A stretch of DNA of 64,000 nucleotides, from positions 254,930 through 318,929 of the forward strand of contig CAZUBI010000001.1 of assembly GCA_964618625.1 (NCBI GenBank), read 5' to 3'. Origin of the DNA: an uncultured Candidatus Saccharibacteria bacterium. GTDB taxonomy: Bacteria; Patescibacteriota; Minisyncoccia; UBA6257. This document shows, piece by piece, positions 1 to 64,000 of the stretch. Made by a program: the position numbers and the translations under genes. How positions within the stretch are numbered: the stretch's first letter is position 1; every line of letters begins with the position of its first letter. The notes beneath the pieces were generated by a model that saw only the letters and a list, made by a program, of their open reading frames with translations, did no database searches and was not told where the DNA came from.

Positions 1-160
1 TTTTACTGTTGAGAAAAAGCCCCACCGCTTTTCCTACACTATATTTTATTACATTTTAAATGCTTGTCAACCCACATGCGCAAAAATTATTTGCCTTGTG
101 GATAACTTGTTTCTTTAATTATACCAAAAAAAGTTTTGTCAAGCAATAATAAAGGGTAAT

Positions 161-1324
161 TTAATGCACCAAAAATGTTTGGCAAAGGGCTCCGATAACA
201 AGAGCTGTTATAAAAACTACAATTAAAACTTTATTTAAAGGAACTTGATAAGGCGGCTCTATTTCCCTTTGTTGTTTTGCTTTTTTTAAAACTAAAATAA
301 GCATTATCCCCTCAAGACCGCCTAACATTCCTCCAATAAAAGAAATGAGTTTTACTAAATTTTCTAAATGGAGGCAGTAAAGCAGTAATGGGCCAACAAC
401 TACCAAAAAATAACTTATAAAACGAGACCATTTAAAATCATAAATAAAACTATTCTTAATATAAGAAGCAAAAATTAAATAAGAGGTTGAAACCGCTAAA
501 AAACCAAGTATTGATCCTAATAAAACAATATTATTTCCTAAAATACCTTTTAACCCTTGAATAGCTTCTATTGAAGTTAAGGACCCACTCGCTCCTGATA
601 CTGTTAAAATAAAAATCAAATAACAAAAAGCAGGAATAAGCGTGCCGATAATAATAACCTTTTTTAATTTTTCCTTATTTTCTCCTTTTATTTTTAAAAC
701 TTTTGCCGCCTCAGGAATAGCCACCATTCCATTAAGAGCAAAAAAGACAACACCATAAGGAATTAACCAACCCCATTTATTAGTAAAATCAAAAAAATTT
801 AGATTTTCCGTTTTAAAATGAGGTAAAGCAAAAATGGCAATGATGAAAAATAAAAAAAGTAGGGCAAAAGATAAATAAAAATTAATTTTGGATAATCTTT
901 TACTTTTGCTTAAAATCGCCGAGCTTAACAAGAGCCAAAGAAAAACAACTAAAAATCCCTGCGGAAAAGAAAAATTAATCCAAATAGAACTTAAAATTAC
1001 CCGTAAAAATTGGGAGCCTAAAAGCAGATAAATAAGAAGGGAAAATGAAAAAGTAAAAAAAGTTATTAAAAGAATAAATCTTTTGGCTGAAGAATTTAAA
1101 TAATGCCCGACATATCCGGGCAAACGAAAATCTTGTTTTGTTCTTAAAACTATCTCCCCAAAGGCAAGATGAAGATAAGTAATAATAAAGCTAACAATAA
1201 TTAACCAGATTAATGTTGTGGCTAATCCAGAATGAACAGCCACATAAGGAAGCGTAAAAACACCAGCTCCAATAATTGTTCCAATTAAAACAGCAATAGC
1301 TTCAGGCACGACTAATTTTTTCAT
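161..1324 (-). CDS. integral membrane amino-acid permease-like transporter
   Basis: 387 aa, ~11 predicted TM helices; N-terminal IGAGVFTLPY motif as in Trp/Tyr-permease / amino-acid permease families. Confidence 0.5.
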   Translation of the reverse strand: MKKLVVPEAIAVLIGTIIGAGVFTLPYVAVHSGLATTLIWLIIVSFIITYLHLAFGEIVLRTKQDFRLPGYVGHYLNSSAKRFILLITFFTFSFSLLIYLLLGSQFLRVILSSIWINFSFPQGFLVVFLWLLLSSAILSKSKRLSKINFYLSFALLFLFFIIAIFALPHFKTENLNFFDFTNKWGWLIPYGVVFFALNGMVAIPEAAKVLKIKGENKEKLKKVIIIGTLIPAFCYLIFILTVSGASGSLTSIEAIQGLKGILGNNIVLLGSILGFLAVSTSYLIFASYIKNSFIYDFKWSRFISYFLVVVGPLLLYCLHLENLVKLISFIGGMLGGLEGIMLILVLKKAKQQREIEPPYQVPLNKVLIVVFITALVIGALCQTFLVH

Positions 1325-1325
1325 A

Positions 1326-1577
1326 CTAAACTACTAAATAAACCTCATCGCCTTCCCTCACTTTTTCATCAACTTTTACTCCAATTGCATCTCCTTTTTT
1401 CGCTTTTTCCACATTCTCATGCTCAATCTGAATTGAAGAAATATCTTGTTCAAAATCAGTGCCATGCCCTTTAATATGAACTCTATCTCCTACTTTGAGT
1501 GCGCGAGAAAGTTCAACAATGGCAACACTAATTTTTCCAAAATAATGAGTGATTTTTCCGATAAGTTTTTCCTCCAT
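1326..1577 (-). CDS. small beta-barrel protein (EF-Tu domain-2-like), hypothetical
   Basis: 83 aa, Gly/Val-rich beta pattern (GDRVHIKG...GDAIGVKV...GDEVYLVV). Confidence 0.3.
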   Translation of the reverse strand: MEEKLIGKITHYFGKISVAIVELSRALKVGDRVHIKGHGTDFEQDISSIQIEHENVEKAKKGDAIGVKVDEKVREGDEVYLVV

Positions 1578-1605
1578 AATAATTAAATAATTAATTTTTC
1601 GACCT

Positions 1606-4557
1606 TTATCCTTTTATGACTGCCAAAGGTTTTAATTGGACTATTTTTTTAGCTAACCCGGCTTGATGAACTACTTCTACTACTTCATCAACATCTTTAT
1701 AGGCCAAAGGGGCTTCTTCAGCCAAATCAGAAAGAGATCCTGACTTAACTATTATACCTTTTTTAGCAAGTTGTTGTAAAACTTCTCTACTGCTTGTTTC
1801 TCTTTTTGCTTCATGACGGGACATTGTCCTTCCAGCACCATGACAAACAGTATAAAAAGCTTCTTTTGATTTTTCAGTACCCATTAAAATATAGGAGGCT
1901 GTTCCCATTGTGCCGGGAATTAACACTGGCTGATCGGGAAAAGCCCTTGTTGCCCCTTTACGATGAACGATTAATTTTATCATCTCTCCATCTACTTCAT
2001 GCTCCTCTATTTTTGCAATATTATGAGCCACATCATAAACCAAGTCCATTGATTCTTCTTTTAGTCCTAGAACTTTTTTCCAAGCATTTCTGATCAAATA
2101 AGTAATCATTTGGCGATTGGACCAGGCAAAGTTTGCTGCTGCTCCCATTGCCAAAAAATATTCTTTTCCCTCAGGAGTAGAAAAAGGAATTGCCGCTAAT
2201 TCTCTGTCGGGGAGAGAAATATTATATTTATTCATTGATTGCATAAAAAGACGGATATAATCTGTTGCCACTTGATGACCTAAACCGCGAGAACCAGTGT
2301 GAATAAGAACTACTACTTGTCCTTTTCTAAGACCCAATTCCTCAGCTAATTTTTCTTCATATACCTCGGTTACTTCCTGAACTTCCACGAAATGATTTCC
2401 GGATCCGAGAGTCCCTACTTGATCCCGTCCTCTTTTTTTGGCTAAATCAGATACAAAACAAGGATCTGCTTTTAAACATCCCCCTGACTCACAATGTTCG
2501 ATATCCTTTTCTGTAGCGTATTCTTTTTCTTTTAAATACTCGATCCCTTTTCCTAAAATTCTGTCCATTTCAGCAATATTAAATTTAAACTTTCCCCCTT
2601 TCCCAAGACCAGAAGGAACAGCATGAAAGATTTCTTCTATTAATTTTTCCAGATAGGGCCTGATTTCTTTTTCAGTATGTTTTGATTTTAATAATCTAAC
2701 TCCACAGTTAGAAACTACAAAATTGTCAGCAATAAAGTTATGGTCAGGGTGATTTACAGTAAAATCATAAACAAAATTTTGATAAGGAATTTTTTCAATC
2801 TTTTCAATTATACCCCAAACTAATCCTTTATCGCCATAAGCATATTTTTCTTTATATTCGTTAAATGATAGAAAATTAAAAGCTACTCGGGGAATTCCTC
2901 GTTTTCTTATAATTCCGTGACTATTTTCTTTAAAGAGAGAATGATAGAGAAATTGAAAACTAATATATTCTGAGACATATTTCTTAATTATTTGAGGAGC
3001 CAATTTTTTAAAATCCCCTCTCTTTCGGTACAACTTTCTTATCTCTCGTCTTGCCCTATCTCTCATTTCTACTATTTTTAATTTTTTCTTTAAATAATTA
3101 GCAGCCAAACAGGCTTTTTTATGTTTGCTTTGATTATATTCATAATTTATAACGCTAAAAAATTTAATGAGGTTTTTACTCTCACCCTTTATTTGTAACC
3201 TTAATCCTACGGTCTTTCCATATTTTCCTTTATATTGATACCCTGGTACTTCTTTAATAGAATAAGTCTGAACGCCAAATTCCTTTAATAGTTTCCCTAT
3301 ATCTTTTAAAAATAATTTGGCATTATTTTTAAATTTTTCAGCTTTTTGCATATTTAACTGAAGAGCGCAAAAGTTATATTTATTAAGAGTTGATGGTGAA
3401 GAAAGCTCCGCTCCAAAAAACGAAGCTAAGAATAATCTTTTTTGCCAAAGAGGACAATTGAATATCCAATTAGGAATTCTATATTTTTGATGGGTTTTCA
3501 AACTATAAGGTGTTCCTAAGGCCACTAATAAAATAGCAAAGGCAGAAGAGCCTATTTTAATACTGTACTCTGTTCTTGAAAATTTATAATTTCTATAAAA
3601 AGTAGTTATGGAGTGGTTTCTTTGCCTTGAATATATTTTTGGTGGCTTAAATCCAATTTTAAAAATATCTTTTTGAATTTCTTTCAAATCTTCCGGGTTA
3701 CCATAGAATTGAACCACTCCTTTTTTATTATTTACAAAACTGATTACCCCATCGCCAAAAATATAACCCATTAGTTTTAAGATAGAAGGAAGAGAAGAAG
3801 AATTATAAGTTAAAGGTAATAAATGACGAGATCTTATTTGATTTAGAATTTGAGATGAAGCATTTCCTTTGTTAGTTTTATTAAATTTCTTTAAATATTC
3901 TTTAAATCGCTTCTCGGCTAAAATAATTTTAGAAGAAGGATGCTGATAGTGAATTCCTTTAAATGGATAAGTTAAAACAAAATCATCTTTATTTAAAAAT
4001 CTTGTTTCTTTCATTCCGTTTTCTGTTTGTATGGGATGTTCTCCAGTAGCTTTAATTTTCTCTCCAGAATCTGTAATTATCCGATAAATAGTAGGGTTAT
4101 TATATCTTTGAAAAAAATGTATTAATGGAGAATCAATAACTGCTTTTTTTCTCAAATCTATAGTCTTTACTTCTTCACTTCCCCAAGACGACTCCATTTC
4201 TTTAATAGAGAGGTAGGCTCCATTTTTAAGTAAAATTTTACTCTCTGGAGAGAGGCAATTGATATCATATCCCACTGAACCAGGAGAAATTATGCCATCA
4301 GGTAGTTTTGTGGCAAAAACTCCGCCAATTGGTGCGCCATAGCCTTCATGAATATCTGGCATAGCTAAAGAATATTTTACAATTCCAGGAAGAGTAGTTA
4401 GATTAACTAATTGACTCAAACTTTTGTCTTTCATTACCTCATCTAACATTTTTTCAGTAATATAAATCCTCGCTGGAACCAGCATATCCCTCCTAAAAGA
4501 TTTTGGGATTTCCCAAAGATAATTATTTAATTTTATTAAATCAGATTTATTAAACAT
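1606..4557 (-). CDS. rtcB: RNA-splicing ligase RtcB, interrupted by an intein
   Basis: N-extein MFNKSD...GYDIN and C-extein CGVRLLKS...GSGNHFVE...HGAGR together give ~466 aa of RtcB; a 517-aa insert sits between them. Confidence 0.9.
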   Translation of the reverse strand: MFNKSDLIKLNNYLWEIPKSFRRDMLVPARIYITEKMLDEVMKDKSLSQLVNLTTLPGIVKYSLAMPDIHEGYGAPIGGVFATKLPDGIISPGSVGYDINCLSPESKILLKNGAYLSIKEMESSWGSEEVKTIDLRKKAVIDSPLIHFFQRYNNPTIYRIITDSGEKIKATGEHPIQTENGMKETRFLNKDDFVLTYPFKGIHYQHPSSKIILAEKRFKEYLKKFNKTNKGNASSQILNQIRSRHLLPLTYNSSSLPSILKLMGYIFGDGVISFVNNKKGVVQFYGNPEDLKEIQKDIFKIGFKPPKIYSRQRNHSITTFYRNYKFSRTEYSIKIGSSAFAILLVALGTPYSLKTHQKYRIPNWIFNCPLWQKRLFLASFFGAELSSPSTLNKYNFCALQLNMQKAEKFKNNAKLFLKDIGKLLKEFGVQTYSIKEVPGYQYKGKYGKTVGLRLQIKGESKNLIKFFSVINYEYNQSKHKKACLAANYLKKKLKIVEMRDRARREIRKLYRKRGDFKKLAPQIIKKYVSEYISFQFLYHSLFKENSHGIIRKRGIPRVAFNFLSFNEYKEKYAYGDKGLVWGIIEKIEKIPYQNFVYDFTVNHPDHNFIADNFVVSNCGVRLLKSKHTEKEIRPYLEKLIEEIFHAVPSGLGKGGKFKFNIAEMDRILGKGIEYLKEKEYATEKDIEHCESGGCLKADPCFVSDLAKKRGRDQVGTLGSGNHFVEVQEVTEVYEEKLAEELGLRKGQVVVLIHTGSRGLGHQVATDYIRLFMQSMNKYNISLPDRELAAIPFSTPEGKEYFLAMGAAANFAWSNRQMITYLIRNAWKKVLGLKEESMDLVYDVAHNIAKIEEHEVDGEMIKLIVHRKGATRAFPDQPVLIPGTMGTASYILMGTEKSKEAFYTVCHGAGRTMSRHEAKRETSSREVLQQLAKKGIIVKSGSLSDLAEEAPLAYKDVDEVVEVVHQAGLAKKIVQLKPLAVIKG
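2707..4257 (-). mobile_element. intein with LAGLIDADG homing-endonuclease domain inside rtcB
   Basis: Starts with Cys (CLSPESKILLKNG, block A) and has a TGEHP block B. Two LAGLIDADG-like motifs (LMGYIFGDGVISF, LASFFGAELS). C-terminal blocks VYDFTVNHPDHNFIADNFVVSN are followed by Cys+1 (TGT at 2704..2706, read directly from sequence). Confidence 0.8.
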
Positions 4558-4562
4558 AAAAT

Positions 4563-4976
4563 TTAGATGTCAAAAAGAATTATTGCCTTCCAATCACCAT
4601 TTTTGTCTTGATTGATATTTAATTGATGATAAGTTGCGGCTTTTATTTCTTTAGAAAATTCTTTCACATTTCTGCCTTCTATTATTCCTTTTATAGAATT
4701 ATCTGTTAATTTTTCTATTTTTACCTTGTCAAAAATGCAATTATAAATATCTGATTTTGCTAAAACTTCATTTAAAAAATCCACCAAGAGCGCGTTGATA
4801 TCCAAAGAATGAATTTCTATTTGTTCTTTCTTCAAAACACTCTTTTGAAAAACATTTGGCTCAATAATATAAGTCATTCCTTCCAAAGCCCCTCTAAAAA
4901 TATCTTCTTTGCAAGAGGCTGTTATTTCTAATCTAATATCTGCTGGATGAGATAAAACCTTGTATTTATAACTCAT
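4563..4976 (-). CDS. archease (RtcB activator)
   Basis: 137 aa; HPADIRLEITASCKEDIFRGALEGM N-terminal motif; lies immediately downstream of rtcB. Confidence 0.7.
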   Translation of the reverse strand: MSYKYKVLSHPADIRLEITASCKEDIFRGALEGMTYIIEPNVFQKSVLKKEQIEIHSLDINALLVDFLNEVLAKSDIYNCIFDKVKIEKLTDNSIKGIIEGRNVKEFSKEIKAATYHQLNINQDKNGDWKAIILFDI

Positions 4977-5018
4977 TATAATAATATTTTACTAGAAAGT
5001 ATTGAACAAAACAATCTA

Positions 5019-5051
5019 TCAAAAAACGGCTAAGATATTATCTTGACCGTC
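5019..5051 (-). terminator. hairpin + U-run terminator downstream of rpsT
   Basis: acggctaagat/atcttgaccgt stem followed by a T-run on the minus strand. Confidence 0.45.
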
Positions 5052-5075
5052 TATTTATAATTCATTAAATAAGAA

Positions 5076-5336
5076 TTATTTCTTTACCACCTTTTTTGCT
5101 AATCTAGATTTATCTCTCGCTGCTTTATTTTTCTTTATCAAATTCACTTTTGCGGCTTTATCTAAAAGTTTATATGCTTTTGGGAGCATTTTTTTAGCTT
5201 CTTCGATTTTGCCATTCTCAATAAGTTTTAAAAAATCTTTCTTTGTTTTTTTTAAAACAATCTTTTTCTGTAAATTAGCTTTTCTTTTTTTAGAGCTCTC
5301 TTTAAGAGCTCTTTTTGCTGAACTTGTAATAGGCAT
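5076..5336 (-). CDS. rpsT: 30S ribosomal protein S20
   Basis: 86 aa basic protein; SAKRALKESSKKRKANLQKK typical S20. Confidence 0.9.
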   Translation of the reverse strand: MPITSSAKRALKESSKKRKANLQKKIVLKKTKKDFLKLIENGKIEEAKKMLPKAYKLLDKAAKVNLIKKNKAARDKSRLAKKVVKK

Positions 5337-5365
5337 AAAAGAATAAATCTTTATTGTGATTTAAT

Positions 5366-6313
5366 TTAACATCTTTGCTTGGAAAAATCAACCAAAAACA
5401 TCTCTAAAGCAACTTGCCCATCAATATTTCCTCTCTTTATTTTTCTGTCATAATAAAGAAGGCGTTGAAATATGGACTTAAGCGTTTCCAAGGGAATAAT
5501 TTTTGCCAAAGGATGTAATTTTTGAAAAACATAAGGGTGCATTGAAGGCGGTTTTGCTTGTAGACTTTTTATTATCAAAAGATTGCGAAATTGAAAAATA
5601 ATCATTTTTAAAATATATAAAGGATGTATTCCCTGATTCATTAATGTCTCTAAAAACCAAAAGGCTTTTTTCATATTACCTTCAACCAAATTATCCAAAA
5701 AAGAAAAAATATTACTGTTTAAAGGTAAAAATAAATTTTCTTCTATTAACTCTTTGCTGATCAAGCCCTTTTTTATCAAAGCTAATTTTTCTAAAGAGTA
5801 GTAAATTGAACCTGTGTCAGAAGGAAAACTTACTAATATTAACTGGCGACCTTCAGAAGTTAATTTTAAACCCATTTTTTGCTCTTCTTCTATTATCCAA
5901 CTCTCTAATCCTTTTTTCTTTAATAATGAAAATTCTTTTACTCCTTTAGCTTTTTGTTCCAACCATTTCCGTAAGGAACTACTACGAACAGTATTATCCT
6001 CATAAAATATAACCATTATATCTTTAGCTTCGTCTATTTTTCTGTTCTTTAAAACAGCTAACAATTCTTTTCGAAATTCAATATTGGTATTTTTAAACAA
6101 ATTCTTTATTGCCACTAATTTACTGCCAGAAAATAAAGTATTGCTTTTTAATATGTCCTCTAATGCGGAAATATCAAATGAAGCAGAAAGTTTGTCTGAA
6201 AAATCACACGAAAAAAACGGGGTGTTTTTATTTTTATCATAATAAAAATCCCTTACTTCAAAAAAATATTTATGCGAACGAAAATTATCTTCCCCAAAAA
6301 TAAAATACAACAT
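5366..6313 (-). CDS. holA: DNA polymerase III delta subunit
   Basis: 315 aa; N-terminal LYFIFGEDNF and C-terminal YDRKIKRG...ALEMFL pattern; located next to rpsT. Confidence 0.6.
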   Translation of the reverse strand: MLYFIFGEDNFRSHKYFFEVRDFYYDKNKNTPFFSCDFSDKLSASFDISALEDILKSNTLFSGSKLVAIKNLFKNTNIEFRKELLAVLKNRKIDEAKDIMVIFYEDNTVRSSSLRKWLEQKAKGVKEFSLLKKKGLESWIIEEEQKMGLKLTSEGRQLILVSFPSDTGSIYYSLEKLALIKKGLISKELIEENLFLPLNSNIFSFLDNLVEGNMKKAFWFLETLMNQGIHPLYILKMIIFQFRNLLIIKSLQAKPPSMHPYVFQKLHPLAKIIPLETLKSIFQRLLYYDRKIKRGNIDGQVALEMFLVDFSKQRC

Positions 6314-6315
6314 AA

Positions 6316-7632
6316 TTATTGAGATGGTATGTAGTCAGGGTCTATTGGCAAGGAAAAGGTAAAAATAGATCCTCTGCCTATTGCAGATTTGGCCCAAATT
6401 TTTCCTCCATGCCTATCAATCATATTCTTGGCTAAATACAAACCTAATCCGATTCCACCTGTTTGTCCTTTTAATGCCGCTTTGGATCTGAAAAACTTAG
6501 TGAATAATCTTGATAAATCTTCTCTGGAAATCCCAGTGCCTGTATCCTCAACTGAAATAAGTATAAACGGCTTTCCTTCAAAAGGATCTATTCTTATTCT
6601 AACATCCCCATTTTTTACATTATACTTAATCGCATTATCAACCAAGATTTCCAAAACCAATTTAATTCGCAATGGATCCATTACAAATGGCTTGAGTGAA
6701 AATTCTGGCCTGTGAAAAACTAACTTAACATCATCCATCTTTGCCACTGGTTCAAATTTGATTAAAACATTCTCTATAATTTTTTCTATGTCTGCCATAG
6801 AAAATTGAAAACCAAACCGTCCTTCTTCAATCTGCGCAACATTCAAAAGATCTTCCACGGTTTTTAAACTTTCTTTCATAGCCTTTCTTCCATCATCTAT
6901 AAGTTTTTCCTGCTCTAATGTTAAAGAACCCATTTCCTTTTTGGCAAGAATTTCTAATATCCATGATAAGCCAGAGAGAGGAGTTCGCAGTTGGTGAGCC
7001 ACTATCGTGATAAAATCGGATTGGGTTTTTTTTAATACTTCTTCTTTGGTTAAATCATGAATAATTCTCAAAAAACCATAGGTTTCCCCTTTTTCATCCA
7101 TAACTTTTGTCGTTATTATTTCCAAAATAAGTTCTTTTGGCTGATAAAATTTTACTTTTATTTTTCCTGGATAAGTATCTGTAGATTTTTCCAAAACAAC
7201 TGGAGCCAAGCTTGGAAAAATTAATTTAGACAAAAGCCCATAACGGGCGTCATTACTTAATTCAGGTGTAATATTTTTTCCCAGAAGCTCCTTTTTTGAT
7301 ATACCAAGAAATTCCTCCATAGCTTTATTAACTAAAATAATCTCAAAATTCTCAGTATAAGAAATAGCAGGATCATTAATACTGCCTATCATTGCGTTTA
7401 TCTGATTTCTTTCTAAATCCAAACGGCTAGCTGTATCAACCGCACCTAAAAGAATAACTGTTATTATTAAATAAAAAATTACTAGGGCAATATTAATAAG
7501 CCAATTTAAAGGCCAAATAATCCAAAGCACATTGAAAACAATCTGCGCTATAATCAAACCGCCCAAAAACCAGAAGGGCAATAATTGCGGCGAAGAAGAA
7601 TGTTTTTTTAGGTTTTGAAAAAAGTTAAACAT
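6316..7632 (-). CDS. sensor histidine kinase (2 TM, PAS-like, HisKA + HATPase_c)
   Basis: H-box HQLRTPLSGLSWILEIL; N/G boxes DTGTGISREDLSRLF...GGIGLGLYLAKNMI. Confidence 0.85.
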   Translation of the reverse strand: MFNFFQNLKKHSSSPQLLPFWFLGGLIIAQIVFNVLWIIWPLNWLINIALVIFYLIITVILLGAVDTASRLDLERNQINAMIGSINDPAISYTENFEIILVNKAMEEFLGISKKELLGKNITPELSNDARYGLLSKLIFPSLAPVVLEKSTDTYPGKIKVKFYQPKELILEIITTKVMDEKGETYGFLRIIHDLTKEEVLKKTQSDFITIVAHQLRTPLSGLSWILEILAKKEMGSLTLEQEKLIDDGRKAMKESLKTVEDLLNVAQIEEGRFGFQFSMADIEKIIENVLIKFEPVAKMDDVKLVFHRPEFSLKPFVMDPLRIKLVLEILVDNAIKYNVKNGDVRIRIDPFEGKPFILISVEDTGTGISREDLSRLFTKFFRSKAALKGQTGGIGLGLYLAKNMIDRHGGKIWAKSAIGRGSIFTFSLPIDPDYIPSQ

Positions 7633-7642
7633 ATATACAAAA

Positions 7643-10234
7643 TTATTTCATTTCCCCCCATTTATCTCCAATTCTTATATCTGCTTTTAAAGGCACTTTT
7701 AATTTAACCGCGTTTTCCATTATATTTTTAAAAAGTGGAGCTACTTCCTTTATTATCTCAGATTTTGCCTCCAGTATCAATTCATCATGAATCTGAATTA
7801 AAGTTTTTATATCATCTTCTATATGCTTGTTCTTAATAAGTTCTTGAATCTTTATCATTGCTATTTTAATAATATCTGCAGCTAATCCCTGAATAGGCAT
7901 ATTAAGGGCAATCCTTTCTTGTCCACGAGCTATGCGCCCAAAACCGCCTAACAATGGAAGAAACCTTTTTCTGCCGAAAATCGTCTCTGCATAACCCAAT
8001 TTTTTGGCATTTTCTAAAGAAAAATCAAGATAATTTTTAAGGCCTGAAAAATTAGAAAAATATTTTTCCCTAAAGCTCTTGGCTTCATCCAAAGAAATAC
8101 CTGCTTCCTGAGCAAATGTTTTATTGCCCATTCCGTAAATAATCCCAAAATTCAAAATCTTTGCCTTTTGTCTCATAGAAGGAGTAACTTGTTCATCAGA
8201 AATATTATGAATATAAGCAGCTGTGATTTTATGAATATCTTTACCTTGATTAAACGCCTCAATCATTCTAATATCCCCAGAAAGATGGGCTGCCAATCTT
8301 AATTCTATTTGGGAATAGTCTAATGAAACTAAAGAAAAGAATTCTTCAGAAATAAAAGCTTTCCTAATTTGTGTCCCCCAATCGCCTTTTTGGGGAATGT
8401 TTTGTAAATTAGGTTTTTCTGATGATAAGCGCCCTGTAGCTGTTCCTGTTTGTTTCCAAATTGTATGAATCCTGTTTGTTTTTGGATTAATAAACGAGGG
8501 AAGCGTATCAAGAAAAGAATTTTTTAATTTTTTTATTCCACGATATTTAATAATTAAAGGAATAATTCGATGGCTGCTTCTAATCTTTAATAACTCATTG
8601 GCATTAGTAGAAATTTTCTTGGTAGTGGTCTTTTTTAAATCTGATGAGGAAATTTTTAAGTCTTCAAATAAAATCTCGGACAACTGCTTTGGAGAACTGA
8701 TATTAAATTCTTTACCGGATAATTTATAGATTTTTTTTTCTAAAGTATTTATTTCTTTTTCCGCCTGTTTGGTTAATTTTTCCAACCAATTTTTATCTAT
8801 TAAAATACCATGTTTTTCCATTGAAGAAATCACGGAAATCAGAGGTTTTTCTTCTGTCTCCCAAACATTTTCTAATCCCAATGCTGTTATTTTATTTTTA
8901 ATAATTTCCCATAATGGAATCAACTTAGACAGAGAGCCTGCAAAAGAATCATCAATTTCCTGCCCGAGAAAAAATTTCGCAATAGAAGAAAATTCATAAT
9001 TTTTTCTTTCTGAATCTAATAGCCATACTAATATTTTTATATCTTCAAATAAACAACCAGAAAACTCTTCAATTTCCTCTAAAATAATCTTGGCATCATA
9101 ACTTATTAAATTCTTTTGAGACCAGTCTAATTGTTCCTTAAAAAAATCAACAAATTGGTGATTTGGAATATAGAACAAAGTATTATCTATAAAACTAAAT
9201 CCAATCCCATTAATTTCTCTCTGCCCAAATTTTTCACCTTTAAAATCTAAAAGTAATCCGATTGTTTGTTCCTGATTAATTTTTTGTTTCAATTTTTTTA
9301 TGTCTAAAGAGGTATTAATCATATTCAAAGAAATCTTTTCTGCAGGAGAAATATTTTCTTCAATATCAAATATCTTTGAAATTAAACTTCTAAAACCCAA
9401 TTCGCTTAACAAAGAAACTAATTTATCTTTTGGAGGAGGATTAAGTTTGGCTTTCTCTAGATCAAATTTTATTTTTATGTCCTTCTGAATTGTTACCAAA
9501 TGACGGCTAAAATAAGCCTGATCTTCATAATTCTTTAATTTTTCCAAAATCCTCGGGGAAACTTTAATTTTTTCTCCATCTTTTATCTTTTTATAAAGAT
9601 TATCCAATGTCCCAAATTCTTTTATTAATGTAGTTGCTGTTTTCTCGCCTATTGAAGGCACTCCTGGAACATTGTCTGAAGGATCGCCTCTTAACGCCTT
9701 CCAATCTATTAATTGTTCCGGTTTTAACTCAAATCTCTCAAAAACTTTTTCTTTATCATAAGTTACTTGATCTTGAATGCCGCGACGGAGCGTATAAACA
9801 AACACTTTGTCACTAATCAATTGCAGTGTATCCAAATCTCCTGTAACAATAAAAGATTGAACGTTTTTATTCTTCAATTTCTCAGTTATAGTTCCAATAA
9901 TATCATCTGCTTCATAACCTTCTTCCTCCAAAATCGGAATATTAAACGCTTGTAAAAGATTTTTTACTATTTGAATCTGTTCATAAAAATTATCCGGCAT
10001 TTTTACCCTCTGAGCTTTATATTCTTTATATTCTTTATGGCGGAAAGTCGGAGCTGCCATATCAAAAGTCGCCACAATATAATCTGGCTTTAAATCATTA
10101 ATCATCTTCAAAAAGAACAGCATAAATCCATAAACGCCATTAACTAAAACACCCTTTGGTGAAGTTAAGGGCGGAAGAGCGTGATAAGAACGATGTATTA
10201 AAGCATAAGAATCAATAACAACTAACTTTTTCAT
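7643..10234 (-). CDS. polA: DNA polymerase I
   Basis: 863 aa; 5'-3' exonuclease N-terminus; polymerase motifs QIELRLAAHLSGD, NFGIIYGM, QIHDELILE. Confidence 0.92.
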   Translation of the reverse strand: MKKLVVIDSYALIHRSYHALPPLTSPKGVLVNGVYGFMLFFLKMINDLKPDYIVATFDMAAPTFRHKEYKEYKAQRVKMPDNFYEQIQIVKNLLQAFNIPILEEEGYEADDIIGTITEKLKNKNVQSFIVTGDLDTLQLISDKVFVYTLRRGIQDQVTYDKEKVFERFELKPEQLIDWKALRGDPSDNVPGVPSIGEKTATTLIKEFGTLDNLYKKIKDGEKIKVSPRILEKLKNYEDQAYFSRHLVTIQKDIKIKFDLEKAKLNPPPKDKLVSLLSELGFRSLISKIFDIEENISPAEKISLNMINTSLDIKKLKQKINQEQTIGLLLDFKGEKFGQREINGIGFSFIDNTLFYIPNHQFVDFFKEQLDWSQKNLISYDAKIILEEIEEFSGCLFEDIKILVWLLDSERKNYEFSSIAKFFLGQEIDDSFAGSLSKLIPLWEIIKNKITALGLENVWETEEKPLISVISSMEKHGILIDKNWLEKLTKQAEKEINTLEKKIYKLSGKEFNISSPKQLSEILFEDLKISSSDLKKTTTKKISTNANELLKIRSSHRIIPLIIKYRGIKKLKNSFLDTLPSFINPKTNRIHTIWKQTGTATGRLSSEKPNLQNIPQKGDWGTQIRKAFISEEFFSLVSLDYSQIELRLAAHLSGDIRMIEAFNQGKDIHKITAAYIHNISDEQVTPSMRQKAKILNFGIIYGMGNKTFAQEAGISLDEAKSFREKYFSNFSGLKNYLDFSLENAKKLGYAETIFGRKRFLPLLGGFGRIARGQERIALNMPIQGLAADIIKIAMIKIQELIKNKHIEDDIKTLIQIHDELILEAKSEIIKEVAPLFKNIMENAVKLKVPLKADIRIGDKWGEMK

Positions 10235-10686
10235 AAATGAAATTCTAATATTCTTGTATTTTCTCCAGTTATTTTAAATTTTATTTTCAAATGACCTTTG
10301 GGAAGAATTTTTTTAATCTTATCTCCCCATTCAATAAAAATTAAATTCTGCGGATTTTTAATAATTCCTGAAAAATCCAATTCTTTAATTTCTTTGGGTT
10401 TTTTAACCCGATAACAATCTAAATGCCATAATGTTTTAAAAAAACGAGTTTTGCAAGGAAAACTTTTCATAATCAGAAAAGTAGGGCTAAAAAGTTTTTC
10501 CTTAAGCTTTAAACCCCTTGCTATTCCTTTAAGAAACTCGGTTTTACCTCCGCCTAAAGGGCCTTCTAAAGAGATAATTAAACCATTTTGTTTTGGGTTA
10601 TATCTCATTAAAACAGCCTGCATAAAAAAAGAGGCAATTTTTTGCGTTTCTTTTGGGCTTTCGCTAATAACTTTTATCTTCATCAT
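10231..10686 (-). CDS. tsaE: tRNA t6A biosynthesis ATPase TsaE
   Basis: 151 aa; P-loop LEGPLGGGKTEF. Confidence 0.8.
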   Translation of the reverse strand: MMKIKVISESPKETQKIASFFMQAVLMRYNPKQNGLIISLEGPLGGGKTEFLKGIARGLKLKEKLFSPTFLIMKSFPCKTRFFKTLWHLDCYRVKKPKEIKELDFSGIIKNPQNLIFIEWGDKIKKILPKGHLKIKFKITGENTRILEFHL

Positions 10687-10737
10687 TTGCTTATTCTTAT
10701 TATAACAACCTCTCGCTATCGCTCAAGAACGTTGAAA

Positions 10738-10776
10738 TGAAAATATATTTATTTAAATCAAATAAATATATTTTCA
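10738..10776. promoter_or_regulatory. perfect 17-bp-arm palindrome in the divergent tsaE / secretion-ATPase promoter region
   Basis: TGAAAATATATTTATTT-AAATC-AAATAAATATATTTTCA read directly from sequence. Confidence 0.5.
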
Positions 10777-10793
10777 TTATAGCATATACTTTA

Positions 10794-10802
10794 TGGTATA
10801 AT
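10794..10802 (+). promoter_or_regulatory. extended -10 (TGgTATAAT) ~27 nt upstream of the ATPase start codon
   Basis: sequence match to sigma70 extended -10 consensus. Confidence 0.45.
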
Positions 10803-10828
10803 AAATTATTATTAATAATGTAATCTCT

Positions 10829-13723
10829 ATGAAAGACTTCGCCAAAAAAAGGGAGGAAAAAATTAAAGCTCTTTGGCAAGAATCAAAAGAAAGAGAAGCG
10901 CAAAGGCTGGCTGAAAAACACAATTTTCTTTATGTTGACTTAAGAAAAGCGCCAATTGAAACAAGCGCTCTTTCTATAATCCCAGAAGAAGAAGCAAGAA
11001 AAACTAATATTATTGCTTTCCAAAAAATAGGAAATCAAATTAAATTAGCTGTTTTAGACCCATTTAACGCTGAAACAATAAGAACAATTGAAAAAATCAA
11101 AAAAGAAAGATATAAAGTTGCCGTTTTTGTTGTTACTGAGGAAAGCCTTAATTGGGCATGGAAAAATTATGCTTTTGTCCATGAGCACCAAAAAGAATTA
11201 TCAAATTTTATAGAAATAACTGACACTAAGTCAATTGAATTTTCCGATCTTCATCAAGAACTTTTACCCCTTCCCATAGAAGAAGTCACTTCATTAGTCT
11301 CGCTTATTTTAAAATCAGCTGTTGAAATAGACGCCTCTGACATTCATATTGAACCGCAGGAAGATTACGCTCTTGTTCGTTTTCGTGTGGACGGTGTCTT
11401 ATATGATGTTTCTGAAATAGAAAAAAAGAAACACCGCGGCATTAATCAAAGATTAAAGCTTCTGTCTGGTTTAAAATTAAATATTGAAAATATTTCCCAA
11501 AATGGCAGATTTACTATCCAAAATAATAAAAGTTTTATTGATGTCCGCGCTTCCAGCTTACCAGGTCCTCATGGAGAATTTTTAGTATTCAGGCTCTTAA
11601 ACCCCAAACGAGCCGCTTTTGGTTTAAAAGATTTAGGTATTGACCAAAAAAGTATAGATGTTTTTAATCATTCTTTATCAGCACCAAATGGAATGATTTT
11701 AATCACAGGACCTACAGGTTCAGGAAAAACAACTACTTTATACGCTTTTTTAAAAAAGAAGATTTCCCCAGGAATAAAAATTATCACAATTGAAGACCCA
11801 ATTGAATATCGGCTTGTTGGTGTAAACCAAACTCAGACATCAAAAAAATATGGTTTTGCTAATGGATTAAAATCCATTCTCCGACAAGATCCTGATGTCC
11901 TTATGATTGGCGAAATGAGAGATGAGGAAACAGTAAAAACCGCTATACAGGCTTCTTTAACCGGACATTTGGTCTTTTCTACACTCCATACAAATGAAGC
12001 CAGCGGCACTATTGCCAGACTGGTTGAATTAGGCGCTGACGTCCAAATGCTTCCAAATGCGCTTAAATTAGTTGTGGCGCAAAGATTAATTCGACGCCTT
12101 TGTCCTGATTGTAAAGAAAAATACCAACCAACTCCTGAAATGAAAGAAAGATTAATTGAGGCTTTTAGCATTCTCTCTCCAAAAAGTGGAGTAAAAATAC
12201 CGAAAAATATTCCATGTCTTTATAAATCAAAAGGCTGCGCAAAATGCCATTGGCTGGGATATAAAAGCCAGATTGGAATTTTTGAATACTTTAATATAAG
12301 TCCAAAAATTATTAAAACAATCAAATCCGACGCTGACCAAAATGAAATAAGATCGAAAGCCATTGATGAAGGAATGGTGCCTCTTTTTCATGACGGTCTA
12401 TTGAAAACTATTGAAGGCATTACTTCTTTGGAAGAAGTTATGAGAGTGGCAGGTGATATTTCCTATATCCAGGAATTATATAAAGAATTATTTTCTCAGG
12501 TTTTGACTCGAGGCGTAAAAGTAAGCAGCAAAGAAGAAAAGAAAATAGAAGAATTGCTTCAAAAGAATAAATCAATTTCCCCATTACTAAAAGATAAATC
12601 TTCTGAAAGGCAAATTGCCATTATTTTAGCTACTGCATTAAAATCACGAGCCACAGATGTTCACTTTGAACCAGAAGAAAAAACCAGTGAAATTAGGGAA
12701 AGAATTGACGGAGTGCTCCATAAATTAGTTTCTTTTGATATCAACGAGCATCCTAAATTAATTAATGAATTAAAAGCCCTCAGCGGTTTAAAAACAGAGG
12801 AAACGCAAACAATTCAAGAAGGAAGATTCCGGCTTATTCTTCCTGATGAATCTTTTGACCTCAGGCTTTCAATAATTCCAGGCGGATATGGGGAAAGCGC
12901 CTCCTTAAGAATCTTGGGCGGAGAAGAATCTTTATTAAATTTAGAAAGCTTGGGATTTTTAAAAGAACAGGAAGAAGAAATAGAAAAAGTATTAGAAAAA
13001 AAAGTCGGATTAATTTTAGCTGCCGGGCCTACTTCTTCGGGAAAAACCACAACTCTATTTACAATACTTAAAAAACTTGCCAAGCCAGATGTAAAAGTGA
13101 TTACTGTTGAAGACCCTATTGAATATCGTTTACCTGGAATTATGCAAACTCAAGTTAATGAGGAAAAAGGATATACTTTTTCCAAAGTCCTTCGAAGTTT
13201 GCTTCGCCAAAACCCTAACATTTTCCTAATTGGAGAAATTAGGGACAAAGAAACAGCTAAATTAGTCTGGCAGGCGTCTACAACAGGGCATTTAGTTCTG
13301 TCCACTATTCATACAAATGACGCTTTAGGCGTTTTATCTCGTCTACAGAGTTTAGAAATACCTTCAAAAGAATTGGTGCCTGCTATTAACACTATTGTTG
13401 CGCAACGATTAGTCCGTTGCCTTTGCCCTCATTGTAAAAAAGAAATAAAAATTCCATCAGAAATGTCCAAATTTATCAAACCATCCTTAAAATATTTCCC
13501 AAAATACAAAAAACCGATAAAAATTTACCAAGCTCAAAGTTGCGCCAAATGTAGTTTTACTGGATATAAAGGCCAATCAGGAATATTTGAAATACTTATA
13601 CCGCCTTCAAAAACAAAAGATCTTACAAAAGTAAAATTTTCAAAATTAATTAACAGCGCTGTTATTAAAGTTTTACAGGGAATTACCTCATGGGAGGAAA
13701 TAAAAAGAGTGCTTGGAGTATAA
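10829..13723 (+). CDS. type II/IV secretion (GspE/PilB-family) ATPase with two tandem ATPase cores
   Basis: 964 aa; T2SSE_N-like N-terminus. Two full cores, each with Walker A (GPTGSGKTTTLYAFL / GPTSSGKTTTLFTIL), Asp box, His box (FSTLHTNEA / LSTIHTNDA) and tetracysteine motif (CPDC..CAKC / CPHC..CAKC). Confidence 0.85.
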   Translation: MKDFAKKREEKIKALWQESKEREAQRLAEKHNFLYVDLRKAPIETSALSIIPEEEARKTNIIAFQKIGNQIKLAVLDPFNAETIRTIEKIKKERYKVAVFVVTEESLNWAWKNYAFVHEHQKELSNFIEITDTKSIEFSDLHQELLPLPIEEVTSLVSLILKSAVEIDASDIHIEPQEDYALVRFRVDGVLYDVSEIEKKKHRGINQRLKLLSGLKLNIENISQNGRFTIQNNKSFIDVRASSLPGPHGEFLVFRLLNPKRAAFGLKDLGIDQKSIDVFNHSLSAPNGMILITGPTGSGKTTTLYAFLKKKISPGIKIITIEDPIEYRLVGVNQTQTSKKYGFANGLKSILRQDPDVLMIGEMRDEETVKTAIQASLTGHLVFSTLHTNEASGTIARLVELGADVQMLPNALKLVVAQRLIRRLCPDCKEKYQPTPEMKERLIEAFSILSPKSGVKIPKNIPCLYKSKGCAKCHWLGYKSQIGIFEYFNISPKIIKTIKSDADQNEIRSKAIDEGMVPLFHDGLLKTIEGITSLEEVMRVAGDISYIQELYKELFSQVLTRGVKVSSKEEKKIEELLQKNKSISPLLKDKSSERQIAIILATALKSRATDVHFEPEEKTSEIRERIDGVLHKLVSFDINEHPKLINELKALSGLKTEETQTIQEGRFRLILPDESFDLRLSIIPGGYGESASLRILGGEESLLNLESLGFLKEQEEEIEKVLEKKVGLILAAGPTSSGKTTTLFTILKKLAKPDVKVITVEDPIEYRLPGIMQTQVNEEKGYTFSKVLRSLLRQNPNIFLIGEIRDKETAKLVWQASTTGHLVLSTIHTNDALGVLSRLQSLEIPSKELVPAINTIVAQRLVRCLCPHCKKEIKIPSEMSKFIKPSLKYFPKYKKPIKIYQAQSCAKCSFTGYKGQSGIFEILIPPSKTKDLTKVKFSKLINSAVIKVLQGITSWEEIKRVLGV

Positions 13724-13728
13724 AAAAA

Positions 13729-13877
13729 GGCCCATTAATCTGCAGGCAAATATCCTTCGAAACGAAGACTAAAGATCAACCCGAGGTATACCTCAGACAT
13801 ATAAATATATCCAAGATACCCATCTGCAGAGAACCCCTGACAAGCGTTTGCTTGCTTGCCTACAGATTAATAGACCC
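13729..13877 (-). ncRNA. candidate structured ncRNA (class unknown) in a convergent intergenic region
   Basis: 18-bp terminal helix ggcccattaatctgcagg / cctacagattaatagaccc. Its 3 non-WC positions are G-U only on the minus strand. Internal hairpins cttcgAAAcgaag, gaggTATAcctc, caagcGTTTgcttg. GC-richer than flanks. Confidence 0.4.
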
Positions 13878-13924
13878 TTTATTTTCAATTTGCAATACTA
13901 TTATACTATAGTCCATTAGCTTTG

Positions 13925-16063
13925 TCAACCCCTCACCTGCTTATCCACTTCTAAACTAATTTTCGTGGTATTAATAATTTCCTCCAATGGCATTGGGCTC
14001 CTTCTTTGATGCAAGCAAGAAGCTAAACTTTTTAACTCTTCAAAAAGCCCTTTATTTTGTTGACGCATTTTCATATCAGCTTTCACTCCATATGTTCTTA
14101 ACTTTTTATAATCATCCAGAATAAATACTCTGCCCTCAGAATATAACTCCATATATTCTTTACCAGCTCCGCTATCTCCCTGTGTTGTATAAACTAAATT
14201 AGCTAAAGAGCCGTCTTTAAATTTAATAGTGGAAACAAAATTATCAGTAGTAAGATAAAATGTGTCTTTTGGGGTTATTGCGCAAGCATCAATTTTTTCA
14301 ATTCCAGATTCAGCTAAATAGCAAAAAACATTAAACATATGGCAAGCATTGCCTAAAACTCTTCCTCCGCCTTCGCTGGTATTCACCCAATGGCTTGGCG
14401 CGAGATAAGAATCATTAACTCTATAATTAATTATTATCGGGCTGCGGCGATCCCTAATAGTTTCTTTTATTTTTTGAATGAACGGAGAAAAACGTCGATT
14501 AAATCCAACCGCGACAATTGGGGAATAATCAAAATTTTGTGTTTTTAATATATCCAAAATCTCTTTTAATTCTTCTTTGGTCAAGCATAATGGTTTTTCT
14601 ACAAAAATATTCTTTCCCGCTTTAAGAGTATCAATCACCATTTGAGCATGAAGATTATGCCTTGTACTAATGATAATAAGATTTATTTTGGGATCATTGA
14701 GTAATATTTTATAATCGGTTGTAGCAATACTCGCGTTATAGCGGCTGGCAAAATACTTGGCTTTTACCTGATCATGGGTACAAATTCCGCGAATTCTGTA
14801 AAATTCTCTTAATTTCATTAAATTAGGCAAATGCACGGTCTGGGCAAAACTTCCCACTCCAATAATTCCTAATTCAATTTTTCCTTCAATTTTTTGTGGA
14901 GTGGATAATTCAACAAACTGTTGCGAATCTTTTTCTTTTAAAATAGAGCCTGGATAAGAAAGCAAAACTGCTAATGGTTTTTTTTTGGAATTTAATAATT
15001 TATATGCCAAATCTGCCTGTTTTAAAGAATATTTTCCTTCAATCAAAGAACTAAAATCAATTTTTTTGTTTTTTAATAATTGCAGATAAGCCTGCATATT
15101 GCGATTTTCTGTCCATCTAACATAAGCATAAGGATAATCAATTCCTTTGTTTTCATAATCAGAATCTCCTCTGCCAGGGCCATAAGAAGTAGATATGCGC
15201 AATTCAATTTCCTTTTGATACCAAGGCAACCTATTAATTTTCAAACCAATATCCCCTACGACAACGACTTTCCCCTTTTTTCTTGTTGTTAATAACGCCT
15301 GATTAATAATTTCATCGTCTGAGGGATTAGCAGCAGTAATAATAGTCGCGTCTGCTCCTTGTGAATTAGTTAAATAATTAATTTTATTTAAAAGATTTTT
15401 AGTAGTAGGAGAAAAAATATTTGTTAATCCATTTTCTTTGGCTTTTTTTATTCTTTCTTTGGAAAGCTCAATACCAATCACCTTTATCCCGCTTGCCAAA
15501 AGAATCTGCGCAGTTAATTGGCCTATTAATCCTAACCCAACAACTACAGCACTTTCTCCTACGCGCAAATCAGCCTGCCTGACTCCTTGAAGAGCAATTG
15601 CGCCAACTGTGGCAGAACAAGCATCTTCAAAAGAAACTCCATTAGGAACTTTTACTGTTAAATTCCTTGGAACAGCTATAAATTCAGCATGGGAGGCAAT
15701 ATTTGCTCCTGCGCAAGCAACAATATCCCCTCTTTTAATATCAATTATATCCTTTCCGACTTTCATAACACGGCCGCAACAACTATATCCAGGAGTTACT
15801 CCCGCTTGAAGCATACCAGTTACTATTTTATAAGCATTGGAAAACCCCTGCTCTTTCACAAGCTTAATGCCTTTAGCTAATTTAGTTGGATGTTTTAAAA
15901 CCTTTAAAGGCAAAGGTTGCCCAGAAAAATTTAAACTTGATAATTCTGTGCCCGAAGAAATTAAAGAAAATAGATTTTCCACTAAAATCTGGCCTGCTCC
16001 GCAAGCCGGCGTTGGAACCTCTTCTACAACAACTTTTCCTTGTTTAAAAACTAATTGTTTCAT
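13925..16063 (-). CDS. bi-domain oxidoreductase (zinc-ADH/MDR N-terminal + Gfo/Idh/MocA C-terminal)
   Basis: 712 aa. N-terminal GroES-like/MDR with Rossmann GLGLIGQ. C-terminal second Rossmann GIIGVGSFAQTVHLPNL with Gfo/Idh/MocA-like fold. Confidence 0.7.
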   Translation of the reverse strand: MKQLVFKQGKVVVEEVPTPACGAGQILVENLFSLISSGTELSSLNFSGQPLPLKVLKHPTKLAKGIKLVKEQGFSNAYKIVTGMLQAGVTPGYSCCGRVMKVGKDIIDIKRGDIVACAGANIASHAEFIAVPRNLTVKVPNGVSFEDACSATVGAIALQGVRQADLRVGESAVVVGLGLIGQLTAQILLASGIKVIGIELSKERIKKAKENGLTNIFSPTTKNLLNKINYLTNSQGADATIITAANPSDDEIINQALLTTRKKGKVVVVGDIGLKINRLPWYQKEIELRISTSYGPGRGDSDYENKGIDYPYAYVRWTENRNMQAYLQLLKNKKIDFSSLIEGKYSLKQADLAYKLLNSKKKPLAVLLSYPGSILKEKDSQQFVELSTPQKIEGKIELGIIGVGSFAQTVHLPNLMKLREFYRIRGICTHDQVKAKYFASRYNASIATTDYKILLNDPKINLIIISTRHNLHAQMVIDTLKAGKNIFVEKPLCLTKEELKEILDILKTQNFDYSPIVAVGFNRRFSPFIQKIKETIRDRRSPIIINYRVNDSYLAPSHWVNTSEGGGRVLGNACHMFNVFCYLAESGIEKIDACAITPKDTFYLTTDNFVSTIKFKDGSLANLVYTTQGDSGAGKEYMELYSEGRVFILDDYKKLRTYGVKADMKMRQQNKGLFEELKSLASCLHQRRSPMPLEEIINTTKISLEVDKQVRG

Positions 16064-16066
16064 AAT

Positions 16067-18367
16067 CTAATCGGGAATTTGATCCCATTGTTCATCCTCA
16101 ACTAATTTAATAAAAGCTTCTACTGTTTCTTTCGCTCCTGGCTTTAGTTCTAAAACTTTGTTGGCATATTCAATAGCTTTTTCTTTATTCTGTATTTTAG
16201 CATAAGCAGCAGCTAAGCCAGTATATAAAGAAACGTCTTTGGGATCTATTTGAATTGCTTGTAAATAAAGTTTTGTTATAGCTTTATAATCTTTTTCTTT
16301 TATTAAAAGACTTATTACACCTAAAATCTGATTTTTAGCTTTAAAAGAAAAATTAAGCTCAGCTGCTTTTATTAAATTTTCATCGCGTTTTTCAAAATCG
16401 CTTAATTCATTATAAGCTAAACCTAAAATATAATAAGAAGTTGAGAGTTTAGGATTAATTTCAATAACTTTTTCTGCCTCTGTTATGGCTCTTTCTGTTT
16501 CTTTATTGAGTAGAAAGAATTTAGCAGCGAATAAGTAAGACTGCGGAAAATGCGGAAAACGAGAGAGTATTTCTTCGGTTGATTTTTCAGCCTGCTCAAG
16601 TCCATTTTCACCCCATTGTAAAAAGATAGTCTCTAAATCTGCAGCAGCCATAGCTAAATTAAACCGCCACGGCCTTTCTTGAACTGCTTCCCTAGCTTGT
16701 ATAACTAATATGCCAATCATCTTTTTTCTATATTCTTCATTAATATTTGAACTGTAAAGTGAATACATTTTTTTAATGCCTATAATTATATCGCCTTTCA
16801 AAAAAGCAGGTTTATTAATTACACCTCTTAATTCCTCATATGCTTTTTCATTTTCTCCTTGTTTAACAAAATAACCTACATTAAAAATTCCTTTGCTTAC
16901 TAAATAAGGTCTTATAACCCATTGTGTCGTGCTAAAAATAACTAAACAAACAACGGCAATAACTAATAACCCTTTCCCCATTCTTAAAGAATAGTTTTTG
17001 GAAGAACCTTTTTCTTTTGTCACTGGGGGTCCCGATTTATCGGGACGTAGTAATCCTATTTCTGAAAGCGATGAGATAAAAGCCAATAACAAAAAGAACA
17101 TTAAATAACTTTCGTGAAAATCAAAAATAAAAACATTCTGGATAAAATACCCTATCAAACCACCCGCTAAAGCCAATGACGGTAAAAACCATTCTTTCTT
17201 TTTTCTTAAACGATTCAAAAAATATAAAACTATCCCAAAAACAGAAAGGTAAGACAAAAACCCAAAAATGCCAGTAGTGGCTAAAACCTCCATTGGTTTG
17301 TTATGGGCTCTGTCAAAATAAAAATCCCCTGGCAAATATTTTAATACTTCTGGATTAAAATTTTTTACATAAGCAGCTTCATAATTTTCTGGGCCCCAGC
17401 CAAAGAATGGTTTTTGTAAAAAACTTTTCCAGGCTGTCCCAGCAGAAAAAAGACGAGAGAGAGCTGTTGGATCTGTTAGGGAAATAGAAGAAAACCTACC
17501 TAGAATTTTATTATTTTTTACAAAATCAGTATTTTTTGCGCCAAAAGTAAAAACAGATAAAACTAATATGCTAATTAAAAAAACAATGGCTATTTTCTTC
17601 AAAGAACTAGGAAGGTTGGACTCCTTTTGAATATCTGACTTTAAGAAAATAATGCCCAAAGCAATTAATATAATGCTTACTAAGTAACCCATCATTGAAC
17701 CTCTTGTCAAAGTAGCAAAAATGAGAAAACTTTGCCCGAGAAAAACAAGCAGCCACCAATTAAATAATCTTTTATCAAATATATATTGACGAGAATAAAA
17801 ATATAGAGCTAAAAAGGCGTTAAAAAGCAAATACACAGCGAAAAAAGAAGGGTTACCAGTATAGCCAGCCAAGCGACCACCAGTTAACTGGGCGGTAATT
17901 TTTCCTATACCAGAATAAGCTAAAATAGCCACTATTGAATAAAGAATACCTATTCCTACCTGGATTTTGAGAATTTTCTCTATTTCTAAATATTTAAAAG
18001 TCGTGGCAATAATTAAAAAGAAAAGCATAAAGTGCCAAATTCCAAATACTCCTTCCATTCTTTCATTTCCTGAGAATAAACTATAATAAAAATCTATTCC
18101 AAAAAGAGCGGAAATAAATATTATAATACCAAAAATAAGAACGGCTTTAGTTAATGGAGTTAATGAAATTGATGAAGTCGGACTTCCAAGGGAAGTTCGA
18201 CTTTTAACTAGCCAAAATACCCAAACCACTAACATTAAACCTACTATTATTCGAAAAGCTATGGCTTTGGCAGTAATAAAAGGAAAATAAGTGCTAGTAT
18301 CAACCAAAAAAGGCGTAAATAAAGCCGCAATTGTAAGATAAAATAGCGTTGTTTTTAATTTATTCAT
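16067..18367 (-). CDS. O-antigen ligase / Wzy_C-family polytopic membrane protein with C-terminal TPR domain (possible O-oligosaccharyltransferase)
   Basis: 766 aa; ~12 TM helices plus a large periplasmic loop; C-terminal TPR repeats (LGLAYNEL..., AAAYAKIQNKEKAIEYANKVLEL). Confidence 0.6.
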   Translation of the reverse strand: MNKLKTTLFYLTIAALFTPFLVDTSTYFPFITAKAIAFRIIVGLMLVVWVFWLVKSRTSLGSPTSSISLTPLTKAVLIFGIIIFISALFGIDFYYSLFSGNERMEGVFGIWHFMLFFLIIATTFKYLEIEKILKIQVGIGILYSIVAILAYSGIGKITAQLTGGRLAGYTGNPSFFAVYLLFNAFLALYFYSRQYIFDKRLFNWWLLVFLGQSFLIFATLTRGSMMGYLVSIILIALGIIFLKSDIQKESNLPSSLKKIAIVFLISILVLSVFTFGAKNTDFVKNNKILGRFSSISLTDPTALSRLFSAGTAWKSFLQKPFFGWGPENYEAAYVKNFNPEVLKYLPGDFYFDRAHNKPMEVLATTGIFGFLSYLSVFGIVLYFLNRLRKKKEWFLPSLALAGGLIGYFIQNVFIFDFHESYLMFFLLLAFISSLSEIGLLRPDKSGPPVTKEKGSSKNYSLRMGKGLLVIAVVCLVIFSTTQWVIRPYLVSKGIFNVGYFVKQGENEKAYEELRGVINKPAFLKGDIIIGIKKMYSLYSSNINEEYRKKMIGILVIQAREAVQERPWRFNLAMAAADLETIFLQWGENGLEQAEKSTEEILSRFPHFPQSYLFAAKFFLLNKETERAITEAEKVIEINPKLSTSYYILGLAYNELSDFEKRDENLIKAAELNFSFKAKNQILGVISLLIKEKDYKAITKLYLQAIQIDPKDVSLYTGLAAAYAKIQNKEKAIEYANKVLELKPGAKETVEAFIKLVEDEQWDQIPD

Positions 18368-20025
18368 AATTTAGAATTTGCTGCCGCTCTTGTCAATGGT
18401 CCAAAATAACCAGTAGTAATAATGTTTTGTAATGCCTGATAGCGCTTAACTGCTGCCTGAGTCAAAGGTCCAAAATAACCTGTTATTAATCCTTCTGGAT
18501 AAATCTCAGGCCCTAAAGCTTTTAAATATTGCTGCAAACAACTCACTTGATTACTATTCATTCCATAATAAAGGTCTCCGTAAAAAGATGAGCATACTGA
18601 AGAATTCTGACCTGCTGATAAAGCAAGTAATTGCGCCTGAAGCTTAACTATCTCCTGTTGAAGCATAAGAATTTTGGCTTGCAATGCTTTTATTACTTCT
18701 GCTTCAGCTTGATCTGAATCTTCTGACACAGTCACATCCCATGAAAAATAATAGCGTTTATCAGAAAAAGTTGACGTAAGAAAAGGAATTGTAATTAAAG
18801 CAATGTTTTTATCTCCAAAATCTGAAACAAAAATTTCATCCATATTACTTGCCTCAAAATCAAAAAAACCAACTTTATTTTGCCCATTATCTTGAATAAT
18901 AATATATGGAACACGAGAAATTTGAGTATTCTCTGGTATTTCCCATTCCATTTTTATAATATCCTTTCCACCAATAATCTTCTGCCACTTTGCGCTCCAA
19001 GAATTTAAAGAATCTGTTACTGACAAAGAAGCTCTTCCTGTTGTTGGTAAATAATAAGTATAAGGAAAAATCGTAAGATTTTTCAAATAAGGATTTTTAT
19101 AACAATATTTTTGACTTTTGGAACAATCATTAATCACATTAGTAATCAACCAATCCATAAAAATATCTGAAAAATCTTCAGAAAATCCATTCTTCTTTAA
19201 AGCATAATTAATAGCAGCTATACCTGATTCAGAAGAATGCAAAGAATCAACTAAAATATCAATGCCATAATGATCGACTAAATAATGAGTTAATAAATTT
19301 ACTTTGGCATAATCGTAATTAGTATTATCCCAATCTAATAAAGAAATCTTTGTACTATTTGAAAATTGTCGAATTCTTCTCTGTAAATTACTATCATCCC
19401 AATCTTTTCCATAATCCAATAAAGTTTCAGTATATTCAGCTCTGCCTTCATTAAGCCAGACTTCTTCATCAGGATTTTGTTTAAGAGTTATCAAATGCAT
19501 AAATTCGTGAGCCAAATGATACCTTAAGCTGTCAGAAGATAATAATAGAATATTATCAGCGTTTAAATATATTATTTGTCCTTCATTAGAACGAGAATAA
19601 AGTTGAGATGAATAGTTGTCTGCTGTTTGTATATATCCGCCAACGTCTTTTTTCATCTTATGTAATACGACGATCGTTCTTGAGTCGTTATCTATACCAG
19701 GATTGTCTTCAAAGCCAAAAGTTTGAGTTAAAATTGGATAGATTTTATATTCAAACCTATTGGCTAAGCTATAAATCTTATTATTAATATCTCTTTTATT
19801 TCCAGATGAAAGTTCATTAAACCATTCTTGATCTGCGTAAAAATATAATCTATTTGTGATTTTTATAAGCTCAGTATCTATTTTCCAACGAGCCAATGGA
19901 TCATAATCATATTGAATATTAAAAGAACGCTCTTGCCCCATAGAAATCGCCTGAGCAAAAACTGGAATAAAAAGTATTATCCCTAAAAGAAAACAAAGAA
20001 TAAATTTTCGCTGATAAGAAAACAT
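18364..20025 (-). CDS. secreted gluzincin metallopeptidase with coiled-coil and C-terminal PG_binding_1 domain
   Basis: signal peptide; HEFMHLI...NEGRAEY (HExxH + NEG third ligand); C-terminal YFGPLTQAAVKRYQ peptidoglycan-binding repeats. Confidence 0.65.
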   Translation of the reverse strand: MFSYQRKFILCFLLGIILFIPVFAQAISMGQERSFNIQYDYDPLARWKIDTELIKITNRLYFYADQEWFNELSSGNKRDINNKIYSLANRFEYKIYPILTQTFGFEDNPGIDNDSRTIVVLHKMKKDVGGYIQTADNYSSQLYSRSNEGQIIYLNADNILLLSSDSLRYHLAHEFMHLITLKQNPDEEVWLNEGRAEYTETLLDYGKDWDDSNLQRRIRQFSNSTKISLLDWDNTNYDYAKVNLLTHYLVDHYGIDILVDSLHSSESGIAAINYALKKNGFSEDFSDIFMDWLITNVINDCSKSQKYCYKNPYLKNLTIFPYTYYLPTTGRASLSVTDSLNSWSAKWQKIIGGKDIIKMEWEIPENTQISRVPYIIIQDNGQNKVGFFDFEASNMDEIFVSDFGDKNIALITIPFLTSTFSDKRYYFSWDVTVSEDSDQAEAEVIKALQAKILMLQQEIVKLQAQLLALSAGQNSSVCSSFYGDLYYGMNSNQVSCLQQYLKALGPEIYPEGLITGYFGPLTQAAVKRYQALQNIITTGYFGPLTRAAANSKL

Positions 20026-20072
20026 TGATTATATATTAACAAAAAAAAAGCAAAAAACAAATAACAAGAAAA

Positions 20073-20100
20073 CAAAAACCGCCTTGAAAGGCGGTTTTTG
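20073..20100. terminator. bidirectional rho-independent terminator
   Basis: aaaaACCGCCTTgaaAAGGCGGTttttt. Confidence 0.7.
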
Positions 20101-20118
20101 CAACCTGCAAGGAATGGT

Positions 20119-22131
20119 TTACATAGCATTCAACAACAGTGACGATGTCTTAAAGTCACCTAAGTCAAACGTATAGAAGTTAGTGTTTGTACCAGTGCTA
20201 ATTGTACCCCAATTAATTGATTCCAAAGCTACATAGTGAGATCCAGTAGTACTAGCAGTTAGGACAACTTGAAGAGTAAATTGTCTTGTATCATTCTCTT
20301 CAACTTGGAACACTACACCAGAACTATCATCACTATCACTTGATGAAGACTCAAGAAGTTGAGAAGCAACTGTAGAAGTACCTGCAGATGACGTAATGTC
20401 AAAAACAACACCCTGTCCAGCAGCGTCAGAACCATTATCATCTTCAGTAGTATCTTCAATATACATATCATCACCAAATGCTAATACATTAAAGACAATA
20501 GTGTAAGTTCCCTGATCGTTTTCACTCGCTGCGTCAGCAGAAAAACTCTTTATCCTTTCGACACTAACCAAACTCACTGAAATACCATCATCATAGACAA
20601 CGTGCGCTTCACCAACAGCAGTACCAGACATATCTCCAGTACCCAAATCTTCACCGGTTTCATCTTCTGCGTCAATGGCAGCGCGTTCAGTACTAGAAAT
20701 TTGAGCAAGAAAAGTATCTCCTGCGTCAAGAACGTCTGCTATTGAATTAAAGTCTGCCTTAACAAGGCATGTGTATGTCTCGCCTGCCTCAAGAACAAGG
20801 TCAAGATTATCAAATATAACTGTCTCTGTACTGCTAGTTACGCCTACTGTTGTATTTTCTGATCCTACTTTTTCTCCATCCACATAGAGATAAAGCGCAG
20901 AAACGAGATCATCTGGACCATTTCCAGTGCTTTCAACTGAAACAACATTCACAGGAATATCATCAATAGTAATGTCTGAGCTACCTTCTACCTCCATTGT
21001 GAATGAAAGAATTGATACGTTATCTGTATCATCTGTTGCATGAACATCAATTACATGCGCTTCATTAATACTTTCATCATCAAGAGCAATCTTAAGCTCT
21101 ATATTAGCTGATGTAGCATATGTATCAAACGAAAAAGTTGTAGCACCAACTCCTGGATCCTCGGAAATAGTTGCTCCTTGAGCATCTAGATACCGAATAG
21201 ATGAATAGTCAACAGTCCAAGTATCACCAGCATCAGCAGAATCAAGATTGTTAATGCCAGAAATCTTTACATAAAGAATACCTGTAGCTTCTGCAAGAAT
21301 AATGTTATTACCACTAAGTGTAACTGTCCTGATCCAGGTGTTGTCATCATCAAAAGTATCGGCATCTACGCGAGCAACTTCATTACTACCAAGCCATACT
21401 GAGACTTCGTCTGCAAATTTGTCAAACTCTCTACCAGCTGTAGCTGTGCCTTGAGCAAAAGTAAGCTGGATAGCTGTGATTCTAAGATCTGAGCCCTCAT
21501 CAGCTTCTATTTCAAGACCAGCAACTACAACATCATTCTCAGCTTCACCGACTTCCTCATTAGAAAGTCCGCTGGAAAGTTCATAGGCTACAACTGATCC
21601 TGCTCCACCCGTAAGAGCTGCTACAGTAGTTGTAGTAGTTGTATCTACGGGAGCAACTGTAGTAGTTGTTGTAGGAACTACTGGAGTACAATACAAAGCA
21701 TTGAATTTAGCTCTGGTTGTAGAACCAGCATAACCAGTCCCTTTAGTGAATCCCCAAGAAGCTAAAACCTCAGAAGCATATTTCTCCTGAAACTTAATTA
21801 CTGCGGCTTTGGTCAATGCACCGAAATAAGAAGTTTCATATCCAGAAGCACCAGCCCCAGAAATAGCCACTTGAGTGGCTGAATCTTGGTTTAATCCTTG
21901 CTGGAGTATCTTTACTTCAGCGCTTGTCATTCCTGAGGAAAGATCGCCAGTAAGACAAAGCCCTGTAGTAGTAGTTGTCTGCCCAGATATTTGTGCTTGT
22001 AGCGAAGTAATCTGAGCTAACAAAGCTGTAATCTGAACTTGAAGATCTGCAATTGTATCTGCGCCTGCTGAGCCAACCATAGAAACGGCAAAAGCTACAG
22101 CAATAACAGAAGCAATAATTTTATTTTTCAT
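20119..22131 (-). CDS. large secreted Thr-rich surface protein with N-terminal coiled-coil + PG_binding_1 module
   Basis: 670 aa; signal peptide; LQAQ coiled-coil; YFGALTKAAVIKFQ; poly-Thr linkers (TTTTTVAPVDTTTTTTV); acidic beta-rich C-terminal region. Confidence 0.6.
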   Translation of the reverse strand: MKNKIIASVIAVAFAVSMVGSAGADTIADLQVQITALLAQITSLQAQISGQTTTTTGLCLTGDLSSGMTSAEVKILQQGLNQDSATQVAISGAGASGYETSYFGALTKAAVIKFQEKYASEVLASWGFTKGTGYAGSTTRAKFNALYCTPVVPTTTTTVAPVDTTTTTTVAALTGGAGSVVAYELSSGLSNEEVGEAENDVVVAGLEIEADEGSDLRITAIQLTFAQGTATAGREFDKFADEVSVWLGSNEVARVDADTFDDDNTWIRTVTLSGNNIILAEATGILYVKISGINNLDSADAGDTWTVDYSSIRYLDAQGATISEDPGVGATTFSFDTYATSANIELKIALDDESINEAHVIDVHATDDTDNVSILSFTMEVEGSSDITIDDIPVNVVSVESTGNGPDDLVSALYLYVDGEKVGSENTTVGVTSSTETVIFDNLDLVLEAGETYTCLVKADFNSIADVLDAGDTFLAQISSTERAAIDAEDETGEDLGTGDMSGTAVGEAHVVYDDGISVSLVSVERIKSFSADAASENDQGTYTIVFNVLAFGDDMYIEDTTEDDNGSDAAGQGVVFDITSSAGTSTVASQLLESSSSDSDDSSGVVFQVEENDTRQFTLQVVLTASTTGSHYVALESINWGTISTGTNTNFYTFDLGDFKTSSLLLNAM

Positions 22132-22171
22132 TTTATTTAATCGAATTTTTGTTTAATTTTTATGTTATTAA

Positions 22172-22264
22172 CGACCTGCCTTGAAACTAATGAAGAGCGC
22201 TCTTTATGCACCCATCAGTTTCTCTTATGGGCAATAACTTTGCCTACCAAAGTTTTGGCAGGCG
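22172..22264 (-). promoter_or_regulatory. structured 5' leader with mutually exclusive helices upstream of the large surface-protein gene
   Basis: outer stem cctgccttgaaact/agttttggcagg overlaps inner hairpin aacttt-ggtaggc-aaagtt. Confidence 0.3.
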
Positions 22265-22297
22265 AATCCAAATTCTCTAAGAAGATTTAGTTTCGAC

Positions 22298-23188
22298 CTA
22301 ATTTTCCTCCAAAGAGTGGATTGACAATAATTTGTTAATACTTTCAATCTTATCTATCGCTGTCAAGCAATCTCCAGCTTTAAAAGCATTACTTGCTTCT
22401 AATAATAAATTCTTACATTTTATAATGTCACCTGGGGACCATCGATATAATTCATTCTGATTAGCAGTAAAATATTTCCCTAAATCTTCTAATTTATTTT
22501 GTAAATAACCAGGGCATTGATTAATTTCTTCAGTGGTTTCTATAATAAGAGCAAGAACCTGTGATTGGGAATTTTCTACACTTTTATTCAATTCTTCTCT
22601 TTCTTTTTCTTCTAAAGAAATCTTATCTGCAAGATTTTGTAAAGGCTTACTTCTTTCTTGAATGTCTTTTGAAATATTTAAAGCAACTTGTTTGTTATTT
22701 ATATTTTTAATTTCCTGAGAAACAATTTCTAAATCTTTTCCAATGTTTTTTGCAATAACACTTATCTCTTTCTCATAATTTTCAACTTTACTTAAATCTC
22801 CCATTCTTGCTTTTACAACTTCCAAACGAACAACAGGTTTTGTATTTTCAGAAGCAAGATAAATCTTAGCATTCTGGGTTAAAGTTTTTATTGGATATAA
22901 AATATTACCCGGTAAAGTTGTCTGGGCAAAAGCGAATGAAAAAACAAAGAAGAAAGCTAACAAGGAAGGAACTAATGTTTTCTGATATTTGGAAATAAAA
23001 GAAAAAACCGCCAGTTTAACTTTTGGTTTATTATATAAACCACTTTGCGGTTTGGTCTGTAAAATATTGGCTTTAAGCCAATTAGCCCAATCCTGATTGG
23101 ACTTTATTTGTTTTAAATCTTGTAATTTTTGAATAAGCTCTTTTTCTTGCATAATTTCTTCTACTACACAAGACGTAAAAAACAACAA
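22298..23188 (-). CDS. membrane-anchored protein downstream of the ECF sigma factor (putative anti-sigma factor)
   Basis: 296 aa, single TM (LLAFFFVFSFAFA); assigned by position after the sigma gene. Confidence 0.3.
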   Translation of the reverse strand: MLFFTSCVVEEIMQEKELIQKLQDLKQIKSNQDWANWLKANILQTKPQSGLYNKPKVKLAVFSFISKYQKTLVPSLLAFFFVFSFAFAQTTLPGNILYPIKTLTQNAKIYLASENTKPVVRLEVVKARMGDLSKVENYEKEISVIAKNIGKDLEIVSQEIKNINNKQVALNISKDIQERSKPLQNLADKISLEEKEREELNKSVENSQSQVLALIIETTEEINQCPGYLQNKLEDLGKYFTANQNELYRWSPGDIIKCKNLLLEASNAFKAGDCLTAIDKIESINKLLSIHSLEEN

Positions 23189-23192
23189 TTTG

Positions 23193-23696
23193 TTACACTT
23201 CTAATTGTTCTTTTAATGCCTGTAATGCCCTATGGATTATTACTCTTACATTTCCTTCTCTTTTCCCGAGTATTTGCGCAATCTCTTTGCTGGATAAATC
23301 ATCCACATAATGCCAAATAATGACATCAGCATAAACAGGTTTTATATTATGAAAAACTTTTTTAATTCTCTTCATTTCCAAAGTTAATTCTATCTTTTCA
23401 ATAAAAGTTGGTTGAGCAACTTGAAAATCAGCTATTTCCCCAACTTTATCCAAAGAAAGAGGTTTTTTGCTTTTTGCGCGATAAAAATCAATAATTTGAT
23501 TTCTTGCTATGCGATAAAGAAAAGCAGTTGGATTAGAAATCTCAGAACCTTGTCTTCTCCATAACTTTAAAAAAGCCAAAGAAGTTAAGTCTTGGGCTGT
23601 TTCTGTAGTGTCTACACGAAGATAGACAAAACGGAAAACTTTATCTATATTTTTGTCGTAAAACTCTGAAAATTCCTGTTTATCCATAATGAACAA
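23193..23696 (-). CDS. RNA polymerase sigma-70 factor, ECF subfamily
   Basis: 167 aa; region 2 (FLYRIARNQIIDFYR) and region 4 HTH (LSSKEIAQILGKREGNVRVIIHRA). Confidence 0.85.
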   Translation of the reverse strand: MFIMDKQEFSEFYDKNIDKVFRFVYLRVDTTETAQDLTSLAFLKLWRRQGSEISNPTAFLYRIARNQIIDFYRAKSKKPLSLDKVGEIADFQVAQPTFIEKIELTLEMKRIKKVFHNIKPVYADVIIWHYVDDLSSKEIAQILGKREGNVRVIIHRALQALKEQLEV

Positions 23697-23703
23697 CGAT
23701 TAT

Positions 23704-24648
23704 TTAAAAACTTGAAATTACTTTGGCTAATTTCTTAGAATCATGACGAAGCAATGGCCCTTGCCTTAATAGACGAGTGAAAATTACTTTTGGTTTTTTC
23801 CAGGAACTTAGCAATTTCCTATCGTATTTAACCAATTCAGCTTTTTCTTTATTATATTTGCCTAAATAATAATTTCTGGGTTTTTCAATATTAACAAGAA
23901 AATAGTCAATCACTCCTTTTCCAAGATATTTCTCTAATGTAGCAAAAAAATCCTCTTCTGTAAACTTATTTGTCTCTCCATATTTTGTCATTATATTACA
24001 AACATAAATTTTCTTTGCTCGCGATTTCTTTACTGCTTCTTTGATTCCTTTAACTAAAAAATTGGGAATAATGCTGGTATATAGATCGCCAGGCCCAGTA
24101 ATAATAATATCCGCATCCTTAATAGCTTTAATAGCTTCTTTATTGGCTTTAGGCTCTGGATTCAAAAAAACTTCTTCTATAAATAAATTCCCATCATGTT
24201 TGGGAGCGTCAATATTTGACTCTCCTACTACAAGAAAATCGTTTTCTAAACGGGCAAAAAGTCGCGTATAATCCAAAGTTACGGGAATAACTTTTCCTTT
24301 AATTCCTAAAATCTTTGACGCCTCTTTAACAGCTTGATTAAAATCACCTGTTATTCTTTCTAAAGCAGTGAGAAAAAGATTACCAAAACTATGGCCTTTT
24401 AACCCTGTTCCGTTTTCAAAACGATAATTGAACAAATTAGCTAAAACCGGACTATCAGATGAAAGAGCTACTAATACTCTTCTGATATCTCCCGGGGGTA
24501 AAATGCCAAATTCCTCCCGCAAAACCCCTGAAGAACCGCCATCATCAGCTGTTGTGACAATCGCAGATAAGTGAAAAGGGTAATTTTTTAAACCAGTTAA
24601 AACAGTAAATACACCAGTTCCCCCACCAATAACTACAATCTTTTTCAT
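23704..24648 (-). CDS. YvcK/CofD-family (UPF0052) gluconeogenesis-factor-like protein
   Basis: VVIGGGTGVFTVLTGLK...TTADDGGSSGVLR...PPGDIRRVLVAL. Confidence 0.75.
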   Translation of the reverse strand: MKKIVVIGGGTGVFTVLTGLKNYPFHLSAIVTTADDGGSSGVLREEFGILPPGDIRRVLVALSSDSPVLANLFNYRFENGTGLKGHSFGNLFLTALERITGDFNQAVKEASKILGIKGKVIPVTLDYTRLFARLENDFLVVGESNIDAPKHDGNLFIEEVFLNPEPKANKEAIKAIKDADIIITGPGDLYTSIIPNFLVKGIKEAVKKSRAKKIYVCNIMTKYGETNKFTEEDFFATLEKYLGKGVIDYFLVNIEKPRNYYLGKYNKEKAELVKYDRKLLSSWKKPKVIFTRLLRQGPLLRHDSKKLAKVISSF

Positions 24649-27083
24649 ACCACAAAATTGATGAGTTTGTCTTTAATGAAAACAACCTTCTTTATCTTTT
24701 TCTTACCTAAATGTTTTTTTACTAATGAAGAACTTTTTGCTAATTTTTCAGCTTCTACTTTATTAATGCCTTTTTTTGTCTTTATTTTGGCTCTTATTTT
24801 ACCATTTATTTGAGCTATTAACACAAAATTTATTTCTTCTGTTAAATGGGATTTAAAAGTAGGCCATTTTTCCTGGCAAACAGATTTTCGATGTTTTAGA
24901 TATACACTCCACAATTCCTCAGATAGATGAGGGGCAAATGGAGACAAAAGCAAAACCAAACTTTCCAAATGTTTCTTATCCACTTTTTCCAGAGGAACCT
25001 CATATAATTGATTAACATATTCCATTAAAGAACTAATGGTTGTATTAAAATGAAGTTTTTCTAAATCTTCTGTTACTTTTTTAATGGTTTTATGCCTGGT
25101 CTTTTCCAAATTTTTCAAATTCTCTTTTAGTTTTCTTTTTGCCTCTGTAGTCAAAATTAATTTTTCCTCTTTTTTCTTCTTTTTAGATTTTTTACAAGCT
25201 ATTGGATTTTTTTCAGTCACCAAATACCAAGCCCGATTAAGAAAACGATATATCCCGATAACTCCCTGACTACCCCATGGTTTTGAAAAAGATAAAGGCC
25301 CCATAAACATTTCATACATTCTCAAGCTATCAGTTCCATATTTTTTAATAATATCATCAGGGCTTATTACATTACCCCTTGATTTAGACATCTTTTCTCC
25401 ATCTTCGCCTAAAATAATGCCTTGATTAATCAAACAAGAAAATGGCTCTGAGGTAGAAACTATTCCAATATCATAAAGAAATTTATGCCAGAAACGGGCA
25501 TATAAAAGATGCAAGACCGCATGCTCCACTCCTCCAATATAAATATCAACTGGCATCCAGCATTTTTCTTTTTTAATATCAACTAATTTTTTCTTATTCT
25601 TTGGATCCAGATAACGCAAAAAATACCATGAAGAGCCTGCCCATTGCGGCATTGTATTTACTTCTCTTTTAGCAGGACCTTTACATTTTGGACACTTTAC
25701 GTTTACCCAAGAGGAAATATCTGCTAATGGCGATTTACTCTTTCCACTTGGTTGATATTTTCTAATTTCAGGTAGTTTTAACGGCAATTCACTCTCCTTT
25801 AGGGGCACGTTACCGCATCTAGGACATTTAATTATAGGAATAGGTTCTCCCCAATATCTCTGGCGGGAAAAAATCCAATCTCTTAATTTATAACGGACAT
25901 TTTTTTTACCCCCAATATAAAGAGCAATTTTTTCTTGAGCTATTTTTGAAGAAGTACCATTAAACGGCCCTGAATTCATTAATATTCCATCTGATGAAAT
26001 AACTTCTTTTACTGGCAAACGAAACTGCTCGGCAAATTGAAGATCCCGTTCATCATGCGCAGGCACACCCATTATCGCTCCTGTTCCATAACTCATTAAA
26101 ACATAATCAGACACCCAAATCGGCACTCTTTCCCTGTTAGCAGGATTTATAGCATACGTTCCAATAAATACTCCGCTTTTTTCTTTAATTTGAGCTTGCC
26201 TTTCAAAATCTGATTTTTGTGAAGCTTGCTCAATATACTTTTTTACTTCGGAGCTGGAACTTTCTGAAGTAATTTTTTTTATTAAAGGATGCTCTGGCGC
26301 TAATACTAAATAAGTAGCTCCAAAAATTGTATCGGTTCTGGTTGTAAAAACTTTAATATATTCTTCATGCCCAACAACTTTAAATTCTACATCAATGCCT
26401 TCGGAACGGCCAATCCAATTTCTTTGCATTGTTTTTACACGTTCAGGCCAATTCAATAGATCCAAATCCTTTAATAATTTATCTGCGTAAGCTGTTATTT
26501 TCAAAACCCATTGTTTTAATTCTTTTCTTATTACTAAAGTGCCGCAACGATCACATTTACCTCCAACAACTTCTTCATCAGCTAAAACAGTTTTACAAGA
26601 AGGACACCAGTTAACAGAAATTTCATCTTCATATGCTAAGCCATGCTTATAAAGCTGCAAAAATATCCACTGAGTCCATTTATAATAATTAGGATCAGTT
26701 GTATTAACTTCTCTCTGCCAATCATAACTAAATCCCATTGCCTGAAGCTGCTTGCGAAAATGTTTAATATTTTTCGCCACTACTTCTTTGGGGTTTTTCT
26801 TGGTTTTTATGGCATAATTTTCTGCTGGTAATCCAAAAGCATCCCATCCCATTGGATGTAAAACATCGTAACCTTTCATCCGATAATAACGCGACAAAAT
26901 ATCAGAAGCTGTATATCCTTCTATGTGTCCGACATGAAGTCCTTCTCCTGAAGGATAAGGAAACATATCTAAGATATAGATATGTTTCTTTTTAGGCTTA
27001 TCAGCAGTATGCCAAACTTTATAATTGTTTTTAGCCCAAATATTTTGCCATTTGGGTTCAATTTTATTAGGTTGGTAGGACAT
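24645..27083 (-). CDS. leuS: leucyl-tRNA synthetase
   Basis: 812 aa; HVGHIEGY (HIGH) and KMSKSRGN motifs; class Ia Leu editing-domain architecture. Confidence 0.92.
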   Translation of the reverse strand: MSYQPNKIEPKWQNIWAKNNYKVWHTADKPKKKHIYILDMFPYPSGEGLHVGHIEGYTASDILSRYYRMKGYDVLHPMGWDAFGLPAENYAIKTKKNPKEVVAKNIKHFRKQLQAMGFSYDWQREVNTTDPNYYKWTQWIFLQLYKHGLAYEDEISVNWCPSCKTVLADEEVVGGKCDRCGTLVIRKELKQWVLKITAYADKLLKDLDLLNWPERVKTMQRNWIGRSEGIDVEFKVVGHEEYIKVFTTRTDTIFGATYLVLAPEHPLIKKITSESSSSEVKKYIEQASQKSDFERQAQIKEKSGVFIGTYAINPANRERVPIWVSDYVLMSYGTGAIMGVPAHDERDLQFAEQFRLPVKEVISSDGILMNSGPFNGTSSKIAQEKIALYIGGKKNVRYKLRDWIFSRQRYWGEPIPIIKCPRCGNVPLKESELPLKLPEIRKYQPSGKSKSPLADISSWVNVKCPKCKGPAKREVNTMPQWAGSSWYFLRYLDPKNKKKLVDIKKEKCWMPVDIYIGGVEHAVLHLLYARFWHKFLYDIGIVSTSEPFSCLINQGIILGEDGEKMSKSRGNVISPDDIIKKYGTDSLRMYEMFMGPLSFSKPWGSQGVIGIYRFLNRAWYLVTEKNPIACKKSKKKKKEEKLILTTEAKRKLKENLKNLEKTRHKTIKKVTEDLEKLHFNTTISSLMEYVNQLYEVPLEKVDKKHLESLVLLLSPFAPHLSEELWSVYLKHRKSVCQEKWPTFKSHLTEEINFVLIAQINGKIRAKIKTKKGINKVEAEKLAKSSSLVKKHLGKKKIKKVVFIKDKLINFVV

Positions 27084-27089
27084 AAAAAA

Positions 27090-28073
27090 TTAATTGGTAG
27101 TTGTGGTAACTCCTGGCGGTGGTGTTTTTGGTAAACGCCCTTTAGGAATTTTTGGGGTTGGTATTGGCAATGCTTTCATAATATTTTCTATAGTGCTGGT
27201 GGCAAAACCTTGTTTTTCTAAAACCTGAACGCTTTGCTGTACCCTATTTTTCAATTTTTCTTTCAACTGCTCTGCTTTAGCCTGAACATGGTCTGAGTAA
27301 TCCCCTAAATTCGTTTGCTGAAGTTGTTCTTGTATACTATTCATTATTCGCAATTGTCGAAATTCTCCAGCTGGCGCAGATTTTAAAGGCTGTAGTTCCT
27401 GTAATTTATTTTCCAAACGATTCATAAACTCTTCCTGATTTTCAAATTTTAAACGAAGAAGGGGTAAGGTTTGATTAATGTTTTGACGAATTCTTTCAAC
27501 TTGAACAACAACTTCTGGGACTTTTTCTAAAATCCTATCTAAAACTTCTGAGTGACGAATCTCAGCTTCTGTGACTTTATCAAGAAGTTTGTCTATATTC
27601 GGATTTTCCGAAGTTTCTTTTAAGCTCTCCATCCTATCTCTTAATCTACTCATTGCGTTTGTATAATTATCAAACGCTTTTTCTAAAACTTCCTGCTTTG
27701 GAGCTTTTTGAGCTATTGCTTCTGCCTCAGCTAATTTTTCTGAAAGTATCTGCAATTGTACTTCACTCTTTTTTATTGGATCTCTAGTCCACCCTACTTT
27801 TAAACCTCTCCACCATTCTTTCAAAAAATAAAAAGGACTAGTAGGAAGTAACCCTACTCTTTTTAATCCTAAGGCTTTTGGAACAGAAAGTTCTTCTTCC
27901 TCTGGTAAAGTTGTTGTAGTTGTATCAACAATCGTAGTGGTCGTAGCATCTCCAACCGTAGTTGTTGTAGCATCAATAACAGTAGTTGTGGTTGTTTCTT
28001 CAGCAAATATTAAATTTACAGAAACTCCGCTAATTAAACCACAAAGAAATAAACCTAAAATTATTTTTTTCAT
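27090..28073 (-). CDS. secreted Thr-rich protein with DUF5667-like domain
   Basis: signal peptide; TTTT repeats; PTSPFYFLKEW motif also present in the 43966..45858 protein. Confidence 0.45.
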   Translation of the reverse strand: MKKIILGLFLCGLISGVSVNLIFAEETTTTTVIDATTTTVGDATTTTIVDTTTTTLPEEEELSVPKALGLKRVGLLPTSPFYFLKEWWRGLKVGWTRDPIKKSEVQLQILSEKLAEAEAIAQKAPKQEVLEKAFDNYTNAMSRLRDRMESLKETSENPNIDKLLDKVTEAEIRHSEVLDRILEKVPEVVVQVERIRQNINQTLPLLRLKFENQEEFMNRLENKLQELQPLKSAPAGEFRQLRIMNSIQEQLQQTNLGDYSDHVQAKAEQLKEKLKNRVQQSVQVLEKQGFATSTIENIMKALPIPTPKIPKGRLPKTPPPGVTTTTN

Positions 28074-28096
28074 ATTTTTATTTTAATTTTTTAATG

Positions 28097-29887
28097 TCAG
28101 GATGATAAAATAGAATTGTCGTCTTTATGAATTATATCACAAAATTTAGTAATTGTCATGCTTCCAATATCACCTTTTTTTCTTTTTCTTACAGCAATAT
28201 TTTTCTTTTTCTCTTCTTTATCTCCTACCACTAAAATATAAGGAATTTTTTGAATTTCTGCTTCTCTTATCCTCTTTGATAATGTTTCGCTACCAGCTGA
28301 AAGTTCAACTCTTAATTCTTTTTCTTGAAGCAATTGAATAACTTTATTGGCATAATCAATATTTTCTTCTTTCACTGGAACAACTACTACTTGAACTGGA
28401 GCTAACCATAAAGGAAATGCTCCAGCATAATTTTCAATGAGTATGCCCATAAATCTTTCAATGCTGCCTAAGATAGTTCTGTGCAACATAACCGGTCTCT
28501 TTTTGTTCCCATTTTTATCAATGTAAAAAAGATCAAATTTTTCCGGCATAATAAAATCCAACTGAATCGTGCCGCATTGCCAGCTTCTACCCAAACAATC
28601 TTTTAAATGAAAATCAATTTTTGGCCCATAGAAAGCTCCATCTCCCTCCTTTAAAATATAATCCATCTTTTTTTCTTCTAAGGCCCCCTTTAGTCCATTT
28701 GTGGCATTTTCCCATATTTCATCAGAACCCATTGCGTTTTCCGGCTTAGTGCTGAGTTCTACATGATAAGAAAATCCAAACCTTTTATATATGCGGCCAG
28801 TTAAATCTATAACCTTTTTTATTTCATCCTTAATCTGCGCTGGAGTCATATATATATGAGCGTCATCCTGAGTAAAGCACCTTACTCTAAACAGACCTGC
28901 CAAAACCCCAGATAACTCATGCCTATGAACTAATCCCAATTCCGCCACTTTTAATGGCAAATCTCTATAGCTATGCAAAGAATTTTGATAAATTAAAATT
29001 CCTCCTGGGCAATTCATTGGTTTGATAGCATAATCTTCTTCATCAATCTTTGTGAAATACATATTTTCTTTGTAATGATCCCAATGGCCCGACTTCACCC
29101 ATAATGTTTTATTCAAAAGTATTGGAGTTTTAACTTCAGTATAACCACTTTCCCGATGCTCTTTTTTCCAATAATCTTCTAAAATATTTCGTAGAATCAT
29201 TCCTTTGTTATGAAAAAAAGGAAAACCAACTCCTTCATCGTGAAAACTAAATAAGTCCAATTCTTTGCCTAATTTTCGATGGTCTCTTTTTTCCGCCTCT
29301 TCTAATAGATATAGGTATTCTTTTAATTCTTTTTCTTTTGAAAAAGCAATTCCAACAATCCTTTGCAACATTGGATTCGTCTCCTTGCCGCGCCAATAAG
29401 CACCGGAAACTTTACTAAGCTTGAAACTTAAAGGAAGATCTTTACTATTTTTTACATGAGGCCCACGGCATAAATCTACAAATTCACCTAGTTGATAAAT
29501 TGATACTGTTTTTGGAGCTTTAATTTTTTCTTTTTTATCTTTAATACTTAATATTTTATTTTGTTCTGTGGTTCCATATTTTTCTAAATCCTTCAAAAGC
29601 TCAATTTTGTAAGATTGCTTTAATTTTTTAAAAATATCTTTTGCTTCTTTCAAAGAAATATCTTCCTTTTTAAAAGATATTTCTTGTTTAATAATTTTTT
29701 TCATTTCTACTTCAATTTTCGGTAAATCTTCTATAGATAAAGTTTTACCAATATCTATATCATAATAAAAACCGTTTTCTATTGTTGGCCCAATACCAAA
29801 TTTAGCCTTAGAATATAAATTCTTTACAGCTAAAGCTAATACGTGAGCCATAGAATGGCGAATAATTTCTAAAAGATCTTGTTTCAT
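28097..29887 (-). CDS. thrS: threonyl-tRNA synthetase
   Basis: 596 aa; HSMAHVLA (editing domain); class II motifs HRHELSG, FTQDDAH. Confidence 0.9.
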   Translation of the reverse strand: MKQDLLEIIRHSMAHVLALAVKNLYSKAKFGIGPTIENGFYYDIDIGKTLSIEDLPKIEVEMKKIIKQEISFKKEDISLKEAKDIFKKLKQSYKIELLKDLEKYGTTEQNKILSIKDKKEKIKAPKTVSIYQLGEFVDLCRGPHVKNSKDLPLSFKLSKVSGAYWRGKETNPMLQRIVGIAFSKEKELKEYLYLLEEAEKRDHRKLGKELDLFSFHDEGVGFPFFHNKGMILRNILEDYWKKEHRESGYTEVKTPILLNKTLWVKSGHWDHYKENMYFTKIDEEDYAIKPMNCPGGILIYQNSLHSYRDLPLKVAELGLVHRHELSGVLAGLFRVRCFTQDDAHIYMTPAQIKDEIKKVIDLTGRIYKRFGFSYHVELSTKPENAMGSDEIWENATNGLKGALEEKKMDYILKEGDGAFYGPKIDFHLKDCLGRSWQCGTIQLDFIMPEKFDLFYIDKNGNKKRPVMLHRTILGSIERFMGILIENYAGAFPLWLAPVQVVVVPVKEENIDYANKVIQLLQEKELRVELSAGSETLSKRIREAEIQKIPYILVVGDKEEKKKNIAVRKRKKGDIGSMTITKFCDIIHKDDNSILSS

Positions 29888-29947
29888 AATACTGCCTATT
29901 TAAAGGTTGTTAATTATTATATGTTTTATATTAAAAACTTTCAAGCA

Positions 29948-32900
29948 TCAGCCCTCTATTGGCTCAATTTCTTCCAATCTTTCCCCAATAATCTGATAAC
30001 TGCCATTTCTTTTGTCCATCCTGCCTTCTACTAATAAGACTTTGTCTTCTCCAAGCACGGCTAAATTATTAGCTAATACTGCTGGATATAAAACGACTTC
30101 AATAGAATTATTATAATCAGCCAAGCGTGTAAAAACCATTGGTTTTCCCATTTTTGTTCTTACCTTTTGAATGTGTGAAATAAAACCGCAAACTTTGATT
30201 TTTCTTCCAAGATGACGAGGGTCTAATTGGCTGACTGTAAGAGCTATTTTACCTAAAACATTTTTATAACTATCCAAAGGATGACCAGTGAGATAAATAC
30301 CTAAATATTCTCTTTCCCAGTTTATTCTTTTTGTTTTATCAGGCGGCTTAATTGAATTATTCCTTTTTAAATACTCAAGTATATCATCGGATTTGCTCTC
30401 ATTGAATAAACTCATTTGCTGGTCATTTTTATGATTATGAAATCGATAAACCCAATCTAAGATTTCTTCCAAGTGATCGTTCATTAATTCCCTATCACCA
30501 AAACAATCTAATGCTCCGGCTCTAATAAGGCTTTCCAAACTTTTCTTATTTAGAGCCTGACGCGGCATTCTTTTCAAGAAATCAGTGAGATTTTTAAAAA
30601 TGCCGTTATTTTGCCTTTCTTCTTGAATTATGGTGGCAACTCCTTCTCCTACGTTTTTTATAGCCGCTAAACTGAAAAAAATATTTCCTGTTTTTTTGTC
30701 TGTACCAAATTCTGCAAAAGATTCATTTACAGAAGGAGACATTACTTTAATACCTAATCTTTGGCATTCAGCTATTTCAATGGCAATTCTGTCTAAATTA
30801 CCAAAGTCTGAAGTCAAAAGAGCGGCCATAAAAGCATTTGGATAATGGGATTTAAGCCAAGCTGTTTGATAAGTGATACGCGCGTAAGAAGCACTATGAC
30901 TTTTATTAAAACCATAACGCGCAAAAGGTTCTACCCAAGCCCAAATTTTTTCCGCGATTGGTTTCTTAATATCATTCTTTATCATTCCTTCTATTAATTT
31001 TTCTCTCTGAGCTTGTAATAATGTTTTAATTTTTTTACCAACAGCTTTTCTAAGAACATCAGCTTCAGCCATAGAAAAACCTCCTAAATCATGGGCTATT
31101 TGCATAAGCTGTTCCTGATAGATGCAAATGTTATAGGTTTTTTCTAAAATTGGTTTTAATTTAGGATGAAGATAAATTATTTTTTCTTTACCCCTCTTAC
31201 GGTTAATAAATGATGGAATGAATTCCATTGGTCCGGGGCGATACAAGGAAAGCATAGCTATAATGTCTTCAAATTTTGTCGGTTTTAATTCCTGAAGATA
31301 TCTTCGCATACCCGCCGACTCCACTTGGAACAGTCCAACTGTATTTCCATCAGAAAGCAATTTATAAACTTTTTTATCTTCATATCCCACTTTATCTAAA
31401 TCTATTTCATCACCATAAACCTTTTTAATAATTCTTAAAGCGTTTTTTATAATGGTTAAATTGGCTAATCCTAAAATATCAACTTTAAGCAATCCTATTT
31501 TCTCCAAAGCATACATATCATACTGGGTTATTACTTCTTGATCATTCCTGCTTGAATGTTGTAAAGGGCTATAATTAACTAAAGGTTCGCGAGAAATAAC
31601 CACTCCAGCGGCATGAGTGGAGGCATGGCGAGCCACGCCTTCCAATTGCTGAGCCATATCAACAATATCCTGAGCGTCGGTATTGGTTTCATATAATTGC
31701 CTAAGCTCTGGAACTACACTTAATGCTTTTTTGATTGTTATATTTGGTGGAAGAAGTTTGGAAATTTGATCTCCTAAAGCGTATGGATGGCCTAAAGCCC
31801 TAGTAACGTCGCGAACAGCTAAACGGGATTTCATTATTCCAAAAGTAATAATCTGAGCCACATGATCCTGACCATATTTTTCAGTAATATAATTGATTAA
31901 ATCCGCTCTTCTATTATCGGCAATATCCAAATCTATATCTGGCGGTTGAATTCTTTCTGGGTTTAAAAAACGCTCAAAATAAAGCCCATGCTCTAATGGA
32001 TCAACAGATGTGATATCCAAAACATATGCAATTAAACTTCCAGCTGCAGACCCTCTTGTATTAGTTAATATTCCTTCTTCTTTGGTAAAACGAATAAAAT
32101 CTTCAATAATCAAAAAATAATCGGCAAAACCGGTTTTCCTGATAACATCTAATTCATAATCAAATCTCTCTTTTGCTTCTTTATTTTTTAGAGAATAAAT
32201 CTTTTTAAAATTTTCTAAGGATAACTTTTTCAAATATTGGAAAGAATCTTCTCCTTTGGGTGTAGTAAAATGTGGCAAGATTACTTCTCCAATATCCAAT
32301 TCCAAATTGCACTGTTCAACTATTTTCTTAATGTTTTCGAATAATTCAGGATGGTCAGAAAAATCTTTTGCAATTTCTTCTGGCGATTTAAAATACAATT
32401 CCATTTCTTTCATACTCAAACGATCTTCATTCTCAATATCAGTTCCCGTTTGAATTGCCAAAAGAACATCTTGAGCTTCTTTATCTTCTTTTTTAACATA
32501 ATGAATATCAGTTGTTATAATTGCCGGAATATTTAATTCTTTGGAAATTTTCAACAACCCATCATTTATTTTCTTCTGATCTGGCAATTCTGGATGATGT
32601 TGTAATTCTAAATAAAAATTATCTTTTCCAAAAATTTTCTGATATTCTTTAGCTAATTCTAATGCTTTTTTAAAATCTTCCACCAAAAGCGCTGAAGGAA
32701 TTTCGCCTTTCGCGCATGCCGAAAGCACAATCAATCCGTCACTATGCTTCTTTAAAACTTCCTTGTCTATACGAGGTTTATAATAAAAACCTTCCAGTTC
32801 CCCGATAGTAACCAGTTTTAATAAATTACGATAACCTGTTTTATTTTTCGCCAAAAGTACAAGGTGATATAATTTAGCATCAACTTTTGGCGTTTTATCA

Positions 32901-33124
32901 GTAAGAGAACGCGAAGCCAAATAAACTTCACAACCAATTATCGGTTTAATCCCCATCTTTTTGGCAAGAGAATAAAATTCTATTGCCCCATACATTACCC
33001 CGTGGTCAGTCAAAGCCAACGCATCCAAGCCCATTTCCTTTGCTTGCTTTAAAAGCTGCTCTGGACGGGGCAAGCCATCTAATAAAGAATAGTGGCTATG
33101 GACATGAAGATGGGTAAAATACAT
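29948..33124 (-). CDS. dnaE: DNA polymerase III alpha subunit
   Basis: 1058 aa; PHP domain HLHVHSHYSLLDG; polymerase core and OB-fold. Confidence 0.92.
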   Translation of the reverse strand: MYFTHLHVHSHYSLLDGLPRPEQLLKQAKEMGLDALALTDHGVMYGAIEFYSLAKKMGIKPIIGCEVYLASRSLTDKTPKVDAKLYHLVLLAKNKTGYRNLLKLVTIGELEGFYYKPRIDKEVLKKHSDGLIVLSACAKGEIPSALLVEDFKKALELAKEYQKIFGKDNFYLELQHHPELPDQKKINDGLLKISKELNIPAIITTDIHYVKKEDKEAQDVLLAIQTGTDIENEDRLSMKEMELYFKSPEEIAKDFSDHPELFENIKKIVEQCNLELDIGEVILPHFTTPKGEDSFQYLKKLSLENFKKIYSLKNKEAKERFDYELDVIRKTGFADYFLIIEDFIRFTKEEGILTNTRGSAAGSLIAYVLDITSVDPLEHGLYFERFLNPERIQPPDIDLDIADNRRADLINYITEKYGQDHVAQIITFGIMKSRLAVRDVTRALGHPYALGDQISKLLPPNITIKKALSVVPELRQLYETNTDAQDIVDMAQQLEGVARHASTHAAGVVISREPLVNYSPLQHSSRNDQEVITQYDMYALEKIGLLKVDILGLANLTIIKNALRIIKKVYGDEIDLDKVGYEDKKVYKLLSDGNTVGLFQVESAGMRRYLQELKPTKFEDIIAMLSLYRPGPMEFIPSFINRKRGKEKIIYLHPKLKPILEKTYNICIYQEQLMQIAHDLGGFSMAEADVLRKAVGKKIKTLLQAQREKLIEGMIKNDIKKPIAEKIWAWVEPFARYGFNKSHSASYARITYQTAWLKSHYPNAFMAALLTSDFGNLDRIAIEIAECQRLGIKVMSPSVNESFAEFGTDKKTGNIFFSLAAIKNVGEGVATIIQEERQNNGIFKNLTDFLKRMPRQALNKKSLESLIRAGALDCFGDRELMNDHLEEILDWVYRFHNHKNDQQMSLFNESKSDDILEYLKRNNSIKPPDKTKRINWEREYLGIYLTGHPLDSYKNVLGKIALTVSQLDPRHLGRKIKVCGFISHIQKVRTKMGKPMVFTRLADYNNSIEVVLYPAVLANNLAVLGEDKVLLVEGRMDKRNGSYQIIGERLEEIEPIEG

Positions 33125-33187
33125 AATATATAAGTCAAGCAGTTAAAACTAAAAGTATTTTATCATAAGAAATAGAAAAGGCAAAAC

Positions 33188-33834
<647 letters not shown>

Positions 33835-33838
<4 letters not shown>

Positions 33839-34704
33839 ATAAATTATTAGTAATTCTAGGACATACTGCTTCTGGTAAATCTGATTTAGCTATTAAGATG
33901 GCTAAACTTTTTAATGGGGAAATTATTTCAGCAGACTCACGCCAGATATATAAAGAAATGAATATTGGAACAGCAAAACCAATAAAAGATAATCTGCATC
34001 ATTTATTAGATTTAATTAATCCTGACAAACATTTTTCTGCGGCTCAGTATAAAGAATTAGCGTATAAAACTATAGAAGATATACAAAATAGAAACAAATT
34101 ACCAATTCTTTGCGGCGGTACTGGTCTTTATATTTCGTCAGTTATTGAAAACTGGCAATTTCCAAAAATTCCCCCTCAAGAAAAATTAAGAAAAGAATTG
34201 GAAAAAAAGTCCACAGAACAACTTTTTGAAATTTACCGAAAAATAGACCCTAATGGGGCAAAATTTATTGATAACAAGAATAAAAGAAGATTAATCCGCG
34301 CAATTGAGGTCTGTAAAGCCAATAACAAACCTTTTTGGCAACAAAGGAAAAAAGCTAAATCTGTTTTTGATACTTTATTAATCGGTATAAGATTGCCAAA
34401 AGAAGAATTGAAGAAAAAAATCACAAAAAGAATCAAGAAAATGATGAAAATGGGATTGGAAACAGAAGTAAAAATATTAGTCAAAAAATACAGTTGGATT
34501 TCTTCGCTTCAAACTATTGGATATCAAGAATGGAAATTATATTTTGATAACAAAATTAATAAAAAAGAAGTCCAAGATTTAATTGAACTTCATACTATTC
34601 AGTATGGTAAACGACAAATGACGTGGTTTAAAAAAATGAAAAATGTAAACTGGATTGAAAAACCTGAAAAAGCAATAGAAATATTAAAGTTGTTTCTTGA
34701 ATAA
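33835..34704 (+). CDS. miaA: tRNA dimethylallyltransferase
   Basis: P-loop GHTASGKS; ADSRQIYKEMNIGTAKP. Confidence 0.88.
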
Positions 34705-36162
34705 TTTTTCCAATGATTTTGGATCAGCTGCTCCACGTGTTTTTGCCATTGCCTGACCAACTAAAAATTGAAGCGCGTTTTCCTTTCCTTTTTTATAATC
34801 CTCAATTGTTTTGGGATTATTTTTTATTATTTCCAAAATAATCGGTTCTAATTTACTTACGTCACTAATTTTCTCTAATCCTTTTGATTTTATTATTTCT
34901 TCTGGTTTACCCCCTTTTTCTACCATCTCTGCCAAAATATCTTTACCAGCCCGGGAAGATATTTTATCTTCAAATAAAAGAACCATTAATTGAGAAAAAC
35001 TTTTGGAAGTTATTTTAAGTTTTTCCCATGCAATCAATTTTGATTCCATTAATCCTTTCAAATCACTGGTTAAATAATTATAAGCTAAATTAATTGCTTT
35101 TTCTTTATTTTCCAATCCAATACCATCAAATTCTCCAACTACTTGTTCAAAAAAATTCATTAATTCTTCATCTTGAATCAATAAATTAATATTTTCTAAG
35201 AAAGTGTATGATTTTGTAATTCTTTCTTTTCTTTCCCATGGCAATTCAGGCATTTGTTTTTTTATTTCTTCTAAATTAAATAATCCGTCTGATTCATCTT
35301 TTGAATAAATGCGCAATCGTGGTAAATCAGGTTCTGGAAAATAACGATAATCTTGAGCTTCTTCTTTCAAGCGTTGAGAATAAGTAATTTCTTTTTCTGC
35401 ATTCCATCCACGAGTTTCTTGAATTACTTTTTCTCCCTTTTCTAAAATTTCCTTTTGCCTTTGAATTTCAAAATCAATTGATTTTTCCACTGCCCGAAAA
35501 GAATTTAGATTTTTAATTTCCACTTTTGTCCCTAATTTCTCATCCTTAGACAATGATATATTCACTTCACAACGCATCTGGCCTCTTTCCATATCTGCTT
35601 CTGAAACGCCTAATGTTCTCAAAAGCAATTGAAGCCCCTGAGCAAATAACCTTGCTTCTTTTGCACTATGTATAACTGGTTCTGTCACTAACTCCATTAA
35701 CGGAACACCTGCCCTATTAAAGTCAATCAAAGTTGACTTTCCATCTGCAGAATGAATTAACTTACCAGTATCTTCTTCCAAATGAACACGGGTAATTTCA
35801 ATTTTCTTTTTAGATTCTTCTAAATCATTACTTAGAAATAAAGATAATTCTCCTCCTTTACATAGAGGCATATCATATTGGGATATCTGATAGCCTTTTG
35901 GTAAATCAGGATAAAAATAATTCTTTCTATCAAATTTAGAATACTCGGGAATTTCTGAATTTAAAGCCAAGCCAACCGTTATAACCTGCCCCAACGCTTT
36001 TTTATTTATAATAGGAAGCGTCCCTGGATGCGCAGTACATGTTGGACAAATATTTCTATTAGCAATCTTTTCTTCTGGATTATTTAAACAATCACAAAAC
36101 ATTTTTGTTTTGGTTTTTAATTCTGCATGCACTTCCAGTCCCAAAGTTGGTTTAAATTCCAT
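34684..36162 (-). CDS. gatB: Asp/Glu-tRNA amidotransferase subunit B
   Basis: MEFKPTLGLEVHAEL...MFCDC. Confidence 0.9.
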   Translation of the reverse strand: MEFKPTLGLEVHAELKTKTKMFCDCLNNPEEKIANRNICPTCTAHPGTLPIINKKALGQVITVGLALNSEIPEYSKFDRKNYFYPDLPKGYQISQYDMPLCKGGELSLFLSNDLEESKKKIEITRVHLEEDTGKLIHSADGKSTLIDFNRAGVPLMELVTEPVIHSAKEARLFAQGLQLLLRTLGVSEADMERGQMRCEVNISLSKDEKLGTKVEIKNLNSFRAVEKSIDFEIQRQKEILEKGEKVIQETRGWNAEKEITYSQRLKEEAQDYRYFPEPDLPRLRIYSKDESDGLFNLEEIKKQMPELPWERKERITKSYTFLENINLLIQDEELMNFFEQVVGEFDGIGLENKEKAINLAYNYLTSDLKGLMESKLIAWEKLKITSKSFSQLMVLLFEDKISSRAGKDILAEMVEKGGKPEEIIKSKGLEKISDVSKLEPIILEIIKNNPKTIEDYKKGKENALQFLVGQAMAKTRGAADPKSLEKLFKKQL

Positions 36163-36206
36163 ATCATTAAATAATCTTTTAAGTATTATAACTAATATTT
36201 GCTATC

Positions 36207-36235
36207 ATTGCCACTGTTGACAGAATAAAGATAAA
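36207..36235 (+). promoter_or_regulatory. sigma70-like promoter for tmk (TTGACA-17-TATATT)
   Basis: consensus -35 and -10 with 17-bp spacer ~75 nt upstream of the tmk ATG. Confidence 0.5.
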
Positions 36236-36308
36236 AATGTATATTAAAGATAATCAAACTAACGCGTGTAACTTGAAAAAATAAAAAAAAGAAAGGATGT
36301 GAAAAGAA

Positions 36309-36947
36309 ATGAGAACTGGTATTTTTATTGCTTTTGAAGGAGGAGAAAATTGCGGGAAAAGCACAGTAAGTAAATTCCTTGTGGAAAAGCTCAACGAGAT
36401 GAACTTTCCTACTATATGGACCAGAGAGCCAGGCGGAACAAAATGCCCTGTGTCAGAGAAGATTAGAGAAATCATTATAGATCCAAAAAATAAGATCTGT
36501 GATAAAACCGAAGCATTACTTTTTGCTGCTTCTCGAGCACAGCATATCAAGAAGCTTATTCTACCTTGTTTAAAAGAAGGTACTAATATAGTGAGTGACC
36601 GGTTCGTGCTTTCATCGTATATATATCAAGGAATTGGAAGAAAGCTTGGTATATCTATAGTCAAAATTATTAACGACATCGCTTGCAAAGGATTAGAACC
36701 AGACATAACCTTCTTATTAGATTTAGATGTAAAAAAAGGAGAAGAAAGGACTCCTAAAAAGAAAAAGGACAGAATAGAAAAGGAGAAACCTTCTTTCCAC
36801 CGACTGATTAGACGAGGATATCTCAAACTTACAAAGAAAGATCCAAACATAATAATCGTAAACGCTGAACTGCCTGTAGAAAAAGTATGCCAAAAAGTCC
36901 TAAGACAGACTCTGAAAATAATAAAAATGAAAGGAAGGAAAGTATAA
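36309..36947 (+). CDS. tmk: thymidylate kinase
   Basis: FIAFEGGENCGKST P-loop; DRF-like LID region. Confidence 0.88.
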   Translation: MRTGIFIAFEGGENCGKSTVSKFLVEKLNEMNFPTIWTREPGGTKCPVSEKIREIIIDPKNKICDKTEALLFAASRAQHIKKLILPCLKEGTNIVSDRFVLSSYIYQGIGRKLGISIVKIINDIACKGLEPDITFLLDLDVKKGEERTPKKKKDRIEKEKPSFHRLIRRGYLKLTKKDPNIIIVNAELPVEKVCQKVLRQTLKIIKMKGRKV

Positions 36948-37636
36948 TGAGTAATAAATGGGAGAAAGAACTGATGCGGAGGTTAAAAACGCTTTATTTT
37001 ATGGCAAAACAAGATGGCAGGATGTTTCCAGAACATAATCTAAACCATGCCCAAAGAGTCAAAAATTTGTGTTTTTTCATAAACGAAAAAGATTCTTTGA
37101 ATTTAGACAAAGAAATCCTAACAGCTTCAGCCCTTTTGCATGATATTGGCTATATCTCAGATGATAGCCCAAAACATGTCAAAAGTAGCATTCAAATTGC
37201 TCAAGGATTATTGCCTAAAATACAATTTCCAAAAAATAAAATCGCTTCTGTAATAGTGTGCATAAAGAATCATGACACTGTCCCGGGAAGATTAGGATGG
37301 AAACAAAGGGTGCCAATGGAATGTAGAATTCTTAGAGACTCAGATGCCATTGAATCTCTAGGGTGTCTTGGTATTATTCGTTATGCATCATGGGGTGGCA
37401 GGCATCAAATGCCAATCTATAACCAAAAATCACAAGAATTGGTTGATGATAAAAACAGCGTTTTCCCTAACATTGATTTAATGAAAAACATCAAAATCCG
37501 AACCGCAGAACTAATAGCTAGATGTTGTACGAAGACAGGAATGGAAATAATGCAAAAAAGATTAGAAATAATGCAAAAGTTTATTTTTGAGATTGAAAAA
37601 GAAATTAACTTTGCAAAAAATTTAGGAGGTGAATAA
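36947..37636 (+). CDS. HD-domain phosphohydrolase
   Basis: H...HD motif (LLHDIGY); probable start at ATG overlapping the tmk stop (TAATG); the listed ORF begins 60 nt earlier. Confidence 0.6.
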   Translation: MSNKWEKELMRRLKTLYFMAKQDGRMFPEHNLNHAQRVKNLCFFINEKDSLNLDKEILTASALLHDIGYISDDSPKHVKSSIQIAQGLLPKIQFPKNKIASVIVCIKNHDTVPGRLGWKQRVPMECRILRDSDAIESLGCLGIIRYASWGGRHQMPIYNQKSQELVDDKNSVFPNIDLMKNIKIRTAELIARCCTKTGMEIMQKRLEIMQKFIFEIEKEINFAKNLGGE

Positions 37637-37638
37637 GA

Positions 37639-38295
37639 ATGAATTTTATTGAAGTTATCAAACCGCAATTTTTTATTGAAACGCCTATTGACGGTGGAGA
37701 AATCCTAGAAAGAATTGAACGTTTTGGTAGAATATCTCATAAAAGCGAAGATAAAATAGAAGCTGGAACTGCTGAAATTTTCATAAAAAAGCTTTTGGAA
37801 ATGGGGCATGAAAGTGTATTAGAGCATGTAAGTATCTCCGCTAGATTTATCTGTGATAGGGGTGTTTCTCATGAATTAGTCAGACATCGAATTGCTGCTT
37901 ATACGCAGGAGTCAACACGTTATTACAATTATTCAGGGGCTATCAAATTTATAAAACCTTTGTTTTATAAAGAAGGGACTAAAAATTATCAAATCTGGTA
38001 TCAATCTTGTTTAGCATCAGCTGACACCTATAGAATATTAATAATACAAGGAAGTAAACCAGAAGAGGCAAGAAGTGTACTACCCAATTCTCTAAAAACA
38101 GAAATTGTTAGCACTTTCAATTTAAGACAGTGGAGACATGTTTTAAAAATGCGCTGTAATATCAACGCCCATCCACAGATAAGAGAGATAATGATTCCTA
38201 CTCTCAAAAGATTTCAAAAAGAAATTCCTATTATTTTCGATGACTTAATTATTGAGAAAAATCAAAGTCTCTCATTCCCTTTCTATACTACTTAA
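37639..38295 (+). CDS. thyX: flavin-dependent thymidylate synthase
   Basis: ThyX signature RHRIAAYTQESTRY (RHR...S.RY); 218 aa; RBS GGAGGTG upstream. Confidence 0.75.
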   Translation: MNFIEVIKPQFFIETPIDGGEILERIERFGRISHKSEDKIEAGTAEIFIKKLLEMGHESVLEHVSISARFICDRGVSHELVRHRIAAYTQESTRYYNYSGAIKFIKPLFYKEGTKNYQIWYQSCLASADTYRILIIQGSKPEEARSVLPNSLKTEIVSTFNLRQWRHVLKMRCNINAHPQIREIMIPTLKRFQKEIPIIFDDLIIEKNQSLSFPFYTT

Positions 38296-38317
38296 TTTAA
38301 ATCAACGAATTTAAATT

Positions 38318-38352
38318 AAAACCGCCCTGTGGAAAATTCCCGGGGCGTTTTT
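38318..38352. terminator. bidirectional terminator between thyX and rplK
   Basis: cgccc-tgt-ggaaAAttcc-c-gggcg followed by TTTTT. Confidence 0.6.
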
Positions 38353-38382
38353 ATGTACCTATTATATATCTCTGTTATATAT

Positions 38383-38808
38383 TTATTTTTCTATTTCTAT
38401 ACCCATACTTCTCGCTGTTCCTTCCACCATTTTCATAGCCGCTTCTATGTCTGTTGTATTCAAATCAGGCATTTTCCTTTTAGCAATTTCTTCTACCTGC
38501 TTTTTTGTAATCTTTCCAACTTTATCCTTTAAAGGATTACCAGCTCCTTTTTGTATCCCTGCTGCTTTGCGTAATAAATCAGAGACTGGCGGTTGTTTAA
38601 ATTTTAAATCAAAACTTCTGTCTTGATAAACTGTAATTTCTACAGGAATGATATCTCCAGCTTGATCTTTTGTCTTTTCATTGAATCGCGTGCAAAATTC
38701 CTGAATATTTAAACCGTGCTGACCTAAAGCAGGACCAACAGGTGGAGCAGGGTTAGCCTGTCCAGCAGGAATCTGTAAAATTAAAGTTGTTTTTATTACT
38801 TTTCCCAT
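38383..38808 (-). CDS. rplK: 50S ribosomal protein L11
   Basis: [22 protein letters not shown]. Confidence 0.93.
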
Positions 38809-38819
38809 ATTTAAATATT

Positions 38820-39365
38820 TTAATCTTTTTTAACTTGAAGAAAGTCTAAATCTACCGGAGTATCTCTTCCAAATAGAGACACTAATACTTTAACTCTTCC
38901 CCTTTCGTGGTCTATTTCATCCACTTTCCCTTGTTTGTCTTTAAAAGGTCCGTCAATAATAGTAACTAAATCTCCTTCTGTAAAATCTATTTTGTATTTT
39001 GGCTCTTCCTCCCCCGTTTTTTTTAAAATATTCTTTATCTCGTCGTCTTGGACAGGACGAGGAGTTGTCCCTGCTCCAATAAAACCTGTCACCATTGGGG
39101 TATTTCTTACAACATACCACGAATCATCAGTAACAATCATTTCAACAAAAACATAGCCTGGATATATTTTTTCTTCAACAACAGCGCGCTTACTATGCTT
39201 TATTTTTATTTTTTTCTCTTTAGGCACTAAAACATTAAAAATCTTATCCTGCATCTGTAAAGACTCAACTCTTTGTTTTAAACTCCGAGCTACCGCGTCT
39301 TCATATCCAGAATAAGTATGAATTACATACCAGTTTCTTCCTAAATTTATCTGCTGTTTTGGCAT
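38820..39365 (-). CDS. nusG: transcription termination/antitermination factor NusG
   Basis: NGN domain [11 protein letters not shown] plus C-terminal [21 protein letters not shown]. Confidence 0.9.
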
Positions 39366-39398
39366 AAATCAATTAACAATAAAGAATTAATACAAATA

Positions 39399-39629
39399 TC
39401 ATTTAATAAGAGTGCTCATGGCACGCATGAATCCAAAATCAATAAGCCCAAGAATAATAGCAACAGTGAAAGAAAGCCCAAGAACACCCAAAGTATAACG
39501 TATTGTTTCTTTACGCGTAGGCCAATTTACTTTCTTTAATTCTTGAATAGCTCCTTTAAAATACCTTTTTATATTTTTCATTTTTTTCTTTTTAAAAATG
39601 CCCCAAAGGGCACTTTTATAGTCTATCAC
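39399..39629 (-). CDS. secE: preprotein translocase subunit SecE
   Basis: 76 aa; VNWPTRKET + single TM. Confidence 0.85.
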   Translation of the reverse strand: MIDYKSALWGIFKKKKMKNIKRYFKGAIQELKKVNWPTRKETIRYTLGVLGLSFTVAIILGLIDFGFMRAMSTLIK

Positions 39630-40180
39630 AAACCAAGTTTTTTATCAATCTTTTGCATCCCCTGTAAAACCAACCCTACGAACTCTTTTAAAGGAAGCTC
39701 TAATAAAGATTCACATTGTTTAATAATTTCCCGGTTAGCCCCTTTAGCAAACCCCCTTTCTTTAAAACGATTTAAAATATTATCAATTGTCACATCTTTT
39801 ATTTGCTTGGAAGGTAATACTAAAACAGACGCGACAATTAAACCAGTTAAAGGATCCACACAAAATAAAGCTTTTGCCATTTTGGTTTCAGGAGCAATAC
39901 CATGAATTTCATTATGAGTTTTTACCGCTTCTACAATTTCTTGATCTACACCCTGTTTCTGTAAAAACTCTGCTCCTATTAAAGAATGTTTTTCTGGCTT
40001 GTCTTTTGTATCCTCATAATCTATATCATGAAGTAGTCCAGTTATTTCCCATTTTTCTTCATCTTCTTTAAAATATCTTGCTAATTCTTTCATGGCAGCT
40101 CCACAAGCTAAACAATGCTTAATCAAATTAGGCGTTTTAACTTTATCAGTTAACATTAACAAAGCTTCATTTTCATTCAT
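39626..40180 (-). CDS. HD/HDIG-domain hydrolase
   Basis: H..LLHDIDYE motif; 184 aa. Confidence 0.6.
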   Translation of the reverse strand: MNENEALLMLTDKVKTPNLIKHCLACGAAMKELARYFKEDEEKWEITGLLHDIDYEDTKDKPEKHSLIGAEFLQKQGVDQEIVEAVKTHNEIHGIAPETKMAKALFCVDPLTGLIVASVLVLPSKQIKDVTIDNILNRFKERGFAKGANREIIKQCESLLELPLKEFVGLVLQGMQKIDKKLGL

Positions 40181-40282
40181 AATAGATACTCGTCTTATAA
40201 AAATTAATTCTAAGAATTATTATAAGATAGAAAAAAATAATGTCAATATCGCTTGACAAGATAGGGATTTAGTGTAGAATAA

Positions 40283-40383
40283 TATGCAATGAAGCTGAAT
40301 CTTATGAAACTTACTAAATTACTCAATGGGAAGGCTATAACCTGTTCATAAAAATTTTGCAGCGATTCAGCTTCATTGCCATA
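40283..40383. repeat. long inverted repeat (17-21 bp arms, ~62-nt spacer), MITE-like or RNA element
   Basis: tgcaatgaagctgaatc ... gattcagcttcattgcc (rc match) read from sequence. Confidence 0.5.
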
Positions 40384-40463
40384 CATCTTCGTATTGAACC
40401 TTGAAAAAAATTTAAAAAGAGGAGGAAAAATAAAAGAAATAAAATGAAAGGATAAAGAATTAA

Positions 40464-40613
40464 TGAGAAAGCATATTTTTATAGAAATACTAGAAAACGG
40501 CACTAAAAAGGATTGTAAAAATTCAAGAATGAGATCAAAGATTATTTCTAGATTTAAGAAAATAAAAATTGAAAAAGAAAAAGAATTAAAAAAAGAAAAG
40601 GAGAAAAGATGAA
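40464..40613 (+). CDS. possible 49-aa Lys/Glu-rich small ORF translationally coupled (ATGA overlap) to the next ORF
   Basis: RBS aagaggagg upstream; MRKHIFIEILENG...KEKEKR; low complexity, speculative. Confidence 0.2.
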
Positions 40614-40974
40614 ACTGATAGAAAAGTGTAATCATACTACAAATGGAGGTTCTTGCAACACAAAGAAGAATCAAGAGACAGGGTTGTATGAACCATGTGT
40701 GTTTTCAGAATGGACAGCATGGAAAAAACAATGTAAAGGTAAAGGCAAAAAAGAAACAATAAGATTTCTTCAGGATACTATTGTGTCTCTGGATTTAAAA
40801 ATGTGTCAGTGCAGAAAAAGAATAGAAAAAACATGGTGTAATCATAAGAAAACGGAAATGGAAATAAAAAATATTAAAAAACAGGTTCAAAAAGAAATAG
40901 ATAAAATTAATTCTAAAATTGAATCAATCTTAAGATCAAGTCGCTATAGCAAGAATCATCTAATCAAACTATAA
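40609..40974 (+). CDS. hypothetical Cys-rich small protein
   Basis: 121 aa; six Cys; followed by a clean terminator. Confidence 0.4.
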   Translation: MKLIEKCNHTTNGGSCNTKKNQETGLYEPCVFSEWTAWKKQCKGKGKKETIRFLQDTIVSLDLKMCQCRKRIEKTWCNHKKTEMEIKNIKKQVQKEIDKINSKIESILRSSRYSKNHLIKL

Positions 40975-41027
40975 TCTAATCATTATCTTCTCCTAATAAC
41001 TCATAATTATAAAGCTAGCTAGCAAAT

Positions 41028-41052
41028 AGGGAACCATCTGGGGTTCCCTTTT
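41028..41052 (+). terminator. rho-independent terminator
   Basis: GGGAACC-atctgg-GGTTCCC + TTTT. Confidence 0.65.
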
Positions 41053-41058
41053 AATTTA

Positions 41059-41136
41059 TTTGATTTCTAAAAGCTCAACTTCGAATATAAGAGTTGCATT
41101 TGGAGGAATTGCGCCAGGTTTTCCATTTTCGTTTTT
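41059..41136 (-). pseudogene. 26-codon C-terminal remnant of an FKBP-type peptidyl-prolyl isomerase
   Basis: minus-strand translation KNENGKPGAIPPNATLIFEVELLEIK* matches the FKBP C-terminus (GxIPPNATLVFDVELL); in-frame TAG immediately upstream, no start codon. Confidence 0.6.
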
Positions 41137-41170
41137 CTATTCTATCATAACTTAATCTATTTTTCAAAAT

Positions 41171-41218
41171 AAGAACCTTCGCTTCGCTCAGAATCTTGTT
41201 TCTCGCTTCGCTCGAAAT
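41171..41218. repeat. ~50-bp conserved intergenic element, copy A (tandem ~22-bp half-sites)
   Basis: aagaaccttcgcttcgctcagaatcttgtttctcgcttcgctcgaaat; related copies at 54935..54987 and 60758..60809 (rc). Confidence 0.6.
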
Positions 41219-41219
41219 A

Positions 41220-42197
41220 TTAAGAAGTTTTTTTGTATTTCTGTTTAATTACATCCCGTAATATTTTTTCAACGCGTTTTATGCTTTCATCATCAAGTAT
41301 AGAAATTGAAATTGCTTTCTTACCTATTTTTTTTATATCACTAAGTTTTTTCTTTATCTCGTTTTTATCGAATAAATCGGACTTACTCAAAAAAACATAT
41401 TCAACCTTATCTAAAAGTTTTTTGCTGTAAGCTCCTAATTCATTCCTAATAATTTTGTAATCTTTTATTGGGTCAGGTGATTCTGCGGAAATAAAATGAA
41501 AAAGTGTTTTTGTCCTGTCAATATGGCGTAAAAATTTAATACCAAGACCTTTATTATCAGAAGCCCCTTCAATAAGTCCGGGAACGTCAGCCAATATCAA
41601 TTCATAATAAGCGCCCAAATTTGGATTGAGTGTTGTAAATGGATAATTAGCCACCTTGCTTTTAGCGTTTGTTAACTCATTCAACAAACTGGATTTACCT
41701 ACATTCGGCAAACCAACAAATCCAACATCAGCAATCAGCTTAAGCTCAAGCCTTAATTCATATTCTTCGCCAGGCAAACCTTCTTGAAATTGGGTTGGGC
41801 TTGTATTGGTAGACGATCTAAATTTAAAATTACCCTTGCCACCCCTGCCGCCTTTAGCTATAAGCAGCCGTTGTCCAATAGAAATAATCTCCGAATCTTC
41901 GCCAGCAGATAAATTATGAACTAAAGTGCCAATCGGTACTTTTAAAATAATATCTTTACCGTTTTCCCCATCATGAAGCTGAGGTTTTCCATTTTCACCA
42001 TCTTCTGCTACCAATTCTTTTTTACCGCGAAACTGGGAAAGAGCGCCAATATCAGATACACCCTCCAAATAAACGCTGCCTCCTTTACCGCCATTGCCGC
42101 CAGTCGGTCCAAGACTCATCAACACTTTACTAAATGCCACTGCACCGCGGCCGCCATGACCAGCTTTCACTTTAATTTTTATATCATCAATTAACAT
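41220..42197 (-). CDS. obg: GTPase Obg
   Basis: Obg-fold glycine-rich N-terminus (KAGHGGRGAVAF...GGNGGKGG) plus G-domain GLPNVGKSS. Confidence 0.9.
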   Translation of the reverse strand: MLIDDIKIKVKAGHGGRGAVAFSKVLMSLGPTGGNGGKGGSVYLEGVSDIGALSQFRGKKELVAEDGENGKPQLHDGENGKDIILKVPIGTLVHNLSAGEDSEIISIGQRLLIAKGGRGGKGNFKFRSSTNTSPTQFQEGLPGEEYELRLELKLIADVGFVGLPNVGKSSLLNELTNAKSKVANYPFTTLNPNLGAYYELILADVPGLIEGASDNKGLGIKFLRHIDRTKTLFHFISAESPDPIKDYKIIRNELGAYSKKLLDKVEYVFLSKSDLFDKNEIKKKLSDIKKIGKKAISISILDDESIKRVEKILRDVIKQKYKKTS

Positions 42198-42323
42198 TTA
42201 ACTAATTTCTTTAGCTTCCATTCTACCCCTTCAGCAAGCTCAGGACAAACAAAAAATCTAAATCTTACCCATTTTTGCGCAAAGGGCTAAAGAGTATCAA
42301 ATCTCCCTAAAAAATTAAAGTAA

Positions 42324-43412
42324 TTATAATCTTTGAGTATCCTCCGTTGTTTCCTTTCTTTTCTTCTTTTTCAAAAGAAAATAGGCAACTATTCCAAGTA
42401 TTACAATTAAAGCAATTATACCCAGAATCAATGCCCAATTTGAACCTTCTCTTTCAACTCCATCCCCAGGTACTGTTCCATCTACGCCGTAATAAGGTAA
42501 ACCTTCTTCATCGTATTCTTCCTCCTCTACTACTCCTTCTGTTGTAATATTCAAAGTATAAGCAACAAGTTCCTTGCTGCAATACCTGTCACAGATAACA
42601 CCAATGAATACATTCTCACTCTTTGTTATTGGTACAGAATTTGTAACAATTGCACCAGGATTTGACGCGTATTCTTCTTTTAATACACTCCTATTGCTAT
42701 CATATACGGTTATGTTTATGCTTGCCTCGCTTGACGGAGTTACTTTAGCAGCCAAGGTTTGTCCTTTCTTAACAGCTACTTTGTAGAAATCCTTGGCATC
42801 TGTACCTTCTTTTCCAGAAAGATAAGATTTATATTCTCCTGATCCAACACTCATTGCTTTTTCAACTGTATCCCCGGCATCTGTCTGGCTTCCAGCATCA
42901 TAACGATCTATCAAGGATATATCTAGCGAATGTGAAGCTATCGTCCAAAGATCAGATCCTGTCTTTATGTAATATTTGTAGGAGGCTTTATCTGCATTTG
43001 GCAACCAAGAACTGCTAATTGACTCGGGTGTCTTATGAACAACTGCGTCATCTTCAACTACTGCTATTCTATCTTCATTATATAAAACCAGAATAGCAAT
43101 TGCTTCTTTAGATGCAGCAGTAAATGTACCCTTAATGTTGACTTCCTGTCCAGGTTTTACATTCTCAAGATAAAAGTATTCTGTTTCTTTATTCTCAAAA
43201 CTTCCCCCTCCCTGGTAACTTCCTGGTTCCAGTTTAACTGCTGTTTCAAAACCATCTCCGCCTTTTGGTAAAGCCTCTTGAGCATTAACAATTCCTATTA
43301 CTCCAATTAAAAGAATCCCAAAAAAGACAGCTATTGTTAAATTTTTAGCATTAATGGTTCGGCTTTGCTCACCATTAATCCTGAGCTTACTGAACGGATT
43401 AAATTTTGCCAT
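42324..43412 (-). CDS. hypothetical cell-surface protein with N-terminal signal/anchor and C-terminal TM anchor
   Basis: 362 aa; beta-rich; C-terminal ALILGIIALIVILGIVAYFLLKKKKRK. Confidence 0.45.
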   Translation of the reverse strand: MAKFNPFSKLRINGEQSRTINAKNLTIAVFFGILLIGVIGIVNAQEALPKGGDGFETAVKLEPGSYQGGGSFENKETEYFYLENVKPGQEVNIKGTFTAASKEAIAILVLYNEDRIAVVEDDAVVHKTPESISSSWLPNADKASYKYYIKTGSDLWTIASHSLDISLIDRYDAGSQTDAGDTVEKAMSVGSGEYKSYLSGKEGTDAKDFYKVAVKKGQTLAAKVTPSSEASINITVYDSNRSVLKEEYASNPGAIVTNSVPITKSENVFIGVICDRYCSKELVAYTLNITTEGVVEEEEYDEEGLPYYGVDGTVPGDGVEREGSNWALILGIIALIVILGIVAYFLLKKKKRKETTEDTQRL

Positions 43413-43431
43413 ATATTTTAAATTTTATTAA

Positions 43432-43465
43432 TATTTAATTAGCACTTACATTTAATTAGCACTTA
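43432..43465. repeat. perfect tandem duplication of a 17-bp unit in the promoter region of 42324..43412
   Basis: atttaattagcacttac x2. Confidence 0.7.
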
Positions 43466-43517
43466 CGACCTCTTTGATTATACCATCTTTAAAAATCTAG
43501 GGCTATTCTTTCCATTC

Positions 43518-43853
43518 CTAAGGTAGAAATCGAACATCATTACATTTGCGATTTATACATTTAATCTTTTCTACAATGGGTGCTTCCATACATTCGTATT
43601 CACAATAAAAGCAGTTTTCTAAAAACTGCTTTTCGCTTTTTCTTAATTCAACCAAATCTGCGTCTTTATGAACTAAATGATAGCAACCAAAAGGACACAA
43701 GTCTCCGCCTTCTACTATGCAATCAGAATCTACATCACAATAATTTGTCTGTTCTAAAAAAGCAAATATTTCCTCTTCTAACTTATTGCAATCAATTTCA
43801 GGGACAAAAATATTTTTCCAGATAAAAAATCCTCCCACGCCCAAACCAACCAA
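43518..43853 (-). CDS. hypothetical membrane-anchored Cys-rich small protein
   Basis: 111 aa; 12 Cys in the ectodomain. Confidence 0.4.
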   Translation of the reverse strand: MVGLGVGGFFIWKNIFVPEIDCNKLEEEIFAFLEQTNYCDVDSDCIVEGGDLCPFGCYHLVHKDADLVELRKSEKQFLENCFYCEYECMEAPIVEKIKCINRKCNDVRFLP

Positions 43854-43965
43854 AACTATTAAAATAATTATTGGTAATATTACCTTTTTTATAATCCAAG
43901 TTTCTTACTAATTTTTTATTAAATTTTGTATGCCGATCTTTTGTTTTTTAGATATAATCATCTTT

Positions 43966-45858
43966 TTAATCCTGGAATTCGGGTAGCTTTATCTCAACTT
44001 TGGCCTCTTTTCTTAAGTTTTTAAGTAAATTAGATCTCATAGTCCATGTCTTCTGTTCAGTAAGGGTCTTTTTGATTTCTTCTCTTGCCAGTTCAAGGTT
44101 GGGTTCCTGAGCCGGCTTTTTCTCTTCAACTTTAATAATGTGATAACCATAAGGTGTTTTTACTACTTCACTAATCTCTCCCGCCTCAAGAGCAAAAACG
44201 GCTTTTTCAAAATTAGGTGTCATCTTGCCTCGAGAAAAAAAGCCAAGGTCTCCGGCCTTATCTTTTGTACCAGGATCTATTGATTCCCTCCTAGCCAGCT
44301 CCGTAAAATCTGTTCCGTCTTTCAACTGGCTTAAAACCGCTTTAGCTTCTTCTTCTGTTCTGACCAAAATATGAGATGCCCTCACCTCTTCCAGCTTGGC
44401 AAAATTAGTCTTGTATCTTTCAAAATAATCCTTGATTTCTTGTTCAGTAACAGTTACTTTACTGGCAACAATTTTTTCCGTTAAAATTTGCAGTTCAACT
44501 TGCCGCCTTAACTCCTCAGTAGTCATACCCACTTCAGAAAGCTTTTCCGCAGTAACTTTAAGTTCATCTATTTTTTTATCAATTTCTTCCGACCTCACTA
44601 CTATATTTTGTTCTTTTGCTTTTTGCTCAATGATAATTTCGATAATCATAAATTCAAGGACGCCTTCACCAACAAGAGGTATAAATCTCTGAACAAATTC
44701 ATCCTCTGTCTCCTCAGCTTTCTGCCATGTGGCGACTTGCCTCATTTGGGATTCATTACTTTGGATATAAATCCAAAGTCTCTGAATAAATTCATCCTTA
44801 GTGATTTCTACACCATTGACTATTGCTGCCACATCTTCCTTGCCTTCCGTAGCCTTGGCAGAGGAGGATTTTTCTTCCTCAATTTTAGAAACTTCCTCCC
44901 CGGCTTCTTTTAATTCTATAAATTTGAAGCTTTTGTAAAATAATTCAAATTTATCGTCTTTGATAGCTCCATTGCCAATGCGAAATACCCTTCCATTATG
45001 TTCTACTATTATTGATTCAGAGTACCAATCAGGGTATTGCGACGGAGTAACAATAATTTTGAGCGCTTGAATATTATTCAACCTAATACTTTCTCTTTCT
45101 TCAAAACGACCCGTTTCATAAAATTGCCTACCAATTTCACTAATGACTTCGTCTTTTGACTTTTGAGAACTATCATAAAACCAAAGTCCCCACAAGATAT
45201 CTTCTCTTATTTCTTGTGGCGCTACACCTATTCCATTTTCAAAATCCACCCTTCTCCAATCACTCGGATATTTAATAGTGTATCCCACTTTAGAATCAAT
45301 AAATATTTGCCAATCAATTGTTTTTATTGTTTGCTGTAATTCTTCCTTTTTTGCTCCAGTTACTGCTTGGACAGCTTCTTCTGAACCCTTTCTTGAAACC
45401 TCCATTGCCTTTTTGATAGCTGGCTTGGCCTCCTCAGGAACTTTTTCAAATACTTCTGCCAATATTTCTTGATGCTTTAAAGTTTTTTCAGTAATTAAAA
45501 TTGCTAATTCCTCAATGTCCTTTCCTTTGTTTTGAGCGTCTTGAGTTTTTATGTTAGCTAACCCTAAAAATTCTTGATATTTCTTATTGGCTTTCTCCAA
45601 AGCCTTGATTTGATTCTTTTCTGCCATTGCCATTACCTCGGCTAATTTCTCTTCAGCATATTTTAATGCTTTCTCAGCTTTCTTTTCAACTCGAAAAGTA
45701 AAAAACATTCCTATTCTTTCACCCAAAGTATCAAGAAAATAAAATGGGCTGTCAGGAGTAAGACCTGGATCTGGTAATTCTATCCCCTGAGCCAAAACCT
45801 CTGCTCCAAAAGAAAGAATTAAAAATAGTAATGTTGTTAATAAAATTATTTTTCTCAT
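43966..45858 (-). CDS. parvulin-type peptidyl-prolyl isomerase (PrsA/SurA-like) with N-terminal DUF5667-like domain
   Basis: C-terminal rotamase HILV...GDLGFFSRGKM...GYHIIKV; N-terminal PDSPFYFLD motif shared with 27090..28073. Confidence 0.7.
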   Translation of the reverse strand: MRKIILLTTLLFLILSFGAEVLAQGIELPDPGLTPDSPFYFLDTLGERIGMFFTFRVEKKAEKALKYAEEKLAEVMAMAEKNQIKALEKANKKYQEFLGLANIKTQDAQNKGKDIEELAILITEKTLKHQEILAEVFEKVPEEAKPAIKKAMEVSRKGSEEAVQAVTGAKKEELQQTIKTIDWQIFIDSKVGYTIKYPSDWRRVDFENGIGVAPQEIREDILWGLWFYDSSQKSKDEVISEIGRQFYETGRFEERESIRLNNIQALKIIVTPSQYPDWYSESIIVEHNGRVFRIGNGAIKDDKFELFYKSFKFIELKEAGEEVSKIEEEKSSSAKATEGKEDVAAIVNGVEITKDEFIQRLWIYIQSNESQMRQVATWQKAEETEDEFVQRFIPLVGEGVLEFMIIEIIIEQKAKEQNIVVRSEEIDKKIDELKVTAEKLSEVGMTTEELRRQVELQILTEKIVASKVTVTEQEIKDYFERYKTNFAKLEEVRASHILVRTEEEAKAVLSQLKDGTDFTELARRESIDPGTKDKAGDLGFFSRGKMTPNFEKAVFALEAGEISEVVKTPYGYHIIKVEEKKPAQEPNLELAREEIKKTLTEQKTWTMRSNLLKNLRKEAKVEIKLPEFQD

Positions 45859-45897
45859 AATTTGTTACTTCTGTTACGTTTTTATATTATTAACTCC

Positions 45898-46248
45898 CTA
45901 TCCTAAGCGCCTTCTTTTTAGATGAACAACCAGACAAGAAATAAAATACAAAACTACGGCGTCAAAGAGTCCAATAAAAATAAGTCCGAGCAGATTTGGT
46001 CCCCCAATATCAAAAAACATTGCAGGATTAGTTGTGGTCAACCCTAATGCTCTGATAATTAGAAGAGGAGGAAAGAATAAGACAACTACAATGATAAACA
46101 CAAAAATATTGACAATGGGTATATTATGCAAAGCTAGTGACAATAGAAGAAAAGGAGAAATCAAAAGAAAAATTATGGATGCTGTTAATTTTCCCAAAGT
46201 AGGTTTTAAAAACTCTAATATATTCATTTGTTTTTTAAGTAAGTTCAT
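45898..46248 (-). CDS. hypothetical small membrane protein
   Basis: 116 aa, 3-4 TM helices. Confidence 0.35.
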   Translation of the reverse strand: MNLLKKQMNILEFLKPTLGKLTASIIFLLISPFLLLSLALHNIPIVNIFVFIIVVVLFFPPLLIIRALGLTTTNPAMFFDIGGPNLLGLIFIGLFDAVVLYFISCLVVHLKRRRLG

Positions 46249-46379
46249 TTTTAAAATCTAATTCATCGATTTGTATTAAATTAACTAAAGCTTCAAATTC
46301 TTTTTGATCCACGCCTTTCATTTTTTTAAAATTTTAACAACCCCCTTATTAGCATCAACCTCAACTAAATCGCCATCTT

Positions 46380-47003
46380 TTAACCAAATTTTCTTTTTGG
46401 TTTTAATAATTTATTTATTTTCTCTACAAGTTGTTCTTTTTCCTGATTATTATAATATCCTTCTATTTTACCAATAAGTTTTCCGCCTTTAAAAAACAAT
46501 AAAGCAGGAAGCTTTTTTATTTTATATTTCTTCAACAAAGAATCATCTTTTACTTCTGTTTTTTTATATTTTATATCCTCATCCTGAAATAATTCTTTTA
46601 TTGGAATTGAACGAAGTAAACATTCTATTGAGTTATTTTTAAATAATTCTGCTACAGCCAATTTGGTTGATTTTAAAATCTGAATATCAAATTTGTCTTG
46701 AGAAATTAAAAAACCTGGATGAATCGGCTGAGCTCCATATCTATCAACAAATAGATCTGAAATTTTCCTTGAATCTTCTTTAATCTCTTTTTTTATTTTT
46801 CTATACTCCTTTTCGGTTTTAGCAACTCTTATCGCACCGATCGGACAAGCTTCCTCACACTTACCACAGTTGATACATTTAGAATTATCAACTGCTATTG
46901 TTTTATTTTTATCATCCCAATAAAAGGCGCCAACAGGACATACTTCTATTCCGCCACAATCTTCTGTGTTGTCACAAATCTTAAAATTTATTAAAACTGC
47001 CAT
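46380..47003 (-). CDS. 4Fe-4S dicluster ferredoxin domain fused to a thioredoxin-like fold
   Basis: CxxCxxCxxxCP (CINCGKCEEACP) plus a second Cys cluster; C-terminal Trx-like beta-alpha pattern without CxxC. Confidence 0.5.
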   Translation of the reverse strand: MAVLINFKICDNTEDCGGIEVCPVGAFYWDDKNKTIAVDNSKCINCGKCEEACPIGAIRVAKTEKEYRKIKKEIKEDSRKISDLFVDRYGAQPIHPGFLISQDKFDIQILKSTKLAVAELFKNNSIECLLRSIPIKELFQDEDIKYKKTEVKDDSLLKKYKIKKLPALLFFKGGKLIGKIEGYYNNQEKEQLVEKINKLLKPKRKFG

Positions 47004-47033
47004 ATTTTTTATTATATTAATTATTCTTCTCCC

Positions 47034-47066
47034 ATTCTACCAAAAAATCGCCTCTTTGGCGATTTT
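47034..47066. repeat. repeated terminator-like hairpin, copy 1 (AAAAAATCGCCTCTTTGGCGATTTT)
   Basis: 7-bp stem AATCGCC/GGCGATT, loop TCTTT, flanked by an A-run and a T-run. Confidence 0.8.
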
Positions 47067-47100
47067 AATGTGTTTCGACTGGGTTTAAACCATAATTAAT

Positions 47101-47937
47101 TTACGATGAATTAAGGACTTCTGATATTTTCAATTTCCCAAATTCATTGAATATGGTTTTAATACCAACCTCATTTTTCCACCATCCATTTTGTGCAAAA
47201 TTGCCAGTTGGTGTTACGGCTGAATTTACTCTGTACAACTTTGTATCTTGTGGAATATATTTCATCATATGTGCCCATGATCGCCTCATAGCAAACCATA
47301 CGGTTACGAGAATTATAGAATTATATGGTAATCCCAATTGATCCATCATATTCAATCCACCGCGCACATTATCTGGAACACTAATTGCAGTATCATGAAT
47401 AACTATACTTTCAGATGGAACATCATGTTCTATAGCCCATTCTTTAAATATTAATGCTTCTGACTTTTCTCGTTTTTCATAAATAGGCATACCACCAGAA
47501 ATGAAAATCTTAGGGGCCAACCCTTGTTTATATAAATCAACCGCAACTTCAATTCGTGATAAACTTTTACTTCCAAAGACAAAAATGACATCAGAAAGCT
47601 GAGGTGTATCCTCTTCACCAAAATATTTTGTTATGTCTTGCATTAAATTATCTAATTCCCTGTCTCCATCTTGAACCATACGTAATGTCCTAGAAACAAT
47701 TTGTGATTGTGCCTTCGCGCCAAGCACGACTAATTCCTGCCATGTGAGATTTTGATAAAAAATGTCAACAGGTAATCCAATTAATTCAAGCCAGCGAATA
47801 AATAATTCAAATCTAGCAAAGTGTTTATTTTCTTTCCCTATCGCGACTGGACGTTTCGCCTCTCGCTTAAGAATTGTTTCCAACTCTTTTACTGCGGGTA
47901 ATTCTGCTGAGTTTTTCCGATTTGAAATAATATTCAT
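47101..47937 (-). CDS. DUF218 (YdcF/ElyC-like) domain protein
   Basis: VIFVFGSKSLSRIEVAVDLYKQGLAPKIFISGG. Confidence 0.55.
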   Translation of the reverse strand: MNIISNRKNSAELPAVKELETILKREAKRPVAIGKENKHFARFELFIRWLELIGLPVDIFYQNLTWQELVVLGAKAQSQIVSRTLRMVQDGDRELDNLMQDITKYFGEEDTPQLSDVIFVFGSKSLSRIEVAVDLYKQGLAPKIFISGGMPIYEKREKSEALIFKEWAIEHDVPSESIVIHDTAISVPDNVRGGLNMMDQLGLPYNSIILVTVWFAMRRSWAHMMKYIPQDTKLYRVNSAVTPTGNFAQNGWWKNEVGIKTIFNEFGKLKISEVLNSS

Positions 47938-47945
47938 ATTTTAAT

Positions 47946-47978
47946 TCTACCAAAAAATCGCCTCTTTGGCGACTTTAT
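47946..47978. repeat. repeated hairpin, copy 2
   Basis: ctaccaaaaaatcgcctctttggcgacttt. Confidence 0.8.
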
Positions 47979-48892
47979 TATAATAACTTTTCTTGAGAAT
48001 ATCTTTTAAAGGCGTAAGTATAAATTAAATAAAACGCAGCATAACCTCGGTATTCTCCAAATGATTTGAATAATTTTCTCACCTTTTGCTCTGAAACTCT
48101 TTCCTTTTCGTTCAAATAAGCAGTCACGCTTATTCTTAGCCCCATATCATTAGCTGGAAGAACGTCATATCTGCCCATGCCCCGACACATCATATATTCA
48201 ACTGTCCAAGGACCAACACCTCTGATTTGAGTCAAAACATCCAAAATCCTTTCTTTATCCCATTTTTTCATTTTTTCTAGATTTATTTCTTGTTCGGCAA
48301 CTTTTTTTGATACATCAACTATATATTCAGATTTTTTAAGGCTAAGTCCAAGTTTTTTGATTTCTTCAGGTTTAACCTTAGCTAAAGATTCAGGGGAAGG
48401 AAAAGTATAGTATGTTTTACTGTTTATCTTTATTGACTTCCCATATTTTTCTACTAATCTTTTTCGTAAAGCGACAGCCACAGATAAGGCAATCTGTTGT
48501 TCGGTTATGGCAATTATTAAAGCCTCAAATACTGTCGGGGTTTTTGGGGGTCTTAAACCATAGAGATTTTTAATTATTTGAGCAAATTTTTTGTCTTTTA
48601 AACCAATTTTATAAAATCCCCTTATATCATCATCTATTCCAAGCATCCATTTTATCTTTTCTTCAATTAATGACTTCCCAGCTTTATCTGGCAAAATCTC
48701 TATTGAAAGTTTTGGTTTTTCTACTAAGCCTACTGACCTGACTTTTATAAGCTGAGTTTTGTCTTTGATTTTGAGAGCTCGCTCGTATACTCCATTACTA
48801 TAGTAATCAACACACTGAACAGGAAATCTTGAATAGAGACTCCCAACTAAATCAAAATTAAAGGGCGGTTTGGGTGTTATAAAGAATTTCAT
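47978..48892 (-). CDS. HhH-GPD DNA glycosylase (AlkA-like, DNA-3-methyladenine glycosylase II family)
   Basis: HhH-GPD motif LTQIRGVGPWTVEYMMCRGMGRYDVLPANDMGL. Confidence 0.75.
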   Translation of the reverse strand: MKFFITPKPPFNFDLVGSLYSRFPVQCVDYYSNGVYERALKIKDKTQLIKVRSVGLVEKPKLSIEILPDKAGKSLIEEKIKWMLGIDDDIRGFYKIGLKDKKFAQIIKNLYGLRPPKTPTVFEALIIAITEQQIALSVAVALRKRLVEKYGKSIKINSKTYYTFPSPESLAKVKPEEIKKLGLSLKKSEYIVDVSKKVAEQEINLEKMKKWDKERILDVLTQIRGVGPWTVEYMMCRGMGRYDVLPANDMGLRISVTAYLNEKERVSEQKVRKLFKSFGEYRGYAAFYLIYTYAFKRYSQEKLL

Positions 48893-48934
48893 TATTCTAA
48901 TTTTACCATACTATATTAAAAATTCTCAGCTTAA

Positions 48935-49045
48935 ACAAAAAACCGCCTCTTTGGCGATTTTAATGTATCTCGGTCTCCCGATAAAAAAGTTCGACGGCTA
49001 TCCCTAGGGCTATGGAACGATGTTGGAACCTATTTGGCAAAACTA
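48935..49045. repeat. repeated hairpin copy 3 with ~85-nt conserved extension
   Basis: aaccgcctctttggcgatttTAATGTATCTCGGTCTCCCGATAAAAAAGTTCGACGGCTATCCCTAGGGCTATGGAACGATGTTGGAACCTATTTG. Confidence 0.75.
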
Positions 49046-49615
49046 CAATAATCTTTTTTCTTTAAAGTTCTCTATATCTTCTGGCCGAAGAAGCACTGAT
49101 AAATCTGCATATTTTTGCATACCAAGTGAAGGAGCGTGTGAAAACCCAACATATTCTAGTTTCTTTTCTTTATGTTTAATATAGCAAACAGCTGGAATTA
49201 AGTCTGTATCAGAACTAACCAAAATAGCAGTATCATATAAATTATCTATTGCCCCTACGATTAAATCAACGGCTATTTTAACATCCGTGCCTTTTTCTCT
49301 TATTTTCCCTTCATCATACATAATTTTGCCACGTTTTATACTAAATCCTTCTTTTTCGATTCCTGATAAAAATTTCTGTTGACCTCGTACAATTTGTTTA
49401 CTCTTTTCAGTACCATTAAAATTTCTGGCAATTCCAACATAATATCTTTTTGATATACATTGACGTTCCCCAACGAGAAATTCTACAAACTTACTATAAT
49501 CGAACTTTAATCCTTCTGGGAAGCTAATCTCTTCATGTTTAAGATATTTGTAGAAATTATTCCCATCAATATAAACGACAACTTTCTCTTTTCTCTTAAA
49601 AGGTATGGTAGCCAT
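49043..49615 (-). CDS. NYN-domain (LabA-like) predicted RNase
   Basis: VVYIDGNNF...DVKIAVD...LVSSDTDLIPAV. Confidence 0.65.
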   Translation of the reverse strand: MATIPFKRKEKVVVYIDGNNFYKYLKHEEISFPEGLKFDYSKFVEFLVGERQCISKRYYVGIARNFNGTEKSKQIVRGQQKFLSGIEKEGFSIKRGKIMYDEGKIREKGTDVKIAVDLIVGAIDNLYDTAILVSSDTDLIPAVCYIKHKEKKLEYVGFSHAPSLGMQKYADLSVLLRPEDIENFKEKRLL

Positions 49616-49736
49616 ATACTTTAATTATACCATAAAAAAAAACTACCCTTGCCCAAAGGCAGGAGTAGTGCTTATAGTACTTTCATTATAGTCCTATTAA
49701 TTATTTTGTCAAGAGGATAATTGTGTATAAATTTTA

Positions 49737-49835
49737 TCAAAAAATCGCCTCTTTGGCGATTCCATGTATCTCGGTCTCTCGATAAAAGAACTAGACGGCT
49801 GTCTCTATGGAACAATGTTGGAGCCTATTTGACTC
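49737..49835. repeat. repeated hairpin copy 4 with conserved extension
   Basis: aatcgcctctttggcgattCCATGTATCTCGGTCTCTCGATAAAAGAACTAGACGGCTGTCTCTATGGAACAATGTTGGAGCCTATTTG. Confidence 0.75.
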
Positions 49836-50346
49836 TGTTATTTTCAACAAACTTTAAATAAATCTCCCTTAATAATCTCGCATCATCTAAGGCGTTATGC
49901 TCTTGGTACTTCGAAAAATCAACCCCCAATCTTTTACAAAATTTATTCTTATTTTCATTAAATTCCTCGGGATTAACTCCTGCAGCAAAAAGCATAGAAG
50001 CAAAATCAATAGGTATCCAATGAAAAGGATCTTTTTCTTCCTCAAGCAGTTTATAAAGATAAATCGCATCAAACTGACCAACATAAGCCAACATATATGG
50101 CTTTGAATCACCAATAAATTCCTTAATCTTCTGGACAGCAATTTTTCTACTTATTTTAAGTTCTGTAAGACTAGGGCTAATATTTTTCTTTACCCACTCG
50201 TCAATTTCACCATCATACTCTAACTCCATATACAATTCCTCGCCATTCGATCTAACTAAACCGATTGAGAGTATTTCTCCTTTGTATGGATTTAAACTTG
50301 AAAACTCTGTATCAAGAAAAATAATATTATTAGAAAATGGTTTCAT
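49825..50346 (-). CDS. DEDDh 3'-5' exonuclease (DnaQ-like fold)
   Basis: Exo I FLDTEFS; Exo III HNALDDARLL. Confidence 0.7.
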   Translation of the reverse strand: MKPFSNNIIFLDTEFSSLNPYKGEILSIGLVRSNGEELYMELEYDGEIDEWVKKNISPSLTELKISRKIAVQKIKEFIGDSKPYMLAYVGQFDAIYLYKLLEEEKDPFHWIPIDFASMLFAAGVNPEEFNENKNKFCKRLGVDFSKYQEHNALDDARLLREIYLKFVENNRVK

Positions 50347-50357
50347 ATATACCTCAT

Positions 50358-50388
50358 TTTACCAAAAAATCGCCTCTTTGGCGATTTT
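50358..50388. repeat. repeated hairpin, copy 5
   Basis: ttaccaaaaaatcgcctctttggcgatttt. Confidence 0.8.
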
Positions 50389-50425
50389 CCTTAGAACAGA
50401 AAGAGTTTTGTGATATGATATATCC

Positions 50426-50935
50426 ATGAAAGAAATTGAGCTTAAATTTAAAATAAAAAACTACAATAACACTAGATTAAAGATTGAAAGTACGGGTGCT
50501 GAATACAAAGGCAAATATAGACAGTTAGACCTTTGGCTTGATACTAAGAACAAAAGGCTTAAGCGTGAAAAAGAGGGATTAAGAATTAGGCAGCAGAATA
50601 ACAAGTCTGTGCTAACCTTTAAAAAAACTGAGCAATCTGATGGTAAATTTCGTGAAGCCGAGGAATTAGAAACAGAAATAAGCGACCCTAAAACCGCTCT
50701 TGAAATATTTAAAAGATTGGGGTTTGAAACGCGTGTAGAGATTAGAAAAGAAAGAGAAGTTTGGAAACTTGGCAAGGTAGAAATAAGTCTAGATGGAGTT
50801 AAAGACCTAGGTACATTTTTAGAACTGGAGGGTTCAAAGGAAAATATAGAAAAAGTTATTACAAAACTTGGGTTTAAAAGTCTATCGCGAATCATCAAAC
50901 ATTACGGAGAACTTCAGGAAGAAAAAAGAGGTTAG
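50426..50935 (+). CDS. CYTH-domain protein (triphosphate tunnel metalloenzyme / class IV adenylate-cyclase-like)
   Basis: N-terminal EIELKFKI (ExExK signature); 169 aa. Confidence 0.7.
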   Translation: MKEIELKFKIKNYNNTRLKIESTGAEYKGKYRQLDLWLDTKNKRLKREKEGLRIRQQNNKSVLTFKKTEQSDGKFREAEELETEISDPKTALEIFKRLGFETRVEIRKEREVWKLGKVEISLDGVKDLGTFLELEGSKENIEKVITKLGFKSLSRIIKHYGELQEEKRG

Positions 50936-50962
50936 GATTGAACTCTAGTTTCTCTTAAGCTA

Positions 50963-50993
50963 TTCACCAAAAAATCGCCTCTTTGACGATTCT
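50963..50993. repeat. repeated hairpin, copy 6 (degenerate)
   Basis: tcaccaaaaaatcgcctctttgacgattct. Confidence 0.7.
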
Positions 50994-50999
50994 AATTTG

Positions 51000-51071
51000 C
51001 TGCGGGACTTGGACTCGAACCAAGATCTTCTCCTCCAAGGGGAGACGTGACTACCATTGCACCATCCCGCA
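51000..51071 (-). tRNA. tRNA, probably Gln(TTG); unusual C at position 33
   Basis: hand-folded cloverleaf: acceptor TGCGGGA/TCCCGCA, T-arm CTTGG-TTCGAGT-CCAAG, anticodon arm TCTCC-CCTTGGA-GGAGA. Confidence 0.5.
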
Positions 51072-51800
51072 ATTTTTATAAATACCTTCAATCCATCCTT
51101 GAATCTTTCGATTCAAATTTATGCTTTTCTTCACAGAAATCCTAATTAATCCAAAATAATCTTTGCCAACATTTTTCCGATGAGTATTAATTTTGTTCTT
51201 TTTCCAAATTATTTTTTGAAAATCTTTTATAGGAAAACCTGTAGCTCTAGACCAATATTGTTGTACTTTTTTCAATTTATGCCGAGCCGTTACATGAAGA
51301 TAAATACGAACATTAATTTCTGATTTCGGTATTTTACAAATTTCATAAAGCCATTCTAAAAATATCTTTATTAAATATGGATCTGAATTTCCTAATTGAA
51401 CTAAACTTCCATTCAATTTTTCTTTACTGCCTTCCCCCCAATACAAAGCTGTACCAATCATCCATAAATCTCTTTCGCTAATATTCTTTATTTCATTTAT
51501 CGCTTCTTTTTTTATTTTCTTTGTAATAATCCTTTTTTGGTTTTTTCTTGCAAGGGCTCCGCGAAGCGCAGCTGATAATTTCTTTTTTGTTAATCTCTGT
51601 TTTTGTCTTTTACTTAACCCAACGCTTCTCAACCATAAAGACAATGTTGATTTGGCAACAGGAACTTTTTCTAATATTTCGGAATAAGAAAAGCCTCTCT
51701 TACGAAGCTTAATAGCTAATTCCTTTTCTTTATATTTTAATATCATCTGAACCACTATTAGTATTACTCTAATTATACTATCATGGTTCGATATTGTCAA
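51051..51800 (-). CDS. HTH + LAGLIDADG-like motif protein (putative free-standing homing-endonuclease-like), paralog of 57974..58603
   Basis: N-terminal HTH (ELAIKLRKRGFSYSEILEKV); ALYWGEGSK resembles LAGLIDADG (..GfiDGEGs); 3' end overlaps the tRNA 5' end by ~20 nt. Confidence 0.45.
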   Translation of the reverse strand: MTISNHDSIIRVILIVVQMILKYKEKELAIKLRKRGFSYSEILEKVPVAKSTLSLWLRSVGLSKRQKQRLTKKKLSAALRGALARKNQKRIITKKIKKEAINEIKNISERDLWMIGTALYWGEGSKEKLNGSLVQLGNSDPYLIKIFLEWLYEICKIPKSEINVRIYLHVTARHKLKKVQQYWSRATGFPIKDFQKIIWKKNKINTHRKNVGKDYFGLIRISVKKSINLNRKIQGWIEGIYKNCGMVQW

Positions 51801-51829
51801 AATACTTTATAAAGTTGGGAAGTTAAAAG

Positions 51830-52738
51830 TTAAACTTTAAGATATTTATTCATTGCCCAGAAGCTGGATACTATTCCTAAGAATATACCAAATAGTGTTT
51901 GATATAGAAGAATATACCAAAAATGCGACCAAAAATACAGACTCATGCTTATTTCAGCAATAAAAGATTCTACTCTAGGGCTACCCCACATAACAAGAGG
52001 GATTAAGATTAAAATCGCAACAAAAGAAGCGATTATGCCCTGAAGCGCTCCTTCTAAAAGAAATGGACCGCGAATAAACCAATTAGAAGCTCCAACTAAT
52101 TTCATTATTTCAATCTCGCCTTTTAGAGAATAAATTGCCATGCGAATCGTGTTAAAACTAATAAGAAGACTCAAAAACGCTGCAATAAGGATAACTAAAA
52201 TAGAGCCTAATTTTATTCCCACTGATAAAGCGTTAATCCTTTCAATCACTCTCTGGTTTTCCATTAAATCTACTGTAATTAATTTCTCTTTAAAAACTGA
52301 ATTATTAATGTCATCAATAATTTCTGTATAATATTTTGTGTCTTTAGCTTTGATATTTAGAGAAGCGGCTAAAGGATTTTCCCCTAATTCTTCCAATGCT
52401 CTTTTTATAGTCGGATTTCTGCTACTTTTTTCTTCAAAAATTTTCAATGCTTCATCTTGGGATATATATTCAATTTTAGCAATTTTTTCACTGCCTATAA
52501 GATCATCGCGAATTCTTAAAATATCTTCTTCTGGAACATCTCTTTTAAAATAAATGCTAATATCCATCTTTTCTTTCAAAATATTAATAAGATTATTGCT
52601 AGCATCATTAAATATTAAAATTGAACTTAAAATAATCAAACTGATAGTCAGCATTACTATGCAAGTAAAAGAAAGCCAATTGTTTCTAACTAACCCTTGC
52701 CAAGCTGTGCGAAAAACTCTTTTTATTAGAATAAACAT
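51830..52738 (-). CDS. ftsX: cell-division permease FtsX
   Basis: 302 aa; 4 TM with large periplasmic loop; follows ftsE. Confidence 0.8.
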   Translation of the reverse strand: MFILIKRVFRTAWQGLVRNNWLSFTCIVMLTISLIILSSILIFNDASNNLINILKEKMDISIYFKRDVPEEDILRIRDDLIGSEKIAKIEYISQDEALKIFEEKSSRNPTIKRALEELGENPLAASLNIKAKDTKYYTEIIDDINNSVFKEKLITVDLMENQRVIERINALSVGIKLGSILVILIAAFLSLLISFNTIRMAIYSLKGEIEIMKLVGASNWFIRGPFLLEGALQGIIASFVAILILIPLVMWGSPRVESFIAEISMSLYFWSHFWYILLYQTLFGIFLGIVSSFWAMNKYLKV

Positions 52739-52781
52739 GTGATTAAATTGTTAAATTGTCTCGTTGTTAAATTGTTTTTAA

Positions 52782-53465
52782 TTATATAAGATATTTTCCT
52801 TCCTCTTCATCACGAATAATTTTTCCTTTATCCAAGCTGATAACCCTTTTCTCTAAAGTATTTATTACCTCTTTATCATGAGTGGCTAAAATTATAGATG
52901 TGCCGAGTTCATTAATCTTCATTAAAAGTTTTATAATCTCCCATGTATTAATCGGATCTAAATCCCCTGTAGGCTCATCCGCTAATATTAACTCTGGTCT
53001 TTGAGCCAAAACGCGGCATATAACCACCCTTTGTTTTTCTCCAGCAGAAAGTTGATGTGAAAAATTATTCGCTTTTTCCTCTAGACCTACTAGTTTTAAT
53101 AATTCAGGAGCGTCTTTTTTTATTGCTTGCTCAGAATAACCAGCCACTTCCATGGCAAAAGTCACATTTTCATAAGCTGTTCTATTAGCTAATAATCTGA
53201 AGTCCTGAAATACCATCCCAATCTTCCGTCTAAGAAAAGTTACTTCTCTGGGTTTAAATTTATTAATATCCTTATCGTCAAAAAAAATTCTCCCTTTGGT
53301 TGGAAGCTCTTCTTTTATCAACATTTTTAAAATTGTCGTTTTTCCTACTCCTGATCTTCCTACTAAAGAAACAAATTCTCCTGATTTTACTTCAAAAGTA
53401 ATATTATCCAAAATTAAAGAACCGTTATAAGCCTTTGAAACATTTTTAAAATAAACTAATGGCAT
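52782..53465 (-). CDS. ftsE: cell-division ATP-binding protein FtsE
   Basis: Walker A GRSGVGKTT, ABC signature LSAGEKQR, Walker B ILADEPTG. Confidence 0.88.
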   Translation of the reverse strand: MPLVYFKNVSKAYNGSLILDNITFEVKSGEFVSLVGRSGVGKTTILKMLIKEELPTKGRIFFDDKDINKFKPREVTFLRRKIGMVFQDFRLLANRTAYENVTFAMEVAGYSEQAIKKDAPELLKLVGLEEKANNFSHQLSAGEKQRVVICRVLAQRPELILADEPTGDLDPINTWEIIKLLMKINELGTSIILATHDKEVINTLEKRVISLDKGKIIRDEEEGKYLI

Positions 53466-53467
53466 AA

Positions 53468-54220
53468 CTAAAAATTTAAAATTTTATCTAAATTTCCATC
53501 TAGCACCTCATTAACATTACCTATTTTTTTACCAGTGAGATGATTCTTTACTAATTTATAAGGATGAAGGACATAAGAACGAATCTGATTACCCCATTCA
53601 ATTTTTATTTTTTCGCCCTTTAATTCTTTCAAAGTTTTTACTTTCTGTTTCTCAGCTAATTGATGAAGTTTAGCCCTTAAAACAGTCAAAGCTTTTTCTT
53701 TGTTCTTAAACTGCGATCTTCCTTCCTGGCAACCAACAACTATCCCAGTAGGCTTATGGCGTACCCTTACAGCTGTTTCCACCTTTTGAACATTTTGCCC
53801 GCCTGGACCTGAAGAACGAAAAGTCTCAATTTCTAAATCGCTTTCTTCTAATGGAAGTTCTTTCGCCTCAATAATCGGCAAAACCTCCACTAAAGCAAAA
53901 GAGGTGTGGCGAAGTTTAGCAGAAGAAAAAGGAGAAATTCTTACCAAACGATGTACACCATTCTCATTTTTTAAAATTCTATAAACATCATCTCCGCCTA
54001 TCTCTGCAATAGCGTTTTTAATGCCGCCATATTCATTTTCTCTCTTGTCTAATAATGAAAATCTCCAATTTTTCCTTTCTGAATATTTCTGATACATCTT
54101 TAAAAGCATCAAAGTCCAATCTTCGGCATCTTGACCGCCAGCACCGGCATACACAGAAAGTGTTATATTATTTCCTCTAGGCATCCTGAGAATTTTACCA
54201 AATTTAGGCCTGAAAAACAA
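53468..54220 (-). CDS. prfB: peptide chain release factor 2 homologue lacking N-terminal domain 1
   Basis: SPF tripeptide (RISPFSS), GGQ (SSGPGGQNVQKVETAVR); TTG start; in-frame stop 10 codons upstream; only 24 nt from pcm. Confidence 0.7.
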   Translation of the reverse strand: MFFRPKFGKILRMPRGNNITLSVYAGAGGQDAEDWTLMLLKMYQKYSERKNWRFSLLDKRENEYGGIKNAIAEIGGDDVYRILKNENGVHRLVRISPFSSAKLRHTSFALVEVLPIIEAKELPLEESDLEIETFRSSGPGGQNVQKVETAVRVRHKPTGIVVGCQEGRSQFKNKEKALTVLRAKLHQLAEKQKVKTLKELKGEKIKIEWGNQIRSYVLHPYKLVKNHLTGKKIGNVNEVLDGNLDKILNF

Positions 54221-54243
54221 CTTATAAAAATAAATTTTATTCT

Positions 54244-54882
54244 TTATTCTTTATCAGTAATTAAAGGAACAAAGGTAAATCCTTGAAAACGCTTAATATC
54301 AAATTCATTTTCCGCTTTTTTTATCCAAAGTTGTACTTCTCCATTAAGAGGAGTAACTATTCTTCCGCCTGTTTTTAATTGTTTCAGCCAATCTTTAGGA
54401 ACTTCACTTACTGCAGCTGAACAAAGAATCTTATCAAACAGAACTTCCTTTTCATAACCTTTAGAGCCGTCAGCGCAAATAAATTCTACGATGCCTTTTT
54501 TTATAAAATTGTATTTTGCTACGTTTCTTTCTCCAAATTCTTTTAATTCAGGAATTCTTTCTATAGCAATTACTTTTCCTTCGGGTTTTTGACTTACAAT
54601 ATAACCCAAAAGAGCACTTGTCCATCCAGAACCAGCGCCAATATCCAAAATCTTTTCTCCTGCTTGCGGCTGAAGAAGCTCTAATATAAATGCCACTGTA
54701 AGGGGCTGGGAAATAGTCTGTCCAAAACCAATCGGTAATGGAATATTTGAATAAGTATCATCTTTATACTTAGAAACTACAAAATTCTTTCTATCAATAG
54801 CAAAAAATGCCTCTATAATATGAGGGGATTTTAAATAACCTGAATCAATAATTTCCTGAACAAGATCTTCTTTTGATAACAT
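54244..54882 (-). CDS. pcm: protein-L-isoaspartate O-methyltransferase
   Basis: GQTISQPLTVAFILELL; SAM motif ILDIGAGSGW. Confidence 0.85.
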   Translation of the reverse strand: MLSKEDLVQEIIDSGYLKSPHIIEAFFAIDRKNFVVSKYKDDTYSNIPLPIGFGQTISQPLTVAFILELLQPQAGEKILDIGAGSGWTSALLGYIVSQKPEGKVIAIERIPELKEFGERNVAKYNFIKKGIVEFICADGSKGYEKEVLFDKILCSAAVSEVPKDWLKQLKTGGRIVTPLNGEVQLWIKKAENEFDIKRFQGFTFVPLITDKE

Positions 54883-54934
54883 TATTAATAGTTCTAACCA
54901 ATTATATCATAAAAAATTCTTTAAAATCAGAAAT

Positions 54935-54987
54935 AAGAACCTGTTCGCTTTGCTCCAGAACCTTGTTTCCTCACTCCGTTCAGAAAT
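54935..54987. repeat. ~50-bp conserved intergenic element, copy B
   Basis: aagaacctgttcgctttgctccagaaccttgtttcctcactccgttcagaaat; ~50 nt upstream of the pcm start. Confidence 0.6.
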
Positions 54988-55057
54988 AAAAGAAGTCCTT
55001 GTTGTTAAATCAAAAGGGCTTTTCTAAATAATATATTGGTCAAAAGAATAAGGTAAT

Positions 55058-55879
55058 CTATTCACCAATTCTGTAGTCTATGTCTTTTGGAGGAACAACC
55101 CGTCCGCCTTCAATATCTCGCTTGAGATAAAAACGGGGTTTGCCTATGACATCAAAAATTGTTTCATAAGGCTCAAAAGAAATCGCTTCTTCTCCAAAGT
55201 TTAAATTATTTAAATCTCGCACCATTAATACAAGCGTAGCAACAGCTGAAATTAAAGTAACTGATAAAAGAAGGGATGGTAATACAGGAACTCTAACCAA
55301 AAATATACAAAATATAAGTGTTGCTGCTAAAGATAAAATAACTAACCACTCCATCTTACCTAACTTATCCTTACCATCCATATATAACTTTTCTCTTGCT
55401 GTCGTTATCTGATTCAAAAGAGGTAACAAATTAGCGTAAGTTTCATCCTCTTTAACCGTTTCTAATTCTTTCACCTCTGCAAGTGATTCTATGATAGCAT
55501 TAAAATAAGGATCGAGTTTACCATAATCATCCCATTCTACTTCAAAAAACTTGCAAACATATTTATCAATAAGCTCTTGCTCTTTTTTCACCCATTCTCT
55601 CTGTTTGGGAAAACCATCCAGAATCTTTACAAATAAATAGTAAGTTTGTAATCCACTTACTTCTATTGCTACATTTGCTCTTATTCTTTGAAATCGCGAA
55701 TAGAGATCTGTAATAAAAAAACCTACAAGGATACCAAAAAGAAGGCCTGTCATTCCTAAAATGGAATTAATTGTCTCGTTAACTTCTCCGCTTGTTGGGA
55801 GGAAAAAAACAAATAAGAAGGATAGCGCTATTACTATAACTATTAGATATTTGGTTTTAATTTTTCTAAGAAAACCCAT
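55058..55879 (-). CDS. hypothetical membrane protein
   Basis: 273 aa, 4 TM helices. Confidence 0.4.
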   Translation of the reverse strand: MGFLRKIKTKYLIVIVIALSFLFVFFLPTSGEVNETINSILGMTGLLFGILVGFFITDLYSRFQRIRANVAIEVSGLQTYYLFVKILDGFPKQREWVKKEQELIDKYVCKFFEVEWDDYGKLDPYFNAIIESLAEVKELETVKEDETYANLLPLLNQITTAREKLYMDGKDKLGKMEWLVILSLAATLIFCIFLVRVPVLPSLLLSVTLISAVATLVLMVRDLNNLNFGEEAISFEPYETIFDVIGKPRFYLKRDIEGGRVVPPKDIDYRIGE

Positions 55880-55911
55880 AAAAAAATATATAAATTATTT
55901 TAATTATTAAT

Positions 55912-56307
55912 CTACATTGGAAGTAATCCTGTGCATCTCCAGTTTATCTCTGCCATTTTTGTTTCTACATTAATTACACAAGCAGGATTACAACCTTCTT
56001 TTTCTATATCTAAATCTATCCACCAAGTCCCAGTAACTTCATTGCATATATAAGTATCTTTCAGCTTATCACCGCATTGGCCCTGAATAGCAATTTCTTT
56101 AGCTTCTGACAAACTAAGTTTTATATCAGTGCCTTTTTTCTGGCAAAATTCCTCAGAAGAAATTGTAGTTGTCGTAGTTAATCCAATTGTCGTTGTTGTA
56201 GCAGAAGGAAGATTTATTGTTATAATCCCTTGATTTATTAAATATCCTCCAACAAACAACAATCCTAGTATTATAAAGAAAATTGAAGCTGATCCTTTTT
56301 TATTCAT
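55912..56307 (-). CDS. hypothetical secreted Thr-rich / Cys-rich small protein
   Basis: signal peptide, TTTTIGLTTTTT linker, 6 Cys. Confidence 0.4.
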   Translation of the reverse strand: MNKKGSASIFFIILGLLFVGGYLINQGIITINLPSATTTTIGLTTTTTISSEEFCQKKGTDIKLSLSEAKEIAIQGQCGDKLKDTYICNEVTGTWWIDLDIEKEGCNPACVINVETKMAEINWRCTGLLPM

Positions 56308-56393
56308 GTTTTTATTTTATATATTTGTTCTTATTTTACTATATTCTTAGTTAAAGCGAAAGTAAGAATTAATGAATAATGTCAGAATCTGTT

Positions 56394-57077
56394 TTAAACA
56401 TTAACTAACCTTTTGTTCTGCCAATATTCATAAAATGGTCCAATGATAAAACCAAACAAGAAATAGAAAATTAAATCTTCTAAAGGAATCCCGATGATAA
56501 TAATTCCACTTAAATATTGGGACATCCATGTTTTATGTATAAAACCGGGAAAAAGCCAAATAAAGGCATAATAAGATGGTAGCGATACAATAGCCATTAA
56601 AATCCCGCTGGCTAAAGCATTCAAAAACAGATCTCTTCTAGTATACAATATATAGATAGCTGCTGTTATCATTGCTATTGTACTAGCCCAAAATGAAGTA
56701 ATATTTAATCCCCAAAATAAAAAAGCAATTATAAAAAATAAAATCAAACAAATATTAAAGGCTCCGGTATCATTAGTCTTTTTAATGCGTTTTGATAATC
56801 TTTTTTTATATATAGCTCCATATAAAACCGCAGCTATACCACCATTACTAAATCCCAGTAGAAAATCCTCTATTCCTACTCTTGTATTAGTAATAGTTTC
56901 TGGCCTCCACCAATCAATTGTCCACCAAAGATAAGCAGTAATTACACTACCTATACCTACTAAAAAACTCATGAAGATCATTTCTTTTCTATAATCCTTA
57001 CGAAAGAAAAATAAAATCGCCCAAGGAATCAAAAAAACAATCGTTCCAACTAAATATGCATATTTAAAATTCAACAT
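56394..57077 (-). CDS. hypothetical polytopic membrane protein
   Basis: 227 aa, ~7 TM helices. Confidence 0.4.
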   Translation of the reverse strand: MLNFKYAYLVGTIVFLIPWAILFFFRKDYRKEMIFMSFLVGIGSVITAYLWWTIDWWRPETITNTRVGIEDFLLGFSNGGIAAVLYGAIYKKRLSKRIKKTNDTGAFNICLILFFIIAFLFWGLNITSFWASTIAMITAAIYILYTRRDLFLNALASGILMAIVSLPSYYAFIWLFPGFIHKTWMSQYLSGIIIIGIPLEDLIFYFLFGFIIGPFYEYWQNKRLVNV

Positions 57078-57174
57078 AATTTTCTGTAATTATAACCTAT
57101 TTGACTTCTTTAATTCAATAGAACCGTCTCTTCCAATTTTATAAAAATTGCGAAGCTTCATGATCAGAAAATTT

Positions 57175-57203
57175 AAAAAGGAGTAGACTACTACTCCCTT
57201 TTC
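57175..57203 (-). terminator. terminator downstream of the tRNA-rpmG transcription unit
   Basis: GGAGTAG-acta-CTACTCC flanked by A/T runs. Confidence 0.55.
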
Positions 57204-57401
57204 CTTTCTCTATTAATTAGGTCTCTATTAATCTGAAGCAATGTTTCCCTGATAAATTTTGTTTTTATATATAGAAAATAAAAATGTATTTTCAAGGTTC
57301 AAGCTAAACTAAGAATACTCTATTTTAGAGTATTCATATTATATAATATCTATATGGAAAAGTCAATGGTTGAGACAAGTCCACTGAAACTTTAGTGAAA
57401 G

Positions 57402-57474
57402 CAGGGGCGGCAGGGCTTGAACCTGCGACCTGCGGTTTTGGAGACCGCCGCTCTCCCAACTGAGCTACGCCCCT
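57402..57474 (-). tRNA. tRNA-Trp (CCA)
   Basis: hand-folded: AGGGGCG acceptor, GCTC/GAGC D-stem, anticodon loop CTCCAAA, T-arm GCAGG-TTCAAGC-CCTGC. Confidence 0.85.
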
Positions 57475-57631
57475 ATTTCTTCATTTCCTTATGACTAGTG
57501 TGTTTTCTGCACCAAGAACAATATTTTTTTAATTCTAATTTACGCTCAACAGTTTTTTTGTTTCTGCGCGTATAATAATTGATATGTTTGCACTCTGTAC
57601 ACTGTAATCTTACTATAAATTCTTTTTTCAT
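57473..57631 (-). CDS. rpmG: 50S ribosomal protein L33 (absent from the ORF track, under 60 aa)
   Basis: translation MKKEFIVRLQCTECKHINYYTRRNKKTVERKLELKKYCSWCRKHTSHKEMKK* verified codon by codon; stop TAG overlaps the tRNA-Trp 5' end by 2 nt. Confidence 0.9.
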   Translation of the reverse strand: MKKEFIVRLQCTECKHINYYTRRNKKTVERKLELKKYCSWCRKHTSHKEMKK

Positions 57632-57683
57632 AGCTAGTATTTATCTGTTGTTAATTGATATTTGTTAGTTGTTAGTTGATCTG

Positions 57684-57755
57684 AGCCGATGGAGGGAATT
57701 GAACCCACGACCCCTTTCTTACCAAGAAAGTGCTCTACCACTGAGCTACATCGGC
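57684..57755 (-). tRNA. tRNA-Thr (GGT)
   Basis: GCCGATG acceptor, anticodon arm CTTTC-TTGGTAA-GAAAG. Confidence 0.8.
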
Positions 57756-57763
57756 TGGACTTG

Positions 57764-57846
57764 TGGGTGCGGTAGGACTCGAACCTACGTAGACCTAAGG
57801 TCGCGAGATTTACAGTCTCGTGCAATTGCCGCTATGCGACGCACCC
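57764..57846 (-). tRNA. tRNA-Tyr (GTA), long variable arm
   Basis: GGGTGCG acceptor, anticodon arm CGAGA-CTGTAAA-TCTCG, variable hairpin GACC-TTA-GGTC. Confidence 0.8.
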
Positions 57847-57910
57847 GTAAATTCTATCTCAGTCATTCATTTTGCCACCTAGGCAAATATTTATCAAGTT
57901 TTCAATACAG

Positions 57911-57983
57911 AGCCACCCATCGGACTCGAACCGACAACCTACGCATTACAAATGCGTTGCTCTACCAATTGAGCTAGAGTGGC
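57911..57983 (-). tRNA. tRNA-Thr (TGT)
   Basis: GCCACTC acceptor, anticodon arm ACGCA-TTTGTAA-TGCGT, T-loop TTCGAGT. Confidence 0.85.
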
Positions 57984-58603
57984 AAAGACTGATTATTGGA
58001 ATATTTTTCTATCCAATCTAAGATCTGATCAAATAATCTTTTATCAGCATATCTTATAGAAACTGTTCCGTATTTTGATTTTTTCTTATAGCTTCCTGCT
58101 TTGCCTTGATGAATATAAGAAGAATAAAATTGTTTTAAAGAAATATTGGTAATTTCTGACCATTGTTTTTTAATCTTAGTTTCATCTTGATCCTCGTATA
58201 AATGAAGCGATATTCTTAATCGATTTTCTTGAATACCACAAATATTTCGGAGAAATTTTAAAAAAACTTTAATCATCTCTGGATTACTATTAACGAAATC
58301 CACATAATTGCCACTTCTTTTTGTTCCCTCAGCCCAATAAAGCATAATTCCTGCTATCAATAGAAGCTCATCATCTTTACTTAATTTCTTTTTTATCTTA
58401 AATGGAAGTTTATAAAATTTATGAAAATAAATTAAGTTTGCTGCATTACTTCGATTTCTTCTTGGAATATCATTTTTTTCTAACCAATAACGAACTTTGT
58501 TATTAGAGATTTTAAGATCTTGCGCTATTTGAAACATTGATCTTTCTTTAATCTTGTACAAAAAGCAAATATCTTCAACTAATTTTTGATGTCTATCTAC
58601 CAT
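57974..58603 (-). CDS. HTH + LAGLIDADG-like motif protein, paralog of 51051..51800
   Basis: HTH (MFQIAQDLKISNNKVRYWLEKN); LIAGIMLYWAEGTK motif; stop overlaps the 5' end of tRNA-Thr(TGT) by ~10 nt. Confidence 0.45.
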   Translation of the reverse strand: MVDRHQKLVEDICFLYKIKERSMFQIAQDLKISNNKVRYWLEKNDIPRRNRSNAANLIYFHKFYKLPFKIKKKLSKDDELLLIAGIMLYWAEGTKRSGNYVDFVNSNPEMIKVFLKFLRNICGIQENRLRISLHLYEDQDETKIKKQWSEITNISLKQFYSSYIHQGKAGSYKKKSKYGTVSIRYADKRLFDQILDWIEKYSNNQSLPL

Positions 58604-58623
58604 AAGCCATAAAAGACGATTAA

Positions 58624-59265
58624 TTATTCCCCACCTTTCTTTTCGTACAATTCTATTAATAAACCCTGAACTACGTTATCTTCTTTATCTATTCTATAAG
58701 CCTGAAGTAAAGTCCAACGAGCAGAAGAAAAATCTTCCTGCCAGAGATAAATACGAGCTAGATTTTTAAAAATCGTAATATCGTCTGGATCATTTTCAAT
58801 CTTTTTCAATAACTTTTTTTCTTCATCCTTTGTATTTAAAATATGCGAGGCATCTGTATTATCTTCTATTAACTTTCCTTCGCCAAAAGCTTTAATAATA
58901 CCATTCTCTTTATCTTTTATATCATCATTGTTTTTCCTTTTTCTAATGCTTGATAAATTTTTAAAAATTGTTCTATCAATTCTTAAAATTATTATTCGTG
59001 AACGAACTAAAGATTTTTCTATAAAAAGAAAAAACTGGTTACAGGCTTTTTGATAATTCTCTTTATTAAAAATCCTGCGAAACCTTTCTAAAAATCTTTG
59101 TTTTCCTTTTATTATTTCTCCCTCTTCTGGTTCTTCTGTAATCTTTTCACTTTCTTCGCTTTTTTCGCCTTTAAATATAAAAATCAAACCAACTATGCCT
59201 AGAATAATCAAAAGGGGCGGAAGAATATTAAACATATTAAATTTTGAAACGAATAAAACGACCAA
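58624..59265 (-). CDS. hypothetical membrane-anchored protein with TPR-like C-terminus
   Basis: N-terminal TM; C-terminal LARIYLWQEDFSSARWTLLQAY. Confidence 0.35.
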   Translation of the reverse strand: MVVLFVSKFNMFNILPPLLIILGIVGLIFIFKGEKSEESEKITEEPEEGEIIKGKQRFLERFRRIFNKENYQKACNQFFLFIEKSLVRSRIIILRIDRTIFKNLSSIRKRKNNDDIKDKENGIIKAFGEGKLIEDNTDASHILNTKDEEKKLLKKIENDPDDITIFKNLARIYLWQEDFSSARWTLLQAYRIDKEDNVVQGLLIELYEKKGGE

Positions 59266-59821
59266 CTTCTATATTCTCGCCAAATTTGGCAACAGCTTCC
59301 TGAATTAATTGATCAATGTTTTTAGTTTCGTCTTTAATAAAAATCTGTTTATTTAAGCAAACTTGTTGAAATTCCTTTTCAAACTTGCCATCAATTATCT
59401 TTTTTATGATTTCTGGCGGTTTATTGCTTTTTTTAAATTCTTCCATATATTCTTTCTTCTTTTCTTCAATTATTTCTTCGGGAATTTCTTTGGAAGAAAC
59501 GTATTGTGGATTTAAAGCTGCTATGTGCATTGCTAAATCATAAGCCAGTTTTTTAAAATCAGGATTATTAGCCACAAAACTAGTTTCGCAACGCAATTCT
59601 ACTAAAACGCCTAATTGATTATTTGAATGGATGTATACTTCTATCATCCCGGATTTTGTGTCATTATCCTGCTTTTTCTCAGCTCGCAATTGCCCTTTTT
59701 TCTTTAATATTGCATTTGCTTTAGAAATATCCCCCTTTGCTTCTTCCAGGGCTTTTTTACACTCCATTACAGGGGCAAAAGTTTGTTTTCTTAATTTTTG
59801 AACATCATCAATTGGTACCAT
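59237..59821 (-). CDS. tsf: elongation factor Ts (short form)
   Basis: UBA-like N-terminus KLRKQTFAPVMECKKALEEA. Confidence 0.85.
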   Translation of the reverse strand: MVPIDDVQKLRKQTFAPVMECKKALEEAKGDISKANAILKKKGQLRAEKKQDNDTKSGMIEVYIHSNNQLGVLVELRCETSFVANNPDFKKLAYDLAMHIAALNPQYVSSKEIPEEIIEEKKKEYMEEFKKSNKPPEIIKKIIDGKFEKEFQQVCLNKQIFIKDETKNIDQLIQEAVAKFGENIEVGRFIRFKI

Positions 59822-59844
59822 TGTTATCTATTAATTGTTAGTTA

Positions 59845-60606
59845 TTATTTGTCTTCCTTTGCCTGTTTTATGGCTTGATCCACTTTATCTAAAATATAAT
59901 CAATGGAGGACTTTGCGCTATCATTAGCAGGAATCGGATAATTTATAGAGGTTGGATCATCATCAGTATCTAATACTGCCACAATTGGAATTTTTATTAT
60001 GCGCGCCTCTTTTGCCGCAGTATCATGAATTTTAGGATCTATAATAAATAAAGCATCAGGCAACTTAGACGTATCTTTTAAACCGACAAATTGCTCTTCC
60101 AATTTAGCCATCTCCTCCTCTAGTTTCCTTCTCTCGTGTTTGGTATATTTTTGCCATTCACCAGATTTCTTTTTTTCTTCCAATTCTTTCAAATATTTAA
60201 TCCTCTCATTTAATGTTTTAAAATTTGTTAAAGTTCCGCCTAACCAACGATTAGTAACATAGGGAAAATTATATTTTTTTGCTAATTTTTCAATCCCGTT
60301 TTTTGCTCCTGGTATAGCTCCGACAAAAAGAATTGTACTACCTTTTTTAATTATTTCCTTCATAAAATCCAAAGCCACTTCTAATGCTTTTGCTGTTTCG
60401 CCTAAATCAATGAAAGATACCTCTGTACTGGATTTAAGAGTAAAATATGCGGCTTGAGGATGATTGCGGGTCTTCTTATGACCATAATGCACTCCCGCTT
60501 TTTCCATTTCAACTTCTTCAACTGATTGTTGTTTTTCTTCTACCATATTGTTGTGTTTTTCTAATCTACCACAAAAGATGGTAGGAATCAAGAAGTTTAA
60601 AAACAC
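59845..60606 (-). CDS. rpsB: 30S ribosomal protein S2
   Basis: AGVHYGHKKTRNHP...; 253 aa. Confidence 0.9.
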   Translation of the reverse strand: MFLNFLIPTIFCGRLEKHNNMVEEKQQSVEEVEMEKAGVHYGHKKTRNHPQAAYFTLKSSTEVSFIDLGETAKALEVALDFMKEIIKKGSTILFVGAIPGAKNGIEKLAKKYNFPYVTNRWLGGTLTNFKTLNERIKYLKELEEKKKSGEWQKYTKHERRKLEEEMAKLEEQFVGLKDTSKLPDALFIIDPKIHDTAAKEARIIKIPIVAVLDTDDDPTSINYPIPANDSAKSSIDYILDKVDQAIKQAKEDK

Positions 60607-60630
60607 TACGACTGAAAAGCCGTAGTGTTA
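60602..60630 (-). promoter_or_regulatory. hairpin in the rpsB 5' leader
   Basis: CACTACG-actgaaaagc-CGTAGTG immediately upstream of the rpsB start. Confidence 0.3.
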
Positions 60631-60757
60631 CAGTGGGACTTGTCCTCAAATACGAGAACATTTATTATATTATCACATTATATAAACTAAAGTCAACCCT
60701 TCCCCTATATTTTTATTGCTTTTTTAAGCTTTTTTTGCTACAATTTCTTTATTCCTT

Positions 60758-60809
60758 AATTTGAGCGAAGCGAAAATCAAGGTTCTGTGAACAAAGTAAA
60801 CAGGTTCTT
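60758..60809. repeat. ~50-bp conserved intergenic element, copy C (reverse orientation), in the rpmE 5' UTR
   Basis: aatttgagcgaagcgaaaatcaaggttctgtgaacaaagtaaacaggttctt; ends 13 nt before the rpmE ATG. Confidence 0.6.
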
Positions 60810-60822
60810 ATGATACAAACTT

Positions 60823-61113
60823 ATGAAAAAAGACATCCATCCAAAATACAATACTAAAGCAACTGTAAGTTGCGCTTGCGGGGCTAAATTTGATGTTGGC
60901 TCTACTATTGATAAAATGGAAATTGAAATTTGCTCACGCTGCCATCCTTTTTATACCGGGCAAAAAAAATTGATAGATACTGCTGGTCGTGTCCAAAAAT
61001 TTAAAAATCGACTTGAAAAAACAAAGAGTATCAAAAGTAAAAAACCTATCTTGAGTAAAATTGAGAAAAGAAAGAAAAAAAACAAACAAAAAGGCAAAAA
61101 ACTCGCTAAATAG
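60823..61113 (+). CDS. rpmE: 50S ribosomal protein L31 (Cys-containing, with Lys-rich C-terminal tail)
   Basis: MKKDIHPKY...CACGAKF...CSRCHPFYTG. Confidence 0.88.
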   Translation: MKKDIHPKYNTKATVSCACGAKFDVGSTIDKMEIEICSRCHPFYTGQKKLIDTAGRVQKFKNRLEKTKSIKSKKPILSKIEKRKKKNKQKGKKLAK

Positions 61114-61128
61114 CGGAAAAAGAAATAA

Positions 61129-62175
61129 ATGAAATTAGAAAAATTAGAAAAAGAAAAAGAAAATCTTTTTAAGAAACTCGGTAGCCCTGAGTTTCTTTCA
61201 AATAAAAAGAATTTTGAAGAAGCTTCCCGTAAATTGAAAAAAATTGAAGGCGAGATAAATTTTCTTAAAACACTCGCAAAAACAGAGAAAAAGATAAAAG
61301 AAGCTAAAGAAATTTTAGCTGAGGCGACTGATGATGAACTTTTGTCTTTGGCAGAAGAAGATTTAAAAAAGAATAAACAATTAAAAGAAAAGATTTTAGC
61401 AGAAAAGGCAAAAAAATTGGAAGAAAACAATAATGCATCTGTGATTAAAGGCATTGTGGTGGAGATTAGGGCTGGAACTGGAGGCGAAGAAGCGGCATTA
61501 TTCGCTCATAACTTATTCAGAATGTATAATCGATATGCTGAAAACAAAGGATGGCCAATTAAAATTATTAATATGAATAAAACGGCATTAGATGGCTTAA
61601 AAGAAGGAGTAATGGAAATAAATAATAAAGAATCTTTTGAAAACCTAAAATACGAAGCTGGTGTGCATCGAGTTCAAAGAATACCATTTACTGAAAAATC
61701 TGGACGTATTCACACTTCTACAGCAACAGTAGCCATTCTTCCTCAAGTAAAAAATATAAAGATAGAAATCAAGACAGAGGATTTAGAAGAAACATTTTTT
61801 CGTTCTTCGGGTCCAGGCGGACAAAACGTCCAAAAAGTAGAAACAGCAGTGCGTATTATACACAAACCTACAGGCATAGTAGTTACCTGCCAAAGCGAAA
61901 GACAGCAAAAACAAAACAGGGAAAAAGCTTTGGAATTCCTAAAAAATAAAGTTTTTAATAAAAAGCAAAAGGAGGCGATAGGAAAAACAGAAAAAGAAAG
62001 ACGCGACCAAATAGGTCGCGCCGAGAGATCAGAAAAAATTCGTACTTATAATTTTCCACAGGATCGTATCACTGACCATCGTATTAAAAAATCCTGGCAT
62101 AATATTGAACAAGTCCTCAATGGAAATTTAGATGAAATAATTAGAGATATTAAAAAGGAATATCATCAGGAATAA
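61129..62175 (+). CDS. prfA: peptide chain release factor 1
   Basis: GGQ (SSGPGGQNVQKVETAVR); tripeptide region RIPFTEKSGRIHTS (PFT instead of PA/VT). Confidence 0.88.
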   Translation: MKLEKLEKEKENLFKKLGSPEFLSNKKNFEEASRKLKKIEGEINFLKTLAKTEKKIKEAKEILAEATDDELLSLAEEDLKKNKQLKEKILAEKAKKLEENNNASVIKGIVVEIRAGTGGEEAALFAHNLFRMYNRYAENKGWPIKIINMNKTALDGLKEGVMEINNKESFENLKYEAGVHRVQRIPFTEKSGRIHTSTATVAILPQVKNIKIEIKTEDLEETFFRSSGPGGQNVQKVETAVRIIHKPTGIVVTCQSERQQKQNREKALEFLKNKVFNKKQKEAIGKTEKERRDQIGRAERSEKIRTYNFPQDRITDHRIKKSWHNIEQVLNGNLDEIIRDIKKEYHQE

Positions 62176-62596
62176 TTTCCCCTGATTCTTCTTCCAAAAC
62201 AGGAAGATCTTCCTTATTTGAATCCGCTTTTTCTGGCGGCATTTTTAATTCTTCTCCTTCTTCTTGCATTCTTCGGGGACCAAAACTAATATTTTCAGAA
62301 ATAATTTCAATTCTGGTTCTTTTTTGTTCATTCGCATCAACCCAACTTCTGGATCTAATTCTTCCTTCCACAAAAACCAAACGACCTTTAGCAAGATACT
62401 GATTGCATGACTCAGCCATTTTTCCCCAAACTACTACATTATGAAATTCCACTTCTTGTTGTTTTTCCCCATTTGCATTTACCCACGCTCTATTAGTAGC
62501 TACCCCGAAATTAGCTACTGATTTACCAGAAGGCGTATTATGGAGCGTAACATCTCTAGTAAGATTACCAATAATAAACACTTTATTTAAATTCAT
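62150..62596 (-). CDS. ssb: single-stranded DNA-binding protein
   Basis: OB fold; acidic C-terminal tail DDIPF. Confidence 0.88.
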   Translation of the reverse strand: MNLNKVFIIGNLTRDVTLHNTPSGKSVANFGVATNRAWVNANGEKQQEVEFHNVVVWGKMAESCNQYLAKGRLVFVEGRIRSRSWVDANEQKRTRIEIISENISFGPRRMQEEGEELKMPPEKADSNKEDLPVLEEESGEIIPDDIPF

Positions 62597-62654
62597 AATT
62601 TTATTTCCGCCAGGTGGCGGATTATCTAATGTTTTCGACCCTGCCCCTCTGTTT

Positions 62655-63143
62655 TTATTCTTCTTTAAGGATTTCGCTAAGTTTTTTATCTAATTCCTCA
62701 AGACTAATTACTTTTTCCTCTTCTTTGCCCTCTATAGCTTTTTTATCCACCGAAGCTTTAGCGAAGGTAGAAACAGAAGAAGGATCCTTTTGTTTCCTAA
62801 AAACAGGCTTCCTGAAGGTGGAGCGCGGAACTTTTCGTTTTTCTTCCGGTTTTATATTCAAAACCATAAAGCGAATAAAGTCATCATTTAGCCTGAGTTC
62901 TTCTTCTAAGCGCGCCAAAGAATCTTTAGATAATTTAAATTGAATATAGCCAAAATAAGCATTCCTTTCTTTCTTTACAGGATAAGCCAACTGTTTTAAT
63001 TGAGGCGATTGACTAAAAATTGTCAAGGCGCCTGATTTTTCTAATTGCTTCAATAAATTATCAAATTTTTGCTCAATTGCTTTCTCCTCTAATCGAGACG
63101 AAAACCAAAAAGATAATTCATAATTATTATTTTTCTGTTCCAT
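62655..63143 (-). CDS. rpsF: 30S ribosomal protein S6 (with C-terminal extension)
   Basis: YELSFWFSSRLEE...GYIQF. Confidence 0.8.
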   Translation of the reverse strand: MEQKNNNYELSFWFSSRLEEKAIEQKFDNLLKQLEKSGALTIFSQSPQLKQLAYPVKKERNAYFGYIQFKLSKDSLARLEEELRLNDDFIRFMVLNIKPEEKRKVPRSTFRKPVFRKQKDPSSVSTFAKASVDKKAIEGKEEEKVISLEELDKKLSEILKEE

Positions 63144-63147
63144 AAAT

Positions 63148-64000
63148 CTATTTTTTTGTAATTTGCTTCAAAAGTTCTTTTCCGATTTTAGAATTTTCTT
63201 TTAAAAACGTCCGCGCTGTTTCAAATCCTGCCCCCAATTTTATCTCACCAAAACTGTAAGTTATTCCTCTTTTCGTAATAATGCCTTCTTTAACCCCCAT
63301 ATTTAATAAATCGCCGTAATAAGAAATGCCTTCGTTATAAAGAATATCAAATTCTGTTTCCCTGAAAGGCGGAGCAACTTTATTCTTTACTACCTTTGCT
63401 TTTATGCGCGATCCTATTATTTCATCTCCTTTTTTAATTTGAGCCCTCCTTTTTAATTCAATCCTCACTGAAGAATAAAATTTTAAAGCTTTTCCTCCTG
63501 GGGTAGTAACAGGATTACCAAACATCATCATTCCTATTTGCATTCTTGTTTGATTAGTAAAAATAATTGCTGTGTTGCTTTTATGCGCTATCGCGGCTAA
63601 TTTCCTTAAAGCTCTACTCATTAATCGAGCCTGCAATCCAATTTGTTGATCGCCCATTTCTCCTTCTATTTCAGCTTTTGGGGTTAATGCTGCCACTGAA
63701 TCAACAATGATTAAATCTATTGCTCCTGAACGAACCAAAACTTCTACTATATCCAATGCCTGTTCTCCATTATCAGGTTGAGATATCAATAATTCTTTTG
63801 TTTTTACTCCAATTTTATTAGCATATTCTGGATCAAGAGCATGCTCTGAATCAACAAAAGCCGCCCTCCCCCCTTTTTTTTGAACTTCAGCCACAATATG
63901 AAGAACTAAAGTAGTTTTTCCAGAAGATTCAGCGCCATAAATCTCAACAATTCTTCCTCGTGGAATGCCGCCCACTCCTAAAGCCAAATCTAATGACGGT
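63148..64000 (-). CDS. recA: recombinase RecA (N-terminus beyond window end)
   Basis: [25 protein letters not shown]; the reading frame stays open to the window edge ([10 protein letters not shown]). Confidence 0.9.

Follow-up and report, generated by a model that had tools for sequence, protein, structure and literature searches.

In the window, by which we mean the whole 64,000-nucleotide stretch of DNA analysed here, an archease gene and an rtcB gene lie side by side on the minus strand, and the rtcB reading frame, which contains no internal stop codons, encodes a 983-aa precursor in which a large intein separates two exteins. The features of the locus, listed in the direction of reading of the two genes and with a slash marking splice or insertion points here and throughout, are as follows:

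4563-4976, minus strand: archease gene, 137 aa (Pfam PF01951 Archease, 90.7 bits, E = 1.3e-25).
1606-4557, minus strand: rtcB precursor reading frame, 983 aa, comprising N-extein, intein and C-extein.
4258-4557, minus strand: N-extein, 100 aa, ending GYDIN and carrying the equivalent of the metal ligand Asp95 in the alignment with Pyrococcus horikoshii RtcB (PhoRtcB).
2707-4257, minus strand: intein, 517 aa, 1551 bp, CLSPESK...FVVSN.
3919-4257, minus strand: N-terminal lobe of the splicing (Hint) domain, intein residues ~1-113, with the block A Cys1 and block B.
4036-4047, minus strand: block B, T71-G-E-H74.
2848-3918, minus strand: LAGLIDADG homing-endonuclease insert and an extra helical region, intein residues ~114-470.
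3745-3780, minus strand: LAGLIDADG motif 1, LKLMGYIFGDGV, with Asp169 (GYIFGD169G).
3403-3435, minus strand: LAGLIDADG motif 2, LFLASFFGAEL, with Glu284 (FFGAE284L).
2707-2847, minus strand: C-terminal lobe of the splicing domain, intein residues 471-517.
2707-2772, minus strand: blocks F and G, VYDFTVNHPDHNFIADNFVVSN, with D498, H506 and N517 invariant.
1606-2706, minus strand: C-extein, 366 aa plus the stop codon, starting CGVRLL.
2704-2706, minus strand: +1 Cys codon, the first codon of the C-extein, equivalent to PhoRtcB Cys98.

The earlier note had placed archease directly downstream of rtcB; the gene does adjoin rtcB, but with the pair read from the minus strand it lies upstream. The stop codon of archease and the start codon of rtcB are separated by a 5-nt spacer (TAA-ATTTT-ATG), a spacing that suggests co-transcription, and the adjacency of the two genes in the same orientation would correspond to the archease-rtcB operon, which is a known arrangement (PMC3973293). 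The pairing recurs at L001, L002 and L005-L007, all of them syntenic loci. A promoter and terminator scan of positions 1200-5500 gave counts close to the shuffled expectation, with no convincing operon promoter, and when the window was scanned for tRNAs and Rfam families, five ordinary tRNAs came up and no pointer to an RtcB substrate.

When the two exteins were joined and compared with PhoRtcB (PDB 1uc2) they aligned with E = 4e-156, without a gap at the junction and with the +1 Cys falling on Cys98, so that the halves reconstituted a contiguous RtcB. The C-extein carries the catalytic motifs GSGNHF, HTGSRGLGH, AHN and CHGAGR, all of which, together with the GYDINCG formed at the junction, align with their counterparts in PhoRtcB, where the residues checked were Asp95, Cys98, Asn202/His203, His234, His329 and His404. 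Moreover the Pfam RtcB family (PF01139) matched the 983-aa reading frame with 521 bits in two stretches, and from this family match and the catalytic residues the joined exteins are predicted to be an RtcB 3'-phosphate/5'-OH RNA ligase. The extein alignment and the family matches, which exceed chance by a wide margin, thus bear out the earlier reading of an rtcB interrupted by a large intein at its conserved active-site Cys, and the extein ends (GYDIN and CGVRLL) and the 517-aa insert starting with Cys given in that reading agree exactly with the coordinates of the reading frame.

The NCBIfam model NF038162, which stands for an 'intein-containing RtcB family protein', also matched the precursor from its position 2 to its last, 961, with 1106.4 bits, and the intein by itself matched model positions 95-578 with 430 bits. 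Since the curated cut-off of this model is 1150 bits and the score of the precursor is 4% under it, we claim for the precursor full-length homology and a shared insertion site, but not the name that NCBI would assign above its threshold. At 28.8% GC the intein lies 7.5 points below the exteins (36.3%). The possibility of an assembly chimera or a pseudogene was considered and rejected: the reading frame is intact, the catalytic residues are all conserved, and the identical protein is on record for 6 contigs (NCBI, Logan, ENA).

Within the insert the splicing domain was recognised by Pfam Intein_splicing (59-62 bits, against a cut-off of 35.8) and by TIGR01445, the intein N-terminal region (43-45 bits). 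All the blocks that had been claimed for it (A, B, F and G) are present with their residues, namely Cys1, Thr71/His74 (B), Asp498/His506 (F) and Ser516-Asn517/Cys+1 (G). A sequence search retrieved 95 intein homologues, nearly all of them located within RtcB, and conservation was counted over 40 aligned homologues with identities of 27-65%. Every one of the 29 homologues whose alignment covers position 1 has the Cys there; H74 of block B, D498 (F:4) and H506 (F:13) of block F, and N517 are each found in 40/40; the +1 Cys is present in 37/37; and position 71 is T in 33 homologues and S in 7. Since the intein sequence had no match at E <= 0.01 when searched against all PDB chains, fold comparison was needed instead. 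The AlphaFold model of the intein (pLDDT 94.7, pTM 0.92) matched intein splicing domains as well as double-motif LAGLIDADG endonucleases, which predicts a Hint fold; the modelling of a splicing-competent fold that the earlier note had suggested thus gave a confident model. With its block residues, its modelled Hint fold and a host protein that is restored by its removal, the insert reads as a canonical class-1 intein.

The residue before the C-terminal Asn is Ser516 (...HNFIADNFVVSN/C), and not the penultimate His (G:6) that PMC4031507 lists as one of the residues known to assist splicing. The earlier note had the residue right, but Ser is no oddity of this copy: it is the norm among 68 RtcB intein homologues, 60 of which end in SN/C and 8 in HN/C, and in the 40-sequence alignment 33 homologues have Ser and 7 have His at position 516. 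The penultimate His is a common residue and not an obligatory one, and its absence does not exclude membership of the intein class: splicing without it has been documented (Chen et al. 2000, as cited in PMC4031507). The Npu DnaE split intein also has a penultimate Ser followed by a +1 Cys (C-terminus ...HNFALKNGFIASN; PDB 4lx3_B), although it differs from the window intein in being a split mini-intein, in lacking an endonuclease and in residing in DNA polymerase III alpha.

A search for intein-less alleles at the same site, as the earlier note had suggested, found one in the syntenic locus L001 (91-92% nucleotide identity), whose rtcB lacks exactly the 1551 bp of the intein and encodes a natural RtcB of 466 aa that is 95% identical to the window's. 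Together with the gap-free alignment with 1uc2, this allele shows that the host protein is contiguous again once the insert is taken out. Among the matches listed, the closest relatives of the exteins are 61-95% identical over 99-100% of the query and 464-500 aa long, which is the intein-less length. The nearest intein is 64% identical to that of the window and its host RtcB exteins only 58% identical, and a scan of genome contigs with the single intein as query, which would probably reach less far than one with an alignment, returned one locus, in a 'Patescibacteria group bacterium' (L004), at 64% identity.

The empty site of L001 reads GGCTCGGTGGGTTACGACATCAAC/TGCGGAGTTAGATTA (also given as ...GGCTCGGTGGGTTACGACATCAAC/TGCGGAGTTAGATTATTAAAATC...), and the spliced junction of the window itself reads GGTTCAGTGGGATATGATATCAAT/TGTGGAGTT.... 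Within 27 nt spanning the insertion site the two alleles differ by seven synonymous changes, five of which count as derived on the side of the window if L005 serves as the outgroup. This cluster fits a short co-conversion tract, although it is not unique in the gene, where a second and larger synonymous cluster lies at nt 992-1053. L005 itself, the locus of the syntenic close relative P0219, has exteins 92.7% identical to those of the window and carries a different RtcB intein of 412 aa, inserted before Cys-His404 (...TV/CHGAGR), a site at which the window allele is empty. No significant sequence similarity was found between the two inteins (blastp E = 0.05). Judged from the CHG motif, an Anaeramoeba RtcB intein at FGST/CHGE (PMC10710043) apparently occupies the same motif as the L005 intein. 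In these closely related Patescibacteria the RtcB active site thus appears to have been invaded repeatedly, at the equivalents of Cys98 and of Cys-His404, while other close relatives are intein-free. The pattern of presence and absence fits mobility by homing; the intein may have been gained in the window lineage, although the three genomes compared would also allow its precise loss in the sister lineage.

The two LAGLIDADG-like motifs reported earlier are there, each with an invariant catalytic acidic residue: D169, E284 and also G168 are conserved in 40/40 homologues, as are the G and F residues around D169 and E284. The endonuclease domain was modelled with block means of pLDDT mostly between 88 and 99, and the model predicts the pseudo-dimeric alpha-beta-beta-alpha-beta-beta-alpha fold. 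The endonuclease assignment rests on motif conservation and fold, since Pfam LAGLIDADG_3 (PF14528) matched the central region only weakly (E = 0.075, 13.7 bits, cut-off 22.5). Once freed, the intein probably has endonuclease activity. Alternatively splicing may have been kept while the endonuclease is inactive or decaying, in which case the element would persist without homing, only because an imprecise deletion from so essential a codon of the active site would leave RtcB dead. Many inteins are at such a splicing-competent, endonuclease-decayed stage of the homing cycle, and both the sub-threshold Pfam score and the nearest known intein relatives, which at only 64% identity document no very recent transfer, would agree with it. 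We nevertheless consider decay rather unlikely, given that the catalytic residues and their G and F neighbours have stayed invariant across homologues as diverged as these, that the domain is modelled with high confidence, and that presence or absence of the intein is polymorphic at ~91-92% genome identity, with a possible co-conversion tract at the site. Sequence identity to PI-PfuI, PI-PkoII (PI-TkoII), TliVMA and PI-SceI, all of which reside in host proteins other than RtcB, is only 10-18%. Precomputed PF14528 matches exist on several of the intein homologues.

Inteins in RtcB have long been known, and the window copy is a real but ordinary example. The intein of P. horikoshii RtcB (PH1602) has its published splice junction at Cys98 (PMC4150793) and shares with the window intein its host protein and its site, GYDIN/CGVR; archease adjoins rtcB in both (PMC3973293). 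The comparison covers host protein, site and gene neighbourhood, and the hosts differ, one being a hyperthermophilic archaeon and the other a small-genome, Patescibacteria-type bacterium. Novikova et al. 2016 listed RtcB inteins in 27 bacterial and 10 archaeal genomes, and candidate-phyla-radiation bacteria are absent from the bacterial phyla given for RtcB in their table (PMC4760082). For Patescibacteria, titles, abstract openings and term counts in a literature search apparently point to no work on host-protein inteins.

Taken together we consider it very likely that the insert is a class-1 intein with a double-motif LAGLIDADG endonuclease, located at the P. horikoshii RtcB intein site before the equivalent of Cys98. 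The earlier proposal that ligase activity depends on splicing is a sound one, since Cys98 bridges Mn1 and Mn2 and the C98A substitution abolishes all ligation steps (PMC9745838). Following standard intein chemistry, archease and rtcB would be co-transcribed and the 983-aa precursor would be unable to form the binuclear Mn site, with 517 residues lying between Asp98 of the N-extein and Cys101 (spliced numbering). Cys1, aided by Thr71 and His74, would carry out the N-S acyl shift, attack by the +1 Cys would give the branched thioester, and Asn517 would cyclise with help from Asp498 and His506 of block F and not from a penultimate His. An S-N shift would then yield active RtcB of 466 aa, in which the same Cys becomes a metal ligand, while the freed intein would cut intein-less rtcB at the GYDIN/CGVR-coding site and spread by homing, which we propose as the reason for its patchy presence among close relatives.

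A regulatory role can also be imagined, in which the intein is a conditional switch that makes splicing and RtcB activation responsive to redox or metal availability, for instance through a Cys1-Cys+1 disulfide or metal binding, and turns RNA repair on only under certain conditions. Conditional splicing has been reported for other inteins. In this one there is a Cys at both splice junctions, the insertion falls at a redox-sensitive, metal-binding Cys, whose PhoRtcB equivalent, Cys98, has been observed in an oxidised, sulfonic acid form (PMC9745838), and in close relatives another intein occupies a second catalytic site, preceding Cys-His404. Yet selfish homing elements are generally expected to insert at catalytic sites, the intein is dispensable, given that alleles without it work in genomic surroundings that are nearly identical, and no sequence feature specifically indicates a sensor; we therefore regard a switch as improbable. 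We would attach very little weight to the broader conjecture that the inteins at both RtcB sites have been kept as redox- or metal-gated RNA-repair switches, with the conserved penultimate Ser tuning Asn cyclisation for that purpose. Finally, a dead allele, in which loss of the assisting penultimate His (PMC4031507) and its replacement by Ser would block Asn cyclisation and leave the precursor unspliced and RtcB non-functional, is scarcely credible when most homologous RtcB inteins have that Ser, as does Npu DnaE, when splicing without the His is on record (Chen et al. 2000, as cited in PMC4031507), and when every other catalytic residue, the reading frame and all the RtcB motifs are intact.

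The RtcB intein of the window adds little new biology, and its value lies in the correct annotation of a known type of element in an under-studied bacterial group. For annotators it carries the warning that the 983-aa product is a precursor and that the working enzyme would be the 466-aa spliced RtcB. It belongs to a large clade of endonuclease-containing inteins with a conserved penultimate Ser, which may interest intein engineers, and comparison with the empty allele supplies the likely target sequence of the endonuclease. Moreover the near-identical loci form a natural trio, with an intein at one site, an intein at the other and none at all, in which the homing of inteins and their turnover in candidate-phyla-radiation bacteria could be studied cleanly.

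The rtcB gene of the window is an ORF without interruption, and splitting it at the two junctions proposed in the earlier note (marked here by a slash) reproduced exactly the residue counts and junction sequences claimed there. The features of this region are as follows.

1606-4557, minus strand, rtcB precursor ORF, 983 aa
4258-4557, minus strand, N-extein, 100 aa, cut at GYDIN/C
2707-4257, minus strand, insert (intein), 517 aa, bounded by GYDIN/C and VVSN/C
1606-2706, minus strand, C-extein, 366 aa, beginning with the Cys of VVSN/C
4563-4976, minus strand, archease gene, 137 aa (Pfam Archease, 90.7 bits)
1326-1577, minus strand, 83-aa ORF weakly similar to EF-Tu domain 2

Against Pfam the precursor scored 521 bits for RtcB, split over two stretches, and 59 bits for Intein_splicing (cut-off 35.8). 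The NCBIfam model NF038162 aligned to it at model positions 2-961 of 961 with 1106 bits, just below the naming cut-off of 1150 bits, and the insert by itself matched positions 95-578 (430 bits). The identical 983-aa protein occurs on 6 contigs in NCBI, ENA and Logan assemblies, the longest being 533 kb.

When joined, the exteins form a protein of 466 aa that aligned to Pyrococcus horikoshii RtcB (PhoRtcB; PDB 1uc2) with E = 4e-156 and a gap-free junction, rebuilding a contiguous RtcB in which the catalytic motifs GSGNHF, HTGSRGLGH, AHN and CHGAGR are all found. The first C-extein residue (the +1 Cys) aligned to PhoRtcB Cys98, confirming insertion at the conserved cysteine, and since the RtcB intein of P. 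horikoshii has its published splice junction at this same Cys98 (PMC4150793), the insertion site, common to both inteins, is the classic one. Since Cys98 bridges two Mn2+ ions in PhoRtcB and its mutation to Ala stops all ligation steps (PMC9745838), ligase activity would need splicing, as had been proposed with good reason.

A search of 5.8 billion proteins returned 95 homologues of the insert, almost all within RtcB, and residue conservation was read from an alignment of 40 of them. Counting from the insert's first residue, block B His74, block F Asp498 and His506, and the terminal Asn517 are invariant in this alignment, position 71 is Thr or Ser, and Cys1 and the +1 Cys are invariant in every homologue that has the column. 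Equally invariant are Asp169 (GYIFGDG) and Glu284 (FFGAEL), the acidic ends of two LAGLIDADG helices. The AlphaFold model built from the same alignment was very confident (pLDDT 94.7, pTM 0.92), and Foldseek placed the inteins TliVMA, PI-TkoII, PI-PfuI and PI-SceI at its top ranks; Pfam LAGLIDADG_3 gave a sub-threshold score, and a sequence search of PDB chains with the intein gave no match. The conserved residues and the Foldseek ranks bear out the intein blocks and two LAGLIDADG motifs noticed earlier, and alignment and model together identify the insert as an intein with a predicted LAGLIDADG endonuclease.

The penultimate residue is indeed Ser in place of His, as the earlier note stated, although the significance attached to it did not hold: homologues with a readable C-terminal junction carry SN/C in 60 cases and HN/C in 8, and by this count Ser is the conserved state in this RtcB intein clade. 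PMC4031507 treats the penultimate His as an assisting residue and has, among its references, work on splicing in its absence, and the Npu DnaE intein likewise ends in GFIASN (PDB 4lx3_B). Asn cyclisation would be supported by Asp498 and His506 of block F. A TSN/C ending was also found in distant inteins (27-29% identity) of ribosomal protein S12.

Archease does adjoin rtcB, not downstream, as had been claimed, but directly upstream, since both genes lie on the minus strand and the archease stop codon is followed after 5 nt by the rtcB start codon. The rtcB intein is real, and the earlier reading was correct except for the archease orientation and the weight given to Ser. Operons of archease and rtcB have been described (PMC3973293), and the surrounding genes are housekeeping genes usual in bacteria (ribosomal protein S20, DNA polymerase III delta, histidine kinase, DNA polymerase I). 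The 83-aa ORF starts 28 nt downstream of rtcB, a position kept in five related loci on other contigs (L001, L002 and L005-L007). Two further ORFs of the window were noted.

10829-13723, plus strand, type II/IV secretion ATPase, 964 aa (T2SSE, 687 bits, two stretches)
20119-22131, minus strand, 670-aa ORF, no Pfam match at E <= 1e-5

The ATPase gives another P-loop signal around residues 720-770, and its single chain resembles two PilB/PilT-like ATPase domains in tandem or fused.

Related inteins were also seen elsewhere. Four retrieved homologues (P0006, P0007, P0042 and P0044) carry one at a third RtcB site (VVSN/CIGGVA), within the conserved G-x-P-IGGV motif, and P0006 apparently has two, the other being at GFDIN/C. 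Three ribosomal protein S12 entries (PF00164; P0081, P0085 and P0086) harbour an intein with 26-29% identity to the one in RtcB, and the two that were aligned (P0081 and P0085) share its LAGLIDADG motifs and end in TSN/C; this resemblance suggests that the intein clade moved between host genes. In L003 (GCA_964470765.1, the assembly with the closest intein) rtcB, at 5893-8871, is preceded by a Mur-ligase gene, not archease, and is called as two genes of 674 aa and 246 aa, so its C-extein is interrupted by a frameshift, pseudogene formation or an assembly error; P0227, in the same cluster, is intact at 992 aa.

The arrangement belongs to a well-known kind. A 2016 survey had recorded RtcB inteins from 27 bacterial and 10 archaeal genomes, its tabulated bacterial phyla for RtcB not including Patescibacteria (PMC4760082), and NCBIfam already curates NF038162 as 'intein-containing RtcB family protein'. 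Names given to homologues, together with locus L004, indicate that the host is apparently a bacterium of the Patescibacteria type. Judging by titles and term counts, we found no literature on host-protein inteins in Patescibacteria.

Syntenic close relatives showed three allelic states of rtcB: the window-site intein, no intein, and an intein at a second site. The nearest extein relatives are 466-aa intein-less proteins, 95% identical, and the remaining ones among the matches listed have 61-79% identity and intein-less length. One 466-aa RtcB lies on L001, a 22-kb contig with the gene order of the window (TsaE, PolA, kinase, holA, S20, archease, rtcB, EF-Tu-domain-2-like gene, permease) and 91-92% DNA identity to it; the intein-less allele sought at this site is thus present, lacking exactly the 1551 intein bases. 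L005-L007, from a syntenic relative more distant than L001, have 84-91% nucleotide identity to the window over three aligned blocks, highest within rtcB; their RtcB (P0219), with exteins 92.7% identical, is empty at the Cys98-equivalent site and carries an unrelated 412-aa LAGLIDADG intein at FYTV/CHGAGR, beside the equivalent of the guanylylated His404.

L005:6001-8637, also in L006 and L007, rtcB with the second-site intein
Window ~4258-4281 and 2704-2706 (spliced rtcB CDS nt 277-303), 27-nt tract across the insertion site

Within this tract the window and L001 differ at seven synonymous positions, mostly C/G to T/A, five being derived in the window lineage with L005 as outgroup. The tract may represent short co-conversion, the statistics being weakened by a second, larger cluster at spliced nt 992-1053, also dense and including amino-acid changes. 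Precise loss of the intein in the sister lineage, instead of gain in that of the window, is a possible explanation for the empty site in L001. The closest intein is 64% identical, yet its host exteins are just 58% identical, and GC content is 28.8% in the intein versus 36.3% in the exteins. Since allelic states, distribution, site changes and GC together point to acquisition, we favour the reading that the window lineage would have gained the intein by homing. The only result that we regard as mildly notable is this three-state polymorphism at two catalytic sites of RtcB among close relatives.

What the first reader, a model, noticed from the sequence alone, without database searches (positions are those of the whole stretch)
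10829..13723. Single polypeptide carrying two complete GspE/PilB-type secretion ATPase cores
After a T2SSE_N-like domain come two full ATPase units. Each has N1-like, Walker A, Asp box, Walker B, His box and a tetracysteine Zn motif: GPTGSGKTT...CPDC..CAKC and GPTSSGKTT...CPHC..CAKC. These ATPases normally act as homohexamers, so a covalent tandem would give a trimer-of-dimers pseudo-hexamer with potentially specialised halves. No pilin, PilC or PilM genes flank it.
Basis: seen in the sequence. Interest (0 to 1): 0.6.

Follow-up and report, generated by a model that had tools for sequence, protein, structure and literature searches.

The report
Tandem double PilB-type pilus ATPase
One gene of an ultrasmall (Parcubacteria/Paceibacterota) bacterium encodes two complete, apparently active copies of the motor ATPase that builds type IV pili, a conserved lineage-wide natural fusion that I did not find described and that could be used to test how the six sites of these ring motors cooperate.

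Summary
ORF 10829-13723 (+) encodes a 964-aa protein with an N-terminal MshEN/T2SSE_N domain and two full PilB/GspE-type units, each N2D + CTD. The units are only about 40% identical, so this is not an assembly duplication. At least 118 protein clusters (90% identity level) from NCBI, JGI, ENA and Logan share the architecture at 39-91% identity, all named ones from Parcubacteria-type Patescibacteria.

In 120 tandem proteins, both units keep nearly every residue known to matter in Geobacter PilB: Walker A Lys, Asp-box and catalytic Glu, three N2D arginines, the His box, R455 and four zinc cysteines. Unit B is the diverged copy (RQDPD→RQNPN, Gm-R238→E).

The gene is a solo gene. It is the positional ortholog of a single-unit PilB found across Patescibacteria in the block PolA-TsaE <-> PilB -> RuvB-YebC-RuvC. 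This lineage is distinct from the operon-type pilB-pilT-pilC clade. A split A/B gene pair, intragenic gene conversion and an independent tandem in a non-CPR bacterium also exist.

The most likely mechanism is a trimer forming an A3B3 pseudo-hexameric assembly motor. A stacked double ring is not excluded. It is a new variant of a known kind, of moderate interest.

The parts
10794..10802 (+). TGGTATAAT, an extended -10-like element 27 nt upstream of the ATG, in the 142-nt divergent intergenic region shared with tsaE
   Evidence: Read directly from the sequence. It was not reported by the consensus scan. Inference only.
10829..13723 (+). Whole ORF, 964 aa plus stop: tandem PilB/GspE-type ATPase
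   Evidence: P0001 has the same length, 100% coverage and 91% identity.
10931..11167 (+). N1D (MshEN / T2SSE_N-type domain), aa 35-113. It is present once only.
   Evidence: Pfam PF05157, E=1.8e-9. In the AF2 model it is a folded alpha/beta domain followed by a low-confidence hinge at aa 120-123.
11285..12457 (+). Unit A (N2D_A + CTD_A), aa 153-543. This is the canonical copy and the ortholog of the single-unit orphan PilB.
   Evidence: E=2e-92 to V. vulnificus GspE, 1.7e-91 to G. metallireducens PilB. Only 1 of 83 columns that are universally conserved in single-unit proteins is lost.
11708..11731 (+). Walker A of unit A, GPTGSGKT (K300)
   Evidence: K300 is present in 120/120 tandem homologs.
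11786..11809 (+). Asp box of unit A, TIEDPIEY (E322; E326 = Gm E357)
   Evidence: Residue mapping to GmPilB uses the alignment and the residue roles in 10.1101/082750.
11882..11923 (+). Walker B region of unit A, RQDPDVLMIGEMRD (E362 = Gm E395)
   Evidence: E362 is present in 120/120.
11960..11995 (+). His box of unit A, TGHLVFSTLHTN (T378, H380, H387)
   Evidence: All three residues are present in 120/120.
12101..12247 (+). Tetracysteine zinc motif of unit A (C425, C428, C470, C473)
   Evidence: All four cysteines are present in 120/120.
12458..12601 (+). Inter-unit linker, aa 544-591. It has a conserved helical start (Y546, R561 at least 90% conserved), a disordered hinge at 554-560, then a strand + helix that mirrors aa 127-145 preceding N2D_A.
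   Evidence: The natural fission variant is cut inside this linker.
12602..13720 (+). Unit B (N2D_B + CTD_B), aa 592-964. This is the diverged copy and has no N1D of its own.
   Evidence: E=6e-76 to V. cholerae EpsE. B units form one clade in the NJ tree, bootstrap 65. 7 of 83 universally conserved columns are changed.
13025..13048 (+). Walker A of unit B, GPTSSGKT (K739)
   Evidence: K739 is present in 120/120. Position 736 is S in 80 and G in 40.
13205..13246 (+). Walker B region of unit B, RQNPNIFLIGEIRD. The catalytic E803 is kept, but both Asp of RQDPD are replaced by Asn (the B signature).
   Evidence: E803 120/120; N795 119/120; N797 110/120. The first Asp of RQDPD (the column of D354/N795) is D in 98% of single-unit representatives; the second Asp was not flagged.
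13283..13318 (+). His box of unit B, TGHLVLSTIHTN (T819, H821, H828)
   Evidence: All three residues are present in 120/120.
13424..13552 (+). Tetracysteine zinc motif of unit B (C866, C869, C905, C908)
   Evidence: All four cysteines are present in 120/120.

Best explanation
This is a genuine, functional gene for a tandem-duplicated PilB/GspE-class assembly ATPase of a Paceibacterota (Parcubacteria, Patescibacteria) bacterium.

Shown: the architecture is N1D, then [N2D-CTD]A, then a ~48-aa linker, then [N2D-CTD]B. Both units keep the complete catalytic apparatus. The architecture is conserved across Parcubacteria-type lineages. The gene is the positional ortholog of a single-unit 'orphan' PilB that lies between PolA-TsaE and RuvB-YebC-RuvC across Patescibacteria, and that is separate from the operon-type pilB-pilT-pilC lineage. 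Unit A is the conservative copy, and unit B is a single-origin, faster-evolving copy.

Inferred: three chains assemble into a six-unit ring in which A and B alternate (A3B3). N2D of one unit packs on CTD of the neighbour, as in every solved PilB/GspE/PilT hexamer, so packing units are heterotypic and only three N1 domains decorate the ring. All six sites hydrolyse ATP. In the C2 rotary cycle proposed for PilB, opposite units fire together, and in A3B3 the opposite unit is always of the other type. That would explain why neither unit has been allowed to decay. The ring would drive a PilC-type platform encoded elsewhere in the genome to polymerise pilins into a type IV pilus or competence pseudopilus, used for host attachment and/or DNA uptake. 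It probably acts as a second motor alongside an operon-encoded PilB.
For: The gene is real and conserved:
- 118 of the best 120 hits are full-length tandem proteins (964-1030 aa, 39-91% identity). They come from NCBI, JGI, ENA and Logan and are named Paceibacterota, Minisyncoccia, Moranbacteria, Falkowbacteria or Parcubacteria.
- the tandem form makes up only 14 of the top-ranked 50%-identity representatives, among 14,050 relatives with E<1e-30.

Both units look active:
- Walker A T/K, Asp-box Glu, catalytic Glu, the arginines equivalent to Gm R271/R286/R455, His-box T/H/H and the 4 zinc cysteines are invariant in 118-120 of 120 sequences in both units. The R257 equivalent is R in 113/120 (A) and 120/120 (B). 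The pore Glu (Gm E400) is kept in 107/120 (A) and 117/120 (B).
- Residue roles are taken from McCallum et al., bioRxiv 10.1101/082750.

Fold:
- Each unit superposes on T. thermophilus PilF and G. metallireducens PilB cores with target-normalised TM 0.88-0.92.
- No PDB chain covers both units (query-normalised TM at most 0.38).

Orthology:
- The block PolA-TsaE <-> gene -> RuvB(-YebC-RuvC) surrounds tandem genes (L003, L008, L011, L012, L014, L015).
- The same block surrounds single-unit PilBs of Saccharibacteria, Doudnabacteria, Paceibacterota, Nealsonbacteria, Staskawiczbacteria and Wildermuthbacteria.
- Those singles are closer to A than to B.
- Operon-type PilBs form a separate clade, bootstrap 83.

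A and B work as partners:
- A natural fission variant has a 536-aa A gene and a 407-aa B gene overlapping by ATGA. It is seen in two independent assemblies.

Pilus context in the lineage:
- An orphan PilC lies 6 kb from the tandem gene in a Moranbacteria genome.
- In the cultured Paceibacterales strain Minisyncoccus archaeiphilus, the RuvB-adjacent single-unit ortholog MNSC_02930 lies next to a predicted pilin, MNSC_02940. A separate set of pilM, pilB, pilT and pilC genes (MNSC_02690 to 02750) also exists (PMC12281837 supplement).
- CPR genomes are enriched in T4P and ComEC (PMC6744442).
Against: - The oligomeric state and the A-B geometry are not shown. The AF2 monomer gives pTM 0.52 and a disordered inter-unit hinge.
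- From general knowledge, tandem ASCE/RecA-type ATPases (ClpB, p97, KaiC, EccC) usually stack into double rings rather than alternate within one ring.
- No pilus gene lies within the 64-kb window, or within +/-10 kb of any tandem locus except L001.
- The window's own genome could not be checked for PilC, PilM, pilins or a second PilB.
- Deep nodes of the NJ tree are unsupported (bootstrap <10), so 'A sister to B' is not established. Eight A units group with single-unit proteins in the tree.
- No covariation was seen between the B-specific substitutions.
Confidence: 0.5

Rival explanations
1. Stacked double ring. Six chains form an A6 ring, which carries the N1 domains and engages the platform, stacked on or tethered to a B6 ring. 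This would resemble the D1/D2 tiers of ClpB, p97 or KaiC. It would give 12 ATPase sites per particle and a second tier with a different job, such as regulation, a second substrate or retraction.
For: Topology allows it. N2D faces one side of PilB rings and CTD the other, so the C-terminus of CTD_A could lead into an N2D_B tier below. The linker is about 48 aa with a flexible hinge. B-specific changes occur in both N2D_B (Gm R238 equivalent to E, D664E) and CTD_B (RQNPN), as expected if B mostly contacts B. The precedent of tandem ASCE ATPases comes from general knowledge.
Against: A lower ring could not reach a PilC-type platform, yet unit B keeps the pore Glu (117/120) and every catalytic residue. 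No PilT/VirB11-class double ring exists among solved structures. The nucleotide site lies between N2D and CTD of the same chain. Correlated N2D_B/CTD_B changes therefore do not require B-B packing.
Confidence: 0.25
2. This is not a pilus motor. The orphan PilB lineage, including the tandem form, has been recruited to a DNA-related or other process linked to its invariant neighbours (RuvB, RuvC, YebC, PolA). For example, it could power DNA uptake or processing without a filament.
For: The synteny with recombination and replication genes holds across class-level Patescibacteria lineages. PilC, PilM and pilins are absent at all tandem and orphan loci, whereas operon-type loci carry them. The orphans lie outside the operon-type clade.
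Against: All PilB-specific features are kept, including the pore Glu and the zinc motif. In some Saccharibacteria the TsaE-linked PilB is directly followed by PilC (L036, L062). In M. archaeiphilus it is followed by a predicted pilin. The neighbours are simply core genes near the origin (DnaA/DnaN in L012, L014). PolA and TsaE are transcribed divergently from the gene.
Confidence: 0.1
3. Unit B is a degenerate, non-catalytic regulatory module (a pseudo-ATPase).
For: B evolves faster than A (B-B mean identity 46% against A-A 51%). It has lost 7 of 83 universally conserved positions, against 1 for A.
Against: Walker A Lys, both Asp-box Glu, the catalytic Glu, three arginines, the His box and the zinc cysteines are invariant in 120/120.
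Confidence: 0.03
4. This is a sequencing or assembly artefact, or a read-through of two adjacent genes.
For: Split A/B gene pairs do exist in one lineage.
Against: The units are 41% identical at the protein level. The frame is uninterrupted. The same 964-aa length is found at 87-91% identity in many independent assemblies. The linker contains conserved residues.
Confidence: 0.01

Closest known systems
PilB / PilF type IVa pilus assembly ATPases (G. metallireducens PilB 5TSG/5TSH/6OLJ; T. thermophilus PilF 5IT5/5OIU)
   Same: The N1D-N2D-CTD order is the same. Walker A, Asp box, Walker B Glu, His box, N2D arginines, pore Glu and the tetracysteine zinc site are all present. Sequence E-values are 1e-69 to 1e-91, and target-normalised TM reaches 0.92 per unit.
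   Different: The N2D-CTD motor unit occurs twice in one chain, and the second unit has no N1D. Each unit alone scores below the TIGR02538 cut-off (430 and 340 against 675.65). The gene is not in a pil operon.
GspE/EpsE type II secretion ATPase (V. cholerae 1P9R, 4KSR; V. vulnificus 4PHT)
   Same: It is the best single PDB sequence hit for both units, with the same motifs and zinc site.
   Different: Patescibacteria have no PilQ-type secretin and appear not to have a Gram-negative envelope, according to PMC6744442. No Gsp partner genes are present. Each unit scores below the TIGR02533 cut-off.
Two separate extension motors in one system (A. baylyi PilB + TfpB, PMC8213720) and adjacent unfused PilB pairs
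   Same: Two diverged PilB-type ATPases are retained together. Adjacent PilB pairs were seen here in Omnitrophota (L086), in L079 and in Planctomycetes loci.
   Different: Those are separate polypeptides, each with its own N-terminal domain. Here the two are covalently joined at fixed 1:1 stoichiometry.
Internally duplicated partners and tandem ring ATPases (PilC/GspF two-repeat platform and the TadB/TadC fission; ClpB, p97, KaiC)
   Same: The evolutionary logic is the same: duplication and fusion, with occasional fission, of a ring-forming unit. Denise et al. describe internal duplication then fission for the platform (PMC6668835). A trimeric PulF platform is reported in PMC10790770 (title and abstract seen).
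   Different: These belong to different protein families. Whether the tandem ATPase alternates within one ring or stacks is unknown.

Membership tests
T2SSE superfamily (PF00437; PilB/GspE/PilT/VirB11-class secretion ATPases) | Significant match to the family profile over the full N2D + CTD core | tested here: met
   PF00437, E=4e-207, two full-length stretches. Each unit alone scores E=1e-101 to 1e-130 against the GspE/PilB NCBIfam models.
T2SSE superfamily (PF00437; PilB/GspE/PilT/VirB11-class secretion ATPases) | Walker A GxxxxGK[ST], Asp box, Walker B Glu and His box, in both units | tested here: met
   K300/K739, E322+E326/E761+E765, E362/E803 and H380+H387/H821+H828 are invariant in 118-120 of 120 tandem homologs.
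PilB/GspE assembly-ATPase clade (as opposed to PilT/PilU retraction ATPases) | Tetracysteine zinc-binding motif in the CTD (conserved in the PilB/GspE and BfpD/TcpT clades according to 10.1101/082750) | tested here: met
   C425/C428/C470/C473 and C866/C869/C905/C908 are present in 120/120. The PilT-family model TIGR01420 scores 297.6, below its cut-off of 319.1, even with both units summed.
PilB/GspE assembly-ATPase clade | N2D arginines that sense the nucleotide (Gm R257, R271, R286) and CTD R455 | tested here: met
   R227 (113/120), R240, R255 and R422 in unit A; R666, R679, R694 and R863 in unit B (all 120/120). Mapping uses.
TIGR02538 type IV-A pilus assembly ATPase PilB (equivalog) | Whole-protein score of at least 675.65 bits | tested here: inconclusive
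   The whole protein scores 764.1, but only because two units are summed. Unit A with N1D scores 430.5 and unit B 340.4, both below the cut-off.
TIGR02533 type II secretion ATPase GspE (equivalog) | Whole-protein score of at least 630.25 bits, and a T2SS gene context | tested here: not met
   The summed score is 779.8, but the units score 433.6 and 351.6 individually. There are no gsp genes in the 64-kb window.
NF041000 competence pilus ATPase ComGA (equivalog) | Score of at least 300 bits | tested here: not met
   The units score 230.9 and 247.8. Only the sum, 475.1, exceeds the cut-off.
Type IV pilus gene cluster (functional membership of a T4P machine) | Co-located or co-occurring PilC platform, PilM/N/O, prepilin peptidase and pilins | tested here: not met
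   None in the window or in 14 of 15 tandem loci. L001 has an orphan PilC 6 kb away. Co-occurrence elsewhere in the same genome could not be tested with these tools.
Hexameric ring assembly (PilT/VirB11-class quaternary structure) | Six N2D:CTD' packing units forming a ring | not testable with these tools
   Only a monomer prediction was possible (pTM 0.52). No multimer modelling and no model coordinates were available.

The most novel reading that the evidence does not exclude
The protein is a natural covalent A3B3 hetero-hexamer. Three chains would build one six-site ring with strictly alternating, non-equivalent units, only three N1 domains and at most threefold symmetry. Such a ring would match a trimeric, internally duplicated PilC/GspF-type platform. 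It would force an alternating-site cycle different from the C2 homohexamer cycle proposed for PilB. It would be the first secretion-ATPase motor in which neighbouring sites can be mutated independently in a native protein.
Probability: 0.35. Interest if true: 0.75.

Novelty: new variant of a known kind. Interest (0 to 1): 0.55.

Why it matters
How the six sites of PilB/GspE/PilT motors are coordinated is still argued from crystal and cryo-EM snapshots of homohexamers. The competing pictures are a C2 rotary cycle and the C3 or C6 states (PMC6858323, abstract; 10.1101/082750). A natural tandem protein fixes two non-identical units in a 1:1 ratio, and probably in alternating positions. Single-unit knock-outs such as K300A against K739A then become a direct test of subunit coupling, as engineered covalent ClpX rings did for AAA+ unfoldases.

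For Patescibacteria biology, the analysis separates two PilB lineages. One is operon-type. The other is an orphan lineage locked into a PolA/TsaE-RuvB core-gene block, which current annotation lumps together as 'GspE/PulE family protein'. The work also shows that the fusion, its fission and intragenic gene conversion have all occurred in nature. Pili are thought to be central to host attachment and DNA scavenging in these organisms.

Tried and rejected
- Assembly duplication was rejected: the units are 41% identical and the architecture recurs in independent assemblies.
- A pseudo-ATPase second half was rejected.
- Independent recent duplications in P0123 (A-B 74% identical) and P0130 (56%) were rejected in favour of intragenic gene conversion. 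Both genes sit in the orthologous synteny, and the A-B identity of P0123 is mosaic, 52-98% per 40-residue window.
- The AF2 monomer model did not resolve the inter-unit geometry (pTM 0.52).
- The AFDB Foldseek library was unavailable.
It therefore could not give the taxonomic census I wanted, although it supplied the syntenic singles.
- Within-family covariation between the B-specific positions 647, 795 and 797, and their unit A counterparts, showed no pattern.
- The NJ tree cannot resolve whether A and B are sisters (bootstrap 3-4).
- Literature searches for a described tandem or fused PilB/GspE found nothing. The same was true of targeted reads of PMC11623550, PMC6744442 and PMC6668835. This covers only the open-access library held here.
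- c-di-GMP binding by the N1D was considered but not tested.
Full report
**1. The observation**

The window carries an uninterrupted ORF at 10829-13723 (+) that encodes 964 aa. Pfam finds one MshEN/T2SSE_N domain (aa 35-113) and two full-length T2SSE matches, E=4e-207. A local domain HMM places the two units at aa 150-543 and 590-964. The units align over their whole length at 41% identity, E=4e-89. Protein copies this diverged cannot come from a duplicated assembly repeat. One correction applies: the N1-type domain occurs once, and each repeated unit is N2D + CTD.

**2. The organism and the family**

The closest homologs have the same length (964 aa), 87-91% identity and 100% coverage, and are named Candidatus Paceibacterota. 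Of the best 120 clusters at 90% identity, 118 are full-length tandem proteins of 964-1030 aa, down to 39% identity. They come from four independent data sources. Their names are Paceibacterota, Minisyncoccia, Parcubacteria group, Moranbacteria/Moraniibacteriota, Falkowbacteria and Patescibacteria group.

I also ran an exhaustive HMMER search with unit A against 1.84 billion representatives clustered at 50% identity. It found 14,050 relatives at E<1e-30. Two-unit proteins rank first because both stretches score. There are only 14 of them (P0070, P0079, P0121-P0132), plus two fragments. After those, the list consists of single-unit proteins. The architecture is therefore rare within the superfamily but firmly fixed in one lineage.

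NCBI names these proteins only 'GspE/PulE family protein'. The PDB has no chain that covers both units. Sequence hits to both halves fall on the same single core. Foldseek gives a query-normalised TM of at most 0.38, while target-normalised TM reaches 0.92 for T. thermophilus PilF and 0.88-0.90 for G. metallireducens PilB.

**3. Are both halves competent?**

I mapped the residues to G. metallireducens PilB using the alignment and the functional assignments of McCallum et al. (bioRxiv 10.1101/082750). Counts are from 120 tandem sequences.

| Role (GmPilB residue) | Unit A | Unit B |
|---|---|---|
| Walker A Thr (T327) | T296, 120/120 | T735, 120/120 |
| Walker A Lys | K300, 120/120 | K739, 120/120 |
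| Asp box, first Glu | E322, 119/120 | E761, 120/120 |
| Asp box, Mg-binding Glu (E357) | E326, 118/120 | E765, 120/120 |
| Catalytic Glu (E395) | E362, 120/120 | E803, 120/120 |
| N2D arginine (R257) | R227, 113/120 | R666, 120/120 |
| N2D arginine (R271) | R240, 120/120 | R679, 120/120 |
| N2D arginine (R286) | R255, 120/120 | R694, 120/120 |
| His box (T411, H413, H420) | T378, H380, H387, 120/120 | T819, H821, H828, 120/120 |
| R455 | R422, 120/120 | R863, 120/120 |
| Zinc cysteines | all four, 120/120 | all four, 120/120 |
| Pore Glu (E400) | E367, 107/120 | E808, 117/120 |

**4. Specialisation of the halves**

Eighty-three columns are at least 90% conserved in 132 single-unit representatives. 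Unit A departs at one of them (R481Q in GY.GR). Unit B departs at seven: S609T, the Gm-R238 equivalent R to E647, D664E, G736S, D795N, R916Q and G936. RQDPD becomes RQNPN in unit B, with N795 in 119/120 and N797 in 110/120. B-B orthologous identity (46%) is lower than A-A identity (51%). B also lacks an N1D and has a shorter C-terminal subdomain. B is thus the diverged partner, changed at non-catalytic positions. I could not assign these positions to an interface, because no coordinates were available, and they show no informative covariation.

**5. Origin**

I built an NJ tree with 100 bootstraps from 50 A units, 50 B units, 132 single-unit representatives and 37 units taken from genomic loci.

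- The B units of the main family form one clade, bootstrap 65. Besides the B unit of the tandem locus L015, it contains the B half of a split gene (found both as P0238 and as the L006 ORF) and the short protein P0257, whose context I did not check.
- A units fall among single-unit proteins with unsupported deep nodes. The second unit therefore arose once. 'A sister to B' cannot be asserted.
- Eight A units group with other single-unit proteins. This may be a replacement of the A unit or an NJ artefact, and I did not resolve it.

P0123 (A-B 74% identical) and P0130 (56%) place their own A and B together. However, they sit in the same synteny as the window (PolA-TsaE <-> gene; gene -> RuvB). P0123 also shows a mosaic of 52-98% A-B identity. 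Intragenic gene conversion explains this better than new duplications.

P0132 is different. It lies inside the operon-type clade with A and B as sisters, bootstrap 92. Its genome has sulfatases, CBM9, BatA and an ECF sigma factor. It carries an N-terminal T2SSF (PilC-type) domain scoring 78.5 bits. This is an independent tandem fusion.

A fission also exists. In L006 and L007 (NCBI and JGI assemblies), a 536-aa A gene ends inside the linker and overlaps by ATGA with a 407-aa B gene.

**6. Genomic context**

The window around the gene holds only core genes:

- upstream, on the opposite strand: RtcB (with an intein), archease, S20, holA, a histidine kinase, PolA and TsaE;
- downstream, convergent: a fused oxidoreductase, a Wzy_C/TPR protein and a peptidase.

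The Pfam-scanned ORFs in the rest of the window, up to about 60.6 kb, are likewise housekeeping genes or have no Pfam hit. There is no second T2SSE gene, no PilC and no prepilin motif. My motif scan does find pilins in 42 other loci.

Tandem genes elsewhere are equally solitary, but they share a block: RtcB-archease or PolA-TsaE <-> gene -> RuvB -> YebC -> RuvC, often near DnaN and DnaA.

The same block surrounds single-unit PilB genes in other lineages:

- Saccharibacteria (L017, L026, L034), Doudnabacteria (L018) and a Patescibacteria-group bacterium (L020);
- Paceibacterota (L022, L023; about 570-590 aa with MshEN);
- as short forms of about 440 aa without N1D: L030 (labelled Saccharibacteria), UBA6220, Wildermuthbacteria, Nealsonbacteria and Staskawiczbacteria.

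All of these are closer to A than to B, and all lie outside the operon-type clade. That clade has bootstrap 83 and contains every PilB that has an adjacent PilC, from Patescibacteria and other phyla alike.

The tandem gene is thus the duplicated form of a Patescibacteria-wide orphan PilB ortholog. Three links to pili exist:

- In two Saccharibacteria loci, the TsaE-linked PilB is directly followed by PilC (L036, L062).
- A Moranbacteria genome has an orphan PilC 6 kb from the tandem gene.
- In the cultured Paceibacterales strain Minisyncoccus archaeiphilus, the annotation table lists RuvB (MNSC_02920), a T2SSE-only ATPase (MNSC_02930) and a predicted pilin (MNSC_02940) side by side. It also lists a separate set of pilM, pilB, pilT and pilC genes (MNSC_02690 to 02750) and a third PilB-like gene, MNSC_04080 (PMC12281837 supplement).

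The last point suggests that the orphan or tandem ATPase is an additional motor rather than the only one. I could not verify this for the window's genome.

**7. Structure**

AF2 with a 100-sequence alignment gives mean pLDDT 87.5 and confidently folded domains. The pTM is 0.52, and there are low-confidence hinges at aa 120-123 and 554-560. The strand + helix at 562-587 before N2D_B mirrors 127-145 before N2D_A. The duplicated segment therefore began in the N1D-N2D linker. The start of the inter-unit linker is conserved (Y546 and R561 at least 90%), and the fission variant keeps it at the end of the A gene.

**8. Mechanism**

In solved PilB, GspE and PilT rings, the N2D of one chain packs on the CTD of the next as a rigid 'packing unit'. 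The nucleotide sits between the CTD and N2D of one chain.

A tandem chain can extend this 'beads on a string' scheme. Three chains would give a six-unit ring with alternating A and B, heterotypic packing units and three N1 domains. In the C2 cycle, opposite units act together, and in A3B3 the opposite unit is always of the other type. All six sites must then stay active, which matches the invariance seen here. A ring with threefold symmetry would also match a trimeric, internally duplicated platform protein (title of PMC10790770; platform duplication in PMC6668835).

I rate this reading at about 0.5 overall. The identity and activity parts are near-certain, and the quaternary part is roughly 0.5-0.6 given the rest.

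The main rival, at 0.25, is a stacked A6/B6 double ring, as in ClpB, p97 or KaiC. It is topologically possible, because N2D and CTD lie on opposite faces of the ring. The remaining rivals are a non-pilus role suggested by the RuvB/PolA synteny (0.1), a pseudo-ATPase second unit (0.03) and an artefact (0.01).

**9. Novelty**

Six full-text searches and targeted reads of four papers on type IV filament systems and their motors found no description of a tandem PilB/GspE. I take the finding to be a new variant of a known kind: known fold, chemistry and probable role, but an undescribed covalent two-unit architecture with lineage-wide conservation. Interest is moderate (0.55). It offers a natural tool for dissecting subunit coupling in secretion ATPases and refines the pilus-gene inventory of Patescibacteria, but it does not overturn current understanding.

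Noticed in passing
window 1606-4557 (-): The RtcB tRNA ligase gene is 983 aa and contains an intein. Pfam Intein_splicing spans aa 109-617, inserted in RtcB. The orthologs in L003 and L014 are 479-486 aa without it.
   Followed up: partly
L009 10001-13144 and L010 3275-6418 (P0132): An independent tandem PilB-type ATPase (1047 aa) occurs in a non-CPR genome with sulfatases, CBM9, BatA and ECF sigma neighbours. Its N-terminus carries a T2SSF (PilC-type) domain of 78.5 bits. This is a platform-domain/double-ATPase fusion. Its A and B units are sisters with bootstrap 92, inside the operon-type clade.
   Followed up: partly
L006 140-2970; L007 18-1381: A natural fission of the tandem gene. A 536-aa A gene ends in the linker and overlaps by ATGA with a 407-aa B gene. 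RuvB lies downstream. The same sequence occurs in an NCBI MAG and a JGI metagenome.
   Followed up: yes
L008 3226-6213 (P0123); L011 10001-12985 (P0130): These are orthologous tandem genes whose two units are 74% and 56% identical to each other. P0123 has a mosaic profile of up to 98% identity per 40-residue window. This suggests intragenic gene conversion between the halves.
   Followed up: partly
L017, L018, L020, L022, L023, L026, L030, L034, L035, L038, L041, L050 (around position 10000 in most): The core-gene block PolA-TsaE <-> PilB-like ATPase -> RuvB-YebC-RuvC is conserved across Saccharibacteria, Doudnabacteria and many Parcubacteria. In five lineages the ATPase is a ~440-aa form without any N1 domain.
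   Followed up: partly
L086 10315-13749; L079 2740-6176; L049, L057, L075, L076, L077: Adjacent unfused pairs of full-length PilB genes occur in an Omnitrophota locus (L086) and an uncultured bacterium (L079). The order pilB-pilT-pilB-pilC recurs in five Planctomycetes loci. These could be hetero-oligomeric motors or raw material for fusions.
   Followed up: no
window 13925-16063 (-): A 712-aa fusion of a zinc-type alcohol dehydrogenase (ADH_zinc_N) with a GFO/IDH/MocA oxidoreductase lies convergent with the ATPase gene. It is conserved in L003. It is followed by a 766-aa Wzy_C O-antigen-ligase/TPR protein.
   Followed up: no
window 20119-23696 (-), 27090-28073 (-), 43966-45858 (-): A small sigma-70/ECF-like factor (23193-23696) lies next to proteins without Pfam hits (22298-23188; 20119-22131, in a segment of locally higher GC, 0.40 against about 0.32). 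Two DUF5667 proteins are also present, one of them fused to a SurA-like PPIase.
   Followed up: no

Follow-up and report, generated by a model that had tools for sequence, protein, structure and literature searches.

Between the 3′ ends of two convergent genes, the stretch of DNA analyzed here (64,000 nucleotides in all, referred to below as the window) carries a long inverted repeat, which raises the question of whether it is a terminator, a DNA palindrome or the gene of a structured RNA, and, in the last case, to which class the RNA belongs and what it does. The initial annotation of the window had taken it for a structured RNA transcribed from the minus strand, with no class assigned, and this core reading was supported by the promoter, the conservation, the covariation and the model scores described below. 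We show that the element is a genuine RNA gene: it is present in single copy, has its own promoter and encodes a structured RNA whose family extends across deeply diverged Paceibacteria-type lineages. The RNA family is not catalogued in Rfam and appears to be new.

The RNA gene and its signals

The convergent neighbors of the element are a gene encoding a PilB/GspE-type ATPase on the plus strand (10829-13723; 964 aa, with an MshEN and two T2SSE domains) and a gene encoding a bi-domain oxidoreductase on the minus strand (13925-16063; 712 aa), the latter being the upstream neighbor of the RNA gene. The position between convergent genes given by the initial annotation therefore held, and so did its description of a GC-richer region, but the rise is modest (GC of 0.41 versus 0.28-0.37 nearby). 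An inverted-repeat pattern search of the 64-kb window matched only the two arms of the closing helix of the element, P1, and the covariance model of the RNA gave one hit in the window, at 13723-13883 with 159 bits.

A promoter scan identified a sigma-70 promoter with the full consensus score of 12/12 on the minus strand (TTGACA-17-TATAAT, 13928 to 13900). Its −35 hexamer TTGACA (13923..13928) shares bases with the TGA that ends the oxidoreductase gene upstream, and its −10 hexamer TATAAT occupies 13900..13905. Perfect TTGACA-N16-18-TATAAT sites were observed four times in the window against 0.08 expected, and therefore the source organism does use the consensus. The three other perfect promoters (TTGACA-N16/17-TATAAT) are all on the minus strand, at 40219-40246, 49685-49712 and 51772-51800; the last of them sits at the very start of a 249-codon ORF beginning with TTG and may drive something other than that ORF.

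The predicted transcript of ~170 nt spans 13722..13893 on the minus strand, with a start placed ~7 nt past the −10 hexamer and an end at a U-tract, both ends being inferred from sequence alone. This U7 tract follows P1 at 13722..13728 on the minus strand, was read as a terminator tail, and touches the TAA stop codon of the T2SSE ATPase gene (13721-13723, plus strand). A terminator scan flagged 13747-13730 with the tail CTTTTTTTAT, while the full P1 has 25 bp. With a stable G+C-containing helix and a U-tract directly behind it, the element qualifies by sequence as an intrinsic terminator, and termination itself remains an inference. A residues sit at the 5′ base of P1, and in the window the pilB-type ATPase gene has no terminator of its own ahead of the RNA gene. 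The only ORF that overlaps the RNA, of 73 codons, was considered as a coding alternative; since indels of many lengths (1, 4, 6, 8 and 12-14 nt) occur inside it, a coding role was ruled out.

The RNA folds into a four-way junction

The minus strand of the element folds with −67.8 kcal/mol (z = −8.43), which none of 200 shuffled sequences equaled, and the plus strand folds with −40.3 kcal/mol (z = −5.34). Folding is far beyond chance, and strand-asymmetric. RNAalifold and the covariance model agreed on a four-way junction of the helices P1 to P4, with 55 pairs.

On the minus strand P1 closes the structure with 25 continuous pairs, 13856-13880 with 13725-13749, four of which are G·U. The inner half of the 5′ strand (13856..13880, minus strand), UAAUCUGURGGCAA, is almost invariant, and the 3′ strand (13725..13749, minus strand) reads UUGCCURYAGAUUA..., its final bases being the start of the U-tract. 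P2 (13840..13855, minus strand) is a hairpin with a 6-bp stem, GCAAGC/GCUUGU, that is joined to P1 without a linker; its loop has 4 nt here and up to ~30 nt in homologues, and a linker of 1-2 nt leads on to P3. The P3 arm (13772..13838, minus strand) is long and irregular, with 4 + 2 + 13 or more pairs split by internal loops. Its core, P3c (13783..13824, minus strand), reads GAUGGGUAUYYUGG ... CUGRRRUAUACCUC. One strand of the core carries a bulged U and the other a bulged A, and three G·U pairs are fixed; this distal segment is conserved as GAUGGGUAU...UGG / CUG...UAUACCUC, while its apical loop varies among homologues (UUUA, UUCG and UCCG). P4 (13754..13768, minus strand) is a hairpin with a 5-bp stem, variable in sequence and loop. 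A mutual-information scan revealed two extra covarying pairs, both nested inside P3, and gave neither a pseudoknot nor a contact between loops. P3 lacks the motifs that define a K-turn and P4 those of a T-loop, and both were set aside.

Not all of the structural claims in the initial annotation were borne out by this model. The inverted repeat is where it had been placed, and is longer than the 18 bp claimed. Three of the four G·U pairs in P1 are the positions that had been noted as C-A on the plus strand but G-U on the minus strand; the conclusion drawn from them, a minus-strand RNA, held, and the strand was confirmed by the G·U excess in the family. The proposed hairpins caagc/gcttg and cttcg/cgaag correspond to P2 and P4, respectively. 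The third proposed hairpin, gagg-TATA-cctc, is present in the sequence but failed, with two of its four pairs broken in 16/42 and 29/42 homologues; its bases belong to the 3′ strand of P3. The statement that CTGCAG occurs three times was partly right: two copies are exact, and the third is CTACAG in the other arm. Most close relatives could form the suggested alternative pairing through these repeats, but it does not covary and is unsupported.

Homologues found come from Patescibacteria

The source organism was judged to be a Patescibacteria/CPR bacterium by the names that its close protein homologues and the matching genomes carry. Every homologue recovered is likewise from Patescibacteria; they came from 19 species genomes, 32 metagenome contigs and 8 distinct syntenic loci. 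The exact-pattern scan gave one match per genome in the 19 species genomes, all of which carry Patescibacteria-type names, and no match in viral contigs. The pattern scan of metagenomes yielded 33 contigs, 32 of which were confirmed by the covariance model, itself built from nine sequences; the remaining hit (L047) was rejected as a chance match in what appeared by eye to be coding sequence, without a model hit. When ever more distant homologues of the oxidoreductase were followed, an RNA homologue with its promoter was found at 9/9 loci (L004-L012, of which L007 and L008 are the same sequence). In three contigs from the same strain, the RNA region is identical.

Several loci (L015, L017, L023, L026, L029 and L031) are labelled "uncultured Candidatus Saccharibacteria" while near-identical loci are labelled Paceibacterota, and these labels look unreliable. 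In L011, the Wzy-TPR and oxidoreductase genes are separated by an inserted gene (2104-2469) of the Avd / 23S-rRNA-IVP family, a protein family associated with diversity-generating retroelements.

Covariation supports the fold and fixes the strand

Across 40 distinct sequences, 97.3% of all cells in the paired columns can pair, and 28 of the 55 pairs show compensatory double changes. None of 500 shuffles reached any of the observed measures of pairing or covariation, and controls with slid partners were only 39-55% paired. By helix, the same 40 sequences gave 97.9% paired with double changes in 14/25 pairs for P1, 99.6% with double changes in 4/6 pairs for P2, and 92% with double changes in 4/5 pairs for P4. 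The P3 arm is 99% paired in homologues, and 8 of the 13 pairs of P3c never vary in the 40 sequences.

Over the 55 pairs, G·U cells outnumber A·C cells by 443 to 16; the functional strand is therefore fixed, and a DNA palindrome is excluded. The covariance model agrees with this strand in every locus, with 80-161 bits on the promoter strand versus 18-57 on the other. The initial annotation would have been refuted by a lack of conservation or covariation in relatives, or by the motif being a cluster of protein-binding DNA palindromes. Neither applies: conservation and covariation are both present, and the element is single copy and strand-asymmetric.

Conserved positions cluster in helices and not in loops, namely in inner P1, the P2 stem and distal P3, and the nucleotides of the junction and loops are poorly conserved across the family. 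The helical segments hardly differ between lineages that share only ~42% identity in PilB. Most homologues were gathered with patterns taken from the RNA itself, which inflated the apparent invariance of P3c and inner P1. The P3c motif is also kept in three loci not chosen by any RNA pattern (L065-L067, described below), but these loci only partly relieve the selection bias on P3c and inner P1.

The promoter is conserved together with the RNA

Upstream sequence was available at 48 loci. At 47 of them TTGACA is exact, the spacer has 16 or 17 nt and the −10 hexamer has at least 4/6 matches; the promoter is perfect (12/12) in 33 of the 48. The distance from the −10 hexamer to the start of the model, which lies 3 nt ahead of P1, ranges from 3 to 42 nt among homologues, giving a variable 5′ leader, and a U-run follows P1 in nearly all of them. 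The loci L065-L067 keep TTGACA exactly, each with a TTGACA-17-TAGAAT or TAATAT promoter. In this lineage, where the RNA is linked to ruvB, an extra small hairpin lies on the minus strand between the promoter and P1 (L065 4858-4900, L066 4846-4880 and L067 4878-4920) and the RNA reaches ~200 nt; P4 is longer in these loci as well.

The RNA gene lies against the 3′ end of pilB

At 38 of the ~41 loci with room, the 3′ end of the RNA convergently abuts or overlaps the 3′ end of a pilB-type gene, with a spacing of mostly −19 to +22 nt; at two further loci of the ~41 the RNA lies on the pilB strand. The upstream neighbor changes with lineage and is an oxidoreductase, Wzy-TPR, H+-PPase or ruvB gene. 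Besides pilB, no gene was found to co-localize with the RNA in the homologous loci. In L004 and L067 the stop codon of pilB falls inside P1, as inferred from the coordinates of the gene ends and the RNA matches.

The linkage was also examined in a blind test, for which three PilB homologues from Yanofskybacteria and other Parcubacteria (L065-L067), sharing 53-61% identity with the L017 protein, were picked by no criterion other than protein similarity. In each locus pilB is separated from ruvB by a gap of 226-255 nt, and all three gaps hold the RNA at the site and in the orientation predicted, opposite to the pilB strand, with 66-94 bits and E values of 6e-18 to 3e-26 in the unfiltered model.

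The arrangement has exceptions in which the RNA persists. The whole RNA gene and its promoter are inverted in L010, L020 and L039, where they lie intact on the same strand as pilB; in L010 the inverted gene (4627-4791) occupies the same intergenic space, co-directional with pilB and convergent with the oxidoreductase gene. In L012 and L021 pilB is not adjacent, and the RNA, again with its promoter intact, lies between the H+-PPase gene and rpsB. Complementarity between the RNA and the 5′ region of pilB did not exceed that of shuffled controls by an unrestricted duplex method, which is crude.

In the ATPase of the window (10829-13723, plus strand), two T2SSE domains are fused in tandem. The two halves are still alike in DNA (repeat families D5 and D10, 72-74% identity), and short-read contigs of the same strain break inside this gene. 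More distant lineages have an ordinary single-domain PilB of ~560 aa.

Comparison with known RNA families

At the gathering score, Rfam 15 found only tRNAs elsewhere in the whole window and nothing on the RNA, and it likewise found nothing on the RNA itself at 15 homologous loci. With E values up to 10, nothing fell on the RNA in stretches of 601 nt and 186 nt, the 601-nt stretch giving four chance hits to unrelated families (E 3.9-6.3). The Rfam check that the initial annotation had recommended thus returned no match to the RNA. Nothing relevant on structured RNAs of CPR/Patescibacteria, on 6S RNA in CPR or on pilB-linked small RNAs was found in the literature searched.

The initial annotation had suggested a 6S-like RNA, and 6S RNA (RF00013 and variants such as 6S-Flavo) is the closest comparison. 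Both are stand-alone, single-copy RNAs of ~170-200 nt with a strong sigma-70 promoter, and both have a terminal stem formed by the two ends, a non-helical center and a long irregular apical arm. The 6S criterion of size and gene type, a stand-alone gene of ~150-200 nt with a housekeeping promoter, is met by the new RNA. 6S RNAs are defined by a largely unstructured central bubble, the open 5′ strand of which can serve as a template, and by arms that are broken by small loops or bulges (PMC8876501); functionally, they bind the RNA polymerase holoenzyme and template product RNAs. In contrast, the new RNA has no open central bubble, its covarying P2 and P4 forming a tight four-way junction, and its P1 is an uninterrupted 25 bp in all lineages, while P3 is interrupted. 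Moreover, there is no covariance-model match, and the sequence of the new RNA is strongly conserved within helices. The suggestion thus failed two defining 6S features and every Rfam model: the RNA is not a 6S member, although 6S is nearest to it in size, gene organization and layout, and a 6S-like job is not excluded.

In bacterial Y RNAs of the YrlA type, a long stem of the 5′ and 3′ ends leads to a multi-helix junction. The new RNA resembles them in such a stem and junction and is likewise presumed to be protein-bound, and the window encodes, ~9 kb from the RNA gene, an intein-interrupted RtcB RNA ligase (983 aa) directly followed by archease (1606-4976, minus strand), an RNA-repair pair for which no link to the RNA has been shown. 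Unlike Y RNA, the new RNA has no Rfam match, no T-loop motif in P4, whose loop is variable, and no bulged Ro-binding helix in P1. The annotated neighbors of the RNA are pilB, ruvB, oxidoreductase, Wzy and H+-PPase genes, and, without a dedicated search, no rsr/TROVE gene turned up among the flanking proteins with Pfam annotation.

Other classes were set aside. Domain IV of SRP RNA (4.5S) carries an apical GNRA-type tetraloop with conserved symmetric and asymmetric loops; there was no Rfam SRP hit, and the apical loops UUUA/UUCG/UCCG vary between members. 5S rRNA, tmRNA and RNase P RNA were considered and set aside, their defining motifs or neighbors being absent. For a retron RNA, no reverse transcriptase gene is present among the Pfam-annotated neighbors, and for a TnpB/IscB/IS110 guide RNA, no such gene is adjacent. 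Most of the 224 motifs reported in PMC5737381 are cis-regulatory leaders. The criterion for a riboswitch or leader, a place upstream of and on the same strand as the controlled gene, is not met here: the downstream gene is convergent in 38/~41 loci and the U-tract ends the element. The new RNA resembles orphan noncoding RNA classes such as raiA, which are also defined by covariation, restricted to lineages, of unknown function and not cis-regulatory leaders; it differs from them in sequence and fold, in its CPR hosts, in its unusually conserved consensus promoter and in its fixed place against pilB. It also shares with bidirectional intrinsic terminators the order of A-tract, stable helix and U-tract between convergent units that lack another terminator. 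Here, however, the place of the "loop" is taken by a three-arm RNA of ~105 nt, which is conserved, covaries and has a promoter of its own, and the helix is optimized for one strand.

Proposed role of the RNA

We slightly favor, at a probability of roughly 0.55, a reading in which the RNA acts in trans while bound to protein, and in which P1 with its U-tract also serves as a bidirectional terminator shared with pilB. The function is unproven, and expression, transcript ends and termination are all inferred from sequence alone. The RNA would be made in large amounts, an abundance that is likewise only inferred, and P1 with the U-tract would end its own transcription. The same helix on the other strand, which still folds with −40 kcal/mol and is then followed by UUUAUUUU, would end the pilB transcript. 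The simplest reason for the locked adjacency of the RNA and pilB, also an inference, is that there is no spacer between the two 3′ ends and hence no neutral breakpoint; under the shared-terminator view, the pair would stay together while the other flank keeps changing. The mature RNA would work in trans, either as the RNA component of a ribonucleoprotein or by serving as a decoy for a protein, and its sequence-invariant helical segments (inner P1/P2 and P3c), rather than single-stranded seed regions, would be what is recognized. A main role in trans is the most likely one, given that the RNA persists after inversion and relocation; and since its invariant parts are helices in which bulges and wobble pairs are fixed, the RNA most likely acts through recognition by a protein.

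Several points stand against this reading. No partner protein has been identified; RNase III would be expected to cleave a perfect 25-bp helix, so that the mature form may differ from the primary transcript; and the near-universal contact with pilB could reflect a functional tie and not a locked terminator.

Several rival explanations were weighed. A counterpart of 6S RNA would bind the sigma-70 RNA polymerase holoenzyme as a mimic of an open promoter, with P3 as the upstream duplex carrying a "−35-like" invariant segment, P2 and P4 as the strands of the "central bubble" and P1 as the downstream duplex. In favor of this are the ~170-nt length, the rod-plus-center layout, the single copy, the very strong housekeeping-type promoter and the RNA's own terminator, as well as a center closed on the P1 side by invariant G-C pairs and the hairpin that B. 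subtilis 6S-1 likewise has in its 3′ bubble strand (PMC8876501). That no 6S RNA is annotated in the window or the fetched loci is weak support, as it rests on 64 kb and 15 loci (143 kb in all) at the gathering threshold. Against it, no Rfam 6S-type model matched the 186-nt stretch alone, even with E relaxed to 10; in place of a 5′ "bubble strand" there is a covarying hairpin that adjoins P1 without a linker, leaving no open template strand; P1 has 25 uninterrupted pairs, whereas 6S arms are broken by loops or bulges; and sequence conservation is far above the usual 6S level between lineages so distant. Without binding data, we consider this explanation unlikely. Also unlikely is a cis-antisense regulator, which would set pilB expression through duplex formation, RNase III cleavage or polymerase collision, on the basis that the pilB mRNA has no terminator before the RNA gene and its 3′ end would be fully complementary to an abundant RNA. 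This fits the convergent 3′ ends that abut or overlap in 38/~41 loci and in 3/3 blind loci, the pilB stop codons placed within P1 by coordinates in L004 and L067, and the plus strand, which can still form a long helix followed by UUUAUUUU. However, the RNA and its promoter are kept on the pilB strand in L010, L020 and L039 and away from pilB in L012 and L021; a plain antisense RNA has no need of a four-way junction, 28 covarying pairs and fixed G·U pairs and bulges that are specific to one strand; and complementarity to the 5′ region of pilB is not above shuffled controls.

A sensor RNA, riboswitch-like or responsive to a protein, would use P1 as a conditional terminator, the failure of which would let antisense transcription read on into pilB. 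P1 with the U-tract is indeed the sole terminator, with antisense pilB directly downstream, and in most members an internal CUGCAGAU overlapping P3c offers a pairing partner for the P1 5′ strand; this alternative helix has 88.7% of cells paired, versus 30-48% in slid controls. Yet it shows no covariation and shrinks to 4 bp (AUCU/AGAU) in distant members, and with 25 bp against at most 8 bp and a free toehold, P1 should always win. The junction and loop nucleotides, the usual sites of ligand pockets, are poorly conserved, and some lineages have lost the arrangement while the RNA shows no decay, which together leave the sensor very improbable. The explanation that the element is merely an elaborate bidirectional terminator, or a DNA element such as a MITE or a protein-binding palindrome, draws on the 25-bp inverted arms ~105 bp apart, the convergent genes and the A- and U-tracts on either side. 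It can be all but dismissed in view of the element's own conserved consensus promoter, its covarying internal arms and its one copy per genome, where a MITE would have many. In addition, no flanking direct repeat is visible by eye, no formal search having been made, and the mismatches are nearly all G·U on one strand (443 vs 16), unlike a DNA palindrome, for which strand-symmetric decay is the criterion.

Beyond the preferred reading of a trans-acting, protein-bound RNA, a bolder one is possible, in which the RNA is a core, housekeeping-level component of Paceibacteria/Parcubacteria, either their long-missing functional equivalent of 6S RNA, built on a four-way junction, or the RNA subunit of an unknown ribonucleoprotein that is specific to this ultra-small, symbiotic lineage, and maybe tied to the type IV pilus ATPase, beside which it would have stayed since the lineages split. 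Very slow change and a perfect consensus promoter are as expected of a central cellular component. CPR/Patescibacteria, with their tiny genomes, make up a very large and mostly uncultured share of bacterial diversity, and no description of a lineage-specific RNA of this kind from them was found in the full-text literature searched. The covariance model, the structure and the fixed genomic address by pilB supply a concrete target for metatranscriptomics, for pull-downs, for work in the few cultivable CPR systems and for better annotation of CPR genomes. Should the RNA bind RNA polymerase or be linked to the pilus, it would offer a new view of regulation in episymbiotic bacteria.

A repeated terminator-like hairpin elsewhere in the window

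Apart from the RNA gene, the window holds one identical terminator-like hairpin in six copies between 47020 and 50989, reading TCGCC-AAAGA-GGCGA followed by U6 on the minus strand. The copies are ~600-1000 nt apart; five of them come after unrelated, consecutive ORFs of the minus strand, and the sixth (50947-50989) sits immediately downstream of a tRNA at 51000-51071.

Follow-up and report, generated by a model that had tools for sequence, protein, structure and literature searches.

The closest described systems for coupling a Wzy_C enzyme to a surface protein are the S-layer glycosylation (slg) gene clusters of bacteria that lack LPS. WsfB of Paenibacillus alvei combines a Wzy_C domain with C-terminal TPRs, and in Geobacillus stearothermophilus the TPR protein WsaA is encoded just upstream of WsaB; both WsfB and WsaB are predicted S-layer protein O-oligosaccharyltransferases (PMC2943079). 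Their slg clusters hold the gene for the surface-layer protein, nucleotide-sugar genes and glycosyltransferase genes together. Wzy_C cores are also found in WaaL and in PglL/PglS, the latter transferring whole glycans to Ser/Thr of exported proteins, and these enzymes share a conserved Arg/Arg/His set (R215/R288/H338 in Escherichia coli WaaL, R224/R298/H349 in PglL; PMC3643930). Dedicated O-oligosaccharyltransferases are usually encoded beside their substrate (PMC12645811). The pilin arabinosyl-/oligosaccharyltransferase TfpW of Pseudomonas aeruginosa is likewise polytopic, carries a large C-terminal periplasmic TPR domain and is encoded next to its substrate gene pilA.

We analyzed a 64-kb stretch of DNA (the window) from an uncultured, ultra-small bacterium of the Paceibacteria (Parcubacteria, CPR) lineage. 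The preliminary description of this DNA had proposed that four consecutive minus-strand genes form one protein O-glycosylation module. All four open reading frames were recovered at exactly the same coordinates, and Pfam matches confirmed their described domains (Table 1). The conserved unit reaches further upstream, to an ECF σ factor gene and a putative anti-σ gene that had been left out. Its order (ECF σ factor, putative anti-σ factor, surface protein, peptidase, Wzy_C-TPR protein) is kept in orthologous loci down to 37% identity; the surface-protein gene is found two genes upstream of the Wzy_C-TPR gene in all orthologues. The second gene starts 4 nt downstream of the σ factor gene. Its orthologues show weak DUF5667 matches, and phmmer found homologues following a σ factor gene in the distant loci L031 and L081; its product is a putative anti-σ factor purely by position and topology. 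The locus is best explained as a conserved cell-envelope unit, which is followed by the oxidoreductase gene in some lineages.

Table 1. Coordinates of the locus and of possible further acceptor genes within the window
Feature	Position	Strand	Characteristics
ECF-type σ factor, 167 aa	23193..23696	-	Sigma70_r2 and Sigma70_r4_2 matches; first gene of the conserved unit
Single-pass membrane protein, putative anti-σ factor	22298..23188	-	DUF5667-like ectodomain; TM helix near residue 75
Secreted wall-binding surface protein, 670 aa, candidate glycan acceptor	20119..22131	-	Signal peptide, coiled coil, PG_binding_1-like domain
Strong intrinsic terminator hairpin	20072..20101	-	13-bp stem, then T-run; directly 3' of the surface-protein gene
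Secreted M30 (hyicolysin/lugdulysin)-like zinc endopeptidase, 553 aa	18364..20025	-	Beta-sandwich domain, C-terminal coiled coil and PG_binding_1
WaaL-fold (Wzy_C) glycan transferase, 766 aa, candidate O-oligosaccharyltransferase	16067..18367	-	Wzy_C and C-terminal TPRs
Bi-domain (MDR + Gfo/Idh/MocA) oxidoreductase, 712 aa, facultative accessory gene	13925..16063	-	ADH_zinc_N 1.7e-16, GFO_IDH_MocA 1.5e-26
Secreted DUF5667 protein, possible further acceptor	27090..28073	-	Five poly-Thr runs, four directly after the signal peptide
Membrane-anchored Cys-containing protein, 131 aa, possible further acceptor	55912..56307	-	T4 and T5 just outside the anchor

The Wzy_C-TPR protein matched Pfam Wzy_C over residues 208-374 with 68.1 bits against a gathering cutoff of 31.7 (hmmscan). 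Its predicted topology comprises 12 TM helices with a large, catalytic outside loop (residues 277-356) between TM9 and TM10. A linker on the cytoplasmic side then leads to one more TM helix, the 13th, and to a TPR region at residues ∼503-757. A profile search matched the WaaL structure of Cupriavidus metallidurans (PDB 7TPG) at E = 1.2e-10 and aligned the motifs around R222, R305, and H355. All 60 homologues compared, the most distant at 25% identity, have kept these residues as well as R291. Judged by its sequence, the protein thus does belong to the WaaL-fold enzymes and retains their catalytic Arg/Arg/His set, in line with the original Wzy_C/TPR assignment. The 13th helix follows a Lys/Arg-rich linker, and Lys and Arg are concentrated in the inside loops (20 of 88 residues) compared to the short outside loops (4 of 62). 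Therefore, the TPR domain is predicted to lie on the catalytic, extracytoplasmic side.

Compared to WaaL (7TPG/7TPJ), to which its identity is only 15%, the enzyme has an additional 13th TM helix and ∼260 residues of TPR outside the membrane, and its gene lies outside any LPS core cluster. A strict O-antigen ligase does not fit the locus: we found no LPS genes in the 64-kb window, and the neighbors of the gene are unrelated to LPS. Moreover, one Parcubacterium genome was reported to lack lpxC and kdsA, and Parcubacteria were reported to be without genes for lipid A/LPS (PMC5220378), so that the acceptor of WaaL is missing. PglL and PglS share the Wzy_C core and the same Arg/Arg/His, but here neither PglL_A (PF15864) nor Wzy_C_2 (PF11846) was matched at E<=0.01 (hmmscan), the organism has no outer membrane or periplasm, and no pilin gene is located nearby. 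The HMM comparison that had originally been suggested is thus negative for the PglL subfamily. This excludes the PglL subfamily only and not O-oligosaccharyltransferase activity, since TfpO and TfpM also lack both domains (PMC12645811). The gene context of a Wzy O-unit polymerase, a Wzx/Wzy-type locus with genes for a flippase, an initiating transferase and glycosyltransferases, was found for some paralogues with 25-30% identity (L006, L028), but not for the window gene and its orthologues. The architecture of the WsaB/WsfB type, Wzy_C with or next to TPRs, is present; this likeness refers to the described architecture and not to sequence. TfpW resembles the enzyme in its outer-face C-terminal TPR domain and in being encoded beside a protein substrate, but it is ArnT/Emb-like (GT-C) rather than WaaL-like, and its substrate is a pilin.

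The surface protein is the candidate acceptor. Its weak PG_binding_1 match is flanked by Cys residues, and poly-Thr linkers (T5 at residue 52, T5 at 154, T6 at 164) precede an acidic, Thr/Ser-rich body. The protein diverges fast, reaching only E = 6e-13 against its L001 orthologue, whereas the Wzy_C proteins of the two loci are 77% identical. Its N-terminal module is kept in orthologues and also matches giant proteins encoded beside distant Wzy_C-TPR genes (L044, L085). Of four orthologues inspected, L002, L003, and L005 have T-runs at the same linker position as the window protein, and L001 carries a Cys-containing repeat in their place. Since the linker is replaced in L001 and L007, poly-Thr is not essential. 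In the window as a whole, 10 runs of at least four Thr were counted versus 0.21 expected (∼47-fold; maximum of 3 in 1000 shuffles). They are encoded by mixed ACN codons and confined to three exported proteins, namely the surface protein and the two possible further acceptors (Table 1). Four other secreted proteins with such linkers had been listed as plausible substrates, but only these two stand, with five runs (27090-28073, kept in the L001 orthologue) and two runs (55912-56307), respectively. The entry at 20119 refers to the fourth gene of the module itself and thus not to another protein, and in the product of 42324-43412 there are never more than two Thr in a row. PMT_2-type enzymes are present in these lineages and could glycosylate the Thr-rich linkers instead.

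Distant Parcubacteria encode Wzy_C-TPR paralogues that are 25-28% identical. At seven distant loci with otherwise unrelated flanks, a series of one to four tandem Wzy_C-TPR genes (four in L032) directly follows a gene for a giant secreted protein, 1100-1240 aa long and rich in Thr and Ser. With a crude classifier, such secreted proteins accounted for 5 of 175 genes near Wzy_C-TPR genes versus 0 of 463 farther away (p = 0.0015). The giant proteins are homologous to one another, and their adjacency to Wzy_C-TPR genes may represent one inherited arrangement rather than a repeated, independent association. Genes for a homologous σ factor and a putative anti-σ factor lie upstream of these arrays in L031, L032, L078, and L081. 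Downstream of the Wzy_C-TPR genes, L078, L044, and L032 encode an epimerase/dehydratase and several GT4 glycosyltransferases, which resembles the layout of the slg clusters of WsfB and WsaB. Other paralogues have genes for Wzx, UDP-sugar dehydrogenase, GT1/GT2, DegT, and NeuB among their neighbors, and the oxidoreductase belongs to polysaccharide loci elsewhere; both observations likewise link the family to glycan synthesis. In contrast, glycosyltransferase and nucleotide-sugar genes do not adjoin the Wzy_C-TPR gene in the window lineage, where only the facultative oxidoreductase is adjacent; no glycosyltransferase, flippase, initiating (phosphoglycosyl)transferase or other glycan-assembly gene was found within the 64 kb. 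The block of the window lineage further differs from the slg clusters in containing the σ/putative anti-σ pair and the M30 peptidase, and its candidate acceptor is a PG_binding_1-anchored surface protein rather than an established S-layer protein. The O-glycosylation reading gains from the persistent link to a Thr/Ser-rich secreted protein, in orthologues as well as in distant paralogues, but is not backed by glycan-assembly genes in the window. Taken together, we tentatively favor a function of the Wzy_C-TPR protein in protein O-glycosylation, as an oligosaccharyltransferase dedicated to the neighboring surface protein.

Somewhat unlikely, but the strongest of the alternatives, is a Wzy-like polymerase or ligase for a non-protein envelope glycoconjugate. 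Such an enzyme would use Und-PP-linked repeat units to make a secondary cell-wall polymer or a capsule-like glycan, or would join a glycan of this kind to peptidoglycan or to a lipid anchor. In this case, the TPR domain would be a scaffold towards the wall, and the PG-binding proteins would be wall-associated neighbors, not substrates. Pfam Wzy_C includes both polymerases and ligases, the only solved relative, WaaL, was deposited as 'polysaccharide polymerase/ligase', and PG_binding_1 occurs in both flanking proteins. Distant paralogues lie beside a Wzx flippase gene and GT4 arrays (L006, L028), others beside MurB (7 of 93 downstream neighbors) or SecA; no surface protein is encoded near these genes, which fits a polysaccharide role. 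The oxidoreductase, which combines both its domains in one ∼700-aa polypeptide, also points in this direction. Proteins from other phyla that are 46-48% identical to it are called 'bi-domain-containing oxidoreductase' in the sources, and homologues are encoded in polysaccharide loci in all three non-CPR genomes examined, alongside plain Wzy_C, Wzx, and Wzz genes. This agrees with the sugar-tailoring type assigned before, and the enzyme probably acts on a sugar or nucleotide-sugar. But the WaaL-type Arg/Arg/His set is invariant, including the His on which both WaaL and PglL depend. Protein-directed transferases, WsfB and TfpW among them, are known to carry a TPR domain outside the cytoplasm. 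As many as four tandem paralogues after one giant secreted protein (L032) would be hard to explain by polymerization, and in the orthologous loci examined no Wzx or glycosyltransferase gene was found near the Wzy_C-TPR gene.

It is improbable that there is no functional module at all, i.e., that gene order was merely conserved in a small streamlined genome, with genes acting independently and poly-Thr serving as flexible spacers. In the orthologous group, relatives at 47-77% identity share the gene order of the entire neighborhood, from ThrRS/LeuRS to PolA and a histidine kinase, and therefore adjacency within this group is weak evidence. The original claim of a single four-gene module also has to be narrowed: surface protein, peptidase, and Wzy_C-TPR protein are linked, but the oxidoreductase gene comes and goes, being located downstream of the Wzy_C-TPR gene in 11 orthologous loci and missing in at least 6 (∼1/3). 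An equivalent of the terminator hairpin is present in 11 of 11 orthologous loci. The terminator implies that the surface-protein gene is transcribed as a unit of its own, probably at a high level, and sets it apart from the rest. The peptidase has the HExxH...E zinc site of gluzincins and the M30 fold. Peptidase_MA_2 was its only peptidase-family Pfam match and stayed below threshold (24.8 vs. 32.4), NCBIfam MXAN_6640 (HExxH) matched weakly, and PG_binding_1 reached 49 bits. It differs from the secreted staphylococcal metalloproteases lugdulysin and hyicolysin (MEROPS M30) in that Pfam Peptidase_M30 gave no match at E<=0.01, in its added coiled coil and PG_binding_1 wall anchor, and in the fixed position of its gene immediately upstream of the WaaL-like gene. 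Overall, it belongs to the general endopeptidases of the M30 type, for which no link to glycosylation is known, and its original placement in a glycosylation module was not supported. Against independently acting genes, the peptidase gene shares 4 nt with the Wzy_C-TPR gene in both the window and L003, the adjacency of surface protein, peptidase, and Wzy_C-TPR genes and the whole block from the σ factor onwards outlast the altered downstream flank in L005 and L025 as well as a transposase insertion, and the giant-protein pairing recurs at distant loci.

An enzyme dedicated to type IV pilins, like PilO, TfpO or TfpW, with the surface protein not being the acceptor, is very improbable: pilin-specific O-oligosaccharyltransferases are well known, a tandem-domain PilB-type ATPase gene, the sole pilus gene of the window, adjoins the cluster in the orthologous group, and in L060 a PilB homologue directly follows the Wzy_C-TPR gene on the same strand, but the PilB-like gene is convergent and set apart by a conserved small-RNA gene, its adjacency is lost in L005 and L025 where that of peptidase and surface protein is kept, and no prepilin leader motif was found in any frame of the 64-kb window.

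For the favored protein O-oligosaccharyltransferase, we propose that a pathway encoded elsewhere in the genome would build the glycan on undecaprenyl pyrophosphate, after which it would be flipped outward. The invariant Arg residues of the WaaL-like enzyme would bind the pyrophosphate, and the invariant His would assist en bloc transfer of the glycan to an acceptor that the TPR domain keeps in place. Because the organism has no LPS and genes of this family recur beside those for large Thr/Ser-rich secreted proteins, the glycan would most likely be attached to Ser or Thr in the neighboring surface protein, and possibly also in further exported proteins with poly-Thr; poly-Thr may itself be an acceptor site, and the peptidase, the oxidoreductase, and the σ pair may each have some role. 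The locus thus looks like a counterpart, by analogy, of Gram-positive surface-layer glycosylation systems, in which the Wzy_C-TPR protein would be a dedicated O-oligosaccharyltransferase like WsaB and WsfB.

The 64-kb window has a G+C content of ∼32%, many of its housekeeping genes share one strand, and its content is typical of the Candidate Phyla Radiation (CPR), with an intein-containing RtcB plus archease, DUF5667 proteins, and a double-domain PilB ATPase. Homologues of the genes studied here came almost solely from Paceibacterota/Minisyncoccia (Parcubacteria) metagenome-assembled genomes (MAGs). The four consecutive ORFs that the preliminary description had proposed as one envelope or O-glycosylation module are present exactly where it had placed them, and its domain calls were borne out by hmmscan. 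No glycan-assembly genes are encoded in the window.

Features of the window discussed in the text
Feature	Position	Strand	Content
RtcB RNA ligase	1606-4557	-	983 aa in total, ∼500-aa intein inside
Archease	4563-4976	-	
PilB-type ATPase	10829-13723	+	964 aa, two T2SSE domains per polypeptide
Small-RNA gene	13730-13928	-	structured, ∼155-160 nt
Oxidoreductase	13925-16063	-	ADH_zinc_N + GFO_IDH_MocA (hmmscan)
Wzy_C-TPR	16067-18367	-	Wzy_C (68 bits) + C-terminal TPR array (hmmscan)
Peptidase	18364-20025	-	HExxH...E protein, PG_binding_1 at C-terminus (hmmscan)
16-mer	20102-20118	-	ACCATTCCTTGCAGGTT
Surface protein	20119-22131	-	670 aa, secreted; coiled coil, weak PG_binding_1 match, three Thr runs
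Release-factor-like protein	53468-54220	-	250 aa; RF-1 domain + C-terminal half of PCRF only
Full-length release factor (RF)	61129-62175		

Some further genes of the window are recorded here in their own right. The archease gene adjoins the intein-split RtcB gene, and the position of the PilB gene is kept in relatives. The space upstream of the release-factor-like gene is too small for the missing N-terminal part, and a full-length RF gene lies elsewhere in the window; the short protein might be either a truncated RF2 or a rescue factor of the PrfH/ArfB type.

The central protein, Wzy_C-TPR, was modeled confidently by AlphaFold (pLDDT 88.9, pTM 0.85). The model predicts twelve transmembrane helices, a Lys/Arg-rich disordered linker (residues 440-455), a thirteenth helix, and then a TPR superhelix up to residue 757. 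Eight residues (R222, R291, R305, G323, G325, D352, R353, H355) are invariant across 60 aligned homologues, down to 25% identity, and would lie on a large loop (277-356). The predicted loops fit the positive-inside rule, with K+R making up 20 of 88 residues inside versus 4 of 62 in the short outside loops; on this basis the TPR domain is predicted to be outside, on the same side as the catalytic loop. Foldseek matched the TPR part only, and the membrane domain alone had no phmmer match in the PDB; a 16-sequence profile of this domain was required to match the WaaL of Cupriavidus metallidurans (E = 1.2e-10). In this alignment the TRG, xRL, and HN motifs are superimposed, which correspond to the Arg/Arg/His residues of E. 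coli WaaL and PglL; these residues matter in E. coli WaaL and are conserved in PglL (PMC3643930). Wzy_C-TPR is thus a WaaL-fold transferase, presumably dependent on Und-PP-linked glycan. A comparison with PglL-subfamily models, which the preliminary description had called for, was negative, since neither PglL_A nor Wzy_C_2 matched Wzy_C-TPR in hmmscan. The O-oligosaccharyltransferase (O-OTase) classes TfpO and TfpM also lack both domains (PMC12645811). Wzy_C-TPR appears to fall into a Patescibacteria clade of its own. Sequence alone is insufficient to fix its acceptor.

We subsequently compared the gene neighborhood among orthologous loci (37-84% identity; L001-L005 and L007-L027). The peptidase gene is located directly upstream of the Wzy_C-TPR gene in 22 of the 22 loci reaching far enough; in the window, these two genes share a 4-nt overlap. 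In every locus with DNA there, the surface-protein gene comes before the peptidase gene, and is itself preceded by genes for an ECF σ factor and for a putative anti-σ factor, a membrane protein with a single pass that resembles DUF5667 proteins. The proposed four-gene module therefore has to be redrawn: surface protein, peptidase, and Wzy_C-TPR stay together, the oxidoreductase is optional (11 loci with it, at least six without), and the unit reaches upstream to the σ/anti-σ pair. Locus L024 carries a second Wzy_C-TPR copy upstream of the peptidase gene. A Y1-transposase gene lies between the surface-protein and peptidase genes in L005 (7506-8222) and also in L025, with the block otherwise unbroken.

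The oxidoreductase is a member of the 'bi-domain-containing oxidoreductase' family, sharing 46-48% identity with proteins from Chloroflexi, WOR-3, Nitrospinota, and archaea. In all three such genomes examined, its homologues are encoded within polysaccharide loci, together with UDP-sugar dehydrogenase, UDP-GlcNAc 2-epimerase, Wzx, heparinase II/III-like proteins, GT2/GT4 glycosyltransferases, and a plain Wzy_C or Wzz protein; this association supports its earlier labeling as a sugar-tailoring enzyme. Between its stop codon and the convergent PilB gene we found a conserved small-RNA gene with a perfect TTGACA-17-TATAAT promoter and a U-run at its end. It occurs in 10 of 10 related loci, with the oxidoreductase gene or without it, and a 24-bp closing stem with compensatory changes encloses internal hairpins. 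No family was assigned to it by Rfam 15 (E<=1).

Outside its PG-binding module, the surface protein matches neither a solved structure nor a Pfam family. Its N-terminal set of signal peptide, coiled coil, and PG-binding module is kept in the orthologues, and Thr runs occur at the same linker position in the window and in L002, L003, and L005, three of four orthologues that we inspected. In L001 (6137-8197) and also in L007, the poly-Thr linker gives way to a Cys-containing repeat, YPEGCTSAVGFSPTTGLSCAG, in three copies; a sequence resembling this repeat, VGCTSTTGFSPVTGLPCS, sits between the T8 and T6 runs of a giant protein in the distant locus L044. The gene has a G+C content of 0.40 (window 20001-22000) versus 0.31 in the flanks, consistent with an Ala/Gly/Thr-rich composition, expression-related codon use, or both. 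It ends in a strong terminator hairpin kept in 11 of 11 loci, and therefore looks like a separate transcript, which is probably highly expressed. Between the stop codon of this fast-evolving gene and its terminator lies a nearly invariant 16-mer, CCTTTCCTTGCAGGTT, found at the same position in eight loci (L002, L003, L005, L009, L012, L014, L017, L026), which may serve in RNA processing or binding.

The poly-Thr runs in window proteins are not due to chance: the 53 predicted proteins contain 10 runs of at least four Thr versus 0.21 expected, with a maximum of three in 1000 shuffles. They are written in mixed ACN codons, indicating that selection works at the protein level. All of them are found in three exported proteins, the surface protein (20119) and the proteins starting at 27090 and 55912. 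Four other exported proteins with such linkers had been reported, but 42324 has no such run and 20119 is the module's own gene, leaving two.

A scan of species-representative genomes identified at least 402 relatives of Wzy_C-TPR, all in Patescibacteria-type MAGs. In the group with 25-30% identity, neither the peptidase nor the oxidoreductase is linked to them. One recurrent sub-pattern links the family to large secreted Thr/Ser-rich proteins: in seven loci from different lineages (L031, L032, L044, L078, L079, L081, L085), a giant Thr/Ser/Ala-rich protein of 1100-1240 aa is encoded directly upstream of one to four tandem Wzy_C-TPR genes (four in L032, 6027-14863; two each in L031, L044, L079, and L081). 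σ or σ/anti-σ homologues lie upstream in four of the seven. The giant proteins contain no Pfam domain, are mutually homologous (E 1e-17 to 1e-208), and connect, through L044 and L085, to the wall-binding module at the N-terminus of the surface protein in the window. They are candidates for a Parcubacteria surface-layer protein. By a crude classifier, giant-type proteins account for 5 of the 175 genes that lie no more than two genes from Wzy_C-TPR versus 0 of 463 farther away (p = 0.0015). Downstream of Wzy_C-TPR, L078, L044, and L032 encode an NDP-sugar epimerase/dehydratase and multiple glycosyltransferases of the GT4 family; S-layer glycosylation clusters have this layout. Other paralogues adjoin genes for Wzx, UDP-sugar dehydrogenases, GT1/GT2, DegT, and NeuB, and yet others those for MurB/SecA, PG-binding proteins, subtilases, and a PMT_2 enzyme. 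Overall, the family is tied to cell-surface lipid-linked glycan metabolism.

Lipid A genes are reported missing in Parcubacteria (PMC5220378), and a true WaaL role is therefore implausible. The same logic as in Wzy_C-TPR is seen in Gram-positive S-layer glycosylation, with WsfB (Wzy_C plus TPR) and with WsaB and the TPR protein WsaA (PMC2943079), in dedicated O-OTases encoded beside their substrate (PMC12645811), and in TfpW, which has a periplasmic TPR and a gene beside pilA. From the glycan context, the linkage to Thr/Ser-rich proteins, the lack of lipid A, and these precedents, we therefore favor Wzy_C-TPR as a dedicated protein O-OTase for the adjacent surface protein, a reading to which we give slightly less than even weight. 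It would perhaps also glycosylate other poly-Thr exported proteins, poly-Thr being a candidate site only. What the M30 peptidase, the oxidoreductase, and the σ pair may contribute we infer from position only.

Wzy_C-TPR could instead be a polymerase or ligase for a wall glycopolymer, a function that we consider rather unlikely. The adjacency could also be merely inherited, with no module behind it. Gene order is shared across >20 kb in much of the orthologous group, so that adjacency within this group is weak evidence; the block from σ factor to Wzy_C-TPR survives a downstream flank change to IleRS and a transposase insertion (L005/L025), and we judge mere inheritance improbable. Pilin glycosylation, suggested by the nearby PilB gene, was downgraded to a very slight chance, because no prepilin motif was found in the window and PilB adjacency is lost in L005/L025.

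Taken together, the preliminary observation is confirmed in part, and the O-OTase interpretation is partly supported. Extended to the whole group, it would describe a Parcubacteria-wide, σ/anti-σ-controlled surface-glycoprotein system, in which WaaL-fold/TPR enzymes, often in tandem, act as dedicated O-OTases for giant Pfam-less Thr/Ser-rich proteins forming the CPR surface layer; we put this forward as a speculative and, for now, doubtful proposal.

CPR organisms depend on other cells or live attached to them, and their surface therefore matters. How their cell envelope is composed and assembled is still regarded as unclear (PMC5220378). Literature searches on O-antigen ligase or glycosylation in CPR bacteria or Patescibacteria gave nothing specific; a Wzy_C/TPR glycan transferase beside a surface protein is of a known kind, and new for the phylum in the searchable literature. 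Our analysis identifies a widespread Patescibacteria WaaL-fold/TPR family, candidate partner surface proteins, and a recurrent gene layout resembling Gram-positive S-layer clusters. Should the O-OTase prediction be false, Wzy_C-TPR would still mark an unknown wall glycopolymer pathway in LPS-less bacteria. If it is true, defined proteins and Thr-rich peptides become glycoproteomics targets on enrichments, and the enzymes can be assayed for O-OTase activity in heterologous systems and may prove to be new glycoengineering tools. The σ-controlled giant-protein system, if real, would be the first machinery for protein O-glycosylation to be defined in the CPR, and would open the cell envelope and host attachment of these bacteria to molecular study.
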